From: Microthyrium microscopicum
Lineage: Eukaryota
DNA: 64,000 bases
NCBI GenBank assembly: GCA_010405405.1
Contig: MU004230.1
Location: 1,894,627-1,958,626 of the forward strand
Reading direction: 5' to 3'
Shown: positions 1-64,000 of the stretch, one piece after another
Layout: each line of letters begins with the position of its first letter
Numbering within the stretch: position 1 is the first letter of the stretch
Position numbers and translations under genes: made by a program
Notes under the pieces: generated by a model
Databases searched by the model: none
What the model saw: the letters and a program-made list of their open reading frames with translations, nothing else
What the model was told of the DNA's origin: nothing

Positions 1-70
1 GACTATTCAGTAAGCGGATTGGACGCTGGAAAAGACTGCTATAGTCACGGACTTGAGCCATTGACACGAG

Positions 71-1065
71 ATGCCGTCCAAGCTATCATCACTGAACAAG
101 CAGAACCTCCTGCTTGAATTGTACGTCTTGGCTACTTGTATAATGGTGATCTATTTCTTGCTAAACTACTGTTAGTGCCAGTCTTCAGCACGCGTGTCCA
201 GAAGGCGTCTTTGTAACCATAACGCCAGGCAACCCAACATTATGGGCAGGAGTTCTTTTTGCTCGCAAAGGTAATGTGAAAGCAAGGCGTCTACATAGTA
301 TTCATGGATTGATCATTATCAGGTCCATACATGCCGTCTATTCTGCGATTTCAAATCTCATTTCCCGCCCAATTTCCATCTCAGCCTCCACTGGTCACCT
401 TCTCCTCAGAGATCTTCCACCCCTTACTCACACCTCTAAGCACTTATACATACACTACCAGTGCCACTGATACGGAGACCGTGAGCGCATCTGACCAGGA
501 AAGGCTTCCCCCAGGCGGCTTTAGTCTTCGGCATGGATTCCCTCAATGGTTCAAACAGGCACGTGAATCATCTGGAGCCAAATCTCCTACTGGCCTTATC
601 ACTGGAAGCTCAGCCGCATCTACTGTAACAGTCTACGAAATTCTTGAATACCTTAAGCTCGCTTTCAACGAGGAGTCCTTCTTGGACTCAATTCCTCTTG
701 AAGCGGCGGCCAACCCCGGCGCATATCACGCATGGAACGCCCATCAGGCCCGCAAATCTAGTCGAGCCGTCTCGCCCCAGTCCGGTCCATCTAGCAAACG
801 AAGTAGCGGTATTGAGAATATGTCAGGGACCTTGAGTGGTGACAATGAATCTGCTGCTGCTACCAACAGAGGACGTAAGCCGGGCCAATGGAACTGGGAG
901 GGTGTATGGGAGGATCGCGTAAAAAGAGGAATACAGTCCACCGTCGCAGAACAGGTTCTATTCGGAAGCTCGAGCGCGGCGGATGAACTCATCAGATTCT
1001 CCAGTCTGGATCCGGATCAGCTTGGTGCTATTCTACAGGAGATGGGGAAGGACCGGGCAATATGA
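71..1065 (+). CDS. Catalytically inactive E2/UBC-fold protein, AKTIP/FTS (crossbronx)-like; probable FTS-Hook-FHIP complex subunit
   Basis: Exons 71-120, 176-270, 323-1065 (GTACGT..TTAG and GTAATG..TCAG introns) splice to 295 aa. MPSKL..LLLEF..CPEGVFV..PTLWAGVLFARKGPY..ILRFQISFP..PPLVTF..IFHPL is a UBC fold with no catalytic Cys after the HP motif. Confidence 0.8.
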
Positions 1066-1423
1066 TCACGAGCTTCAAGACCATCAAATTCTACTTAGAA
1101 AGCGCTCGGCTCAGTCGACTGAATTTGTGCAAGGTGTAGTGTATGCTTCAGCCCATCGCACTTGACAAGGTGGCCATCTGAGGCGATGGAGGAAAGCATG
1201 CTCCAAGTGCATCTTGTTAACGTGGCGATCCTGCCTACCTGAGTAGAAACCCATCAACAATCACTACTCCAAAGATGAACAACATGGCATCCTCAAACTA
1301 TCAGATATCCATCAACGTCCCGGAGACCAGTTTGTTTATCGGATCTTTGCATTTTAGAGTAACTCGCCCGATATGTTTATGTCTTGGGGCAGTATATCAT
1401 CCGGACAATTGGCGGCTCCCACC

Positions 1424-4400
1424 ATGTCGCGCTCCAAGAAGCCATCTGCTTCCCCTTTGAGAATCCGCAAAACTAGGGAGAATCTCAACGCTCCCAACCA
1501 AGTGGGGCCTTCCAAAAGCAGAAAGACTTTCACCAAAAAAGAAAATGAATCGTCACACTCAATATTCTCCATCCCGCCTCTTTATTCTGCACCTCTTCCA
1601 CCACTCTATACACCAAGCGAAAACTCATCCTCTGTGACCATCACCAAAGCCAAGAGCACAATGTGAGATCGCCTCTATTCCTTATGAGCTGAGCTAACTA
1701 GTTATCCAGGGACGGATTTGCCGTTGGATTCATGACCGCCGCCAGCCGCGATGCTGCTGAGAAAAGAGCTCGCTACAAACCTGCGGCCGAGCCTGCTGCT
1801 CGACCACAATCAGAACCCGCTGTTCAGCGCTCGATGTCGGATGGCCAACAGAAGGATGAAAGCCTCCGTCGTCGAGTAGTCACACAAGTCAAAGCTAAAT
1901 TGCGCAAGCCGAGCAAGAAGGTATGTCAAGTCTTCGCTCACCCTAACCTGGTTACCAAGGAGACGCTGCTACTGTCCCTCTCGGCTCTAGCAATGCTTAC
2001 TATTCCTCCTTGCACCTCCATAACGACGGCTTCAGAGGCATATTTTAGCTAACAATAATAGGACCATATTGATAAGACCTCAGAATCTCTATTACCGGAA
2101 CCGCAATCCCCAGCACCGGTCCAAGAATCACAGTCTGACGTGCCTGTCCACGAACGTCAACCTGAAGCACCGGTCCAACTACATTCAGTTGCTTCTGACT
2201 GGGCCACCATCGCAAGCACTACAGATTCACGCGGTGCAGTGGAAGACTCTATCGTTGCTTCCAGCCAATATTCTATGGATGAGTCCGTTGGCAGTAGCAT
2301 CCTCGATCTGCGACATGTCTCTTATGACAGCATGACGGCTGCTCCAGATATCGCCAACGTCTTACAGAATCGAAAGCCCAGAACTTCCGTGGCAATTAGC
2401 GACGAAGCTTTTCCATCACACTCTGATTCTTCCCACAACAGTATGCATCCTAGTGCATTTAGCAGCGATGCTTTGTCCGGTCAGGCGCAAACAACTGCTC
2501 ATACGAGCATTTTTGATTCTCCATCGCGTCGAATGGGTGGATATGAGTCTCAAGCACACCCCTCAGCTTCCTATGAGCCTCCTACACTGACACTGAGCGC
2601 TTCTCTTTCTGTCTCTGCAGACATGGAGTCTTTAGAATCTTCACACGAAAACCGAAATGCTTAGTTGGCAATTCAAATTCGTGGTGAAGTGAAGAATCAG
2701 TCGGAAGATGAGAAATCTTCCCAGGTTGTTCCCTTTAACGCTCCTAGCTTAGCAGTGGCTATTGTTCTGGACAACTCGTACGTCCTCCCCTGTTTAATCC
2801 ATCAATATACTAATGATTGATAGTGCATTCGCATCTCCAATTTTCCTGCAGCAGGCAACTGAGCAAATCTTGAGAATCGCAAGTCTTCTACGCGGTCGTG
2901 CCGATCAATTTGGAATTTATGCCACTGTTACTGCTGGAGATGGAAACTCTTTGATGGAGCATGAGGTGTGCCCGCTGGGCACTCCCGCGCTTGGCCCCAT
3001 TCGCCGTGAGCTTCATGCTCTTAGTTGTCTGGATGTTTCGAGTCGTCACTATCCTAAGATAGGTGGTGCTGTTACACAAGCGTCTGACGCTCTGCGAGAG
3101 CTAGACTTTGCTCAACTCCATGAGACGCGAATTGCCAAGCGTGCCATAATAGTTATTGCTCCTCACTCTGTGGATTTTCAAGATGATGTCAGAGAGCTAG
3201 AAGGTGTTCAGCTTCACTATTTGTCCCCTGGTATTATACCAAGTCGGTCAAAGTGTTCAAGTGCTTACAGATGGTTCATCAATTCGCCCTTTGCTCAAGG
3301 ACGTCAGAAAGACGACATCCAGAGCGATGCTGAGTGGAACAAGACCTTGGGTGCACTATTGTCGTCCGCTCGTCATGCTTCGAAATTGGGAGCGATTCAG
3401 AACGTCAATATCGAGCTCATTCCAGGCCCTGAGACGAAAATCATTGACAAGATTAGTGATCAGTCGCTCGATTGCCTGCTTCCCGGGCAGAGTATTACTC
3501 TTCTGGTCAACCTAGAAGTCGAATCGCTTCAGGAGTATGATGGTGGTCAGCCAGGACCCAAGAAGGCTCCCGGCCACGGCTTTACCATGTCCCGTGCTAT
3601 CAACGACTTGGAAGTCATGCTCGAGAAGGTCCTTCGCGAGCTCATTACCGTGAAGGTAACTTATCAGCACTCGCATTTCCATGGTCACACTATGAACATG
3701 GAGGAAACAACATGGATTCGGCGTCCCGCTCGCACTTCACCAGAGTATGGTCCAAGGTAAGCTGCCGTGAATATACTCACTTTCGGGAACGTATGAACTA
3801 ATCTATTGCAGTCGACGGTTCTCGCAGATGCTCAGTTCTACTCACCAAGCTCTAGCTGTGAGTCTTGCTTCCAAGCCACAAGCTTCCGAGAGCATTGCAT
3901 CCCTTCAATTGTATTCTTCACATCTCATGGGCCTCGATGAAGGACTACTTGACCTCCTACATGATGAGTTGTGGTTTCAGCACAATGCAGACAGCACACA
4001 GTCTTTAGTGTCTCGATTCGAGCGGCAATCCCTCTCTTACAATGGAAGCATGCTCCGCAAGCGTTCCCAGCTCGATGTTAGCAAGCTTCGAGGAAACTCC
4101 TTCCAAAGCATGGGAAATTCTAGCCTCGAATTGCGCCGCTCTCGACTCGGTGATGGCACAAGAGGCACCATGCGATCGCCACTATTTCCTCCAGCTCCGA
4201 CCTCTACGCCCTTGAGCCCACAATTTCCACACCGTCGCGAATTCAGCAGCCAGTCTGTTGACAGCAATGGCGAAGACCCAGCTCGCATGATCTGGCGCAA
4301 TTTGCGACAAATGAGCAGAGGCAACGGCCCCGATACACCCCTTGAAGAAGACGAAGATCGCTTTGAAGAGCCGTGGATGAAAGAGAAGGTGGAAAAGGTG

Positions 4401-4511
4401 AAGCAGGAGGCTTTGCGTAACCGTCGAAGTATTGGTCAGGATACCTTGCGCAGCATGGCACGCTCGACTTTTGAGCGAGATGAATCAATGCCCAACATGC
4501 CTTTTGAGTAA
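1424..4511 (+). CDS. Five-exon protein with disordered N-terminus and vWA-like domain; one in-frame TAG at 2662-2664 (candidate editing- or readthrough-dependent gene, or recent nonsense allele)
   Basis: Exons 1424-1662, 1710-1920, 2062-2777, 2824-3756, 3812-4511. All four introns are GT..AG with CTAAC/CTAAT branch sites and correct phase, giving 933 codons with a single internal stop at codon 351. The vWA-like strand LAVAIVLDNSAFAS is formed across the exon 3/4 junction. Confidence 0.75.
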
Positions 4512-4531
4512 GAAGTTCGAGATTCCACTCC

Positions 4532-4670
4532 ATGTCAGCGAGAAGATTAATGTCAGCAAAAACTCATTGTCAACAAAAACAACATTGTTCGCGGAAAGAT
4601 GAATGTCAGCGGAAAAATTGATGCCAACGAAAAGACAGTGTCACCGATCAAACGAATGTCAGCGATGGAT
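4532..4670 (+). repeat. Degenerate 17-18 bp minisatellite (core ATGTCAGCG..), 8 units, just 3' of the stop codon
   Basis: TGTC/TGTT/TGCC cores start at 4533, 4551, 4568, 4586, 4604, 4622, 4639 and 4657. Confidence 0.65.
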
Positions 4671-5073
4671 TAGTTAGACAATTGTAGTCAGGTTTGAAAA
4701 GGTCATTACTACCCCTTCTGGATATGGGGGTTGGGATGCATGGCTCTTACTCTAGAGTAGAGTATGTCGTCTCAACCAGAATTAAATCATTGTTGCATAT
4801 TCCTCTAGGCCCATGCTATAGCCATATCCGTCTAGCATTGTTATTGTCGAAATATCTTGCCTTTCTAAGGCGACCACGTACAGTATGTATCTTTGCTTGA
4901 GCTCAGCGACCTTCATGCCACGCCGATTTCAAGTTGAGGATACTACTAGCATGTATAATCGATACCCCACTGGATAACTCGATCCACCTCTGCGATGCAA
5001 TGCACCCTTTGGAGCTGAAGTGGTAGATCTGATTCAGTCTTCAGTCTTGCAGAACGGCTGCAGAGTACTTTGC

Positions 5074-5848
5074 CATGGCCCACGAAGAGGAAGAATATGC
5101 GTCTATCCAGCGTGCCATATTCATCAGGCAATAACAATTTCGGAATATTCAATTAGCTGAGTCAAATGGACGTGGCAGTATGTGCATATGTAAATCCAAT
5201 CAGATTGTGGAGCTAATGCAATACGGGCTCTTGACTGTATTTTTAGCTGCACGACAACGGCCTTGGTGGAGTGCCGAAACGGTGGCGTCCATCTCCCCAT
5301 CTGAACCTGATATCGGCATTGCGGCAATATTTCAACCCCTTGAGGCTGGAATTATTTCTAACAAAAGTCACAATGTAGAGCAGTGGTTCAAGTGTCATTG
5401 AGATCGTACACGTAAAGTGAAACACGGCAGGAGATGACCATCGATGATCTTGCCAGTGTTCGAATTGAAGATATCAATAGGTATGCTTTTGACTTCATCA
5501 AAAGAGCAAGGCTAGGATCGCAAAATGGACGCTACTGCTCCTTCTGCAGATTGCAGCTATCACGCTCGACCGAAATACGAACAATTCCGCAAAGATATTG
5601 TGCCTTGCCTGCGAGATATCGTATGGTGGGAGTTTAGTCCGAACCTGGCTATGCTAGATTCGTCTTTTTCAACTATCAGAGGCTCCAACCACCTGCACAA
5701 CGCCAACAACCCGCCAGTCAGATGGCGATCTGGGTCTAAATGTCCTTGCCTTGGAGGAAGTCGACTTGAATATGCGTACCGCCTCCACCATGATAAACTT
5801 ATGCCGGTGTCTTGCCCGTTCACGCCTGGACTGGACCCTGCAGGCTGA
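5074..5848 (+). pseudogene. Possible decayed gene of unknown family
   Basis: Intron-like segment GTATGT(5178)..CTAAT..TTTTAG(5246) joins protein-like fragments (MAHEEEEYASIQRAIF, RPWWSAETVAS, MTIDDLASVRIEDINRY, DIVPCLRDIVWWEF) that are broken by stops and frameshifts. Confidence 0.25.
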
Positions 5849-6020
5849 ATCAAAAGTCACTGGTATTCCATGTGGAGCTAGATAATCTACAGAAAACTAT
5901 GGTCGTCTTCTTTTCTCACTAGCAAATGTTTTGCTGGTTGGCGATTGACAGCAGGAATACAGCAATTCACGAATAAGTACGGTGCAATAATAACAAGAGT
6001 AACTTCAACGTCAACCGACC

Positions 6021-9000
6021 ATGCAGCAACACTTCGTGCAACGGAAGTCTCTTCCGCAAGAGCATCAGAGGTTGTCTCTTATTGAAGAGCGGGCTGGATC
6101 TCCTGAGGTAGTGGATCAAACTGCGCCTATGATGAACAATAGATACTCTCAAAGAAGGGGCTCCAGGCATACAACAAGTACAGGAAGTGGCATATCTACG
6201 CTCACTACAACACCAGAAGGTTCAAATACACCAAATACGCGACCAATAAGTCAATATTATGATCTTCCACCGATACTTCCACCAGTCGATTTCCACAATG
6301 GTCGCGCATCTGGAGGAATTCAGCGGCCAGTCTCTCCAGAATTCGCGGATATCGAAGTGTTGAATCCTCCACCCCCAATTATAGATCCCGCATATTCGCA
6401 TCGTAGATCTACTTCTGGAGGCAACCATAACCATCGATCATGGCAATCTTACAACTCCATTCCCTTGTCTGGGCGAGGCAGCCCCAACAATGGACGAGGG
6501 TCACCCTACACTGGAAGAGGAACGTCGATAACTGGCTCAGGCACACCAGTAAGAGATGGCAGCCCCGGGACGGACCGTGGATCAAGAGTATCAAGCAACA
6601 TCAACGTGTCTGTCAGTGTCTCCTCTCATACCCAGCTGGTCAACACAACAGGGTCAGAAAAGCGAAAGATGCACCCGCTTTCGCGGAAGATATCGCGCCC
6701 ATTTTCAAGGGGCAGACTCTCAGGAAGTCGTGGCCGACTTTCGCTTCGTGGATCTGAAGCTGGGCATTCCAAGAAGCTTTGGACTCCTTGGTCGCTTCAT
6801 ATTATTCTGCTTGGTCTCATAATGTGTTTTCTGGTGGCTACGATTGCAGTTCTTGAGGTAATCAACCACAAGTCACAAAAACAAAGTGGATTCGCTACGG
6901 ACAAAAGCAAGCCATACCTTTGGACATTTATACCACCGGCTAGTATGTATCCAAAATGTTACTCGTAGACTTCTGTCGCTAACTTGAACTGCAGTTTTCA
7001 CGCTTTTGCTCATTGCATGGAACAGAGTAGAATATCGAACGAAGCAACTCATTCCCTGGAAGTACATGTACAAAGGCTCTACCCACGCAGATTCTAGCGT
7101 TCTCCTGGATTACGTTTCTCCGCTCAATATAACAGCGCTTTGGAGAGCTGTTGGAATGGGCCATCTTCCAATTACTCTTGTAGTAGCTGGCAACCTGTTG
7201 ATCAAGTTACTGATCATAGCCTCAACCTTTTTATGGGGTTTGAAATACGTCCAGGCTCAAGTCCAATCATCTGGTTCCTCGGGCTTGACCACAGCCAACT
7301 TGTTTGATGCAAGCAGATTTTCATCAGGGTCAGTCGGCGGATTACCAGCCATGAATGCTCTATCCTCCTTGGCTATCGGCACGAATTACCCTGGTGTGAG
7401 CAATACAGACTACGCTGCATACCAATCAATAAGAGCGGACGGGACATACGGATCCATTTCGTCAACAGTCGATACGTTCCCGCCAAGTCTTAGTTGTCAG
7501 CAGGTTTCGCTCGGGGCAGTCAAGGATAATACAGATTCTTCATGTTCTGATCAGACATGTGCAGAAACAACATCCATTCAAGTTCTCAATGGCTGCCAGT
7601 CCAATTACACGATATCGATACCAGGCTCGAGCAATACCCAAGGCATTCAGCGATTTGGACTTGTAGTACTAATCGATTGTTCAAGCGCTTCCAGTACCTT
7701 GGGAATCTTCACTGGATATTTGAGTCGCGAGACAAATGTTACATCAAAGCTGATCAACAGCACGTCTATCATCTGCTCACCAACATATCAGGTTGGCAAA
7801 GCGGCCATCACTTTGAACTCAGCTGGTTCCCTTACTGCGTACACACCCAGCACTTCTACCTCGGCGCTCACTGGTCTCAACTCCGGGGCATTTCTCAAGG
7901 GTGTCTACAACTCTGCGTTGCTCGGGAACTTTCCTTCACCAGCCCAGCTATCAACCACTTCGAGTACCTCTTCTCAGTTGAGCTGGCCCAAATCACTTGG
8001 CAGCTTTACAGCAGCAGGACTAGCTCCCTTTTTGGTTCTTGCCGGCTACAGCTCACCAACGGCAAATTTCGAAACTGTTGGGGATCTCCAGTCTGCGTCA
8101 GTCAAGGCCCATAATATGCTAGCTGCACATGTGGCAGCAAAGTATCTGCAAGTAGCGTCAACCAAAGCAACAACTGGAACTGTTACACAGTTTTCTGCCA
8201 GGGTTATAGCCGACCAAGTCGCTGTCAGAATCATAGATGTCGTTGTTCTTCTACTGATACTGATTGTAGCTGTTATAGCATTTGAACGGCCGACCAAAGT
8301 CACTTCAAGAGATACCAGCACAATCGGTGGTCTAGCGACTGTCTTGGCTCAAAGCCCAGAAACCGTTTCCATATTTCGTGGCACAGTCAATCTCTCCCAA
8401 AAGCAGCTACGCAATCGGATCGGATCTCGAAACTTTACATGCGGTGTTCAAGAAAGTAGCCCTCCAGCATATACCATTCGGTCTACGGCCAGTGATCAAG
8501 AAGCTTCAATTACTGGGAGCTTTGAACCAGCAACTTTCGGAGCGCCGAAAGTTTGGTGGGATCCTCTTAAGGACTGGTATCGTATTGCTGTGATAATTGT
8601 TGGGTTCCTCTTCATCATGGCTCTCGAATTCATGAGTCAATCATCACGTAAACATGGTGGTTTTGGTCAACTTGGAACCTCAGGCGGTGTTCCTGCTATT
8701 GCGATATGCTTTCCTGCCTTTTTCCTAACTATACTCGGTGGCATTTTTGGCCTCATCGATCATTACACTCGTATTCTACAGCCATATCGCCAGCTCAAGA
8801 CGAATCCAAGCACTGCTCCGCAAAGTATCTTCGTCAACTACCTTTCTCGGCCGGCTCTCGTGGCAATCTGGGACGCAATCATGCGAAAGCATATCGCAGT
8901 TATTCTTACAGCTTGTGTGTCGATAATAGCACCATTTCTCGTCATTGTCGTCGGCTCCTTGTTTGTAAATCAGCCTATGCAAGCCTCCTCCTCGGTCACA

Positions 9001-10299
9001 GGAATTAAGCTCCAGACCATTTTCGACGCATCCAAAATTCCGAGTTTCAATCAAAGTGCTATTCCAATCATTTCCAATCTTCCGAACAACCGCTCGACAT
9101 CTCCAGCCTGGACCTATGACACATATGCCATTGATCAAATCGCACTTCCCTCTGGCTTTGCCCCAAGTGCTGATGGTACAAGCTCGTCCACTGGGCCGTT
9201 TTCTACGATGAACATCGTAGTTCCAGCGCTACAAGCACATCTCAACTGCACCCCTGCGTCTTCCTCAGATGTTCTTATCACAGTCACTCCGCCCAACTTT
9301 GGCACAACTGGAGTCCAGCGAATCATTTCTGTTCCAGTCCCAACTGGTTGTGGTACTCCATGTTCAAACGAAACTTTCTCGAGTACTTGCGATGGAAAGA
9401 CACGCTGGGAAGGAGCTTCAACGACGCAAATGTTCACCGACTTTGCATCATTGGCCGCAGTAGGAGGTCTTACCTTTGCGAATGTTGCCGATATGGGAAC
9501 CAACTCTACGTCCTGTCCGCGCTTCAATTTACTATGGGGCAAGAACTCGGCCGACGGTACATTACTCGAAGACTTTACAGTATACAACTGCTATCCATAT
9601 ACCAACAGTCTCTCGGTCAATGCCACGATTCAAGTTCCCGGCTACACCGTCACAAGTGCCTCACCATCCAGCAACAGCAATACATCTGTCTTTACAGATT
9701 CTCCAAAAGCCATCATAAACCCTAACACGATGTTCCCCAAATACAGCTCAAGCAGCATAGCACCTTGGTTTGGTGCTATCATTGACTCCGGTGATATCGC
9801 ATCATCCGATCTCACGACCACAACTAGCAGTCAAAAGATCATTTCCGCGATGGACGCCATGTACGGTCGCGTAACAGCACAAAACTTTAACTTGAACCGC
9901 CGATCCACAGCAAGCTCAAACGAAGCACAACTGAATGGCACCATTTCAAGTGCGTACGGAATGCGTCTGACGCAAGACACCACAATCACAAGAGTCCTAG
10001 AGGTAATGATTGCAATAATGATCATTCTCACAGGAGCCTCTTTTGCTTTCATGGACGGACGAAAGCTCGTCCCAAACAATCCATGTAGTATTGCCGGAAT
10101 GGCGTCTCTCATTGCAGACTCTGAATTGGTAAAGTCAGAACTGGTTCCACCAGGTAGCGAATGGCTTAGCGATAGGGAACTTCGAAGACAAGGCGTATTT
10201 GAAGGATATATGTTTAGTATGGGCATGTGGGGACATGCAGTGGAAAAATCAGAGAGTGTGTTTGGTATCAATATTGGCCAGGCTGAGAAAGTGGACTGA
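6021..10299 (+). CDS. DUF3433-type multi-pass fungal membrane protein (~1408 aa)
   Basis: Exons 6021-6942 and 6995-10299 (GTATGT..GCTAAC..GCAG intron). Two repeated modules: W..VEYRTKQLIPW..SSVLLDYVSP and IDHYTRILQPY..QSIFVNYLS. RDTSTIGGLA and NPCSIAGMASL motifs, several TM helices and S/T-rich Cys-containing ectodomains. Confidence 0.85.
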
Positions 10300-10636
10300 T
10301 GTAATGTTTAAAGATTAACGACTATTTAATTTCTTTTCTATTTTGTCTTTCCATACTACGTTCTAAAGAGTACAATATGATACCTGATTCAAGCCTGACT
10401 TGTCTACGTCAATGAATATTTACATATTTTTGGATATTATACACAATTTGGTCTATAATTTAACCTATTACTCAAAGCAACTGCTACCCAATCGCTTGAG
10501 AGAATTTATGCCTGTGATTATTCGCGAAGATCTGGGTTTCATTGAGTTCCTGCTTCCTCCCGTGCATCATACTCTATCAACAAACCGTTCACTCTATTGC
10601 AGGCCACTTTCTATAATACTCTGAGACTCTTAGACC

Positions 10637-11299
10637 ATGGATCTACAGAATCAGCAATCCACCCAACGCACCTCTCTCAGATATGACGCCGCCCTAAGAG
10701 CCTGTCGAGACGGTGATCTCTCCACAGTCCAAAAACTTATCAACGAAGCTCAGCTTTTCAAGGATCCCAAATCTCTGCGCAAAGCCTGCGAAAACGGAAC
10801 ATGGGGAACGGGAGTCAAGAGCAGCAATGTCGCAAATGATAACGAATCGGCTTACGATACCACCGACTCGATACGCTTGCATACTATGCTTCAGACCGCA
10901 ACTACTAGAAGTCATACACGCATTGTCGTCTATTTACTGGATCAGTTCCCGGCTCGTGGATTGCACATTGCGGAGTGGGAGGTTGTGGTAAATGCCTTGG
11001 GAAGTGGCAGTATGGAGATGCTGACACCATTTCTGGCCGTGGATCCGGATATTGTGCACTGGGTAGACGATCGACTGGGTGGGACGGTGTTTGGCGTCAT
11101 CAATCGCTTGGTGGAGGAGTGGGAGAAGAAGAAGGCTCTATTTGAGCTACTGGTTGATCATGGCGCGGATCTAAATATGCTCTGGAGAGGGAGCAGCGTC
11201 CTGGACGAGGCACTCGATGAAGACTGTCAAGATACCATTGAGTGGATGATTGCACATGGAGCAAAGCGGAGCTATGATATGGGCACAGTAGAGTCATAA
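10637..11299 (+). CDS. Ankyrin-repeat protein (220 aa)
   Basis: Single ORF with ankyrin-like segments ACRDGDLSTVQKLI, SHTRIVVYLL, LFELLVDHGADLN and IEWMIAHGA. Confidence 0.75.
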   Translation: MDLQNQQSTQRTSLRYDAALRACRDGDLSTVQKLINEAQLFKDPKSLRKACENGTWGTGVKSSNVANDNESAYDTTDSIRLHTMLQTATTRSHTRIVVYLLDQFPARGLHIAEWEVVVNALGSGSMEMLTPFLAVDPDIVHWVDDRLGGTVFGVINRLVEEWEKKKALFELLVDHGADLNMLWRGSSVLDEALDEDCQDTIEWMIAHGAKRSYDMGTVES

Positions 11300-11391
11300 T
11301 CGCAGTGTGTAGGAGGCCTGCTCGTATCCCTGAAGGATAAATCTAATAGTCATACACGTGTGGGCACTTCCACAACCTCATATCATACAGT

Positions 11392-12208
11392 TCAAGGTCT
11401 TCGTGCCCTGGGACTTTCAACACCCGTCGCAATAGCTTCTTCCGTTTCCTCCATGCGCCGGCGCAAAGCTTCAACTCTTCTCGCATCTCTTCTGCTTCCT
11501 TGGCCAACCAGCCATCCTGGCACTCGCCAACTTGTGCCTGGAAGTATTTCGCTGCGGTACGCATTTCCAATTAACCAGCCTACAGCTGCCGGTAGAATTG
11601 CAGATGGGAACTGACTTAGCGCCAGCTGAAGGGGCAGGAAATAATTCGTTGACTTTGAGGACAACGTTATGGTCGCTGATGGAATTTGAGGAGGGTCTGG
11701 TGTTGGTGATGCAGTCCCAATTCGGTAGGTGTACATGGATGGAATAGCAGCTTGATACTGAGCGAGTATTGCGAATATCAAAGGAGTAGGTCCAGCGGGA
11801 AGATAGTTCAGGCGGCCAAAGGTCAATGGACGTAGTATGGCGAGGAGAAATGGTGGGAGAAGTAGCGAGAACGGTAGTGCGAGTAGTAAGAAGGACTGGA
11901 AGAAGTCAGTGAATCGCATCTGGTACAATAGAATGTATACTCACAGCAAACTTCCTGCTCCCCCAGAGTCTCTCAATCACACGTAGATGGTAGAAAGTCA
12001 TGGCAGCGAAGAGGACTTCTGTGGAATTGGTGTAGCAAGTCTGCCAGACAAGCAAGCGCCAGAACTGGCCCCATTGAGAGATCTGGGGTACGATCTGTAG
12101 GTAGAAGTAGTACTTGGTATCTGTTACGGATGCGAGGACTGAAGCTACAACAACCCAGAACACCAAGAGTTGTGAGACTGGTGCATTTGTAAAGCCTGAG
12201 GTCTGCAT
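11392..12208 (-). CDS. DSC2: Dsc2/UBAC2-like rhomboid pseudoprotease (Dsc E3 ligase subunit), 255 aa
   Basis: Exons 12208-11945 and 11895-11392 (intron 11944-11896, GTGAGT..CTGAC..CAG). Motifs SGFTNAPVS, QFWRLL, YHLRVIERLWGSRKFASF and NYLPAGPTPLIFAILAQY. No UBA domain is visible. Confidence 0.75.
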
Positions 12209-12998
12209 GGCGATTGATTGATACCGGGGAGAGTTGTCGTAGATATTAAGGCGACTGGAGTCACATAGTTCAAGAAGCGATCACGGATTGACTCCGCTAG
12301 ATAGAGCTTGAAGGTGTAGCAGTGAAGATGCCACAAAGCTTCATGAGCTCCAACGACCCATCGCAAAGGACAAATTGTAGCAGATTCCCGATGGCTTGGT
12401 TCCTTGTTGGTGTAAGTTAAAATGCAAGGGGCCATTGGCAGTTTAGTCATGAACCACTACCAATGTCTTGCGACTTTTTGTTTTGTTTCGAGGTACGGTA
12501 CTTACTACTACTAACACATATAGTAGATACTTATTGTCTAACTCGCCTATTTCATGCTCAATCGGAGTAGCATTAGCTGCGAATGTATCTGAATATATCT
12601 GACATGCCCAAAAGTCTAAGCTGCGAGTCTACAGTCGATCCATATAACACCAGCTCGATTTCCAAATGCCCACCAGCTGCCCCTTTGAGTTTTAAGGCTA
12701 TCCTCTGTTCTTGGTCATAAGTCGGGCGTCAATTTCGATTATATACTCAATTCTGACGACAGTCATCACCTGGAACACACTGGCATCAAGACTCCCGGTG
12801 CAACTTCTGAAATACTGCAATTCTCAGGTAATGTGTCCGCTTCAAGGGGTTTTCAAATCCGCCATAGAAAGATAAAAGTAGTGACAGAGTAATGATGAGG
12901 TTTGTGTAAATATCTACATGTCCATGCCGTAATATCCCGCTCTATAACTAATACACATACATATCATCCAATGTACAAGATACAATAATACTACATAT

Positions 12999-15171
12999 CT
13001 ACACCACAATTTCCCTCGCGGCCTCAGCAGCCTTTGCCGCCTCCTTTCTCTGCGCCATTGCCACGGCCTTCTTCACATATATGTCGCGTCTCGTCGCCCG
13101 TCGTGCTTTGCGATCCAAAACAGTCATCATTTTATCCACATTCTCACGAGCACCAGACCGGATGGCCAACATTTCTCGCTCCCGCTCTGTGAATCGCGCT
13201 GGCTCCATCACTGCCATTTGCTCTCGCTCTACGTGTTCCGCCTTCTCTGCCTCAGCTGCCCGCTGCTCGGGACCGCCGGGGATGTACAAACGGCCGTCTA
13301 TCGGCGGTTGAACATCAGCCAATTCGCGGTGGACTGCGCGTCGCTGAGCCAACTCAGAGGCACGATCAGGGGTAAGTTTCCATTCTTCGGGAAATTCATG
13401 GAATGGTTTGGCGTTGTGGTGGCGGAAGTCGAATGGGACGTCCTCAAAGGTGTCGGTGGGATCTCGAGCGTGGGTGAGTAGTTGTTCGACCAGATCGCCC
13501 AGGTAACGCTTGTTCTGTGCGGCTGTGTCAAAAGATTCACAGCTGATTTTGATGATGTCGGTAGAAGGATTATAGCGAGCACCAGCAAGCTTGATAAGTT
13601 TGGAACGTTGAATAGATGTTAGGTCCGGGACCTTGCTTGGGGAAAAGTCGACTACTACTTTTGACTCCGAGGGGTGCTTTTCTCCCATGTAGGTCGTGTA
13701 GCGGAAGCGTAGGAGTTGTTCTGCGGCGGGTGGTGTGAAAGGTTTGGCCAGTTCTAAATCGATTAGCATTATTCATAATAGAACCATTGCATCAGTTTGA
13801 CTTACTGCTAAGAAGAGGCAACTCCCAAACCATGTAACGGGCATATTGTCTAATCTCTTGTTTGAGATGTAGTTCTTGATGACCTTTCCTGGGTAGATCA
13901 TCGTTCTTGAATACTTCGTCGGGACCAAGCTCTTCGTCATCTTCATAGTTCCAGAAGCCAGGAACCATTCTCTCTGGCTTTGGCTCTCTATCGGCTACAG
14001 ACTCTGACTTGAAAAACTCTGCTCCAAAATGCCGGTCGTTCTCCCAAACCCTGAGCAGAATCTTTCGTGTCGCGGGATCAACTCCAGCGAGGATCTTGAA
14101 AAATACTCTGAGATCTCTCTCTGGACCGCGGCCTGGTTTGCCTTGTGAGACTGTTCTTAAACCACCGTCGCCTTCCCACCCGAGCCGTTTCCATAACTCA
14201 TAAAGACTCCCTTCTTTGTCAATCATATGCCAGAGGAATTTGTCTTCAATGATATGTTGAATTTTTGGAGTAGAGCTCGCATCCGGAGGCATTAAATCGA
14301 CTTCTTGAAGCATCTTCTCCATCTGTGTTCGAACACTGGGTTCCAGGTCCATGAGCATATCGTGTATCTGATCCCGTTGTTTTTCCTTCTTGATCTCTTC
14401 TGGTGTCATGCCTTCTAGACGACGATATTCTTTAAAAATAGCAGACTCAATTTCCTCGTCATCCTTCCCCTCGAGCCCCATATCTTTGATCATAGCCTGG
14501 TCTTGCTCTGTGACTTCAGCCTGACCAGACTCCAGCTTCTCTCGACTAAGACCAAGCTTCTCGAGTAGTGGGTCAAGAACTGTCGGATCCTCTCCAGCCT
14601 TTTCAACCACTTCTGCAAGCTCATCATAGCCTTCGAGTTGCTTCTCCAAATTTGCAATCTTTTCAAGTGATTCTCTCATGAGCTTCTGATCCTTGGGCGA
14701 TTGTTTGTCTTGGCGCATGAATTTCATGGCACCATCGATATCACCGCTTTCTACTAGATGCTGCACGTAGTCTTCAATCATTGTTTGAGTCTCTCGAGCA
14801 GTCAATGGTCTTCCTAGCCGATTGGTTTCTTCTTGCATTGCAGCGGCGAGCATTTCATCCTCTACTATGAGATCTTCATTCTTGGTTGTTGTCGATGTGA
14901 GCTCTTGGGAGTTCGATGTGTTGGCTTCAGGCGTCTTCGATTCAGGTTCTTGGGGTTTATCGATATTGGGTTCGGGTGATTTGGAGTCTGATGGATTGGA
15001 GCTAGACGTTTTCGCGTCATTGTCGTCCTGCCATCGCGAAGGAGTTGTCGCGAACGATCGAAGCGGCGCTTGTGAAGGTTGGATTCGGCGAATCGGTTGT
15101 AATGAAGCGCATGATTTCCTCGGGCACACTGACCTTGATCGGAAGAGTAACCTCCGCACTGCGAGTGCCAT
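12999..15171 (-). CDS. RSM24: Mitochondrial small-subunit ribosomal protein mS35 (Rsm24), ~706 aa
   Basis: Exons 15171-13806 and 13753-12999. Arg-rich presequence; conserved core EIRQYARYMVWELPLLSKLAKPF, LRFRYTTYMGEKHPSESKVVV, KLIKLAGARYNP, AQNKRYLGDL and DTFEDVPFDFRHH. Confidence 0.88.
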
Positions 15172-15553
15172 TGGACGTGTGTTGATGTTGAACAGACAAT
15201 GCAATGGTCTGGGAAAAAAGTTGAAGTTCGGATCTTGATGCCTTAGGCAGCATTTAGCTCCTTGCTGACATAATAGCTACACTGGCGTTTTGTTACATTA
15301 GCGTCTTCAAGCATTCAGCCAATCATAGGCTAAGTACGCCGCAGCTACCCGACCTCTATCATTTTGATCTACCAACATCAACAACTTCATGCGCCAACTC
15401 ATTCTGGCATATCTCCAGAGCAGTCCGTAAATCATGATAAACAGGCCTTTCAGATATCGTATGTAGCCGGATACTACTAATCCTATTCTCAAGTCTTCAA
15501 CCAGGCTAACAAACTCTATTTAGCTGTGTATTAGGACAACACCATCAATACCC

Positions 15554-16346
15554 ATGGACAATCCACCAAAACCCCAAAAGCTCTGCTTCGTAACCGTAGG
15601 CGCCACAGTATCCTTCAACGCGCTCATACAAGCAGTCATAAGCCCTGCATTCATCCAAGCACTCCTCAACGAATCCTACACCGAAGTCCGCGTGCAATAC
15701 GGCAAAGACGGCTACGAAGCATTCGTCAACGCCGTCAACCATGTGCGCGCAATGAACGGGGACCGTCTACCAGCTGGCCTTGCCATCAGCGGGTTTGATC
15801 TTGCGATCACAGCGCGAGAGTTGACGAAAGAGCTGGTCAAGACGCAAAGCAAAGGACAGAGCCGTGCGCAAGGAGCTTGCATTTCGCACGCCGGTAAGCT
15901 CCACCAGAACCTTAAAGCTCTATAGCGTTATAGAGCTATGCTAATTGAGGCGCAAACAGGCACAGGATCGCTGTTGGACGGTATGACCTACGGTGTACCG
16001 GTAGTGCTCGTGCCCAATCCAACGCTCGCGAACAATCACCAGGAGCAGTTGGCGAAACATTTTGCCAAACGGCATTATTGTATCCATGGACATGTCAAGT
16101 AAGCACCGATCCCACGAAGCATTTTCCCACATGTTCTGCAATCAAGAATGCTGATATAAGCCAACTAGTAACTTGCTGCCCGTTGTCCGAGAGATTGAAG
16201 ACTGGCGAACGGAAATGAACAAGCCGATGCGAGAGCAGTGGAAAGACGACGAGCCACGGCCTGAGAAACGCTATAAGATGGATCCAATTCTGACGCTTCT
16301 ACACGATCATATGGATGCTGAAATGGGGTTTGCCCAGGTGGAGTAG
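15554..16346 (+). CDS. ALG13: UDP-N-acetylglucosamine transferase subunit ALG13 (GT28 C-terminal), 218 aa
   Basis: Exons 15554-15893, 15960-16098, 16169-16346. Motifs CFVTVGATVSF, VRVQYG, ISHAGTGSLLD and VLVPNPTLANNHQEQLA. Confidence 0.9.
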
Positions 16347-18102
16347 AGGGAGAGACGCTCGCCTAAGCAAAGGGAAGTAGCTATTTACCTGGAAATCCGG
16401 GGAGGACAGCCATGGGAGATGGATGTCAAGACAAAAATGAATGACCAACAGTTAGACGACTAGCCAGTTTAGCCTCTGACAAGGTACAAGTACAGTTACG
16501 ATGAAATCTGGGGTATCCAAACGAAGCACTACTTTAGCAAGTATAGCTGGTTCCGCGTCATTAGTTTCGAGTTCGCGGAACGCGGGTTTGTTACAGGCAT
16601 CAAGTTCTGGAAACCCCCAGATCCGTCATCCCGCAACGTCAAGTAAACGCGATCCGAATAAACTTTCATGAGTCTCAAAAGGCCGAGTCACCCGACCAAC
16701 GTTCACGACCCAGATGATCGGACGCATGATGGAGAAAGTTAGAAATGTAATGGAAACAAAAAGTATTTTGTTGCCTTTTGTGATTTCGTTGTCTATCGAA
16801 ACTTGCCCAAATGAAATAACGTTGAACCTCCCAAGAAGAAACCCATTGGTCCCCATGAAAAAACGCCCAGCCAAGAAGGTTGCTTTGCGTATGAAGAAAA
16901 TCGCTCAATATGTATCTTTGTTGCCATCAATCTTCCATTTCCCAAGAATTGGCAGGCAGGGCATGTATTGTCAAAGTCCAGGATGTTTTTGGCAGAAAGC
17001 TCAATTCGGTATCGCAAAACACGTTCAGATATCCCATAGATTAAAAGCAAAAAGTAATGAAGAGAGGGTCGAACAATATCAATTTGTATCCCACCAACGC
17101 CTTGCAGTAAACACCAGAGAAAAAGCCCCCCAACCAGGTAAGAACGCCTTGCAAAAATGTGGACACAAAAAGTCAAAAACATGCCAGATCCGAAAATGTG
17201 AGTTGAAGAGCTTTGCCATGCATCCCGTTTGTTGCCCTGCCCATCCATCCGAGGGATAAGAAGAATTGAAAACCCTGCCATCTCGCAACTTTTTTTGTCC
17301 CCGTAGCCTTCCCCCATCCGAGATCCGTGGAAGAGGAACACACTCGTATCAAAAGGTTTCTTGGAGAAAAATCGTTTCAATCATCTCGTGATCGCGTCTG
17401 TGCCATACTTCGTTCGGCCGTCGACAATGAGCCAAGAAGTAAGAAAAAAGAAAGCGAGCATACAACACCTGTGGAAAACGCAAAACAAAGACACAGGATC
17501 CACGCCATCCCGGTGCAACAGATAAACGCAAACATTTTCAAATAAGACAAGAAAGCCATCCATACACACGTGAACACTCACTGCGTAGAAGAGTAGCTGA
17601 AGATACAAAGCTTAGGGACAAATGTCCATGAAGAGGAAAAAAGGGGAGAGTTTGAAGAATGAACATGAAGTTTTTGAATGGAAAATGCAATCCCCAGTCT
17701 ATAACCAATACACCGTTTGAAAACTCATGAATAGAAAGAAATTGCCATGCCGCTCTTGCTTCAAACACACTTTCAGCCTCAAAGATATGTTCCGACAGCA
17801 GTGGTTAGGCTTTTCAGCTTCCCCTCTTCTTTGCAGTGACCTTTTCCCCAAGCCACTCGATGATGTGAATATTGGGTGACCCCATAGTTAAAACAACAGA
17901 CAAGAACTGAAATCTTTACAACTCCAGGATAGATTTTTGATGGGACTCCACCCGAATTTCGCACCACGCCAGAATAAAAAGGGTAGTTGTATTAATGTCG
18001 TATCCCAAGCCCATGGTCAATTGACGGGTTGTCAATGACTGGATTGGCGGATACTGACTGGACCCGACTTTCGACTTGGTCACTTAATTCGGGTGCTAAC
18101 CC

Positions 18103-20322
18103 CTAGCATAGCGCACTCTGAACCGAGAGACCTTGATGTGGAAATTCTTCGTATGCAGATGAATGACTGAGTGCTGGAGATGGGGCGCGGAACGGATTCA
18201 AGCGCGGACTGTTGATGGCTTTGAGACCCGGGCTAGGAGTCCGGTTGGTAGGTCGAGGTTCGGGTGTATGTACTGGTTGAGGATGAAGCTTGACCTTTGG
18301 TGAAGGTGGTGAATTGCTAGCTGAGGATCCTGCACTGGAGGTATTACTGTCCGAGCTGTCATCCAGAGCCCCATCAATCTGCTGCATTGTCAATTGTTTC
18401 GCGCCTTCTTCTTTTGGGGTAGGTGATGTGACGGCCGTGTTATTGCCATCAGATCCAAAGTAGCAAAACTTTTGAATCAAGTCCCTGTATTCCTCGGACC
18501 CAAGGGTTGGACGAGCTCCGCCAATGGCGGCGGCCACAGGTTGTACTGCGGGTGCAGGTGGTGCTACGGGTGCGACAACTGGTGCTGCGACGGGTGCAAC
18601 AACACGCTGCGGTCGAGGTGGTGGGGTTTGTTTAGGCGTGATAGAAATTCCGCTCAAGTCTCCAAGGGCATTTTGAGCCGTTGTCAACGCAGCATGCAGA
18701 GAACTGTTGAAGTCATAGCGAGTTGAAAGTCGGTTGCTGGACGAATGCTGTAGAGAATGGTCTTGGAAGGTATGACCTTTCTTACGGTCTGCCCCAGTTC
18801 GACCACGGAATGGAGATTCGAATTGCGTGGAGAATTCATCGTCGCTGCTTCCCATTGGAAAGGATCGAGGTCGCGGAATTGTGTTCTTGGAACTATGTCG
18901 GCTGCGTGGTATTCCAACTGGTGGTGTGCTTAGAGGAGTAGATCCCACAGTCTTGCTGACACGCGGTGCTGGCATTTTTGGTGCTGGCAGCTTTCGGCTA
19001 AAGTCGATCTGGAAGTTGGCACCACCATTGTTGTCCCAGTGCTCTTGTCCACCCGAGTTGTATCGAACACAGAGATAGAGTGTCTTATTCTGCAGATTTG
19101 CCTGTTCCGAGAGCTTTATGGTAAACTTGAAACGATCATAGCCATCATGGTGCTGTGTGAAGCGAATGTCAGTCCATTCTGCAATCACTTCTGATGTGGT
19201 TCTCCAGTAATCAAAAGTGAATCTTGCAACGATGAACTTCTCAAACGCGATGTTTGCAACTGCGCAGATACCTTCCAGGCTCTTGAAATCCTTGGAAAGG
19301 GTCAATTGCTCAACACGCACGGGCATGCATTGCCGCTCATGAGAATTTCTGGCGTCCTTGGAATCAAAGTTGGTTTTGATTTCCCATTCGATAGGACGCG
19401 ACTTTCGAGGCATTTCTAGACCGAATGGGTAGTCCGACTCGCTGTCATAAGTTTCCACCGGAGAAGAGTCTGCACTGACAGCGGAAGGCTTGTCAACCTG
19501 AAGGAAGTGACGGACTTGTTCGATGTTTTCGTTGAAGTGAACTGCCTTTGGATAGGTTGGTGTGCCTGGGGCACTTAGCGGTCGTCTTTTATGAGAGGAA
19601 TCTCGTAGAGCAGGTCTAACGAGTTCGCCAGATTTCTTTCGAATCAGTTGAACCCGTCTTCGTTCCAACGCAGCCTCATCGTCACTATCGATGGGTGAAG
19701 AGTTGTCTGAAGCAATGGCCATTTGATCTTGTGGAGGATAAAGCATATCGCTACTCGATCGAGAATGTGAGATTTTCCGTTGCTCTTGTGATAGAGGCGG
19801 TGGAGTAGCGGTTTCAATATAGAGACCCAAAGGTGTCTGCTTGGGAGCCAGGGGAACATTGCCATCTTCTCTTCTCGTGGGAGACTGTCTTCGCTGCATT
19901 GACAGGTTGCCACTGCTCTTTAGCGTTTGTGCCAAAACAGCAATTTGTCTGGAACGACCACGATCTTCGTCATCTTCGGAGCTGCCCGCTTCTATTGGGG
20001 ATGCAGTTAGACCAGTAGACAAAAGAGGTTTGAAGCTTGTGATTGGTAATGAGGGTCTACCAGCTATAACCGTAGAATTGCCATCAGAAAAAGATGGCAT
20101 TGATGGGTTGCCATGTGTGTTGGAAGCCTGAACGACTGGCTGTTGATCGGCAAATGATGGACCGCGGCGATGCTTGTGGAGATAAGTGGCTGACTTTGAG
20201 CGAGGAAGCTCTTGTCGGACCGGTTTCGTCGAAGGTGAGGAGGATTTGTCGTATGAATGATTGCGGGTGATAGAAGGACTAGATGTTGCTGGGGAGCGTG
20301 GAGTCGGTGGGGTGTAAGGCAT
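18103..20322 (-). CDS. Protein phosphatase 1 glycogen-targeting regulatory subunit with CBM21 domain (Gac1/Gip2-like)
   Basis: ATG at 20322 (MPYTPP). RVxF-type motif KAVHF; CBM21 signature GICAVANIAFEKFIVARFTFDYWRT..YDRFKF..LCVRYNSGGQEHWDNNGGANF. Confidence 0.9.
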   Translation of the reverse strand: MPYTPPTPRSPATSSPSITRNHSYDKSSSPSTKPVRQELPRSKSATYLHKHRRGPSFADQQPVVQASNTHGNPSMPSFSDGNSTVIAGRPSLPITSFKPLLSTGLTASPIEAGSSEDDEDRGRSRQIAVLAQTLKSSGNLSMQRRQSPTRREDGNVPLAPKQTPLGLYIETATPPPLSQEQRKISHSRSSSDMLYPPQDQMAIASDNSSPIDSDDEAALERRRVQLIRKKSGELVRPALRDSSHKRRPLSAPGTPTYPKAVHFNENIEQVRHFLQVDKPSAVSADSSPVETYDSESDYPFGLEMPRKSRPIEWEIKTNFDSKDARNSHERQCMPVRVEQLTLSKDFKSLEGICAVANIAFEKFIVARFTFDYWRTTSEVIAEWTDIRFTQHHDGYDRFKFTIKLSEQANLQNKTLYLCVRYNSGGQEHWDNNGGANFQIDFSRKLPAPKMPAPRVSKTVGSTPLSTPPVGIPRSRHSSKNTIPRPRSFPMGSSDDEFSTQFESPFRGRTGADRKKGHTFQDHSLQHSSSNRLSTRYDFNSSLHAALTTAQNALGDLSGISITPKQTPPPRPQRVVAPVAAPVVAPVAPPAPAVQPVAAAIGGARPTLGSEEYRDLIQKFCYFGSDGNNTAVTSPTPKEEGAKQLTMQQIDGALDDSSDSNTSSAGSSASNSPPSPKVKLHPQPVHTPEPRPTNRTPSPGLKAINSPRLNPFRAPSPALSHSSAYEEFPHQGLSVQSALC

Positions 20323-21672
20323 TTTCCTCAACGAGGATGAGTGGGCAGTGTAGTCGATGAGGAGGAAATGACAAGAATGGGGGAATTAAGTAGTTCAGGA
20401 TCTCATATGTAGGGAAGAGTCTGCACGAGCCTAGGACTGTTTAGCAAACGATTTGGGAGACGGCGAGCATGCAAAGGTTGCAGAGAGGTGGAAGCAGCGA
20501 ACCAGATATCAGAGGTTGAAGGTCAGAGGACACTGCTTTGGAACACAATTGGAATTATGGGTAGTGAAGTTATAGGATAATAGGCGTGTGTAGGCAGTAT
20601 GTGACCAAGCGAAGGGTATGCAAAAAGATTTGTGCTAGATCCAAGTGGGAGGCCACGGAATCCACAATAACGAGACGATAGGAGAGCAATTGAGAGCGGA
20701 GATAGCAGATAGGGCAGTGAAAGCGAAAGGTCAACTGGTTCAGGCCTGCTTGTGATATCGTGAAGTGATGATATAATTTGGCAGCAGGCCCGAAGCGGTT
20801 GATAGCTGGTGGTGGTTGACAGATAATCGCCTTGCTGACTGATCACTATGTGACTGGTTCTTGCCTAGTCTTTTGTGCTCAAATTCTCAATGCGGCAAGA
20901 GCGAGTCTCGTGAGATGGGTATCAGGCTTGTATATTGCCAATGTGGGCAGGAAGTGCTCTGACAATGGGCTTGTTGCGGCAGGCACGCTGCAGGTGGTGG
21001 GAAGGAATGGATGATTTTGACGAGACAGGTAAAACGAGAAGATGGTAACAAAGAACAATAGCAAGGGAATGTGGTGTTTCTTACTTTGATGACGCTCTGG
21101 GAGGCAGGCAGCTCTTTTTTCTTTGTTCAGTGGTGGGCGATAAGGCCTCGAGAAATCCAAACAAAGACCAAGCAGTTCCGAACAAAGGATAGACCGCGAG
21201 GATGACGATATGGATGGGCAGAGGCAAGTCTCCAGTGAAGAATGAGTTCCTGCTTGCGATAATATATGTTTACTGCTTCGTGATCGAGAGGCAGAGATGT
21301 TTGGGAGGAGGAGGATACAGGCGGAGGAGGGCGGGAGCTGTGGAAGGGAAGGAAGAGATGGTGTAGGAATCGGTGGTTGATGAATATTATCAGACTGTTC
21401 CCACACTTGGCTGCACTTGCCTTAGTTTGCAAGAAGACTAGCATAGACACTAGCACTGTGCACGGCTAGGCCTTTTGATACAGGCGCCGTCACTGGCCAG
21501 TGCAGCCGCTAGTCTAGGATAGTGGCAGGCATTTGCAGGCATTGTGGGCGAAAAATCAGAGCCAGGGCTTGAACCATTCAACACCATCCCGGATTATACA
21601 GGTTTCGTGTGCCCAGCCAAAAGCCCACCACTTCCAACTCTTAACTTAAGCAGCCCAGCATCATCACACACT

Positions 21673-22656
21673 CAGAAGAAGTTTCCACTGACCCCTTCCT
21701 AAAGCCCCCCCTGCCAGAGGCCCCCCTTAAGCCTCTCCGCCACTCCTGCCGTTAGCACACACTAAGTTAAAAAGTGCCTTAGTGCCGCCACCAAATCTAA
21801 TAATTGGCTAAGTATAGAAGCTAGGACACTTTGGCAAAACAAGGAAATTTGAGTATAAACCTAAGGCACTAGCGGCCCTTAAGGGACGCGTCTAGATACC
21901 AAACAAACCTGAAAATTAACGATAGCGACGTTAACAAAGCGCGTGCGCGTGAAGTAAGTATATGTAGGAGTAGGGAGCACTAGGGGATAGGATCTACGTA
22001 GGAATAGGTATAGGAATAGGTAGGGAAATAGGCGTAGGAATAAGAGCTCAAAAGACGTAATTAAAGGTGTTAAAGATATTAAAGATATTAAAGATATTAA
22101 GCTACTAAAACACGTCTTAATTAAGATTTAAAGGGAGTAAAAGTGCTAAGCCTTGCCAAGCCTCTCTATAATTAGCTAAAATTACTTATTAATAAGATAG
22201 ATTAGATTAGATTGCTAAGGCTTAGCACTAGTCCTTTACTAGAAGACGTATTTTAGTAGCTTAATATCTTTAACATCTTTAATATCTTCAACACCTTTAA
22301 TTACGTCTTTTAAGCTCTTATTCCTGTGCCTATTCCTCTACCTATTCCTGTGCCTATTCCTATATAGATCCTATCCCCTAGTGCTCCCTACCCCTATATA
22401 TACCTACTTTACGCACGCGCGCGCGCTTTGCTATCTTATAGTTTTTAAGTATTTTAGCTTTAAACGCGTCTTTTAAAGGGCTACCAACCCTTGCCTTAGG
22501 TTTGTTAGGCAATTCTGTCTTAAGCTTAGACCTATCATTAAATTGGGTGGCGGCGCTACCTGATTTAGTAACAGGTCTAAGCTCAAGCTAGTGGAGGGTA
22601 AAGGGGGGCCTCTGGCAGGGGGGGCCTAAGTAAGGGGTCAGTGGAAACTTCTTTTG
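21673..22656. mobile_element. Non-autonomous foldback DNA transposon (Mutator/MULE-like), RIP-mutated, 984 bp
   Basis: Exact 9-bp TSD TCACACACT at 21664-21672 and 22657-22665. Termini CAGAAGAAGTTTCCACTGACCCCTT.. / ..AAGGGGTCAGTGGAAACTTCTTTTG. The inverted repeat continues, with divergent patches, almost to the centre. No ORF. Confidence 0.88.
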
Positions 22657-25600
22657 TCACACACTTCAAGTTCCCGCCTTAACCACTCCCCTCCAGTCTG
22701 TCAACTCTGTCCTCCAGTAAAGCCACAGCCCACAGGCCAAGCTCCCAGGCCCGTCTGCACCATGGACAGGCATTGAGCAGGTCCACCCTGCCGAACGGGG
22801 ATCACCGTTGAAAGGGCGAGCATGCAGAAAGCAACCGCCCACTTTACAGACCCACTGCTCTCTCGCGTTCACAATCTTGGTGTCGTTACCTGTTACGCAT
22901 TGGCGGCAACCTTTTTCTTCGCCATGCCATGCCAATTTCTGTAAAAGTCTCTTTGGCCACCGCCGTCTTGACAATCGTCGTACACCACTGGTGAAAATCT
23001 TTTATACACCATCATTTCGACGCGTCCGACATTGATGCTGTGTGCCCTGTTCGGTCTTCATATCCGTTGCGAAAAACTTTTCAATGCTCGCTGCAACCAT
23101 GGCGAAACTTTGATGTGAAGCTTGCCACGCCACCACCAATCTTTTGCCGCTCACTACTTGTCTGGTAGGTCTACTAAGTGGCCTTGCTCAAGGACCCTAC
23201 TTACTTTACGAAACCCCATTTCAATTCTAAACTTATACACATGATCCGATAAGGAAAGCATATCCAGAACTCGACTCAACTGATTGTAGGCCGTCTTGTC
23301 AATTTCTCAAGGAGTCAAGAACCATTCTTCCTTCTTTATCTCCATGGGCCATGGCAGATCAATTACTTTACCTGGTATCCTACATTTGATAACACCACCA
23401 TAGTGGCAGCCAGGACTCAGGAACCAGGGACCTAGCAAGCTTATTACCTTTACGAACCACTAACAAGACCCTTTGTGCAGAGCTCTTTTCTTCTTCTCTC
23501 CCCGTAGACGCGATGAGGAAACAGCGTGCGACTTCAAAGCCTGTGTAATGCTGCGAATGCTTCTGAGACTGGCTGTTACAACATGCCACTGCATATACAA
23601 TAATATTGTCCCAAAAGCCTCCTCGCACGTTGCCAACTTGCCATGTCTTAAACTAGAGGCTGAACTAATACTATACTGATTATTCTGTACCTTACCTTTG
23701 AAGTTTTAATACCCTGGAAATGGATCAATGGTGATTTTGACCCTCGACATGCCAAATGGTGAGTACTGCATAGTCGCCCTACCGTAATCAATTCTACGGT
23801 TATCGAGCCAAACTTGGCAGGTCCTAGTTTCTACTATACATTTGCACTGATTGTTATATAAGATATACAAAAGTATTTCAGCAAGCAAGTCCAGTAATGA
23901 CCAATGTATTGTTTCGCCAGCCATGAACTACTGTAGATATCACCATCTACACAACTATCACAAAGCTGAAGATGAAACCGTCAAAAAACCAGCAAACGTG
24001 GGACCCGCCAGGCATTTGCAGCCTTGTTCAATGCTCCTACGCCAGCCTCCAGGCGGCAACAAAGCCCCGCCATCAAATCTCCCGCCTGTAAGATTGCGCG
24101 TCTGTTTGATCTTGATCTTGGGAAAACTCTTGCTTGGTATACAAAAAATTATCGTATCGCTATCATGCTATCATCTATCACCAGCAATGAAACAAACAGC
24201 TTCCTTGGATATCCGCGGAGTCCTTGTACACGCGGCTGGTAGATATAATACTTACTGTAATTATTACTCCTAGGAGAGTAGACTAATCAAGGGCAGCAGA
24301 GTGGTTAGGACTTGTAATCGTTCAAGGTTTGCTTATCTATGCCGCAATGCCGCTAGGATAAACAACACCGTTTTTGTAAAATCTGCTTTCAGCCCTCGTT
24401 CTTTTCTTGATAGTGTTGCGAGTCTAATATATCACACTCTCCCAAGGGTGATAAGTAACTGTACGATATCACCATTGCAATTTTGTTCTTGGTAGACGGA
24501 CAGTGTCACGTAAGACGAGAGTTGAAAATGTTGTGATGTGCCACTTTGGAAAGTCAGTCGGCGGATGCACGCCATGCCGCTTTATGAGCGACGCGCGAGC
24601 TAAAATAACAGGATCCGTTCACGAGTTGAACCTCCATAGCGTGGATGGTTTGCGGCCAATTGACCAATGAAGTCAAAGATATGACAGCCCCTCATCAGCC
24701 ATAGATTATTGCGTGCAGAGCACAAATTCATGTGAATGAGGTGATTATCAATTTGAATATAACGAACTTAAAGCATCGAAGACGTAAATGCATAAGAGAA
24801 TTATGACATTGTGTAGATGCCATTTACAAATGCTTGCATTGAAGGTCTACATGGTAGTAGGAAGCAACTGGGAGCAAGGAAGTATCAAGACTCAAAAAGC
24901 TACGCAATTCACTAAACCTGTTCGGTACCAGGACTTCCAGGCTCAGCACCAAGCAATAAACCTTTGTCTTTTTTGGATTGACAAATGCATATCTAAGCGC
25001 CAGCTCTGGTGTTAAGGAAGATATAATCAGGATTATACTTTCTACCAGGCTGTCGGAGCGATAGAAGGCCACTTTTCTCCCGCAGTCTGCTCAAGCTCAC
25101 TGATCAAATTACGGGCCGCCGTGCCGTAGAAATCTGTATGATCAGGCTGATCTTTCCAGGTGTAGAGAAGGCGATTACTTGACATCGTCTTCTGACTACA
25201 AACCACAGAGACTTTGGTTCCACGGTAATCGCTAGTAGTAGTTGCAAAACTCCATTTTACTCTGGGGCAGTTAGCGGCTCTTTTTGTATGGATAGAGCTC
25301 CATTTCCATATTAACGGGCCGGCAAGCTGTTTACATCCGAGCACTTGCACAGAAACCTACCAACCAATATAAAAAAGGTGTATCTTGAATTGACACGAGC
25401 CGCTCTAACACTTACCATACAGCCCGGAAAAATAACACGCATCACAGCTATCCCAATATCGGTAGCTATGGTAGCCATAGACGTGTTCACGTGTACTTGT
25501 AAACAATTCTTAAAGGATGCTGCTACGATAATCCTTGATCGGATCATGGATGTGTAGCAAAGTTAGAGTAGGAACCGTAATTCAGAATCCCATGCTGCTT

Positions 25601-28600
25601 ATTCGGTTTTTGTTTGCTTTAAAGCCGGCCCAGGTTGTAATTAACTTCCATCTACCCCTCATCAAAAGGTCCTTTGACAATCCATACGACAGCATGAGCA
25701 GATTCAATAATGTGTTCGTACTTTTGCGTATGAGTGAGAAAGCCGATGCCGGATGGGAGACCCTTAGATTGAAATCAGGTACCATCTGCCGAGAAGATAT
25801 AAGTGAGGCACATTACTCACGAGATAGAGTCATATTTGTTGGAACATAAAACCGATCTTTCGATGATCGAGATCTTGAATCCTTCTATGCCGGTGCCGAG
25901 CGCTAAAGAGCGAGGTATACCGGGTACTACGTTGTAGGTGCAGCAATTTAATGTACCCCGTTGCCGGCATTCCGTAGAAAAGGAACCAAGTTTCAGTGTC
26001 ACAGACTCACAGTAATATGGAATATTGCTCTATACTTGTTAAAGAAATGGTATCAACAGAGTTTGGTAAAGCTTAAACATTGAAGCAAAATTCAAGGGTG
26101 TTTTGTGATTACTGCATTGATGTTGCAAGTTCCCCGACCAAGGGGTTGACAAAATAAATGGCGGGTTCCTAGCGAGTGCGATGGCTCCCATACAAGACGA
26201 TCGATCATCAAGTGCTTTATTTACCACCGACCGCGTTCAGACTTGGGCAGTTTATCGAAAGCGATGGGAAATATAACACCTTTTAATTAGCAGCGTTCGT
26301 GGGAGCCATCGACGCTGATGGGAGAACGACAATTATTTTGTCATGCGGTTGCCCGACAATACTCTACGCTTTCGGAGGTTTCAGACCATGATTTCGCTCG
26401 CATCAAGATTTTGAGAATAAAGATCATGAGAATGATGATATGCCGGCAATGAATTATGGCTCATACCACGAGAAGTGACAACAATCACACCGAGTGCTAT
26501 ACGGAGGAGCTCCTGCCGAGACCATTGTAGAAGGAACAAAAGTAGCTTCGATCAACTAAATCAACTCGGCTGCGCACAAATTGAACATAAATCTACTTGT
26601 ACAGATGCACCGTTCTGAATGATCAAGTAGTGGTTGAAATCATGACGGCGTGTTGTTACAATATCCAATCGGTAACTTAAAGGTAGCCGCACCCCCGGAA
26701 TGACAGCATGGGAGACACGAAGTTTTCAGATGGCAATTTTGTTTTCCCATTGGAACACCGACCTTGATCAATCGATGACGTAGATCCTTGGCGGGGTTTC
26801 CGAGGCTCTCACGCTCGCTCTTTCGAAAGCTCAAAGTATTTTCTGGCAAAAATACTAACTAGACTTATATGAGAACTAGAAAGGAGCCAAGATAATCAGG
26901 AACGAGAAGACGGGTAGATGATAGATCTCAGGGTCCTTTCCACCCATCTCAACGGTTATCTACACACCCATTATACTTTTCATAGTAACAAAAGATGCCG
27001 ATCTGAGTGCACATCCCGATGCTCCACCAGCAAGAAGTCAGCAAGCGAACATAAGGGCTTTGGCCAGTGGCGGCGCAGACCCAGCAGTTCGCCAAGAAAA
27101 GACCGTGCACCATCTACAAACTCTCTAAATCCTCCACGCGCATGCGACGCTAATGCGCGCCAGACGGTCCGTGCTCTTGTTATATGGCGAGGTTTTGGTC
27201 AAATTCGTGCAGATTTGATATGCGCAAGCGCCTCTTCACCGACTTCTGAAAGAAACCTTTCCGATCCCCACGCTCATTTGCGATGCTCTCAATTATCTCG
27301 TCCAGTCGTCGAATATAAACGACCTATTCATCCAATCACTAAACAAGCTCACGATGGCTTTTTTGCATTTCTTCAAGCTCAACCCCAGAAGAGCCTCAGT
27401 CTTTCGACCACGGACCTGTAGCTCTATTCAGCTAAAGCTTCCAGATCACCTATCAGTTAGACCCAAAAGGCACAGCTGCCATCGAAAGATGGGGCAATAA
27501 TCCAGGGGAATTGAGATCTTGTGCCTGCCCAGGTTTTTCTCAACTCCTCCACTCTCATCACATCGTGGTTGAATTGTAGCTGAAGGTTGCACACCCAAGT
27601 ACGCCACTGATGAGCCGGTTATCGCGGATTTATATTGCGATTGGTCCAAGTGGAAACCGTTGAAAGTTCCAATACCCGCCACAAACAATGTTTTCTTTCT
27701 GCAAACGGGTCGCTAATTTACTCCCAATAAATTAGCGAACGCTTCTACCTGCCAGGAACGGTACTTTGCATCATTTTCCTCAAGTCAGAAAATTGTCTTC
27801 GTTTCATTGCTCATCATTGGAGTATTATTGCATTCGAATCACAGCTGAAAAATAAATCAAAATGATTCGAATTGCTTCTTTATCAGTTCGTGGCAAAGCT
27901 GTTCCTTGAACAAATTGTTAGCTCTTGCATTTACAGCTGTGGCTTGTACTTCTGTATGCATAATAATCTACAAAGCGTCTATTTCTTCAGGGTGATACCG
28001 TATCTTATATCTCTGGGTATAATTCTGTACGCTGTGCAATCAAAGGCGGACATAGCATGCACTGAACCAGTGTAGTAAAATGCATATCAATACCGCATAT
28101 GATGAGACTTACCTGTCTTTTAATATCTGATACCCTCCCATCTTGAGCCGCTAAATAAATCCTCGTCGATCTTACATTACAGCTCCAAAAACACCACCAC
28201 ATCTTGCACGTGTGGTCCTGATTGGCCTGTTCGAGCCTCTTATATGTTCAGTCAACTACGTACTGTTCAAATGGTACGTAAACTACTGAATACCTCTAAC
28301 TACCAGAGGATCACTGAGCTGGCCCGTCTGGTATAAGCAGTCTTGATTAGTATACTAGTCGAACAAGGTGGTTTGACATCTCACCACCGGCTCTACCGGA
28401 ACAGCTTTTGATCACAGCATACAGTTATGAGATGATATTGCCGCGCACACCATGATTGCAAATCTTCATGGATCAATGTAAACATGGTATTGCCTAGCAA
28501 TTACTGACATTTACAATGGAGAAAAAAAATGTAAGGATTCAGGGTCCACTTGAAGATCCAAGACCAGCGTTAAGTCTTTAGCTGTGCAAGGTGTTGCAAC

Positions 28601-31600
28601 ACCATGCTGTTTCCAAAGCAGTTCATTCCACACTCGATGCTAACCCATGCTATATAACTGCTGGGGCATAGATTTTCATGCTTGACATCCAAATCTAAGT
28701 CGAGCCGCTTGAGTCAAAGCACTAATCGGCGGTGTGTTTTCTCCTATCAAACACCCCCTCTTAACGTTCGATCTGTCGCAAGGAAGAAAAGTACGCACTG
28801 AACACTAAGCAATATATCTTTGATTTGATAACCCCTCACACCCCACTCGGAAGCTATGGCCTTGTTAGGAAATGTGTCAATTGTATATTTCTGAGCACAC
28901 TTTGGCATTCAATGGCGATGTATGGATGTGAAATGCAAATGTGCCAACCTTACACATTTGTTGATCCGGAGAGGACTCCGTGATAAGAACACTGCAGTCT
29001 ACTGCAGCAAGCCTTGTTATAAAAGCGCTTTGAATCGGCTTCTTGTACGCCCTGACTGGGAATCTCGGAAACAGGGCTCTTATCTTCTCAAAGTAACGCA
29101 AAATAGACCCTTTAAATCCGTATATTTGGTGTTTTATACCACCATGACTTGGAAGCTTCAAAGCACCACCTATTTACCATTATAAGAGCTGTCAGAATTG
29201 AAATAGCGCATGATTGGAGAGCTCAAAAAAAGTCAAAAATATCTGCACTGCACCCCATACTGCTACCTAACCTTAGCGAGTGGAGTTTTGATACAGATTA
29301 AGTGCTGGTTCCAGCTCTTGTCAAGCTAGAGTCAGTGGCATGCGGCCATCGGCGTACGCCACCACGCACTCCAACAAGCAGACGTGCCATTCAAATCGAG
29401 TCTAACACTCTCCTGCCATCCAGTGCTGTCAAGAATCTACGACATGAAGACACATTCAGGGTTCACATAACTTACATAGTATCTTTTGCCCCTCACCAAG
29501 CTGCAGATCAGTGCTGTACGTTCCCTTTAAGGCAGAGGTCCATCGCCATACTAGTGATTGTGGATATATGCAGCATATATGGTGTGGTAGCAAAAAACCT
29601 TACAACTTGATAATTAAAAGCACCAGGGACCCTGATCGACAGGTATGAAAGCATATCATAGAGATAGTGGCCGCTCGGTCCGCACACGGTACCTTTTCAA
29701 ACTTGCGAGACAACAAGGGCGATCTGGGTGTGGTAGGGTCCTTAGGAAGCGTAAACTCGTTATCAGTGAGGTCGTTTGGTTGCGACCAATCGAACAGTGT
29801 TGATATTGGCCAAGGGTCGTACCGTAGTGCTGGCGGGCGAAATTGATAAGGGGATTGGCAGTGCCAATGCAGTAAGGCTGCGGGCTGGGTGTGCAAGGCT
29901 GGGGATCTTGGAGGCTATCTTACCTATTCCAGTCGGTGCCGATGGTATTGTGAGAAGGTCTATGAGTTCTTTCTCCTATACCGGAGCTTTTGTCTAAAGG
30001 TGTTTGGTTCCGTTCAAAGATAATGGACATAAGATATGTTAATGTCAGTAGTCGTAGGAGCAAGTAGATTACACTTGATCTTTGAAGCAACCAGACCCAA
30101 TAGGAACGAACAGTTACCTTTCAAACGCTATAGGTAGTAAGTGAAGCCATTGGCTTTGGAACTATACAAATACATGGCATCGTCAGTTCAGAGATACACA
30201 CTTTTGGACCCTTTACACGTCAAATCTTTAGAGAGTTCTGTAGGTAGCATTGGAGCCCTTGCATAGTGGAGAATAATAGAACTCCACTCTCACCGCCTAG
30301 ACCGTGTCTTAGGCTAGAATGCAAATTTTTTCCTACCTCTCAAACATTTATGGCCTACGAATCCCTTAACCTACATCGACGTTGTGGCGTGCCGCTAGTA
30401 ATCCCTAGATCTACCGTTCTAATTTAAAAGCGGTTACTACTACCAAAATTTTGTAGGGTATAGCTAAAGGGCTATTATCTAAAGGGGCTTAATAATTATT
30501 ATGAAGTACAGCATAAATTATTACATATAAATTTAATTCTTAGTATTAGTATTACTAAATTTATAAATACTCTATAATCTTTTTCTCTAGATTAATATAA
30601 TCCCCTTCTATTACTACTAAATAATTTAGTTAGTTTTTATCTAATATAGTAATAAATTATATACTTATAATGCTTATAATATAGCCTAAAATAATGTTTA
30701 TAAAGTAGAACTATATCTAGATATTTAATATAATGCCTAGTAGTAGTAAAAATATATCTATTTAGATAACTATTAGCTTATTACTAATAGTAATAGAAAC
30801 ATCTTCCTCTTCTACTACCTAAAGTAAAAGGAATAAGAGTATATTAACTTATAGTGAGTTAAATAATAGGTAATTTAGATTTAGGATAAATGTTAACTTA
30901 AGCTCAGTAGTATCTTATCTAGTTAACTTTAATTTTATAACTAAAATTAATGTATTTCTTACTAAATTCAATGCTATAGTCTTTAATTAGACCTTATATA
31001 TATAAATTCTAAGCTAGAATTAATTAAAATTGTCTTATATTTAATAGATATTATTAATAATACTAATTCTAATTATTAGTATAGTTAAGTTATATCTTAA
31101 GCTCTACCTACTAAGCTATAATGTAAGCATTTCTAATAGTTACATTAAGATTAAAAAACTATAGAGGAAACTATATTCTATTATTTAAAATAAATATATA
31201 TTAGTATAGAATTTTAAGAGCTTTTTAACAGTACTATTTTTAAGAAATAATATTAAGATTTAAAGTCTATAAAAACTCTAATAGCGTTTTTAGTTTACTT
31301 ACTTTAGTGGTAGACTATATAGTAAGCTTAATGTTAGTCCGTAATATTAACTCTACCTATATAGAAATTATAATCTATAGCTACTATAGGCTATTTGAGA
31401 TATTTATAAGATTTAGAACCCTAAAGATAATTAATATTCTCTTTCTTATACTTTATTATCTTCTTTAGGATTATAGGTTTAGTTCAAATAGCTTTTTTAG
31501 TAATTCTAACACTATAAGATATAGTTAGGAAGTATATAAGAATATAATCTCGCTATACTAGAGATAGTATATCTTAAATAACTAACTTGTTAGTCTCTCT

Positions 31601-32078
31601 TTAAGGCTATTTATTATTCTTCTTATTAAAAAAAGTATACTCTTTAGGGTATTCTTTCTAATTAGTATAAGTAGTACCTACTATAGTAATTCTATACTAC
31701 TATAGGGCATTAAATAGGTATATAGACGTAAAGAAGTTATTATAAAAGATAATAAAGTTGTTTTGCTAAAGAGAAAGAGATAAGTATAATTAGATTACTA
31801 CCTAAGCTATAAGGCTTAATTTAGTAAAGAATATAGGTATATCTCTAGGTGAACTCTAGCTTAACCTATAGGTAAGAATATTAATATTCTCTCTAGTTAA
31901 TTAAAGAGATTTAGAGCGTGTAGTATAAAGCAGGTTGTAGACGTATCTATAATTATATAAAGTAAGTATTTTAAATCCTTTTAGGATTAGTTTACCCTTA
32001 ATATAAATCGTGTTGCCTAATCTACCTATATATTTTACTATTATCTTATTAATTAAGATATAGGTCAACGGCGTAATA

Positions 32079-32307
32079 TGTAAGGATCTAATAGGCACGT
32101 AATTAAGCAAAGAGTAGATAATATTTAACGATCTAGCGTACGAAGAGAGAGAGAGAGGTAGAGTAGAATCTATACTAAGGGAAGAAGAGGATAATGCTTG
32201 GAAGATCCTTAGGGACGCTAGTTCTAATTAGGACTAGCGCTGCTAGATCTTTGTGTAAGATCTAGCTTAATACTAAAGCTATTATGCTTTAGCAAGGAAT
32301 CCTTATA
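32079..32307 (-). repeat. Gypsy 3' LTR
   Basis: TGTAAGGATC...CCTTATA (RIPped ..TACA); direct repeat of 39630-39858, differing mostly by transitions. Confidence 0.92.
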
Positions 32308-35300
32308 TTACTCCTTCTTCTAAAACTAGCGCTCTAAGTTACGTTCTAATCTATGCTATTTTATTCTAGGCTAGGCTAGGCTAGTCTAGTTTAGTCTAGT
32401 CTAGTCTAATCTAATCTGCTCTATATTTAATAAAATGCTATTTGCGCTCTTTTGCTATTCTACTATTCTCTAGCTTGCTAAGGTAACTGTCTAGGTATTA
32501 ATAAACCTAGATATCCTTAGAATACTTTAGTTTATAGCGCTAATAAGGCGCTAATAGTAGCGTAATATAAATAAATAAATAAATACTTTTATTCCTCTAA
32601 CTAGTTATCTAGTAAACTATTACTATCATAGTTAGTAGAGTTAGATATATTAGGTCTAATAATAGGTAGTAACTACTTAGGGTTAGGGCTAGGCTTTGTA
32701 AGATTGTATTTATAGAAGTCGTAGATTAGGTTCGCTACGTTCTTAAGGTCTTTTTATAGTTACTATAAAGGTATATCGTAATTTATCTATTTTATAAGGT
32801 ATTCTAACTTCTTACAGGTGTCCTTTTTATAGTGGCTATTAAGGATTTTATTAACTTACTACTCTTCTTCTTCTTATACTTTACTTACTACTACTAGTAG
32901 AGGGTTATATTAACGTAGAAGTTCTATATTGTTTATAATAGTATATAGTAGCTAAATGTAAAATATAAGGTATATCTTTATATACTTTAGTAGGTTAAGT
33001 TTAAATATAATAGCGTTAAGCTTCTTTAGGATATAGAATAGTTCTACGCTTTTATTATTAAGAGTTTTAAACGCGCGTATTATATAGTAGTTTTAAATAT
33101 CTAGACGTACCTAGTCTTTAGGTTAAAGATCTAGTGCTACATATTAGTGCTTATTAGCTTATTTAGCTTATTATACTTATACCTATATTAGCTATTCTAT
33201 AAGATAATTATATATATTTTTATAGCCTTCCTATATCTTATTAGCGTCTTTTTATTCTTATTAAGCTAAAGAGGAGGAGTATTAGTACGGTGCTAGTGCT
33301 TAGTAAGCTAATTTAAGTCTAAATTTAGGGAGGAAGTTATATTAGATCTTAAAGAGAGTAAAGCTTATCATTATATTAATAGCAAAGTTAATAGTAAACT
33401 TTATAAATAGTAGTAACTAGACTTAGTTATCCTAATTTTAGTTAATAAAAGTATAAAGATATTACTTAAGTATTAATATTAAGATTTCTATAATTCTATT
33501 AGTTTATAAGTACTATATAGTACTTAGCTATAGTACTATACTTACTTAATTATATAATTATTTCTAAAACGCTAAAGTAAACTATAATCCTCTATCTAAT
33601 AAGATTATATTTAGCTATCCTATTAATTTCTAGACTTAATTTATAAATATAAGAACTATTATTTCTATAGAGAGGTTAGGTAGGGGGACAAAGCGTCATT
33701 AGTAGGTATATTAGTCTATAATAATTATAACGTAACGAAAAGTAATACCTAAATAGATATATTAAGATAGAGAGATAGTAAAGTTAATTAAGATATCTAA
33801 CTATGCTTACTTTAGTAAAGGGAAAGACTAAAGAAGTTCTTACTTCTTTTAGTAGATTAGTTTAGTAAAGATATATTTATATTTTAAGATGTACTTCTTT
33901 ATATTTTGTAATATATATAGCTACTAGTAATTTTGCTAGAGCTAGTAATAAGTAGTTATTAAGCCTTTATAATCTATAACTTTATAGTAGTAGGTATATA
34001 TTATAGCGTGATAATAAAGCTTGTCTTTAGATATTAGAATACGTTAGTAATAAAGGACTAGACCCTTTACTAAGATTATATAGTTACTAAGCTTAATGTC
34101 TTATTATTCTAGGATGCTAAAAGGAAGATATAATAATCCTTCTTGCTTAGTATAGTAAATAGTATTTAGCAACGCATCGTCTTTACCTACTTCTATTATT
34201 TCTATTAGAAACTAATTGACGTTAAAATTTAGGGATTTGTTAAGCTCTAAGAAGTTGCCCTTAGGCGCGTTCTTAGGCTGGTTTTTATTACTAAGGTTTA
34301 CTATTATAGGGTTCTTTAATAACTCTTTTGTTTTGGTAGGAAAATCTAACTTATTTGTAATAATAGTAGTAATCTATATAAGAGATAACGTAATAGGTTT
34401 AACTAGTAGGCGTGCTATCTTAATTATATACGTAGTATTAAATTAGTAGAGAAAAAGTAGAGAGTATACTTAGTGCTAAATATATAAATTATTATTATTC
34501 TAGGGGAGATCTTAAGAGTACTAAGTTAGTATATTTGCTTTTTTATTAGCTAGTCTAGGATAATATATAATCTTAAAGTAGAACTATAATAGAAATTCTG
34601 CTTAGCGTGCTTAATAGTGTAAAAGCTTTTTAGTAATTATAAACGTCTATAGATTTTGATAGTTAAAGAATACTTTAATAAGATTGTTAGTAGAGAATAG
34701 CTCTAGTTCTTATTTCTTAAAAGCGTATATAATTATAAGAAGCTTTTTGTTATAAATATTATAGTTATACTTAGCTAGAGATATCTTCTTTAATAGGAAC
34801 GCTATAGGATATAGATCTTTATTATTATTTTTTTAAGATAATACTTCTACGTATACTTAGTTTAACGTGTTAGTTTTAAGCTAGGTTTCCTTAGTATAGT
34901 TAAAGTGTTTTAGAATAGGTGCTATTATAAACGCCTTTTTTAGTTTATTAAATGCTTAGTCTTTAGGACCTTTAATATCTTATAGGAAGATAGTTACGAT
35001 GTCCTTCTTTATTAAAGCTATAAGAGGTATAGCAATTTCTAAGTATCCTTATATAAAATAATAATAGAAGTTAGTAAAACTTAGGAAAGCTTAGATATCT
35101 TTTATATATAATAGTTATTTCTATTCTAGTACTAATTCTACCTTTATTAGATCTATCTTAATACTTTTTATAGTAATAATTAGCTCTAGATATTTTACTT
35201 TTATAGTAGTAAACTTTAATTTATAGATATTAAGATATAGACTAGCTTTTTCTAGTTTGTTAAGTACTAAGTATATATAAGTTATATGTTCTTTATATAT

Positions 35301-38300
35301 CTTACTAAAAATAAGAATGTCGTCTATATAGACTATAGTAAAGTTGTTAAGATACTCTATTAGTATATAGTTAATATATACTTAAAAGGTACTTAGAGTG
35401 CTTATTAACCTAAAGAGTATAATAATAAACTTATAGAGACTATATTATATAAAGAAGGCTATTTTGTGCTTATCCTTAGGTTTAATTTATATCCGCTCGT
35501 AGGCTATAATGACGTTAAATTTATTATAGTATTGTACTTAATATAGCTTTGCTAAAGTATTAGAAAGTAATAGTAGTATGTTTTTGTTTTTATAAGAGAT
35601 TTTATTAAGACCTTAATAATTAATATAGACTTAAATACTTTTACTAGGTTTATATACGTATAATATTAGTACTATAAAGTATAATTTAGAAAGGCGTATA
35701 AAGCCTTTCTCTAATAGACTTTCTAGATACTATTTAATAATAATATTCTATTTTAGGTTTATGCTAGTATTATATTATTTAGGTATAGTAACGTTTAGTA
35801 TAAAATTAATAGAATAATTAAAACTTAGGTAGTAGGGTAGTAATTTATTTACTTTTTATAGGTTAAAGACTTTAAGATAGTAGTAAAACTCTTTTAGGAT
35901 TATCTTATAAAGTTCTTTGTAAGTAAGATAAGGTTGTTTATACTTTTCTTACTACTTCTTAAAGTCGTGCTTTAAGATAGCGAATAGGTTAATCACTACG
36001 TTATTTATAAAGAAGATTAGGTTTAATATTCTTAAAAGATTAAATAGTTTTAGTTCTTTTATTAAAGGGCTCTTTAGTAAAGGGCTATCTAGTAGCTTCT
36101 TTTCTTTAGGCTTAGTAAAGTTCTTAGGATAGAGAACTTCTACTTTCTATCCTTTTTATTTTACTAATATTATTATAATACGTATAAATATAACTACTAC
36201 TTTTTTATCTTTAAGAAGTTTTATAACGAAATTATATTAACTATAAGTATTAACTTTAATAGGGCGGTGTATTAAAATATAGTTATAAAAGTAATAATAA
36301 GAGTTAAATATAATAGTCTTTTCTTTTCCTCTTAGGTATACTTTATAAAGTTAGATCTAAGGGTTACTAAGAATAAGGTTATAAGTAGCTACCTTTATAA
36401 TGAAGTAATATATTTATTTAATATAACTTTTAATGCGTATAGTAACTAGTATAGCTTTATTGATTTTAATAATAGTTTTCTTATTTATAAGCTTTACTAA
36501 GCGTAGTTAATTAAGCTATATTTTTGATATATTATGCTATTTAATAAAGTAAGTATAGATAATTCTAAGTGCGTTACTACTAGTATTAATTAGAATGTTA
36601 TATTTCTTAAAGGCGTTAGCCTTTAGAATTAATATGTCTTTAACTATTGTCTATTATAGCCTTATAAAAGGTATATAGTTAACGTTATTTAGTAGTAGCT
36701 ATTCTGAATTAATTACTATTATGAATAGTTAAATAATATAATATACTTCTAGTAGTGGATTTAGGTTAGCTTGCTAAGCTTCTAGCTTTTAAATCCTATT
36801 TTAAATTTAGCCTAACTTATGCTTTTTTTACTAATTATATACTTCTTGTAGATTTAGCTCTTTCTTGCGTTAGTAAGGTAGAGCATTTAGTTTAAATACT
36901 TGCGTAAGTACGTATTAAGTATTTCTACTTATAAAGCGTTCGTAATAGTAGTAAGTATTGCTAAGACCTTTAGTTAGATTTCGTTATTTATTAAGTGAGT
37001 CTTTTATTTATAGGGAGCATCCTTTTGTTTTAAAGTGTAACCTTTCTTACTATACTTAGGGCATTTATTTTATGCTTATAAGGCTAGAAAGATATTATTA
37101 GAGCGGCGTAGACGTTTATTACTATTCTAATTATTGTTATTATAGGCGCCTCTATTCTAGTTCTCTAAATTGTTAGTTAAGTTATTATTGTTAGCGCTAT
37201 TACTATTAGAGTTATTAGTATTAGAATTATTATCGTTATTTTACTTTAGGAAGTTTAGGTCTTACTTTACGTCGTATAGATATATATAGAGTTTTGGGTA
37301 GGTTTTAATATTACGTCTTATTAAAAGATAAATAAATTATCTTAGAAGAAGTAAGCGTAGTTTTATAACTTTATTGTAATCCTCTAGATCTGTATCTTTA
37401 GTCTTCTCTAAAAAGTAGCTTAAGAATTTTATTAGGTTTTTTATAGTCTTTATCTTAGTATCTGCTAAATAGAGCTATTACTTTGTAATATTATATTTAT
37501 TAATTACTTTGTTATAAGTATCTAGGTCTTTTTATATATTATTAATAGTAAGGTAAGGGCTTATAGAGTTGTAGCCTAAGTGACGTAATATTAAAGACTA
37601 TGCTAGATTATTTAGGTTATTGTAGATAAACTAAATCTTCTTTTTATTAGTTAGGTAAAACTAAGTATCTTCTTCTAGAACGTTTAATACCTAATCTTTC
37701 TATTAGTAGTATTTATTTTTATCCTTACTATTATATTATTTAACTATATAATGAGATTAGCTAATATGTAGAGTAGTATTATTTAAGGGGTTAGACTCTA
37801 CTTTTAAGAAAGGTAATATAAAACGCGTTTGTATTAGATTAGGTTAAGTAGCTATAAGTTAATATAGTATAATATTAAGTAATTTAGCGTCTTCTTTATC
37901 TCCTAAGCGTATAAAAGCTAGTATATTATAAGGTTTTATAAAGGTTAGAAGATTCTATATCTACTACTTTATAGTATAAAGATATTAAGTAAGGGATTCG
38001 TTTTTAATATTAAGATTTATAATAGTAGTATTCTAAAGTTGTATTTGCTTACAATATTCTTAGAGTCGTTTTATATAATATACTAACTTTACTTCTATAG
38101 AAGTAGTATAGTTTTCTATTGCTTAGATATTATGCTATAATTAATAATAATTAGAGGTAAGTTTATAGTAATTAATTATACTAATCTAAAGTTCTTTAAC
38201 TTTTAAGAAGAGCTTATCTACTTCTGTCTTATAGTTAACTATAGAGCCTTTTAGGTTATTTACCTTATTTATAAGATTTTAGATCTCTTCTAAGGACTTA

Positions 38301-39629
38301 GTATTTTGGATATTGCTCTTTTGTAATTTATTATAGTAAAATTAGTAGCGTACTACTATAGCTTAGTTTATAGCTAAAGTAGCGTAAAGCTAATTAAATA
38401 AGAGCTAAGGGTCTTTTTAAGTAATTTCTTGCTTTAGCTCTTAAGCGTTATAAATTAGATAGTAATCTTTAAATACCCTAGTAGTAGGATTAGGTTCTTA
38501 ATAATAGAATAGTAATAATAGGTTTAAGGGACCTTTTAGTATAGCTACCTTTAGATCTTTATAGGCTTATATTTAAAGAGAGCCTTAGAAGACTTAGAAG
38601 AATATAATACGTACTGTATTATTAACTATTAGGTAGTTGTTTTAGAAAGCTAGAGGAACCTCTTTACAACTATTATTCTTAAGCTATATGTCTTATAACT
38701 AGACTAATATAGTAAGATAGATTCCTTTAAATATCTTTTCTTCTTTTATATTTTGTATATTCTTATAGAAAGCTAAAGAGGTTACTAGAGTAACTAGTTC
38801 TACTAAGAGTATAGTAAATACTATAGTTTTAATTAGTTATAAGAGTTTACTACTAGGCGTATACTAAATAGGTAATAGGATTAGCTTCTAGTTTACTTAT
38901 CCTTAGGTTAATAAATTAAAGAGTAAGAGGTTATTATCTTTATTAGAATTAATATAAGATAGCTAGCGCTTACTCTTTTCTTATTAAGAAGTCTAAATAG
39001 TAGCTTAAGTAGATTCTTACGTATTTACTACTATTTTCTTTATAAATAAGCCTTTAGGACCTTAATCCTAATAGTGGCTAATAACTAATGTATAGTAGCT
39101 ATAAGAGGGGCCTAGAACTATGTTATCTTAGCGTTCTAGAGATACGAACTATGATTAAGAGCAAGTAGTCACGTTAAGGCTTAGAGGCGTTAAGGGAAGA
39201 AACTCTTTAAGAGGGTTTATAGTTTCGTTAGGTAGTTACGTAGGGGTAATAACGAGTAATAATAATTAGATAATTTCTTAATTACTAGGGATAGATAGTT
39301 GATAGATTAAGGGTAATTAGAATGTAGATTAGTAATATAGAGAGAGGTAGAAGGGCAAAGGTTCTATATAGCTAAGTAGAGGGGTTCTAAGAGCTTAGAC
39401 TACTATAAAATCTAAGTGTTTATATTAAACACCTTATAAAGACAATTAATTAGTGTTTTAGAAAGTAGTAAAAATATACTACCTAATCGTATTAAGGAGT
39501 TTATAAGTAAGAACGCGCGTAAGCTATCTCTTAAGTATAAGTTTTAAAATCTAGGAGCGCTAATCCCTAAGGATAAATACGTAAATAATTTTAAAGTTAA
39601 TTTTTAGTTTTAATAGGTATGCTAGATTA

Positions 39630-39858
39630 TGTAAGGATCTAATGAGCACGTAATTAAGCAAAGGGTAGATAATATTTAACGATTTAGCGTATAAAGGAAG
39701 AGAGAGAAGTAGAGTAGAATTTACGCTAAGGAAAGAAAAGAGTAATGCTTAGAAGATCCTTAGGGACGCTAGTCTTAATTAGGACTAGCGCCGCTAGATC
39801 TTTATATAAGATCTAGCTTAATACTAAAGCCATTATGCTTTAGCAAGGAATCCTTATA
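39630..39858 (-). repeat. Gypsy 5' LTR
   Basis: Direct repeat of 32079-32307 with the same length. Confidence 0.92.
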
Positions 39859-41917
39859 TAATATAAAGCTTAAAGCGTATTTATAGAGTAGAGGATAAGG
39901 ATTTAATTTTAGTAAAAATAGGCTTTTTTTAATAGGTCTATAATAGCGTAGGCGATAGTAATATTATTAAAGTTCTAGTAGTAGTATCTATAATAGGAAT
40001 AGTAGATATATAAAGATATCTTTTAATATACTAAAACTTACGCTATAAAAGGAACTAGCTAATAGAATAATAGGGATTAACTTTATCTTAAAGCTATAGG
40101 TTATCTATATTACTAATTCTATAAGTACTTAAATAGATGTAGATTCTATAGAATATTTTAATCTTATTAATACTAATTAATATAGGAATGCTTTCTTTAG
40201 GTGTAGTATAGTAGTATAATTAATAATTAAGGGTATTCTTATAAATAATTTTAAAGTCCTCTTGTTTCTAAAATAGGCTAAAGAATAGTAATAGCATATT
40301 AAATCTTATTATATAGTCGTTAGGGCTAATAGGTATTAAGTACGCAACTAAAGGTACTATATTATAGAATCTAGCACCTAATTCTATAATATTTTAAGAA
40401 GGAATAGTTGCTATTAGATTAAAGAAGTCTATAGGTAGGTTAATTAATATTTTAATATAATTTAGTAATAGTAATAAGACGTAGTACTTACTAGGATATT
40501 TATAGATTACTACTTTTAACTTATTGTTACCTTTATAGCGCGCGTTAAGTAAGTTACAATGTTTAGGATCTCTATAATTAGGCTTGTAGGTATAAAAGAA
40601 GTTAAGATTAGCGTTATCTAATAGTACTAATAGTTTATTTAATTCGTCCTTTTTAGGATCTAAAAAGGTATCTATTATATTCTTCTAATCTTAAGTAATA
40701 ACCTTAAAGTCTCTATCTTCTAATTAGTCTTTAGCCTAAGTTTTTATAATATCTAGAAGATTTAGTAATTTTAGTATAATTAGCTAGTAGTAGAAGTATA
40801 AAGGGAAGATCTAGGCTAAATGTAGGCTATAGAATAGGATCTAGAAGGTTAAGATCTTAAAAAATAGGCGGATTTAGTTACTAAAGTACTATAATACTAA
40901 AACTTATCTAAAATATTTAATATTCTATATCCTATATCTCTAAGATAAGACCTATCTAATAAATATAAATTTATATAGGGCAAGATATTAGGGGTTAAGA
41001 ACTAATTAAAAGACGCCTTAGATTTAAAGTTTATAATTCTCTCGTAACTCTACTAATTAGGCCCTTTTAGGTAAGGAACCCACATACTACTATAACGTCA
41101 ATTTCTAGTGCGGATAGGTTAAGGGATAATGAGCTGCTAAGCTGCAAGTAGATATAATCAATTGAGTAATAGGAGTGCTGATCTGGGGAAGAACTAGAAG
41201 AGGTGGATATGGTTCTTCTCATGGATTCGAATAACTTCAAGGATGATTGTGGAGGAGAGGAAAATCCACATGAATTAAACGAACTCGTTAATAATTGACC
41301 ACGCCACTGATGTGGATCGTTGATTTCGATGCCTACCTAACCTATCATGCCCATCCAGTATAACAATCGAGAAAATGTACCTACCAAGAAATTCAAGGTG
41401 CTTGGCGGAGCTAGATTAACCCAGGGATAATAAGGTATGTTGTGCATCATGGAAACTTTATACTGAGTGAATCATACGAGAATGGATTGACTTTTCATTA
41501 AGTCTCCTGGAGTCCTGACCACTAGGTGAGACTGATTTGTTGCATAGCATGATATGATTGAACTAGAAGAAACAGTTGTTCTAGAAGAAATGTACTACCA
41601 ATAATGGATTGAATATATCTTCTGTGCGGTAGGCTGGCTGTAGAATGATGTATGTAAATTGGATTGGTTCCCAGCGAAGCGGGGTCAGTTGGCAAAGCGT
41701 TGTAGTTCACGCTTTTCACATGCAGATATTCCACATGAGAGATAATCAATGCGGCGGTTAGTGGTTGTCGGAAGAAGGAGCGTGGCCAATCGACTTTGGA
41801 ATGTCAAACGATGGAAACGATCAACGAATTTAGGATGATGGATCGATATGACGTTGGAGAAATCGAGACTCTATGGCCCAACAAAAATACTTCTTGCATT
41901 TGTGATCTGATCTCCGC

Positions 41918-42130
41918 CAACGGCATGGCAAAATAAATGGCGTACTCCCATCAATTCTGATGGCTACCACCAGCGCTGCTAATTAAAAGGCGCTTTGATT
42001 CCCATCGTATCTGATAAATGCTCCCAATCTGAACGCCCTTTTTGGCAAATAAAGCACTCGATAACAAACCGTAGCCTCTGGGCGCCATCAGAGTTGATGG
42101 GAGTACGCCATTTATTTTGCCATGCCGTTG
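41918..42130. mobile_element. MITE, 213 bp, ~47-bp TIRs, 5-bp TSD
   Basis: TIR CAACGGCATGGCAAAATAAATGGCGTACTCCCATCAA(T/C)TCTGATGGC at both ends with 1 mismatch. TCCGC is duplicated at 41913-41917 and 42131-42135. Confidence 0.88.
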
Positions 42131-42552
42131 TCCGCGTCCCAGAATTTGTTCATATCTTGATATCAACGTATGTGACTAATAGCTTATGTGATGAGCTAGT
42201 GTGTATTGATGCCTGACAATTTACATATGTACGAAGCTCATCGCACCCCTGCCATTTGACTTTGGCCAGAGCTCATGACTTCTATCACCGCAGAGGCATG
42301 AACAGAAGTTGACGAGCTCGACATATTGACCTTGGACGTGTACAGAGCCGTCGCGTAACTCCAATCTACTTCATAAATCGCAAAAGACACATCAGGTTCT
42401 ATCATAGCATAACCTCCATAATTACACCTGGTCATTTCCGCTCTCTCCGCTTTATCTCACGGCGTCAGAGGATTCTTAATCTCACAATCTCGTGTTGCGA
42501 CACTTCTCTCTTCTCTCCCCTCCTCCTCATTTCAATATCGTCCACAGACCCC

Positions 42553-43112
42553 ATGCCTCCTTCAAGAGCTCTCGCTAGGGTTTGCCTTCGCTCTTCGCCC
42601 AACTTCTCTTCTCGATCCTTCCACCCATCGCTTCTATTACGAATACGGTTACATCCACTATCGATCGCTTCGCCCCGCCTCTCATTAACCGCGTACAATG
42701 GGAGATGTGCAGGAAACTTGATGCACGACATTCGAAGAGCGTACTCGAGCGCCGCAGTTCAGGGTGTAGACCCTGTCAAGCCCCCGGATTTCCTGGATGA
42801 GAAGGAGCTGGCCATCTTTGACCAGCTCAAAGAGGAGCTAAACCCTACAGAACTTGAAGTAGGTGAATTGTTGATCCTTTGACTAGGGAAGAAAGCACTC
42901 GCATATGGGCCTTGAAGTGGTTGGATGTTATGCTGATCATATTGCAGGTTCAAGATGTTAGTGGTGGCTGCGGAAGTATGTATGCCGTCGCAGTCACGTC
43001 AGAGAAGTTTCGAGGTCTACCGATGATCAAACAGCATCGGCTGGTCAATGAGATTCTCAAGGAGAAAATAAAGGATTGGCACGGAATGCAACTGAGGACA
43101 AAGGTGCCTTGA
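42553..43112 (+). CDS. BOL3: Mitochondrial BolA-family protein (BOLA3/Bol3/Aim1-like), 156 aa
   Basis: Exons 42553-42858 and 42948-43112. Arg/Ser-rich presequence, then LNPTELEVQDVSGGCGSMY..FRGLPMIKQHRLVNEILK..WHGMQLRT. Confidence 0.88.
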
Positions 43113-43750
43113 GTATGGGTATAGAACCGAGCTAACCTGGACCGTTAAGTACGACAAATTGAGCTGCCACATGTTGTAGCAGTATGATATGATAAACTGT
43201 AGATTATCGTAAAAAGAGCTTTGGTATCATAATTGCCCAGTTCTGACAAACATGTAGGAAAGTATAATAACAAGTAAAGACATAAAACGTGCATACGGCA
43301 ACATCATTTTCGCCTTCTACTTACTGCATGATCATACTATATATGAAATAATCGCTTCTGCAGAATCAGCCCTCAGAAAACTGGTCTAAACAATCTCCCT
43401 TTCCTTCTTGGTCTCTTGCTGTAGGGACTTTCATTACTCCAACACACGCGTAAAAAGATCTTGCGACCCGGTGTTATTTTGAAAGCGCTAGCAATCGCAC
43501 CTGCACCGATAACATGGTATTATCAGGGCTCCAGGCCCAAATACTCAGCGCGCCAGTAAAGCAGTTGAGCCTTCCTTGATAAGTGACTGCTCTTAGATGT
43601 TGAGGTATAATGTTCGCGGATGTTGGCCTCAAGCGCGCGTCTAACATAAATATGCATCATCGCCCTTAACTTTCCATCGCGTTCGCGTCGTTCTTATACC
43701 TCTACACCTTACGCCCAACTTCACAACAATCATCTCCAACGTCTTTCATC

Positions 43751-45559
43751 ATGGCTGACTACAATAAAATGACCGTTGCGAACCTCCGCGTTCTACTCAA
43801 AGATCGCGGAATACCCCAAACCGGCCTGGCGCGCAAGGCGCAAATTGTCGCAAAGTTGGAGGAAGTCGATGCTGCAAGCAATGCTGCTGTTGAAGATCCC
43901 GTTGACGATGGCAACACTGCTGAACCAGAACAGGCGGAAGAGCCTCCCGCTCCAACTCAGCCAGCGGCTCCTACAGAATTGTCGCCAAAACCGTCGCCAG
44001 AACCAGTGCCAGAACCAGCGCTTTCCGCACCATCCCCACCACCACAGAAGAGTCCGTCGCCTACAATAGAAGCAGTAGCTCCTCCACAAGTCCCAGAGTC
44101 AGAACCTACTGAGACTACATCATCTGTACCACCTCCTACATTTCAATCGCAATCATCTCCATCACAATCAAAGGCTCCAAGTCTTAACCTTTCAGCCTCA
44201 CAAACCCCCGTTCCATCGAAAGAGGCGCCTTCTACACAAGCAACATCTGAGGCAATGCTACCCCCATCGACCGCAGACACCACTATGACGTCGCAGGTAG
44301 ATACTGATGTGGACGAGCGTAAAAAGCGAAAGAGACGTAGCGGCTCACCTTCAGTTGACACACAAGATATTGCCTTGAAGAAAGCCAAATATCTCGCCGA
44401 AGATGTTCATCTCAAAGAAGACGACGAGGCAGCCAAGCCAAAGGAGGAGAAGAACGATATCTCAATGCCAGATGCGCCAAAGATAGAAGCGGGCCATGAT
44501 GAACCTGAGAATTTGGCCAAGGTAGAGCCACAAGCACCACTGAAAGAGGGCGATGTTCCTGTGAAACGACAGTCACCTGCTCACGAGCGAAGACCTGCCA
44601 AGGAATCAAGATATCAACAGCTACTACCAGTTGAGAAAGGGGAACAAGGCTCTGTCCCACCCACTCCCATTGATGACTTGCCAACTCCTCCGCCAGCAAT
44701 CCACCATGCAACCCGCGCACTGTATATTCGCGATCTAATGCGGCCTTTGCAGCCTTCTGCGTTGAAGAATCACTTGGCCTCATTGACGGGAACATCAGAC
44801 GATACTTCGATTGAGACTCTACATGTCGATTCCATACGGTCCCATGCTTTTGTTGTGGTCTCAACAACCAATGGTGCAGCTCGTATTCGTGCAGGTATGC
44901 ATAATCAAATCTGGCCCAAGGAGCGAGATAGGAAGCAACTATGGGTGGATTATATACCCGAAGCAAAGGTCCAAGAATGGATCGACACAGAAACCAATTC
45001 GGGTGGTGGTTCGCGCCTGAGCAATAAGAAATGGGAGGTGGAATATCGTTCTCGCGACGGCGAGATGGTTGCTGAGCTTGTTGAAGCCGGCTCTGGTGCA
45101 CCTTCTAGACCTCCGCCAGCTAGACCGGAATCTCGTCAGTGGGAAGTCGAAGATCGCCGACCCTCCTATTCACGCGAGGATCGTCAACCATCCATCAGTC
45201 GGGCGCCTACAGCCCCGAAGTTTCCTCAACCAAAAGAAGCAGAAAAGTCGTTTGTGGCACTTGATAAGCTGTTCAAATCTACCACCGCAAAGCCGATGCT
45301 CTACTTCAAGCCCGTTGATACAGACTTGGCTGATAAGCGACTGGACGAGCTCGATGACTTGACTGCCCGAAAGTGGAGCGATAAAGACTGGCGGGAAGAC
45401 GAGCAACACTATCGATATTCTTTCGAAGGAGATAAGCTGGTGAGTGGAGGTCTACATAGAGCTCAAGGTGCTCAAGCTCGCTTGGCTGATGGACGAAATG
45501 CTGGTCATCGTCCGCCTCGCTTCAACAATGGCCCTCGTGGTGGAGGATGGCGGCGATGA
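43751..45559 (+). CDS. Acinus-like protein (SAP + RRM + RSB motif), 602 aa
   Basis: N-terminal SAP domain (YNKMTVANLRVLLKDRGIPQTG..KAQIVAKL), Acinus-type RRM (ALYIRDLMRP..DSIRSHAFV..WP..KQLWVDY) and RSB-like motif LDKLFKSTTAKPMLYFKP. Confidence 0.85.
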   Translation: MADYNKMTVANLRVLLKDRGIPQTGLARKAQIVAKLEEVDAASNAAVEDPVDDGNTAEPEQAEEPPAPTQPAAPTELSPKPSPEPVPEPALSAPSPPPQKSPSPTIEAVAPPQVPESEPTETTSSVPPPTFQSQSSPSQSKAPSLNLSASQTPVPSKEAPSTQATSEAMLPPSTADTTMTSQVDTDVDERKKRKRRSGSPSVDTQDIALKKAKYLAEDVHLKEDDEAAKPKEEKNDISMPDAPKIEAGHDEPENLAKVEPQAPLKEGDVPVKRQSPAHERRPAKESRYQQLLPVEKGEQGSVPPTPIDDLPTPPPAIHHATRALYIRDLMRPLQPSALKNHLASLTGTSDDTSIETLHVDSIRSHAFVVVSTTNGAARIRAGMHNQIWPKERDRKQLWVDYIPEAKVQEWIDTETNSGGGSRLSNKKWEVEYRSRDGEMVAELVEAGSGAPSRPPPARPESRQWEVEDRRPSYSREDRQPSISRAPTAPKFPQPKEAEKSFVALDKLFKSTTAKPMLYFKPVDTDLADKRLDELDDLTARKWSDKDWREDEQHYRYSFEGDKLVSGGLHRAQGAQARLADGRNAGHRPPRFNNGPRGGGWRR

Positions 45560-47224
45560 TTGTCTGTTGTAATCTGTCTGAGTATTCCCATCGGTGGCAG
45601 TTTGATGGTTCATGTTCGGGCGTCAAAAATGTTCCGCATAGCATGGTTATGATATCAAGAACTGGAGTTCCCAGTGGTGGAACCAATGGAAAGCTGGCTT
45701 CAAATGTATCTAGCTTAGCCAAGTGAAGAACAAATAGTTACTCTCGAATAAATATGAAGGTCGTATTTGTCTGCTGATGTTGTACATTCTTTGGATATCA
45801 AAATCACAAGTCAGGTAATTCCGGGGAATATTTCCGAGCTAAAGCAAGCGACTAGTACTTCCTAGCGCTGAGAATTAGTTTAAAAATAAAACGTAGTTTG
45901 ACTTGGCAAGGCTGAGAGATACCGTAGGAAATCAGTGAATTGAGCAACGTGAATTTGTGGAGGGAGAGGGCGTTTGATGGCGTTTTTAGTGAGGTTCCTG
46001 TAGAAACGCCCCTAGTAGTAATTTACTACTAATCCATTTTTATAACTATAAACCCTGTAATCCTGTTCAACTTCATATTATCTTAAATAAGGAATTCCAA
46101 TATTAAAACAGGCATATTTAAAGCTTAAGATATTAAGAACTAGACGATATAGAATTATATATAGGTATATAAATTAAAGCGCTCTTTTTGATATTAATAT
46201 TACTTAGTCGTTACTAATAATTTTCTTAACTCTACTAGATTTGCTATAGGTTAAGAATACTGCCTAATTTAACGCTAAACGACCAATATTATAAGTCTTA
46301 TTACTAATAGAATATTGCTATTAGATGTCCTATCTTAACATTTTAAGTAGGTTCTAGAGTGGGATCGTAGGCCTATTTAGGAAGCTATTAATGCTAGTCT
46401 TTAAGTATCTATTTTAGTAACCTAAGAGCATCCTACTATATAAAATAGGTAGGATTTAACTCTTTAAGTTTGCTATAGGATTCAATTTAGGGGGGGGCAT
46501 TGGATAGCAGTATTAGATACTAATTCTAAAGGGGAAGAGGTTATAGATTTAGAGGGAGAACAGGCTAAGGTATAATAAATAGCTAAGATATCTATAGCGG
46601 TATAAGAATAGGTAAATTTTATAGTAGGACGTCTATCATCCCTATGAAGGACGTTATAAATCTATTATCTTCGTCTAAATTAATATTAGTAGCGTTATCT
46701 TTAATATTAACATCTTTAGTATCTCTAGTATTAACTTTAGATGTTAGAATCTTATCTTCATTATAATATTCCTTACCGTTATTATTACTAACATTAGATA
46801 CGTATACTTTAGGATTATTAACCTTCTCTTAAAGATCGTCCTATTTAGCGATAGTATCTTTAATAGATTCTAGCTTTACTAAATACTAGTTTAAAAGGTC
46901 TAGTAGTTGTAGTAAATCTTTAATACTAATGTTATAATGCTTATTAGTAATAGTAGTATTTAACTAATTATTTAATCCTATAGCAATAAAGGAGCGCCTA
47001 ATAACTTTAGTATTATAAGTATATATTTAATTCTACGCCTATTCTATAATATACGTTATAAATATGCAATATTAAGATATTATCTATTCTAGAGGCTCTA
47101 TAGATTTTATATTAAGGAAGTCTTTAAAGCATTCCTATTAGTAGAATGTAGGGGCCTATATATCTTACAATTCCTTAACTATTTGTTTAAAGAGCTTGTT
47201 TATGCTAATATTAAGTAGTTAGAT

Positions 47225-47550
47225 TGTAAGAACAGGAATACAAGTAGCGCCATTATAAAGGTATAGAAAGGATATAATTAGACTAGTATTAACTAGCATG
47301 TTATATTATATACTAAATAATCGTGTATAGAATCTCTAAAGCCTCTAGAATTAGGGGGAATTCTAGGGCATTAAATACACCTAAGGGAATAAAGATTATC
47401 TTAGCCTTTGTTAGTAATCTTTAAAGATCTAATAAAGATCTTTAATTAGATTACAAAGATCTTTAATTAGATAACAAAGACTATAAAGAACTAATAGCCA
47501 AATAGGTTAGTTCTGAAAGAATACTAGTATTAAATCTAGTTATTCTTACA
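47225..47550 (-). repeat. Copia 3' LTR
   Basis: TGTAAGAAC...GTTATTCTTACA; direct repeat of 52279-52604. Confidence 0.93.
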
Positions 47551-50500
47551 CGCTCCCTTAATATTTATTCCATTAGAATTTAATTTATTTAAGGTGTTTT
47601 TCAACTATAGTTAGACCTACTAACTATATTTTCTTATAATCTAGTATTTTAGATTATATTATAACTAATAATATAGTTATATTTTAACTTTTCTAATAAG
47701 TTAATTTAGTAAGTAGATTTCTTACTTTTTTTATTATTTCTAGCTTTTTAGCTATTATTTATCTTCCAACTCCTAGATTAGGTGCTAGGTAATTAAATAT
47801 AATAGAATTTAATCCTTTAGTAAATATATCTGCTAGCTAATTCTTAGTATTAATATAATTTAATACTACTATTTTATTTTGTACGTTTTCTCTTACAAAG
47901 TAATATTATATATCTATATATTTAGATCTAGCGTGGTGTTCTAGATTATTAGCTAGTTCTATAGTAGATTTACTATCTATAAATATATTAACAGATTTAT
48001 ATTTAATTACGTTAATTTCATTAAGTAATTCTTTTAGAAACATTAGTTCTTTAACTATTTCTTTTAAAGCAATATATTCTACTTCGCAGCTAGATAATAC
48101 TACAGATTTCTGTAGTTTACTAAACCAACTAATTACGTTATTTCCTAATTTAAATACGTAACCAGTAGTAGATCGTCTAGAATCTAAATCACCCCCCCAA
48201 TCTAAGTCTAAGAATCCTATTAGTTCTATATTAGATTAAGTTATTTTACACTAGTTACTAGCTATATAAACTAGTTTATAATCTTTAGTGTAATTTAGAT
48301 ATTTCCACACTTTATCTAATAATTTAAAGTATTCTTCTAAGGAATTAGCCATAAATCTAGCGCAAAAACTAACAGAATATGCTATATCTAGCCTTGTTTT
48401 AGTAGTTAAATAAATCAGCGCTCCTACCTATTGCTAGTATAGTTTTAGATTAATTAAATTAATATTTTTATCGCTATTTTTTCTACTTTTAACACCTAGT
48501 TCTACAAGTATAGAACAGGGCTTTAAATCCTCTTTATTAAACCATTTAATAATATTATTTAAATATTTTTCTTAGCTTAATTCTAGTATTCTTCTAGATC
48601 TATCTCTTTTAATTTAAATTCCTAAGAATATATTTACATCGCCTAAATTAGTTACTTTTAGGTCTAAACGTAATTCAGTATAAAGATTATTAATATCTTT
48701 TAAACTTAGGCTAAATACTAATATATCGTCCACGTAAACAAGAATTATAATATTAGACTCCACATTCTTATATAAGCACAGCGAGATTAATTTAAATCCA
48801 TACTTATTTAATACCATAGTTAGATAATTAAGCCATAGTCTAGAAGACTATTTTAAGCCATATAGTACTTTATTTAGCTTACATACTTTATTTTTAGTAT
48901 TTTCTATTATAAATCCAATTAGTTATTCTAGATAAATATCTTTATCTATTTCAGCGTGAATAAATACGTTTTTAATATCCCATTACTATATTTCTAGATC
49001 TAGTAAATTACTTATAGAAAATAACATTCTATAAGCTTCTACTCTACACGTAGATATAAAGGTTTCATCGTAATCTAAACCTAGTTCTTATATAAATCCT
49101 TTTACTACCCATCTAGCTTTATATTTAACTAGATTATTAAGAGCGTCTATTTTAATTTTATACACCCAGCGGCCTCTAAGAACCTTTAAATCTATAGAAT
49201 TATCTACTAAATTCCAGGTCTTTTATAGTTCTAATTCGTCTACTTCAGCTTTCATAGCTTCTAACCATTTATTTTTATCTAAGCTTTTAATAGCTTAATT
49301 ATATATTTTAGGTTCTTTATTTAGCAGATTACTTTCTATTATAATAAATACGTTATCTTCTTCTAAATTAGCTAAATCCAGGGTTATATTATTATTAATA
49401 GCAAGTTTATTAATTATAATGCTAGCTGTTTTAACTTAATTTTCTAAGTTATCTATTTTAATAACGTCAATTTAATCAATATTATTTTCTACTACTTTAT
49501 TCTTTATAATAAAATCTATTAGCTCCTTCTTTTTATAGTTTTCTATATCGTAAAGTTCTTATTTATAGTATTTATTTTCAAATATAACTAAATCTCTAAC
49601 CCATTGAGTAGATTTAGATTTAATATCATAGATTTTAAATATATTAGTACCTAGGCCAACTAGAATTCCAAGTTTCGCCTTAGAATCTAGCTTTTTTAAA
49701 CCTATACTTTTATCTTTATATAAAACTATAGATCCAAAGATCTTTAATTAATCTAATTTTAGTTTTATATTATATTTACACTCATAGGGTATCTTATTAT
49801 CTAGGCTACTATTTAGCGTTCTATTATAAATATAAACAGCTATTAGAGCAGCTTCTCCCCAAAAGGTTTTAGGTAGATTACTCTCTTTTAACATTATATT
49901 TATTTTAGCAACAATTATATAGTTATAAATTTCTATTATACCATTTTGTTCGTATATATAAAGAGTACTATATTCTTATCTAACGCCTTCCTCTTTTAGA
50001 AAGTTATTAAGCTTTCTATTTTTAAATTCTCAACCTTCGTCAGATTTAAAAACAATTAATCTTCGTTTATTATTACTATTATTATAATAGTATTCATTTT
50101 TAACTAAACGTTTTATTTCTACTATATTAGGATATATTTCATCCTTAGTACGTAGTAGACGTATTTCTAGATATCTAGTAGCAACGTCTATAGCTAGTAG
50201 AATATAACAAAAACCATTAAAAGTAGTTAGATTTATAGGGCCACATAAATCAGCTACTATCTTATCTAAGAAGTATTTTGGTTTCTCTATTATATCTTTA
50301 TTTTTACGATTAGTTATTTTACTTTTAATACATATATCGCATTTACTAGAATCAAATTTACCTAGATTTGTAACAGCTATTAATTTAGCTTTATATAATA
50401 GATATAATTTTCTACTAGAAGCATATCCTAGTCTTTTATACCACACTAAGGCAGATAGCGTTACTAGCTTTTTAGCTTTCTTTTTATTATTATTACTTAT

Positions 50501-52278
50501 AATAGAAGTAGCTATTCTAGAAATAAAACAGTTCTCTACATCTAATTTAAGTAGGTATAAGTTATTAACTTTAAGAGCTATTATAATAAGCTTTTTATCT
50601 TTATAAATTAGAGCTATATTATCTTTAAATTCTATAGTAAAATTAGAAGATAACTTACTTATAGAAATTAAATTAACGCCTAGATCAAGACAATATAAAC
50701 AGTCTTTTAATTTAAATAATATTCCACTAAGTCTAACTACTATATCTCCAATTCCAGTAGCTATAATAGTGCCTACCTTACCCCAATTAATAGGAATATT
50801 ACATAGTTTAAAACAATGAAACCATGTCTTATCTACTATTAAATAAGAACTAGCCCCTAAATCTAATATAAAATTAGTAGGTTTACTTATAGTAGAAAGT
50901 AATAATACGTACGCTTATTCTTCAGTATCTAAGTAATCTATAACATCTTCGTAAGCGCCTAGTATCTCAGGCTAAACAGTATTAGATTCTTCGCTTTTAG
51001 TACTTTTATTATCTAGATCTAGATCAAAGTCTAGCTCTATTAGTAAATCTAGGTTAGAACTAGTAGTAACTAGTACCTAGTCTTCTATTCTAGCTCAAAC
51101 GAGCTTAGTAGATTTAGATTTCTTACTAGAATCCTTTAAAATCTTGCCATTATTTAGCGTTTTTTAAGTTATTAATTTAATTCTAGGCTTACTATAATCA
51201 ATAGCAACATTGGCTCATTCTTAACATTTAAATAACTCTCTAGTTCCTAGAGAATATCTAGCCATATTTAGATTATCGTTAGATCTAGATCTAGATTCTC
51301 GTTCATCTATTTTACCTCCATAACGGAACCAACAGCTTGCTAAGTAATAGCCTATCTTTTTACAGTAGTAGCACTATTTACTAGAATCAGGTCAATTATT
51401 ACGTCTAGCGCTATATTAGTTATTAGATCTATCGTTAGATCTATAATTACTATAGAGTACTATTTCCTTTTCTAGGTATTCTTGTCTTCTAGATTCGTCT
51501 AGTAAATTAGCAAAAAGAACTTCTAGATCTATCTCTAGCGTCTTATCACGGTAAGATTACGTAATAATACCAACGAAAGCGTCATAGCTTAGTGTTAGCC
51601 TATTAAGTAACCAGGCAGCTACGACCTATTTTAGCAATTCTATGTCTTTCGAAACGAGTTAATCTAATAACGATTTAATTCGATTTAGAAACTCTTCCAT
51701 AGAGTTAAATCGGGTTAGGCTAATATCAAAGAACTCCTTATAAATCAGGAATTCACTAGAGAAACCTTTAAAACTATATAAATTACTAAGGGCTATCTAG
51801 GTCTCTAGAGCTATATTATATTTACTAACTTATAGTAAGAGTCCATTTTCCAGGGCCAGCCTAATATAGGATAGTGCTTTAGCGTCCATTTTAGCCTAAA
51901 CAACTACATCATCTTTAATAGCCTTATCTATCTCTTTATTTACTAGAACGGCATACATTCATAGCTTCCACATGTCGTAGTTATCAGAACCACGCAATTT
52001 CGTAATTTTGTAGGGATCCATAGCTTCATATTAGTCAGATCTAATAGTACTAAAAATTTAAAGCTAAAATATCTATTTTTAGTAAAGATATTATTAAGTA
52101 ATATTAGTTAAATTTACTTATTCTTATATAGAAGTAATAAAGTATAGTTAGAATATGTATACAGGGATACAGCGTTTAAAGCTTCTTATTAGTTAAATGC
52201 TTACTAGCGTCATTTCTTTGTTCTTAAAGAGGTTAGTTTTAATTAGATACTTTTTAGCTTTGTTCCAGGCTTATAACC

Positions 52279-52604
52279 TATAAGAACAAGAATACGAGTA
52301 GCGCCGTTATAAAGGTATAGAAAGGATATAATTAGACTAGTATTAACTAGCGTGTTATATTATATACTAAATAATCATATATAGAATCTCTAAAGCCTCT
52401 AGAATTAGGAGGAATTCTAGAGCGTTAAATACACCTAAGGGAATAAAGATTATCTTAGCCTTTGTTAGTAATCTTCAAAGATCTGATAAAGATCTTTGAT
52501 TAGATTACAAAGATCTTTGATTAGATAACAAAGACTATAAAGAACTAATAGCCAAATAGGTTAGTTCTAAAAGAATACTAGTATTAAATCTAGTTATTCT
52601 TATA
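52279..52604 (-). repeat. Copia 5' LTR
   Basis: Same 326-bp sequence with RIPped termini (TATAAG...TTATA); adjacent to the PBS. Confidence 0.93.
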
Positions 52605-54738
52605 TAGATTTTAGATATATAACTAGGAGGGATAATAGTAATAATAATATTATTATCCTTATAAATTTACTTTATAGAGGCTATTTTATAAGTAGAGAAG
52701 GCGTCTATAATAAGAATAGAAAGGTTAGAAGTAGGTATTATAGATGTAGTAAATATTAAAGAGATATAAGATATTAAAGATATTATAGTAGGGCTAGAAT
52801 TTAGTAGAGATATTATTAAATTAAGCTCTAGATCTTATAGTTAGTATTAAAATATTTCTATTTTAGAAAGGTACGAGAAAAGAATTACTTAAGATAGAAG
52901 GCTACGAAATATCTTTAAAGCTATTAGGACCGTTAGGACTTTTAGAATACTCCTCTAGGGCTATATCTATTCCTTTTAAATATACTTCTTTTAACTACTA
53001 CTATATTAATTTATTATTATTCTACACTATCTTATTATACTTTATATAAATGCTATTATAGTAGTATAAGCCCTCTATCTTATTAATACGATCTTTCTTC
53101 TTATTCTTAGTTCTATAGAATATAATTAGTAGTAGAATTTAAAGGATGCTATTAGTAGTAATAGCTAGAATTATTATTATCTAACGCTTCTTATCTTTAT
53201 CTTTATAAGTATAAATAGTAATAGTCCTAAAGCCTATATCTACTAAAGTATAATTGCTAAAGTTATAAAAAGGCATTAGTGTCTTATCTATATTAATTAT
53301 TTAATAGGGCTATATTATTATATCTAGTTCCTTATCTAAGATAGTATTAATATTCCTTCTTTTACTACTAGTGGGTCTAATAGCTTTATAGGTAGTAAGC
53401 TTTATATAAGTAATAAATTCCTAGTATTATTCTACCTATAATTTTAGTAATTCCTAAGTAACGTAAGTAGCCTTCCTTTAACTAATCCTCTAGTAGAATA
53501 GGAATCTTTAAAGCTAGCCCTTAGATAATTTGCGTTCCTTTAGAAACTTACTATAAGTAATCTTAGCAGTATAAATATATTATTATATATTATTTATATA
53601 ATAAAGCAATTAATAAGTACTAACGAACTTTTTCTCTTCTCTTTACTTGTAATACTAGATATAAATAGTATCTTTAAGTTTAAGATAGTGCTTAGAACGC
53701 TTTAAAGGGTCTATAATTCTATAAGCTTAATTCTTAGTAACTTATAAAGCTACTTGCTAATTCTACTATCTTAATATTATTAAATAAGATTTAGCGTAAT
53801 ATTTAGTAGCTTTAGAATATAAAGTAGGTCGTTACTAACGATAGGTATTAGGATATTTACCTTACTTTATGCTATTAGGTAGTTAATAACGCTTTTTACT
53901 CTATTTGAGTATAATACGCTATTATATTATCTACCCTATAACCTTTAGATAGTGTTCTATAGAAGAATAATTCTAAGACTTTATTTTAGCCTATTTAGTA
54001 CGCTGCTTTCTAAGGAGGAGTTCTTTATGCTTCTTAGTATGTAATTTAGCTCTAGAAGGTCTAGTGAAGCTTAATTTTGCGACATTTAGGTCTAGTTTAG
54101 TAAAAGGCTAACGGTTTTGTTATGCTTCTTTAAGCACCTATAGCATAGTGATGGTTAAATTCCTAGTATTTAATTAGTTTAGAGTTAAAAGAATTGAATT
54201 TTAAGGATTTTGATTGGTATGAAGAACGACATAGAATTCTACTGCAAAATCTATATGTAAACGTCTCTCTACAGCTTCAGCCTGATTGTAAAATTAACCC
54301 CTACCATCAAAACAACAACATTCTGCTTAAATCGGTTTAGATTAGCTTCAAAAACGATAAAATGGCTTGCTTAGTGATGACATCTAGACATAGCATAGGC
54401 ATTAAAAACGGATACCACCTAATTTACTAGCCTTACATTTTCAACGCCCCTTACAACGCCACCCTCCCTCACGGCATATTACTAGCTTTACGTTGCTCAA
54501 TTCACTGATTTCCTACGGTAGCTCTGTAGGATCAAGATCTATCAGCTCTGAGCAACCACGAAGCTAGGGCCAGTTTTGGGTCAACCCGACTCTACTCCTC
54601 TCACCACTGCGGCACAGCCTTGATGACATTGCACTTCTCCCACAACACTGAACTTTCCGCACACTGTCTTTATGCTTGCACCATCCTCTCCCATCAATCT
54701 TTGCATTGCGTTCCCTCCGATTCCGCGTCCGACCCGCC

Positions 54739-56315
54739 ATGCAAAAGCTGCAGCGCAAAGCTGGCCTTCTTCTCCATCGCTCGGCCGATGACGCACAGGT
54801 TAGCCTGCTGTTGAAGGACTTTGAAGATGGTGACAAGATTTTGAAGAGTGTAAGTCATGCCCCTACGCTACATATGTCAGGTTCCATGAGAGTGTGTCTA
54901 ATAGCGATGGTGGGGTACAGATCATCGAGTCGGTCAAGGCATTCCGAATAGCGTGGACGGAACTACTTCAGCACGCCAGTGGCATGGCCACAGACTTTGA
55001 TGATCTTTATCAATATATCCATGGCGATCCCGATACCAACCGTCGATATCACGCGGCGACTCGCGACCAATTGGCCAAAGCAAAGGCATTCAAGGAGTGC
55101 TTAGCTAGTTGTCGCGATGTCATAATACAGGAGCTGGCTGATGTGGAGAGACGCGTGGGAGGTCCTGCTAAGGAGACTCGGAAACATATTGACGCGTTCC
55201 GGAAAATAATCAAGAGGCGAGAGGACCGGAAGGTGAGACGTTAATGGGCATGTCCGTTAAGACAGTAGCTGACATTTGGTATAGTTGGACTTTGAACGCT
55301 ACAAGAGCCGTACTGTGGCATTGGAGCAGAAGAGTACCAGATCTGAGCGCGACAATAATGCTCTTTTGAAGCATCAAATAGATCTTGATGTTTCTGAAAA
55401 GGTATGTCTGGATATCCGAGGCCATGGCTCAAGCTAACATGAGTTGCTTCATAGGGATACGAAGTAGCGGACGATCACCTGAAGCAGTCATTGCCTGGCC
55501 TTACGAAAGCCATCATGGCTCTTATTCCACAACTTGTCAATTCCCAATGTATGATCCAAAACACACTCTTGGGCCATTATTATACCGCGCTGCATGGCTT
55601 TTGTCAGCAATACGGCTACGCCATCCCATCATCTGAATGGACCCAAGTCCAAACCGAATTCGACGACGTCTTCCCAAGAGTCAAACGAGACACGGAGACT
55701 ATCGGCTCCATCGCGAAAGGCAAAGCTATCACCCAGCCATTCGCTACACGACCTGACAGTCTGCAAACTCGCACTGTCACACACAAGAACGGCATCGGCA
55801 GCCGATCCTCCAGCAATGGTGCTCTTCCAGCTCCTATCCCAGCAGCCGACTCGATGCCTCCCCCCGCTTACGATATGTCTCTGAAGCCAACTCGTACCAT
55901 CTCCAATAATTCATACTCACGACCTACCCCTTCACCTTCCGTGGCCTCTTTTCAGACATCGTCAGAATACTATAACAACGCCCCCAGCGTCGCCGGTTCC
56001 CAACGGACGCCTCTCAGCCCACGGATGCAGTCCGGTGGTCTACGTCCGGCAGTCTCGTCAACCAGCCTAGCCTCATCCGTAGCCGCAAAGAAGAAGCCCC
56101 CTCCACCACCACCAAAGCGCAAGCCTTCTGGCCTGCAGCAAGAATATGTGGTGGCCCAATATGATTTTGCGGGCGGTGAAGCTGGAGACTTACCATTCAG
56201 GGAGGGTGATCGAATTCGCATCGTGAAGAAGACTGGGAGTATAAATGATTGGTGGGAGGGCGAATGTGGAGGCAGGACGGGCAGCTTTCCGGCAAATTAT
56301 TGCAAGCCGATGTGA
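54739..56315 (+). CDS. BAR-domain + C-terminal SH3 protein (amphiphysin/Rvs167-like family), 466 aa
   Basis: Exons 54739-54849, 54921-55232, 55285-55401, 55455-56315 splice in frame. Helical BAR region (IKRREDRKLDFERY), KKKPPPPPPK motif and SH3 VVAQYDF..GDLPFREGDRI..WWEG..GSFPANY. Confidence 0.88.
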
Positions 56316-57259
56316 GATGTGAGACGTGAGATTTATGGAGTTATGAGTTCTATGAGCGTATTGGCAAGTCTGGATAGGACATTGTTCTTTATTACTGATA
56401 ATATATCATGCAATCTTTGGGGGTCTCCCAAATCTTAACATCTTGACGAGAGATTGTTAGTGAATCAGCGAATGTGAATATTGTAAGCAGCGAAAGATAT
56501 TGAGCCTCTTTAATCGAAGCTACATACTGGCATAGGACTGCAGAATTTCAGGGGGTTCTAAGGTTCTTTGTTGTTTTGCGTTGTTGAACAACACCAGACT
56601 GCTCTGGACTTTAGTAGCTCTCCTACCTGTTAGAATAAGAAGTGGGCCGAGCACCAGATCCAGCAGATACTGGACTTTCAGTGTGCCAGGATAATTAAGA
56701 TTTGGAAACTACTTGAAGTAAATTACGGATACTAGTAGTATAAGGCTGAAAATAAAATAAAATGGTAGAAAAGTTGGCAGGCATAAGAGTGGTGGACGAG
56801 TACCCCTGATGACGCTTGGGAACGCTTGTGCTTTTGATCGTGGCCCAATATTACCTACTGAGCCTCACCTGCAACCTTGGAATCTGACAGCTACCTGATC
56901 TTGTCTGACAATTTCTTCCTGCTTCTGAGACCATGTTGCCTTTCTCTTTCTGTCTTACAAACCACTGATTTCTTCCGCTGTAACTTTTTGCTTTGATCAC
57001 CTCACTTTCCGCCTACTGTTGTTCCGCCAGCCTGCCGCAACTTCACGAGCCAACCGGCAGATCCGTCATTCATCAGCATCGAATTGGTACATTACAACTG
57101 GTGCTGCCTTCCTTCCTCCTAGATCTTCCGAGCACGTGTACCCTATCGGCCGGATATGATATCACAATACTAAGATACAAAGATCTTTGTTCCCGCGCCA
57201 ATTCCTGATACCTTCAACCTCCGCGCCACTTTGCGCATTTGCGTACTCTAGCTGTAAAC

Positions 57260-60200
57260 ATGGTTGGCATGGAAAAGATTGAGGTTTTGAGCAAGGTATG
57301 GCGACCAGAAACTTTCTTGGATCGGATATAACCCTTCGGCTTTGTACACGGCTAACGACAGCTTCCATAGTCATACCTCGTTCGTTGGATACAAGTCAAC
57401 GCTGGCAATACCATTTCCTGGAGCTTGCAGCCCAATAAAAAATCTCTCAATTTTGGTATATTTAAGCATCCTGGTGGAGCTGCTGCGTCCGGACTACCAA
57501 GTCCACCTTTATTTCCTACCGAGACGTCCCTTGAAACCCCACATTTAGACGACAAAGACAAGAAGAGCAAGAACTCCAAGATTGACAATGGCACTTCGGT
57601 CGTGGAGAAGCTCGAAAAGCTGGGGATGAAATGCGTGTCATGGATGGGCAAATGCGAAGCAGACAAGGTGTCTGTCGGCAAATTTGACGTGATGGATGGC
57701 GAAGAAGGCATGTATGGACTGGTTTTTGACAATACCTTTTCCAAACAATTGTCAAAAACAGCGACCTTCGTCCTCATGACTTACCCGACAAGTGCGCCTC
57801 CAACTTCTGGACACCATTTACACTTCTCTCAAGCCACTGGAAAGGCGAGCTCTACCAGCCTCCCGCGAGCGGGCATCAGTCCAGCTTTAGGTCCTGCAGG
57901 CGTATCATCCGATTCACTACCACATAGCTTGAAAAGTGTTGCGGCGGATCCTAGACCTCGATCCAGACATCCCGTGGAAGCTAAAAGCTTTGGAGGGTCG
58001 ACTTTTTATACTGGTGTGCTCCATAAACAGCGAAGAAAGCACAATAGTTACGCTAAGCGCTTCTTCTCGCTTGACTTTACGACTGGAACTTTGTCTTATT
58101 ACAGAAACCGCGGCTCTTCTGCTTTGCGAGGCGCAATTCCCTTGTCTCTGGCCGCAGTGGGACTGAATGAGCAGACACGAGAGATATCCGTGGATTCAGG
58201 TGCCGAAGTTTGGCATCTTAAAGTTGGGAATCACAAGGATTTCGCTGGCTGGAAAGATGCTTTGGAACGTGCTGCATACACTGCGACCCCTACCCCGGCT
58301 GAATCAACAAACAATGGCCAAACATCTGCAACTGCCCCGGCGAATTTGGTACAGGACGAGCAGGAATGGAGGAGAGCAGCAAACCTCGTTGGACGGGTCT
58401 CTGGTATACGTGATGCGGTGAGGCGACTAGCCAAGGACACTGATCCGAAATACCTGCCATCGCCTGGTTTTCATCATCGCGATAACAGTCCGGCTCGGAG
58501 TGCCTCGGGCGCCTCCTTTGATCATTCGTTGTCGAACGAAGAAGATCAAATTGAGAAGAAATCATTCTGGAAGCGAAAGACTAGTAACAATTCGGCTTCC
58601 GGACTCTTCAAAAGAACCACTTCATCCCAAAATATCCCAACCAATACAAGCGCTCCAAGTCCAGTTCCCAACGGAAAATTTGCCATTGCGAAAAGGGCCA
58701 ATATTCACTCTGATCCTGATGAAGGGATACACCAAAACTGCATGGACATACTGAAAGACTTGGATCAAGTAGTGCAAAACTTTTCTGATCTCATCACGGA
58801 ATCAAGGCACCGACGAAGACCAATTGTAGACTTGAGACGACAAAGTACAGTATCTGTAGAGTCAACTACCGAGGAGTTCTATGATGCAGAAGATGGAGCC
58901 GGCTCTCATTCTCAGCTTCTTGAAATTCGTCGAGATAGTCGAGATCTTGGTGAACAAGACTCCTTCTCTGATGCTGCCTCCGACTCTAGCGGGGACTTTG
59001 ATGAGATCGCAAGCTACAAACGTCGTCGAACCACCACAGACGAAGACAAAGCTCTATTCCCAAGCAAAGCCAAATCTCTAAGTCCCCTACCAGTCGATAA
59101 AGCCAAGCGTAGAACCACTGTCGAAGCACCAAAACAAGCGCCCCCATCCCTCATATCCTTCCTACGCAAAAACGTCGGAAAAGACCTTTCAACGATCGCC
59201 ATGCCCGTTTCGGCCAACGAACCAACTTCTCTCCTCCAACGCATCGCAGAACAACTTGAATACTCATCACTCCTTGACGCCGCAGCCGCCGAGTCTGACT
59301 CATCAATGCGCCTACTCTACATGGCTGCTTTTGCCATCTCCTCTTTCTCCGTAATTCGTGTCAAAGAGCGTGTTCTTCGTAAGCCCTTTACACCAATGCT
59401 TGGCGAGACCTTTGAGCTTGTCCGTGAAGATCGGGGCTTCCGTCTTCTTACCGAGAAAATCTCACATCGACCGCTGCGTATGGCCATACAAGCGGAGGCA
59501 GCGGAATGGACATTCTTACAAGTGCCGGAGCCAGTGCAGAAGTTCTGGGGCAAGAGTGCAGAACTCAATACGAATGGACGGGCTCGTGTGTTTTTGCATA
59601 ATACATCAGAGGCTTTTTCTTATACCAGTGCTACTAGCTTTCTGCGCAACATGATCGCTGGTGAGAAGTATGTGGAGCCCGTTAGCTCCATGACCATCGT
59701 CAACGAAGGCACTGGCGCGAAAGCGGTAGTCCAATTCAAGGCGGGCGGCATGTTTGCCGGGCGCAGTGAAGAGGTCAGTGTGCAGTTGGTGGACGCAAAT
59801 GGATCTACGCTCCCACTGGGTGCTGCCGGCAAATGGACTAGCCATCTCCAAATTACCAACAACGGCCACGACAGTGGCACCCAACTATGGGCCGTTGGTC
59901 CACTAGTCGATGATGCAAGTCGACGCTACGGTTTCACGCAATTCGCGGCACAACTCAACGAGATCACCGCCATTGAAGCTGATCATATACCAGCCAGTGA
60001 CAGCCGCCTGCGCCCTGACCAACGTGCTGTAGAAGTGGGCGATATGGATCGCGCAGAAGCACTAAAAGCCAAGTTGGAGGAGCGGCAGCGCGGGCGGAGA
60101 CGAGTGCAGGAGGAGCATGGCGAAGAGTATGCCCCGCGCTGGTTCTTCAATGCGGGTAGTGATGGCGAGGAGGAAGTTTGGCGGTTGAAGACGGGTAAGG

Positions 60201-60265
60201 ATGGGTATTGGGAGGAGCGTGCGACAGGCCAGTGGACAGGAGTGGTGGATGTTATGGAGACGTGA
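57260..60265 (+). CDS. OSH3: Oxysterol-binding protein homolog with GOLD, PH and ORD domains, 976 aa
   Basis: Exons 57260-57295 and 57371-60265. GOLD (SYLVRW..KKSLNFGIFKHP..LVFDNTFSK), PH (GVLHKQRRK..YAKRFFSL..LRGAIPL), FFAT-like EEFYDAED, ORD signature KPFTPMLGETFE and EKISHRP. Confidence 0.92.
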
Positions 60266-60922
60266 GCGCTGATGTTAGGAGGCGTGGGAGATGTGTTGAT
60301 GGTTATACCCTTTGGTTATGGTTAGCTTGGTAGATGTTGCTATGAATGATGATTTGGAAGAATTGAAGAGTTCTGCTTTGCTTCGTCGGTGTCTTGTTTC
60401 CTATGGGAGAAGTCCCATATCCCATTATTCAGGGTATAGGTGCCACATCTGTCTTAAAAACGCGAGGAAGAGCAGACGCTTATCTACCTAACGACCCTGC
60501 TTCTCAAGCACTGCTCTATCATGCGTTTTTTATGAATGCTATCGTTGATAAAAAACCGACGGATCACTAAGCATGTTATACACGTTGTTTGCATGATGTG
60601 CCAATAGCCTTTCTATTCTAGATCTATACAACCAGGCTCATAAAGGTAGTGAAAGCAATGGGGATAAAACTACAAAACAATGAAGTACCAATACAGTAAT
60701 ACAGACTCAACAAATCCACTTTCCAAAACAACAGGCGTCCGTTCTCTCGTCCATGACATCCAACTTGACGGAGCTTCTAATTCAACCAACTCACTCCGCT
60801 TAATAACTCCACAACCATCACTCGAACTTCTTGCCTTCCAAAGACACAAATCAAAAGAGGACTTCGGATCTAACTTTCAGGAGCGATTCCCATGTCTTTG
60901 ACAAGGTGACTTTTGACAGGTT

Positions 60923-63286
60923 TCAATCCTCCCCTTCAGGCGTTCTTCGGTTTCGATTCATGTCTTTGGAACTGTTACGAACCGGTGGTGCCTCCTCCTC
61001 TTCAGCATCCTCCTCTGCCTGGTCGACAGCCAATTGTCCTTCTTCAATCGAGGAATCAGTCTTCTCAGCGGCCTTTGAATCCTGAGCGGCCTTTGCTTCG
61101 TCGGCGGCCTTTTTCTTCTTATCGGCAGAAAACTTCTTTTGTTTAGCGATGGAGATCGCAGCGTTCTGTTTCCAAAGATAATTCTCCTGGTATATCTCGT
61201 TGAGATATTTCTGAGTTGGAATCTCAAAGGAGCTGTTGCCAGTTTCGTGATTGATAGGACCCACGCTGAGATCTAATTCCCCCATGAGAAGGCTTTGGAT
61301 GTCCTTCATCTTTTTCACTGAAGGCTTAGTACCATCGACGCCCCGTGGTATGCTGTCAGGATTGTCGATCCAAGAATCGAATTGTTCGAGTGCCTTCCTG
61401 ACCTCACGAGTCCCATTGCTTTCACTTCCATCCCACTTTGTGGTATCAAGGCAAGTCTGGGGCTCTATGGAATTGGCAAGTTGTGATTTGAACTTCTTGT
61501 GCTTTGGTTGCCATTTGGGAGGATAATTCGACCAGAGGTGCGAAACCGGAGCCGAAATGACCTTCTTAATGGGCTTTGTCCCATAATATTGGTCTGCGGT
61601 GTCCTTTTCGTCCGACTTAGTTCGACGGAGGGGTTTGAAGCCAACTACGCGTTCACGAATATTGGAATTGTCGCTGAATAAGAGTCGGTCAGCTGACTTG
61701 AGTTGTTTATACTGAAAGTCGGTGATGTGGTGGTCCTGCCAGTATTTATCTTTCGCGTAATAGCCGACATCTGGTGGTGCCCGTTCCACATGGGTAGCTT
61801 GATAAACAAAGGCGCTATGTTCTGCACTGCTTTGCTGTGGTCGCTGTGGGACAGGCGGTTGTTCCCCTTCTTGGAGTCCCTCGGATCTGGGTACCGCCTG
61901 GTCACTACGAATTCTATTCGCGACACTAGACGTGGGATATGGGCTGGACGCAAAGCCAGAAGAAGGAGCGGTGACAAGGCCGGATTGTCGGGAATGTTGC
62001 AGAAGGTTTGCTACTGACATATTGTGCTGCACACGAGCTATATCTGCAGGGTTAGACGGAAAGCTCGAGCCAGACGCGGTATTAGAGCCAGAAGCAGAGC
62101 CAGAAGCAAAACCAGGAGCAGAGCCAGGGAGAGAGCTGGAGCTGGAGCGAGAAGCCGAGTTGGATGCTGGACGAGACGAAGCGCTGGGTCCTGGGCCAGG
62201 TGCGGAGCCAGACGCAACTGGTGGTCGCGTGCTATCCTTTCTCTTGATAACTCTTGCGCGTTTAGCACGAGAGTCGTCTTCTCCCTCATCATTGACTTCT
62301 GGTGACTGTCGCTTTCGTGACTTTGGGGCTGGTTTTCGCTGTGTCCGCACTGAACGTCCCTCCTCTTCCACCGAGGCATCCACGCTTGTTGATATTCTTG
62401 ATCGTTTTTTGGCATGTAGCTCTTCCTTTGAATTTCGCTTTCGATTCATGGTAACATTGTGTGTGCGTTTTCTCGCTTTTCGAAGATTCTCAGAGGATTC
62501 AGACGAGGAAGCAGAGGAAGGAGTGCCATGATGATGGTGAGCCTGGTCCTCAGCGGCCTCAGTCTCATCGTTATCGTGTATATCTTCGTCTTCGAGCTCA
62601 TCTTCGTAGGTATGATTTGCTGCGGGACGTGCATGTACGACAGGAGCCCGAGGAGCCATTACAAGTGGTGCAATGGGTGCTTGCGCAGTTACTGGAGCAT
62701 TAATCGGAACAAAACGAGCATCAGTAGCTGAATTCTGAATATCTGGGGCTGGAGCAGGTAGGGAAGCAGTGGCAGCAGGACGAGCAGGCGCGGCGGCAGC
62801 AACAGCCGATGTAGGAGCAGTGTTGACAGGACCAGGAGTGACTGCAGGCCCAGCAACAGGAGGAGCTCCAGGGTTACGGGGAGGCACAAAGCCAGGAGGC
62901 CATTTGTCATGGCGTGTTTGAAAGTGAGGAAGCAAGCCATTTCCAACATTTCTAAGGTTGTAACTGGAAGCTGGGACTGTGGGATTCGCTTGCAACCAGT
63001 TCGCAAATGTCGACGTCAAACTACTGCGGTAATGCGCGAAAGTCCAACCCACTGGGAGTCGTGGAAACGGCTTTGTGTCTTGTTGTCCTCGCTCGCCAAG
63101 CTCGCCTTGCAGACGATTTATTTTGGTGTTGACTGTTGTGTATGGGAGTGTTTTGCTCCCAGGACGGACAACAGTGAGTCGACCTAGGTATCGAGCGATA
63201 TCTTGATGGATAATACCATTGTGCCTAAGCTCTAATGCGATGGCTTCTTCATACGGTGTCCATGGGCGAGGTCGAGTAGGCTCCAT
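60923..63286 (-). CDS. Hypothetical low-complexity protein (787 aa) with a possible N-terminal Myb/HTH-like motif
   Basis: Long uninterrupted ORF. RPWTPYEEAIALELRHNG..QDIARYLGR at the N-terminus, followed by Pro/Ala-rich, acidic, basic (NLS-like) and Ser/Gly-rich tracts. Confidence 0.65.
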   Translation of the reverse strand: MEPTRPRPWTPYEEAIALELRHNGIIHQDIARYLGRLTVVRPGSKTLPYTTVNTKINRLQGELGERGQQDTKPFPRLPVGWTFAHYRSSLTSTFANWLQANPTVPASSYNLRNVGNGLLPHFQTRHDKWPPGFVPPRNPGAPPVAGPAVTPGPVNTAPTSAVAAAAPARPAATASLPAPAPDIQNSATDARFVPINAPVTAQAPIAPLVMAPRAPVVHARPAANHTYEDELEDEDIHDNDETEAAEDQAHHHHGTPSSASSSESSENLRKARKRTHNVTMNRKRNSKEELHAKKRSRISTSVDASVEEEGRSVRTQRKPAPKSRKRQSPEVNDEGEDDSRAKRARVIKRKDSTRPPVASGSAPGPGPSASSRPASNSASRSSSSSLPGSAPGFASGSASGSNTASGSSFPSNPADIARVQHNMSVANLLQHSRQSGLVTAPSSGFASSPYPTSSVANRIRSDQAVPRSEGLQEGEQPPVPQRPQQSSAEHSAFVYQATHVERAPPDVGYYAKDKYWQDHHITDFQYKQLKSADRLLFSDNSNIRERVVGFKPLRRTKSDEKDTADQYYGTKPIKKVISAPVSHLWSNYPPKWQPKHKKFKSQLANSIEPQTCLDTTKWDGSESNGTREVRKALEQFDSWIDNPDSIPRGVDGTKPSVKKMKDIQSLLMGELDLSVGPINHETGNSSFEIPTQKYLNEIYQENYLWKQNAAISIAKQKKFSADKKKKAADEAKAAQDSKAAEKTDSSIEEGQLAVDQAEEDAEEEEAPPVRNSSKDMNRNRRTPEGED

Positions 63287-64000
63287 TTTGAAGTAAACTG
63301 ATGTTTGTATAGAAAGAGAGGTGAGTGGTGTTAAAGATGGAAGAAGAAGAAGCGATTGTAATCAGCCAAATCAACTATCTGTGCAGGAGATGATGATTGC
63401 GAACAAGCTATTATGTTAGCGCAAGAAAGACGAAAGGGAGGAGGCGGTTACCGGCAGTCAAGAGATGTGCATGTTGCGAATCTGCTTTTGTGCCGAAAGA
63501 ATAGTGGTGAGCGATCAAGAAGAATGGACTCTTAGTTGATGGTAAAGCCGCAGATTTTTGCGTTGGAGGAGGGTGCAGATATGAATGAAGATAGTGTTGC
63601 AGAGTGATGGAATGGTGGATGATGGAGGTATGGTTATATATTGAGGAGATTGTTGTAAAGGAGCAGGTCGACAGCAGTTAGTGCTAACCCAAAGACCCAC
63701 CGTTGTACCGAGTTCGAGGTGTTATGAACGCTTCAGGTGCTTTAAGTGAACGGAAAGCACGAGTCGATCTCGTTAAGGTGGTGGTTGTACCGTGGTGGCT
63801 CCACAGTATGCTTTTCAGGTTGATCTAGAGAATCTCTTGAGGTAGGGACATGCCAGGCCGGTGGAAAGTGCATTAAAGCTTGCGAAATTATTCGTTATTC
63901 TTTCCAGTGTTATAGGTGACGACGACATTGTTTTGTAAAGTACTTTGAAGACTTTACGTAGTAGTCTTGAGCGGAGTCGGAAAGTAGCCCAATCTTTGGT

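What the first reader, a model, noticed from the sequence alone, without database searches (positions are those of the whole stretch)
2062..2824. Single in-frame UAG in an otherwise intact 5-exon gene: candidate premature-stop-correction gene
Seen: exon 3 reads ..SHENRNA*LAIQIRGEVKNQ..LAVAIVLDNS. The frame stays open for 113 nt past the TAG (2662-2664). It then splices through a canonical intron (GTACGT 2778..TACTAAT..TAG 2823) in exact phase into the next exon, and again into the last exon. About 580 codons downstream are stop-free, and no plausible intron removes the TAG. The locus is ~19 kb from the nearest RIPped repeat in the window and is not AT-rich. Established: sexual-stage A-to-I mRNA editing in Fusarium and Neurospora converts such UAG codons to UGG (e.g. 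PUK1, AMD1), with a preference for U at -1. Inference: Trp fits the hydrophobic strand A-W-LAIQI, so the gene may make a 350-aa disordered fragment by default and the 932-aa vWA-like protein only after editing or readthrough.
Basis: partly seen in the sequence, partly recalled or inferred. Interest (0 to 1): 0.88.

Follow-up and report, generated by a model that had tools for sequence, protein, structure and literature searches.

The report
Stop-interrupted fungal vWA-like gene
A leaf-litter fungus transcribes and correctly splices a conserved gene with one stop codon where relatives have tryptophan; this is most likely an ordinary recent knockout, but RNA editing could repair it, which nobody has shown in this class of fungi.

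Summary
A 5-exon, 932-codon gene (1424-4511, +) has one in-frame TAG at 2662-2664. A spliced RNA contig from a public run has exactly the four predicted introns and keeps the A at 2663. A DNA contig agrees. So this is not an assembly error, and splicing does not remove the stop.

The TAG column is Trp in 10 of 13 alignable homologues, Phe in 2 and Cys in 1. It lies in a confident beta-strand at the start of a vWA plus beta-sandwich domain.

A public protein record is identical up to the TAG and ends there. It names Microthyrium microscopicum, a Dothideomycete. The 581 downstream codons appear in no protein record found.

My searches found no report of it in Dothideomycetes. The Ame1-Tad3 interaction it needs is reported to have evolved in Sordariomycetes.

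- **Best reading (about 0.6):** a young TGG>TAG nonsense allele or unitary pseudogene.
- **Editing rescue (about 0.15):** favoured by the Trp column, the UAG hairpin loop and the intact downstream frame.
- **Not available:** RNA from fruiting bodies, other isolates, relatives' DNA.

The parts
1373..1423 (+). 17 extra N-terminal codons used by the public annotation (start ATG at 1373)
   Evidence: P0057 begins MFMSWGSISSGQLAAPT before MSRSKK. ORF 1358-1666.
1424..1662 (+). Exon 1 (from the second in-frame ATG)
   Evidence: The RNA contig joint 1662>1710 is.
1663..1709 (+). Intron 1 (47 nt, GTGAGA..CAG)
   Evidence: Joint 'skips 47, GT..AG' in the X5 contig. Sequence.
1710..1920 (+). Exon 2
1921..2061 (+). 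Intron 2 (141 nt, GTATGT..TAG)
   Evidence: Joint 'skips 141, GT..AG (cut +2)'. Sequence.
2062..2777 (+). Exon 3. It holds most of the disordered N-terminal region and the first strands of the folded domain, and it contains the stop.
2662..2664 (+). In-frame TAG (codon 351), aligned to a conserved Trp
   Evidence: Present in a DNA contig and in a spliced RNA contig. Column is W in 10, F in 2 and C in 1 of 13 alignable homologues.
2639..2689 (+). Predicted mRNA stem-loop. The inner hairpin is 2658-2670 and presents UAGUU (2662-2666) as a 5-nt loop.
   Evidence: MFE -17.4 kcal/mol, z -3.43; lowest local energy of the 21 UAG sites in the mRNA.
2778..2823 (+). Intron 3 (46 nt, GTACGT..TACTAAT..TAG)
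   Evidence: Joint 'skips 46, GT..AG'. Sequence.
2824..3756 (+). Exon 4: vWA-like alpha/beta domain plus beta-sandwich strands. It is not annotated as protein in any record found.
   Evidence: No protein record found.
3757..3811 (+). Intron 4 (55 nt, GTAAGC..CAG)
   Evidence: Joint 'skips 55, GT..AG (cut +2)'. Sequence.
3812..4511 (+). Exon 5: helical C-terminal region with conserved motifs (D.AR.IW..R, AL.N.RS.G.DTLRS), ending at TAA 4509-4511

Best explanation
This is a real, transcribed, correctly spliced gene of a Dothideomycete. By identity to a named protein record, the species is Microthyrium microscopicum. The gene belongs to a conserved family found in Dothideomycetes and lichen-forming ascomycetes. 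Family members have a long disordered N-terminus, a vWA plus beta-sandwich core of the Sec23/24-trunk or ArnB type, and a helical tail.

A single G>A transition turned the conserved Trp codon TGG into TAG, inside the first beta-strands of the folded core. Most likely this is a young loss-of-function allele or unitary pseudogene, either of the sequenced strain or of the species. Ribosomes would stop at UAG and make only the 350/367-aa disordered fragment. The remaining 1.85 kb would travel as an unusually long 3' UTR, and the gene has not had time to collect further damage.

Shown here: the stop, the splicing, the ancestral Trp, the fold, and the truncated public annotation. Inferred: that no rescue takes place.
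For: - TAG is present in a DNA contig and is the majority base in a spliced RNA contig. That contig has 0 A>G differences over the 3,212 exonic bases of 1200-4700.
- The public record P0057 ends exactly at ...SHENRNA.
- No protein record covers the downstream 581 codons. The best library hit is 46% identical, only 2 distant proteins appear at 544-2000 aa, and none at 170-543 aa.
- The organism is a Dothideomycete. Four papers hold 'A-to-I', 'RNA editing' and 'Dothideomycetes' together. The passages I read in three of them report no editing in that class, and the fourth I saw only in the listing.
- A 2020 review calls pseudothecia-forming fungi uninvestigated.
- A passage of PMC11087585 says the Ame1-Tad3 interaction evolved in Sordariomycetes.
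- TGG>TAG is a single TpG>TpA transition, a common kind of change.
- There is a slight excess of lineage-specific substitutions in the window's protein: 37-45 against 22-34 in eight relative-rate tests, with p<0.05 in 2 of 8.
Against: - The stop is TAG, the only stop that A-to-I editing can turn into Trp, and it sits at a Trp column.
- Its A lies in a 5-nt hairpin loop. The local fold is the most stable of the 21 UAG trinucleotides in the mRNA. Only 2 of 21 meet the strict test of loop <=8 nt and stem >=4 bp.
- All 581 downstream codons, all four introns and the terminal stop are intact.
- The window keeps 48 of 58 well-conserved family columns, rank 18 of 42 sequences, and exon 4 folds confidently (pLDDT 82.5). 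So there is no visible decay.
- The mRNA is still made and spliced.
- Six of the 8 relative-rate tests are not significant.

All of these points also fit a very recent nonsense mutation.
Confidence: 0.6

Rival explanations
1. This is a premature-stop-correction gene. During fruiting-body development an adenosine deaminase converts UAG to UIG, which is read as UGG (Trp), so the full 932/949-aa vWA protein is made only in that stage. Vegetative cells make only the disordered fragment. This would be the first such site in a Dothideomycete.
For: - The stop is TAG at a column that is W in 10 of 13 alignable homologues. In F. graminearum, PSC stops derive mainly from TGG (section 9 of PMC10776026).
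- The A lies in a predicted hairpin loop, z -3.43. That places it among 2 of 21 UAG sites under the strict test. Fungal editing prefers hairpin loops.
- If the closing U-G wobble pair opens, the loop is 7 nt with U-A-G-U at the positions of U33-A34-G35-U36 of a tRNA anticodon loop. This is my own reading of the fold; the tRNA numbering is recalled.
- The downstream ORF and splice sites are intact and the mRNA is expressed.
- 50 of the 71 Fusarium PSC genes (71%) encode disordered regions, as this gene does.
- Qi et al. note premature stops at PSC sites in species of other classes where editing is undetermined.
Against: - No editing has been reported in Dothideomycetes in my searches.
- A review reports that editing was not found in cleistothecia of A. 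nidulans or apothecia of B. cinerea.
- The Ame1-Tad3 interaction is reported as a Sordariomycete innovation.
- The one RNA contig reads A at 2663 and has no A>G anywhere. Its developmental stage is unknown, and contigs hide minor variants.
- The +3 base is U, not the preferred A/G.
- U at -1 and G at +1 hold for any UAG.
- None of the seven named organisms in the family is a Sordariomycete.
- No VWA or Willebrand entry occurs in tables S1-S6 of Qi et al..
Confidence: 0.15
2. Translational readthrough: a small share of ribosomes decode UAG with a near-cognate tRNA and make some full-length protein at all stages, keeping the downstream frame under selection.
For: The downstream frame is intact and the mRNA is expressed. 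There is a stable local RNA structure around the stop.
Against: - The context GCU-UAG-UUG-GCA does not match the leaky contexts I recall (CAR-YYA after UAG, C at +4, A-rich upstream). These are recalled, not tested.
- The stop lies inside the hairpin loop rather than upstream of a stimulating structure.
- The inserted residue would rarely be Trp.
- There are no data on protein.
Confidence: 0.05
3. The truncated N-terminal disordered fragment is itself the selected product. The vWA part has been discarded and is only beginning to decay.
For: The public annotation treats the 367-aa product as the gene. The transcript is kept and spliced.
Against: - The stop falls about 25 residues inside the conserved domain, after its first strand. 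It is not at a domain border.
- The N-terminal region found no relatives by sequence. The only hit was the window's own record, 1 of 386 candidates.
- The downstream part shows no decay.
Confidence: 0.1
4. Artefact: a sequencing or assembly error, or a mis-modelled intron.
For: None found.
Against: - Two separate libraries, a DNA contig of X3 and a spliced RNA contig of X5 from another sample and study, both read TAG with 0 differences.
- All four introns are confirmed by the RNA contig.
- 0 of 132 GT..AG pairs across the stop has a full donor plus a branch site.
- Homologues align without a gap on both sides of the stop.
Confidence: 0.02

Closest known systems
PSC (premature-stop-correction) 'pseudogenes' of Fusarium graminearum and Neurospora (PUK1, AMD1, 71 PSC genes; Qi et al. 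2024, PMC10776026)
   Same: One in-frame UAG in an otherwise intact, expressed, multi-exon gene. The stop stands where relatives have Trp. The A lies in a hairpin loop. The protein has a long disordered region.
   Different: The organism is a Dothideomycete, a class in which editing has not been shown. No A>G was seen in the only RNA available. Conservation of the TAG in relatives could not be tested. The family has no named Sordariomycete member, and no keyword match in the PSC tables.
Young unitary pseudogenes or strain-specific nonsense alleles
   Same: A single transition creates a stop at a conserved residue. The rest of the gene is still intact and transcribed. The annotation is truncated at the stop.
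   Different: The particular combination seen here (TAG, Trp column, hairpin loop) is also what an edited site would look like. No second isolate is available to show that the allele is private.
vWA plus beta-sandwich proteins of the Sec23/24 trunk and archaeal ArnB type (PDB 8s05, 5a8j, 4fx5)
   Same: The model of the full-length Venturia homologue matches these with Foldseek E 4.6e-14 to 1.1e-11. Strands before the vWA domain, including the Trp strand, join strands after it.
   Different: Sequence identity is 10-12% and TM-scores are low (0.15-0.33). No Pfam family matches. The metal-site motif reads D-N-S-x-x-x-S rather than the canonical DxSxS (motif recalled). The family also has a long disordered N-terminus and its own helical tail. 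Its function is unknown.

Membership tests
A-to-I edited PSC genes (fungal restorative editing) | In-frame UAG in an otherwise intact, expressed ORF | tested here: met
   one TAG, 581 open codons downstream, and a spliced RNA contig that carries it.
A-to-I edited PSC genes (fungal restorative editing) | A>G at the stop in RNA of the sexual stage, absent from DNA | tested here: inconclusive
   The only RNA is one contig of run X5, of unknown stage. It reads A, and contigs drop minor variants. No raw RNA reads or fruiting-body runs were listed.
A-to-I edited PSC genes (fungal restorative editing) | Organism belongs to a lineage with demonstrated sexual-stage mRNA editing (Sordariomycetes, Pezizomycetes) | tested here: not met
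   P0057 names Microthyrium microscopicum, Dothideomycetes. No report for the class in my searches. The Ame1-Tad3 interaction evolved in Sordariomycetes.
A-to-I edited PSC genes (fungal restorative editing) | Preferred context: U at -1, A/G at +1 and +3, A in a hairpin loop | tested here: inconclusive
   -1 U and +1 G are automatic for UAG. +3 is U, which is not preferred. The hairpin-loop preference is met: 5 of 21 UAG sites lie in hairpin loops and 2 of 21 pass the strict test.
A-to-I edited PSC genes (fungal restorative editing) | Post-editing residue (Trp) fits the family; TAG conserved in related species | tested here: inconclusive
   Trp is ancestral: W 10, F 2, C 1 of 13 alignable homologues. 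TAG conservation is untestable because no DNA of relatives could be fetched.
von Willebrand factor A (vWA) fold proteins | Rossmann-like alpha/beta fold matching solved vWA domains | tested here: met
   Model of homologue P0013: the folded part starts near residue 335 and its blocks mostly have pLDDT 80-97. Foldseek hits ArnB, 4fx5, integrin beta and Sec24 at E 1e-14 to 1e-8. The window's own exon 4 has pLDDT 82.5. It hits Sec24, ITIH1, BatB and 4fx5 at E 1e-3 to 1e-2.
von Willebrand factor A (vWA) fold proteins | Sequence match to Pfam VWA models | tested here: not met
   0 Pfam families for the three exon translations and for the full-length homologues P0013 and P0033. Two source records call homologues 'VWFA domain-containing'.
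von Willebrand factor A (vWA) fold proteins | Canonical MIDAS motif DxSxS after beta-1 (motif recalled) | tested here: not met
   The window reads VLDNSAFAS. Homologues read DNSxxxS/T or DLSxxTS.
Unitary pseudogene or nonsense allele | Disabling change relative to intact orthologues | tested here: met
   The stop falls at a conserved Trp inside the folded core.
Unitary pseudogene or nonsense allele | Relaxed constraint downstream, or intact allele in other isolates | tested here: inconclusive
   48 of 58 conserved columns are kept, rank 18 of 42. The relative-rate excess is significant in 2 of 8 tests. No other isolate covers the site: the contigs of X6 and X7 miss 2662.

The most novel reading that the evidence does not exclude
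Microthyrium microscopicum repairs this UAG to a Trp codon by A-to-I mRNA editing in its fruiting bodies. That would make it the first premature-stop-correction gene, and the first evidence of sexual-stage mRNA editing, in Dothideomycetes. It would imply either an older origin of fungal mRNA editing or a second, Ame1-independent route.
Probability: 0.15. Interest if true: 0.8.

Novelty: new member of a known kind. Interest (0 to 1): 0.38.

Why it matters
Which classes of filamentous ascomycetes edit their mRNAs is an open question. A 2020 review says fungi forming pseudothecia had not been examined. Qi et al. note unexplained premature stops outside Sordariomycetes.

This locus gives a cheap single-amplicon test in a Dothideomycete: a transcribed, spliced gene whose only defect is a UAG at a conserved Trp, placed in a hairpin loop. 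If no editing is found, the result is still useful in a modest way. It would show that the public 367-aa 'hypothetical protein' is the stump of a conserved 930-950-aa vWA-type protein, and that the locus is a recent gene loss.

Tried and rejected
- **Whole genome:** none is held. Genome-wide counts of TAG against TGA at Trp codons, and a search for Ame1/Tad orthologues, were therefore impossible.
- **DNA of relatives:** The scan with A2 (P0056 + P0004) matched 510 stretches, none a relative. A 26-base exact pattern next to the stop found 0 matches.
- **Protein searches:**
  - Exon 3 with X at the stop found only the window's own record, 1 of 386 candidates.
  - Exon 4 at 170-543 aa found none of 1586 candidates.
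  - Exon 4 at 544-2000 aa found 2 of 3405 candidates.
- **Sequencing runs:** the index listed no RNA holder. X5, listed as 'RNA?', proved to be spliced when laid. X6 and X7 gave five small identical pieces, none covering 2662.
- **Rejected idea:** the closest homologues (469-597 aa) start just after the site, which I first took as a hint of a conserved stop. One 90% cluster of Cenococcum holds both a 921-aa form and 512-538-aa forms. P0056 and P0004 begin with unrelated residues just before the exon-4 start. I read these as ORF calls on unspliced DNA that begin inside intron 3, so the short forms say nothing about the stop.
- **Homologues and the Trp column:**
  - 12 of the 52 hits were left out of alignment A3.
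  - Two of those (P0034, P0054) could carry the column and were checked. P0054 has W. P0034 could not be aligned there and was not counted.
  - 29 of the 41 homologues in A3 lack the region.
- **Other checks:**
  - Pfam gave nothing.
  - There is no paralogue in the window.
  - The relative-rate and conserved-column tests cannot date the stop.
  - Earlier findings of the scan had nothing on this genome, and only unrelated cases by words.
- **Papers:**
  - Tables S1-S6 of PMC10776026 were searched by keyword only.
Membership in the Fusarium PSC list was therefore not tested by sequence.
- **Not used:** Complex prediction and the protein-atlas search.
Full report
**Observation**

Reading the window and translating a five-exon model gives a 2799-nt CDS. 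The exons are 1424-1662, 1710-1920, 2062-2777, 2824-3756 and 3812-4511. The CDS has 932 codons plus a terminal TAA and exactly one internal stop, TAG at 2662-2664 (codon 351), in the context GCU-UAG-UUG. The frame runs on for 113 nt to a GTACGT donor at 2778. Intron 3 is 46 nt with TACTAAT and a TAG acceptor. 581 stop-free codons follow.

**Independent check with public reads**

The run index listed seven runs. I laid four of them on 1200-4700.
- **X3 (DNA):** possibly the source of the assembly. One 20,359-nt contig covers the stretch with 0 differences.
- **X5:** a different coded organism label, sample and study. One 4,717-nt contig covers the whole stretch except four GT..AG gaps. These are exactly my introns: 1663-1709, 1921-2061, 2778-2823 and 3757-3811. 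It shows 0 other letters.
- **X6 and X7:** five small identical pieces, none covering 2662.

X5 therefore holds spliced RNA. The mature mRNA keeps UAG as its majority base, and no isoform in that contig removes it. A scan of 132 GT..AG pairs spanning the stop found none with a full donor consensus and a branch site. Assembly error and mis-splicing are excluded. Because these are contigs, a minority of edited molecules cannot be excluded, and the developmental stage of the RNA is unknown.

**What the gene is**

Exon 4 (310 aa, P0002) finds 52 proteins with E<=0.001 in the representative library, the best at 5.5e-76 and 46% identity. The named members are:
- Dothideomycetes: Venturia effusa, Verruconis gallopava, Coniosporium, Phyllosticta capitalensis, Cenococcum geophilum.
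- Lichen-related ascomycetes: Agyrium rufum, Vezdaea acicularis.

No named member is a Sordariomycete. Pfam matches nothing, either in the window's exons or in two full-length homologues.

An AlphaFold model of the 929-aa Venturia homologue, built with a 29-sequence alignment, shows:
- residues 1-331 almost entirely at pLDDT below 50, read as disordered;
- a confident core starting near residue 335;
- a helical tail.

Foldseek matches the core to archaeal ArnB/ArnAB, a bacterial vWA protein (4fx5), integrin beta and the Sec23/24 trunk at E 4.6e-14 to about 1e-8. TM-scores are low, 0.15-0.33. The window's own exon 4 folds with pLDDT 82.5 and pTM 0.78. It hits the same set weakly, at E about 1e-3 to 1e-2. 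'vWA-like' is therefore right at the level of fold. The metal-site motif is not the canonical DxSxS (motif recalled; sequence).

**The stop sits on a conserved Trp inside the folded core**

Alignment A3 holds 41 homologues: 40 of the 52 hits plus P0056. Twelve of them have sequence upstream of the exon-4 boundary. In the column of the TAG they show W 9, F 2 and C 1. Of the 12 hits left out of A3, two could carry the column. P0054 has W, and P0034 could not be aligned there. The total is W 10, F 2, C 1 of 13.

The alignment continues without a gap about 25 residues upstream of the stop, so the stop lies inside the domain and not between two genes. In the Venturia model the Trp (W361) is in strand 358-370, in a block with pLDDT of about 94, just before the first strand of the vWA sheet at 386-392.

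**Organism and public annotation**

Searching with exon 3, with X at the stop, returned one protein. P0057 is 367 aa, 100% identical, and named as a hypothetical protein of Microthyrium microscopicum. It ends exactly at ...SHENRNA, the residue before the TAG, and starts at ATG 1373.

The species is a Dothideomycete of the order Microthyriales. No protein record covers the downstream 581 codons. In effect, the public annotation treats the conserved domain as 3' UTR.

**Does the editing model transfer?**

The papers I read in part say the following.
- Sexual-stage A-to-I mRNA editing is known in Sordariomycetes and in the Pezizomycete Pyronema (PMC11156358, passages).
- The same review reports that it was not found in A. 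nidulans cleistothecia or in B. cinerea apothecia.
- It prefers U at -1, A/G at +1 and +3, and hairpin loops (PMC11156358, section 5).
- F. graminearum has 71 PSC pseudogenes. Their TAGs derive mainly from TGG, and 50 of the 71 (71%) encode disordered regions (PMC10776026, sections 6 and 9).
- The ability of Ame1 to bind Tad3 evolved in Sordariomycetes (PMC11087585, passages).

A search for 'A-to-I' + 'RNA editing' + 'Dothideomycetes' gave 4 papers. In the passages I read from three of them, the class appears only in comparisons of orthologues. The fourth I saw only in the listing. 'A-to-I' + 'pseudothecia' gave one review, which calls such fungi uninvestigated.

**Features that still favour editing**

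The mRNA around the stop folds into a stem-loop with MFE -17.4 kcal/mol and z -3.43 against 200 shuffles. The A lies in a 5-nt loop, UAGUU, closed by UGCU/GGCA.

As a control, I folded the surroundings of all 21 UAG trinucleotides of the spliced mRNA.
- 5 have the A in a hairpin loop.
- 2 pass a strict test (loop <=8 nt, stem >=4 bp).
- The in-frame UAG has the lowest energy of all 21.
- Among 82 UA dinucleotides, 25 lie in hairpin loops and 10 pass the strict test.

The context is thus in roughly the best tenth, which is modest support. U at -1 and G at +1 are automatic for UAG, and +3 is U, which is not preferred.

**Signs of decay**

None is clear.
- The window keeps the consensus in 48 of 58 columns that are at least 70% conserved, rank 18 of 42 sequences.
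- Relative-rate tests against its two nearest relatives, with four outgroups, give 37-45 changes unique to the window against 22-34. They reach p<0.05 in 2 of 8 tests.
- RIP indices of the gene are normal, with a composite of -0.88. Strongly RIP-like blocks lie at 30-42 kb and 46-54 kb.

These results fit either a very recent stop or a maintained frame. They cannot tell the two apart, because the nearest relative is only 49% identical.

**Weighing**

Without the machinery known in the class, the prior for editing is low. The TAG-at-Trp pattern and the loop raise it a few-fold. I estimate:
- about 0.6 for an ordinary young nonsense allele or unitary pseudogene;
- 0.15 for editing rescue;
- 0.05 for readthrough;
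- 0.1 for a selected truncated product;
- 0.02 for an artefact.

The rest is unassigned. The decisive data are RNA from ascomata, other isolates, and genome-wide TAG/TGA counts at Trp codons. None could be obtained here.

**Verdict**

Its transfer from Fusarium rests on a wrong assumption about the organism. The locus is a clean, cheap test case for mRNA editing in Dothideomycetes, but on present evidence it is most likely an ordinary recent gene loss.

Noticed in passing
window 2665-4511: The conserved vWA-type domain and tail (581 codons) are not present as protein in any record found. The public model for this locus (P0057, 367 aa) stops at the TAG, so family-level searches will miss this species' copy.
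   Followed up: yes
window 313-1065 (+): The upstream neighbour has a weak ubiquitin-conjugating-enzyme (UQ_con) match: E 3.4e-06, 27.1 bits, right at the cut-off, covering only residues 4-39. The X5 RNA contig runs on from this gene into the vWA gene (record positions 1-1131 lie upstream of 1200). A contig across two genes does not show a single transcript.
   Followed up: partly
window 30001-42000 and 46001-54000; weak at 22001-24000: AT-rich blocks (24-33% GC) have strong RIP-type dinucleotide bias: TpA/ApT 1.2-1.8 and (CpA+TpG)/(ApC+GpT) 0.2-0.8. They alternate with gene-bearing DNA of 44-51% GC.
   Followed up: partly
homologues P0004, P0056, P0071, P0080-P0083: Many database members of this family are 500-600-aa ORF calls on unspliced fungal contigs and start inside the conserved intron just before exon 4. 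One Cenococcum cluster holds both a 921-aa form and 512-538-aa forms. The position of intron 3 therefore seems widely conserved in the family.
   Followed up: partly
window 2658-2670: If the closing U-G wobble pair opens, the loop around the stop becomes 7 nt, with U-A-G-U at the positions of U33-A34-G35-U36 of a tRNA anticodon loop. That matches the natural ADAT substrate type (tRNA numbering and substrate list recalled, not tested).
   Followed up: no

What the first reader, a model, noticed from the sequence alone, without database searches (positions are those of the whole stretch)
2639..2689. The premature UAG sits in a tRNA anticodon-arm mimic with the A at 'position 34'
Seen (hand-folded): the outer stem CUUCAC-ACGAA (2639-2649) pairs with UUCGU-G-GUGAAG (2678-2689), giving 11 bp with one bulge. 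After a small internal loop, the inner stem GAA-A-UGC (2654-2660) pairs with GCA-A-UUC (2668-2674) and closes a 7-nt loop UUAGUUG (2661-2667). Numbered as an anticodon loop this is U32-U33-A34-G35-U36, an AGU (Thr) anticodon with the stop-codon A at the wobble position. Established: Tad2/Tad3 deaminates A34 of such tRNAs, and it was identified as the mRNA-editing enzyme in Fusarium, where edited sites favour hairpin loops. Inference: this is a cis-encoded tRNA mimic acting as an editing switch. If the organism is outside Sordariomycetes, it would point to restorative editing in a lineage where it is not established.
Basis: partly seen in the sequence, partly recalled or inferred. Interest (0 to 1): 0.92.

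Follow-up and report, generated by a model that had tools for sequence, protein, structure and literature searches.

The report
In-frame stop codon in hairpin loop
An expressed fungal gene carries a single stop codon where its relatives have tryptophan, displayed at the tip of a stable RNA hairpin, which makes it a testable but unproven candidate for stop-codon repair by RNA editing in a fungal class where such editing has not been reported.

Summary
TAG 2662-2664 is the only internal stop of a four-intron gene. One spliced RNA contig confirms all four introns, keeps the TAG and reads A at 2663. At that column 10 of 13 long homologs have Trp, so the codon is a TGG-to-TAG change.

The hairpin beats synonymous-codon controls (7 of 1000 as stable). 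Only 10 of 603 UA sites, and 1 of 78 Trp codons mutated in silico, the real site, are displayed as well.

The "anticodon arm, position 34" reading is over-stated. The predicted loop has 5 nt, the stem has an A.A mismatch, and the AGU match follows automatically from UAG. The general likeness has been in print since 2016.

A neighbouring gene is 100% identical to a Microthyrium microscopicum protein. That places the window in Dothideomycetes, outside the classes with reported A-to-I mRNA editing.

No editing is shown. I rate conditional UAG-to-UGG editing at 0.45, a plain young nonsense allele at 0.40, and read-through or a truncated product at 0.08. One RT-PCR amplicon from fruiting bodies would decide.

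The parts
1710..1920 (+). Exon carrying the N-terminus. An ATG is formed across the 1662|1710 splice junction, and a second in-frame ATG lies at 1732. The frame is also open upstream to 1358.
   Evidence: RNA contig joints 1662/1710 and 1920/2062, both GT..AG. Splice sites and frame checked.
2062..2777 (+). Exon 2. It encodes a poorly conserved, probably disordered N-terminal region, and then the start of the conserved folded region. It contains the TAG.
   Evidence: Homolog alignments start about 25-30 residues before the TAG. The ortholog model is disordered up to residue 289.
2662..2664 (+). In-frame TAG, residue 272 of 853, at a conserved Trp column. A2663 is the candidate editing target.
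   Evidence: 10 of 13 homologs have W, 2 have F and 1 has C.
2639..2689 (+). Hairpin: outer stem 2639-2649 / 2678-2689 (G2683 bulge), internal loop, inner stem 2654-2661 / 2667-2674 (A2657.A2671 mismatch), apical loop 2662-2666 (UAGUU).
   Evidence: significance.
2778..2823 (+). 46-nt intron (GTACGT..TGATAG), 114 nt downstream of the TAG.
2824..3756 (+). Exon 3: VWA-like domain and following beta domain.
   Evidence: Ortholog model and fold search.
3812..4511 (+). Last coding exon, with the natural stop at 4509-4511.

Best explanation
Shown: a transcribed, correctly spliced gene for a VWA-domain protein carries one G-to-A change that turned a conserved Trp codon (TGG) into TAG. The organism is a Dothideomycete; a neighbouring gene is 100% identical to a Microthyrium microscopicum protein. 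The TAG sits at the very start of the folded part of the protein. The A of the TAG is presented unpaired at the tip of a stable 51-nt hairpin, with U at -1 and G at +1.

Inferred: this is a 'premature stop codon corrected' site of the kind known in Fusarium and Neurospora. In most cells the mRNA yields only a 271-residue, probably disordered N-terminal fragment, or is degraded. At a particular stage, most likely in the fruiting body, a Tad2/Tad3-type adenosine deaminase would convert A2663 to inosine. UIG is read as UGG (Trp), and the full-length 853-residue protein is made.

The hairpin would act by holding the U-A step single-stranded in a loop, which is the feature that edited sites in Fusarium share with anticodon loops. 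It would not act by mimicking a particular tRNA.
For: - TAG is the only internal stop in 853 codons across 4 verified introns.
- It stands at a column with W in 10 of 13 homologs. In the ortholog model that Trp (W317) lies in strand 315-325, where the pLDDT block is 90.
- Among all single-base nonsense changes possible in this CDS, TGG-to-TAG makes up only 2.8-6.7%, depending on the mutation weights. In Fusarium, PSC stops are reported as TAG derived mainly from TGG (PMC10776026 section 9, passage).
- Hairpin display is rare: 10 of 603 UA sites; 1 of 78 Trp codons mutated in silico, which is this one; 7 of 1000 synonymous resamplings.
- Flanks are UU[A]GUUG. The -2, -1, +1 and +4 positions carry preferred bases, +2 is neutral and +3 is depleted (against PMC9600606 section 6).
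- The 5' arm is encoded by variable residues (SSHE, RNA). The 3' arm is encoded by the conserved strand (LAIQIRGEV). This is what one expects if the free side adapted to pair.
- The TAG-bearing mRNA is present and spliced. The same is reported for PSC transcripts in Fusarium hyphae (PMC10776026 passage).
- The gene shows no RIP signature: indices 0.59 and 1.44, against 1.69 and 0.26 in the AT-rich block.
- Low-level editing of a hairpin-loop PSC without the sexual-stage cofactors is documented for CHE1 (PMC11169179 section 11).
Against: - No A-to-G difference is seen. The one RNA contig (X5, depth 159) reads A at 2663, with 0 other letters over 1500-4700.
- The organism is a Dothideomycete. 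Editing is reported for Sordariomycetes and Pezizomycetes only, and was not found in Aspergillus nidulans or Botrytis cinerea (PMC11156358 and PMC13431901 passages).
- The Ame1-Tad3 interaction that enables genome-wide editing is said to have arisen in Sordariomycetes (PMC11087585 passages).
- Position +3 is U, a depleted base.
- No orthologous DNA could be obtained, so neither conservation of the TAG nor covariation of the stem is tested.
- No genome is held, so TAD2, TAD3, AME1 and other in-frame TAGs could not be examined.
- It is a single locus. The statistical argument rests on my assumed prior for an editing system in this class.
Confidence: 0.45

Rival explanations
1. Plain loss-of-function allele. 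A recent spontaneous G-to-A nonsense mutation, possibly confined to the sequenced strain, hit a dispensable, fast-evolving VWA-family gene. The hairpin is a coincidence, or made the base more mutable. Nothing restores the reading frame.
For: - The RNA reads A.
- No editing system is known in this class (PMC11156358, PMC13431901, PMC11087585 passages).
- The family is patchy and divergent. The best homologs are only 49% and 45-46% identical, so gene loss is plausible.
- G-to-A in a TpG context is also the RIP-type change, and RIP has acted in this genome (AT blocks).
- The gene's own protein was not returned by three protein searches, whereas the neighbour's annotated protein was. This suggests annotators treated the gene as broken.
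- Every genome holds some nonsense alleles.
Against: - Under random nonsense mutation, the joint chance of TGG-to-TAG (2.8-6.7%) and this hairpin display (about 1-3%) is of the order of 1 in 1000.
- The rest of the 853-codon frame and all four introns are intact.
- The gene body has no RIP signature, and the nearest AT block is 27 kb away.
- The hairpin exceeds synonymous controls, which a neutral coincidence does not predict.
Confidence: 0.4
2. The stop is bypassed or used without editing. Either there is low-level translational read-through of UAG, or the functional product is the 271-residue N-terminal fragment, with the hairpin serving another role such as mRNA stability or localisation.
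For: The mRNA is present and spliced. The N-terminal frame is open for 271 or more codons.
Against: - The bases after the stop (UUG GCA) do not match the read-through contexts I recall. This rests on recall, not on a test.
- A stop in the apical loop lies between the two arms. A ribosome reaching it has already unwound the 5' arm, so the structure cannot act as a downstream read-through stimulator (inference).
- The N-terminal part is the non-conserved, predicted-disordered part.
- The first in-frame Met after the TAG lies inside the VWA-like domain, so re-initiation would give a truncated domain.
Confidence: 0.08
3. Artefact: a sequencing or assembly error, an unrecognised intron that removes the TAG, or a non-standard genetic code.
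For: None found.
Against: - The same base is present in DNA contigs (X3, depth 982) and in an RNA contig of another study (X5), with 0 differences.
- The RNA contig is continuous from 2060 to 2777.
- There are 0 in-frame GTRNGT..AG candidates around the TAG.
- Long uninterrupted frames of 760-1103 codons elsewhere in the window exclude a TAG reassignment.
Confidence: 0.01

Closest known systems
PSC ('premature stop codon corrected') pseudogenes of Fusarium graminearum and Neurospora: PUK1, AMD1 and the 71 PSC genes (PMC4817773, PMC5496914 listing only, PMC10776026)
   Same: A single in-frame UAG in an otherwise intact, transcribed gene. The stop is derived from TGG (Trp). U at -1, and the A in a hairpin loop. 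The truncated product lacks the folded domain.
   Different: The organism is a Dothideomycete, not a Sordariomycete. No editing is observed. The gene family (VWA-like, with named members only in Dothideomycetes and lichen-forming lineages) is not known to me as a PSC gene. The stage of any editing is unknown.
CHE1 of F. graminearum: a hairpin-loop PSC UAG edited at 9-10% in vegetative hyphae without the sexual-stage cofactors (PMC11169179)
   Same: UAG at a Trp position between an unstructured N-terminal part and the C-terminal domains. The hairpin-loop position is conserved. Gene callers split or truncate the gene. A cofactor-independent route would not need the Sordariomycete Ame1 innovation.
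   Different: CHE1 editing was measured, whereas here the RNA contig consensus is A. The Fusarium Tad2/Tad3 proteins may themselves be adapted to mRNA.
tRNA anticodon arm with A34 (ADAT2/3 = Tad2/Tad3 substrate), for example tRNA-Thr(AGU)
   Same: U-A-G-U in a hairpin loop, which can be numbered U33-A34-G35-U36.
   Different: The predicted loop is 5 nt. There is an A.A mismatch in the stem, U where tRNAs have purine 37 (recalled), and an 11-bp extra helix instead of a tRNA body. Eukaryotic ADAT requires a full tRNA (PMC8216470, abstract in listing). ARAGORN and Rfam find nothing.
TadA editing of tRNA-Arg-like mRNA loops in E. coli (Bar-Yaacov et al. 2017, seen only as cited in PMC11169179)
   Same: A tRNA deaminase acting on a few mRNA hairpin loops that resemble its tRNA target.
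   Different: That enzyme is a bacterial homodimer that accepts a stem-loop. Those sites share the tRNA-Arg loop sequence, whereas here the likeness is limited to U-A in a loop.
Sexual-stage editing in Pyronema confluens, Pezizomycetes (as described in PMC11156358 and PMC11087585)
   Same: A precedent for A-to-I mRNA editing outside Sordariomycetes, thought to be of independent origin.
   Different: A different class, and it was shown by RNA-seq. Nothing comparable exists for Dothideomycetes in the papers I searched.

Membership tests
Fungal restorative (PSC) A-to-I editing site | One in-frame UAG in an otherwise intact, transcribed and spliced ORF | tested here: met
   One stop in 853 codons. 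Four GT..AG introns confirmed by an RNA contig that keeps the TAG.
Fungal restorative (PSC) A-to-I editing site | The stop replaces an ancestral sense codon, mostly TGG (Trp) | tested here: met
   10 of 13 long homologs have W at the column, 2 have F and 1 has C.
Fungal restorative (PSC) A-to-I editing site | Flanking preferences: -2 C/U, -1 U, +1 A/G, +2 G, +3 A/G, +4 A/G (PMC9600606 section 6) | tested here: inconclusive
   UU[A]GUUG: four positions preferred (-2, -1, +1, +4), +2 neutral, +3 depleted. The -1 and +1 positions are fixed by the TAG itself.
Fungal restorative (PSC) A-to-I editing site | Edited A lies in a stable hairpin loop in the +-30 nt fold | tested here: met
   Hairpin loop in 5 of 5 context sizes. 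MFE -17.4, against a background mean of -9.9 (sd 3.8).
Fungal restorative (PSC) A-to-I editing site | A in gDNA but A/G mixture in cDNA at the relevant stage | tested here: inconclusive
   The only RNA record is one assembled contig, and it reads A. Contigs drop minor variants, the stage is unknown, and no raw RNA reads were available.
Fungal restorative (PSC) A-to-I editing site | Host has an mRNA-competent Tad2/Tad3 and an activating cofactor (Ame1 with Tad3-binding residues) | not testable with these tools
Fungal restorative (PSC) A-to-I editing site | Lineage with documented editing (Sordariomycetes, Pezizomycetes) | tested here: not met
   A neighbouring gene is 100% identical to a Microthyrium microscopicum protein. 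That species belongs to Dothideomycetes, Microthyriales.
tRNA anticodon arm / tRNA mimic | 7-nt loop closed by a continuous 5-bp stem | tested here: not met
   U2661-G2667 pairs with P 0.975, giving a 5-nt loop. The 7-nt form is 2.3 kcal/mol worse. A2657.A2671 is a mismatch at the 28-42 equivalent.
tRNA anticodon arm / tRNA mimic | U33-A34, and purine at 37 | tested here: inconclusive
   U-A is present. Position '37' is U2666. The purine-37 rule is recalled, not tested.
tRNA anticodon arm / tRNA mimic | tRNA-like body recognisable by tRNA or RNA-family models | tested here: not met
   ARAGORN finds 0 genes in the window. Rfam finds 0 matches at E <= 1 in 2300-3000.
VWA (von Willebrand factor A) domain proteins | Sequence match to Pfam VWA models | tested here: not met
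   0 families at E <= 0.1 for 7 proteins: three pieces of the window's gene and four homologs.
VWA (von Willebrand factor A) domain proteins | VWA fold | tested here: met
   The model of ortholog P0032 (pLDDT 80-95 over most of 290-750) matches ArnAB (8s05, E 3.4e-14), a bacterial VWA protein (4fx5, 1.9e-12), Sec24 and ITIH1. TM-scores are low (0.16-0.34) because the whole 901-residue model was used. UniRef names P0032 'VWFA domain-containing'. Atlas neighbours are VWA clusters at 0.85-0.90.

The most novel reading that the evidence does not exclude
Microthyrium microscopicum, a Dothideomycete, repairs this UAG to UGG by A-to-I deamination. That would be the first restorative mRNA editing site in the largest class of Ascomycota. 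It would arise either from an independently evolved sexual-stage editing system, or from cofactor-independent Tad2/Tad3 activity on an exceptionally well-presented hairpin loop. In the second case, the Sordariomycete Ame1 innovation would not be a prerequisite for functional stop-codon repair.
Probability: 0.4. Interest if true: 0.8.

Novelty: new member of a known kind. Interest (0 to 1): 0.55.

Why it matters
Reviews state that it is still open which Pezizomycotina classes besides Sordariomycetes and some Pezizomycetes edit mRNA. They also state that fungi forming pseudothecia have not been examined (PMC11156358 and PMC7306014 passages). PMC10776026 notes premature stops at PSC sites in other classes [quoted passage not shown].

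This locus turns that question into a single-amplicon experiment in a named, cultured species. If it is edited, the origin story of fungal mRNA editing (Ame1-Tad3 in Sordariomycetes) needs widening, and in-frame TAGs in Dothideomycete annotations need re-reading. If it is not edited, it is a clean example of how a random nonsense allele can imitate every sequence signature of a PSC site. That would be a caution for sequence-only prediction.

Tried and rejected
- Whole genome of the window: none held. TAD2/TAD3/AME1 and a genome-wide scan for in-frame UAGs could therefore not be done.
- Orthologous DNA, for TAG/TGG state and stem covariation. A scan of metagenome contigs with A2 gave 194 pattern matches, none confirmed as a relative.
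- The two closest homologs (P0002, P0003) start just before the exon-3 equivalent, so their residue at the TAG column is unknown.
- RNA evidence: no listed holder is on record as RNA. X5, guessed to be RNA, proved to be spliced, but it is an assembled contig and so cannot show low-level editing.
- X6 and X7 (another organism label) match at 99% or more, but they do not cover 2535-4249. They say nothing about the site.
- Near-length protein search: no hits.
- Pfam on the gene and four homologs: no hits.
- Rfam on 2300-3000 and ARAGORN on the window: nothing.
- Other frames in the window interrupted by a single stop: 20 listed. The only other TAG candidate I looked at (24271) translates to low-complexity, non-coding-looking sequence. 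The rest were not examined one by one.
- A cryptic intron removing the TAG: 0 candidates.
- Earlier findings of this scan: nothing on this genome, on look-alikes or on this protein. The word search returned unrelated phage, plastid and bacterial cases.
- Supplementary tables of PMC10776026 (list of the 71 PSC genes) were not opened. They might show whether a VWA-like family member is among them.
Full report
WHAT IS THERE. The finding lies in exon 2 of a + strand gene. Reading the sequence puts TAG at 2662-2664. The open frame 2062..2664 (200 aa) is followed directly, in the same frame, by 2665..2820.

Laying public runs on 1500-4700 gave one 4717-nt contig of run X5. It skips four stretches with GT..AG ends: 1663-1709, 1921-2061, 2778-2823 and 3757-3811. 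It is therefore a spliced transcript, although the run is only guessed to be RNA. This contig is continuous across 2060-2777 and has 0 other letters, so the mature mRNA keeps the stop and its consensus reads A at 2663. A DNA contig of the probable source (X3) is identical.

Joining the exons in a script gives a frame of 853 codons from the ATG formed at the 1662|1710 junction, with exactly one internal stop at residue 272. No in-frame intron with a GTRNGT donor could remove it (0 candidates). An error, an intron and a code change are excluded.

THE STOP REPLACES A TRYPTOPHAN. A full HMMER scan with exon 3 found 52 relatives at E <= 1e-3. Most gene calls start at the exon-3 equivalent. I chose 13 long ones whose BLAST alignments cross the site, or that are long enough to, and aligned them with the spliced product. 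At the TAG column 10 have W, 2 have F and 1 has C, inside a motif W-[AV]-x-[VI]-[EQD]-[VI]. Trp has one codon, so the change was TGG to TAG.

Named members come from Venturia, Verruconis, Coniosporium, Cenococcum, Phyllosticta, Agyrium and Thelocarpon.

Pfam sees nothing. An AlphaFold model of the Verruconis ortholog is disordered to residue 289 and well folded after that. Its W317 lies in strand 315-325, where the pLDDT block is 90. The fold matches VWA proteins with an attached beta domain: ArnAB, 4fx5, Sec24 and ITIH1. The unedited product would thus lack essentially the whole folded part.

THE HAIRPIN. The structure is more stable than its controls:
- 4 of 200 dinucleotide shuffles fold as well.
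- 7 of 1000 synonymous resamplings and 10 of 1000 synonymous permutations are as stable.

Against a background from the same window:
- 242 of 603 UA sites are in a hairpin loop, but only 10 combine that with an MFE <= -17.4.
- Of 118 UAG triplets in any frame, 4 do so, this one included.
- Of 78 Trp codons changed in silico to TAG, 1 does, and it is the real site.

The 5' arm is encoded by variable residues, and the 3' arm by the conserved strand.

THE tRNA-MIMIC CLAIM. Several details do not hold.
- U2661-G2667 pairs with P 0.975, giving a 5-nt loop. The 7-nt loop costs 2.3 kcal/mol.
- The five pairs that would correspond to an anticodon stem include an A.A mismatch.
- '37' is U.
- An 11-bp helix stands where a tRNA body would be.
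- ARAGORN and Rfam find nothing.
- The 'AGU Thr anticodon' is not evidence. Every UAGN reads as an AGN anticodon, and all four AGN families carry A34 in eukaryotes (recalled).
- Canonical eukaryotic ADAT needs a full tRNA (PMC8216470, abstract in the listing).

What is left is U-A in a stable loop. That is the published preference of fungal editing, and its likeness to the anticodon loop has been stated since 2016 (PMC4817773 abstract and passages; PMC11156358; PMC11169179).

By the Fusarium rules (PMC9600606 section 6), the flanks UU[A]GUUG are preferred at four positions, neutral at +2 and disfavoured at +3.

WHOSE GENOME. The 964-codon oxysterol-binding-protein frame at 57371-60262 is 100% identical over 100% of its length to a protein named from Microthyrium microscopicum. 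The next named hits, at 58-62%, are from Tothia, Verruconis and Venturia. This is Dothideomycetes, order Microthyriales.

According to the passages I read, A-to-I mRNA editing is documented in Sordariomycetes and in Pyronema (Pezizomycetes). It was not found in A. nidulans or B. cinerea, and it is untested in pseudothecium-formers (PMC11156358, PMC7306014, PMC13431901). The enabling Ame1-Tad3 contact is placed in Sordariomycetes (PMC11087585).

Searches for A-to-I with 'Dothideomycetes' returned 4 papers. Of these I read one passage of one paper and saw only the listing of the other three. 'Pseudothecia' returned 1 paper, and 'Pezizomycotina'+'Ame1' returned 2. None produced a report of editing in this class.

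WEIGHING. Two readings compete.

A random nonsense allele explains the A in the RNA and needs no unknown machinery. But TGG-to-TAG is only 2.8-6.7% of the possible nonsense changes in this CDS, and the hairpin display is a 1-3% event. An otherwise intact 853-codon gene without a RIP signature also argues for a recent or tolerated change.

Editing explains all sequence features at once, and has a precedent for a cofactor-independent, low-level form at a hairpin-loop PSC (CHE1, PMC11169179 section 11). But it requires activity in a class where none is known, and nothing here shows inosine.

I take a prior of a few per cent for an editing system in this lineage, and a joint likelihood ratio of roughly 30-150. 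These are my estimates, not measurements. On that basis the two come out about even. I give editing 0.45, a plain null allele 0.40, read-through or a functional truncation 0.08, and an artefact 0.01.

LIMITS. No genome, no orthologous DNA, no raw RNA reads and no stage information were available. The supplementary lists of Fusarium PSC genes were not opened.

VERDICT.

Noticed in passing
window 30001-42000 and 46001-54000: Two AT-rich blocks (GC 0.24-0.33) with strong RIP indices: TpA/ApT 1.69 and 1.46, (CpA+TpG)/(ApC+GpT) 0.26 and 0.42. A degenerate retrotransposon frame at 50030-50914 (-) matches the Pol beta-barrel and gag-pre-integrase Pfam models.
   Followed up: partly
window 1358-1732: Splicing of the 47-nt intron 1663-1709 creates an ATG across the junction. 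The frame stays open upstream to 1358 and contains further ATGs, so the protein may start up to about 100 residues earlier than the junction ATG.
   Followed up: partly
window about 69-1500: The X5 transcript contig reaches 1431 nt upstream of position 1500. It may therefore span the neighbouring + strand gene (313-1062, weak ubiquitin-conjugating-enzyme match). That would mean either overlapping transcripts merged by the assembler or a long 5' leader.
   Followed up: no
window 1661-4511: The gene's own product was not returned by any of three protein searches. The neighbouring gene's annotated protein was returned at 100% identity. The interrupted gene is probably unannotated in the source record.
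   Followed up: partly
proteins P0002-P0011 (relatives): Most gene calls for relatives begin within a few residues of the exon-3 equivalent. This probably reflects ORF-type gene calling on contigs, stopped by the preceding intron. It leaves their residue at the TAG column unknown.
   Followed up: no
window 6003-10299: A large DUF3433-containing membrane-protein-like gene (two frames, 321 and 1103 codons, 20 nt apart in different frames, presumably joined by a short intron) lies downstream of the gene studied.
   Followed up: no
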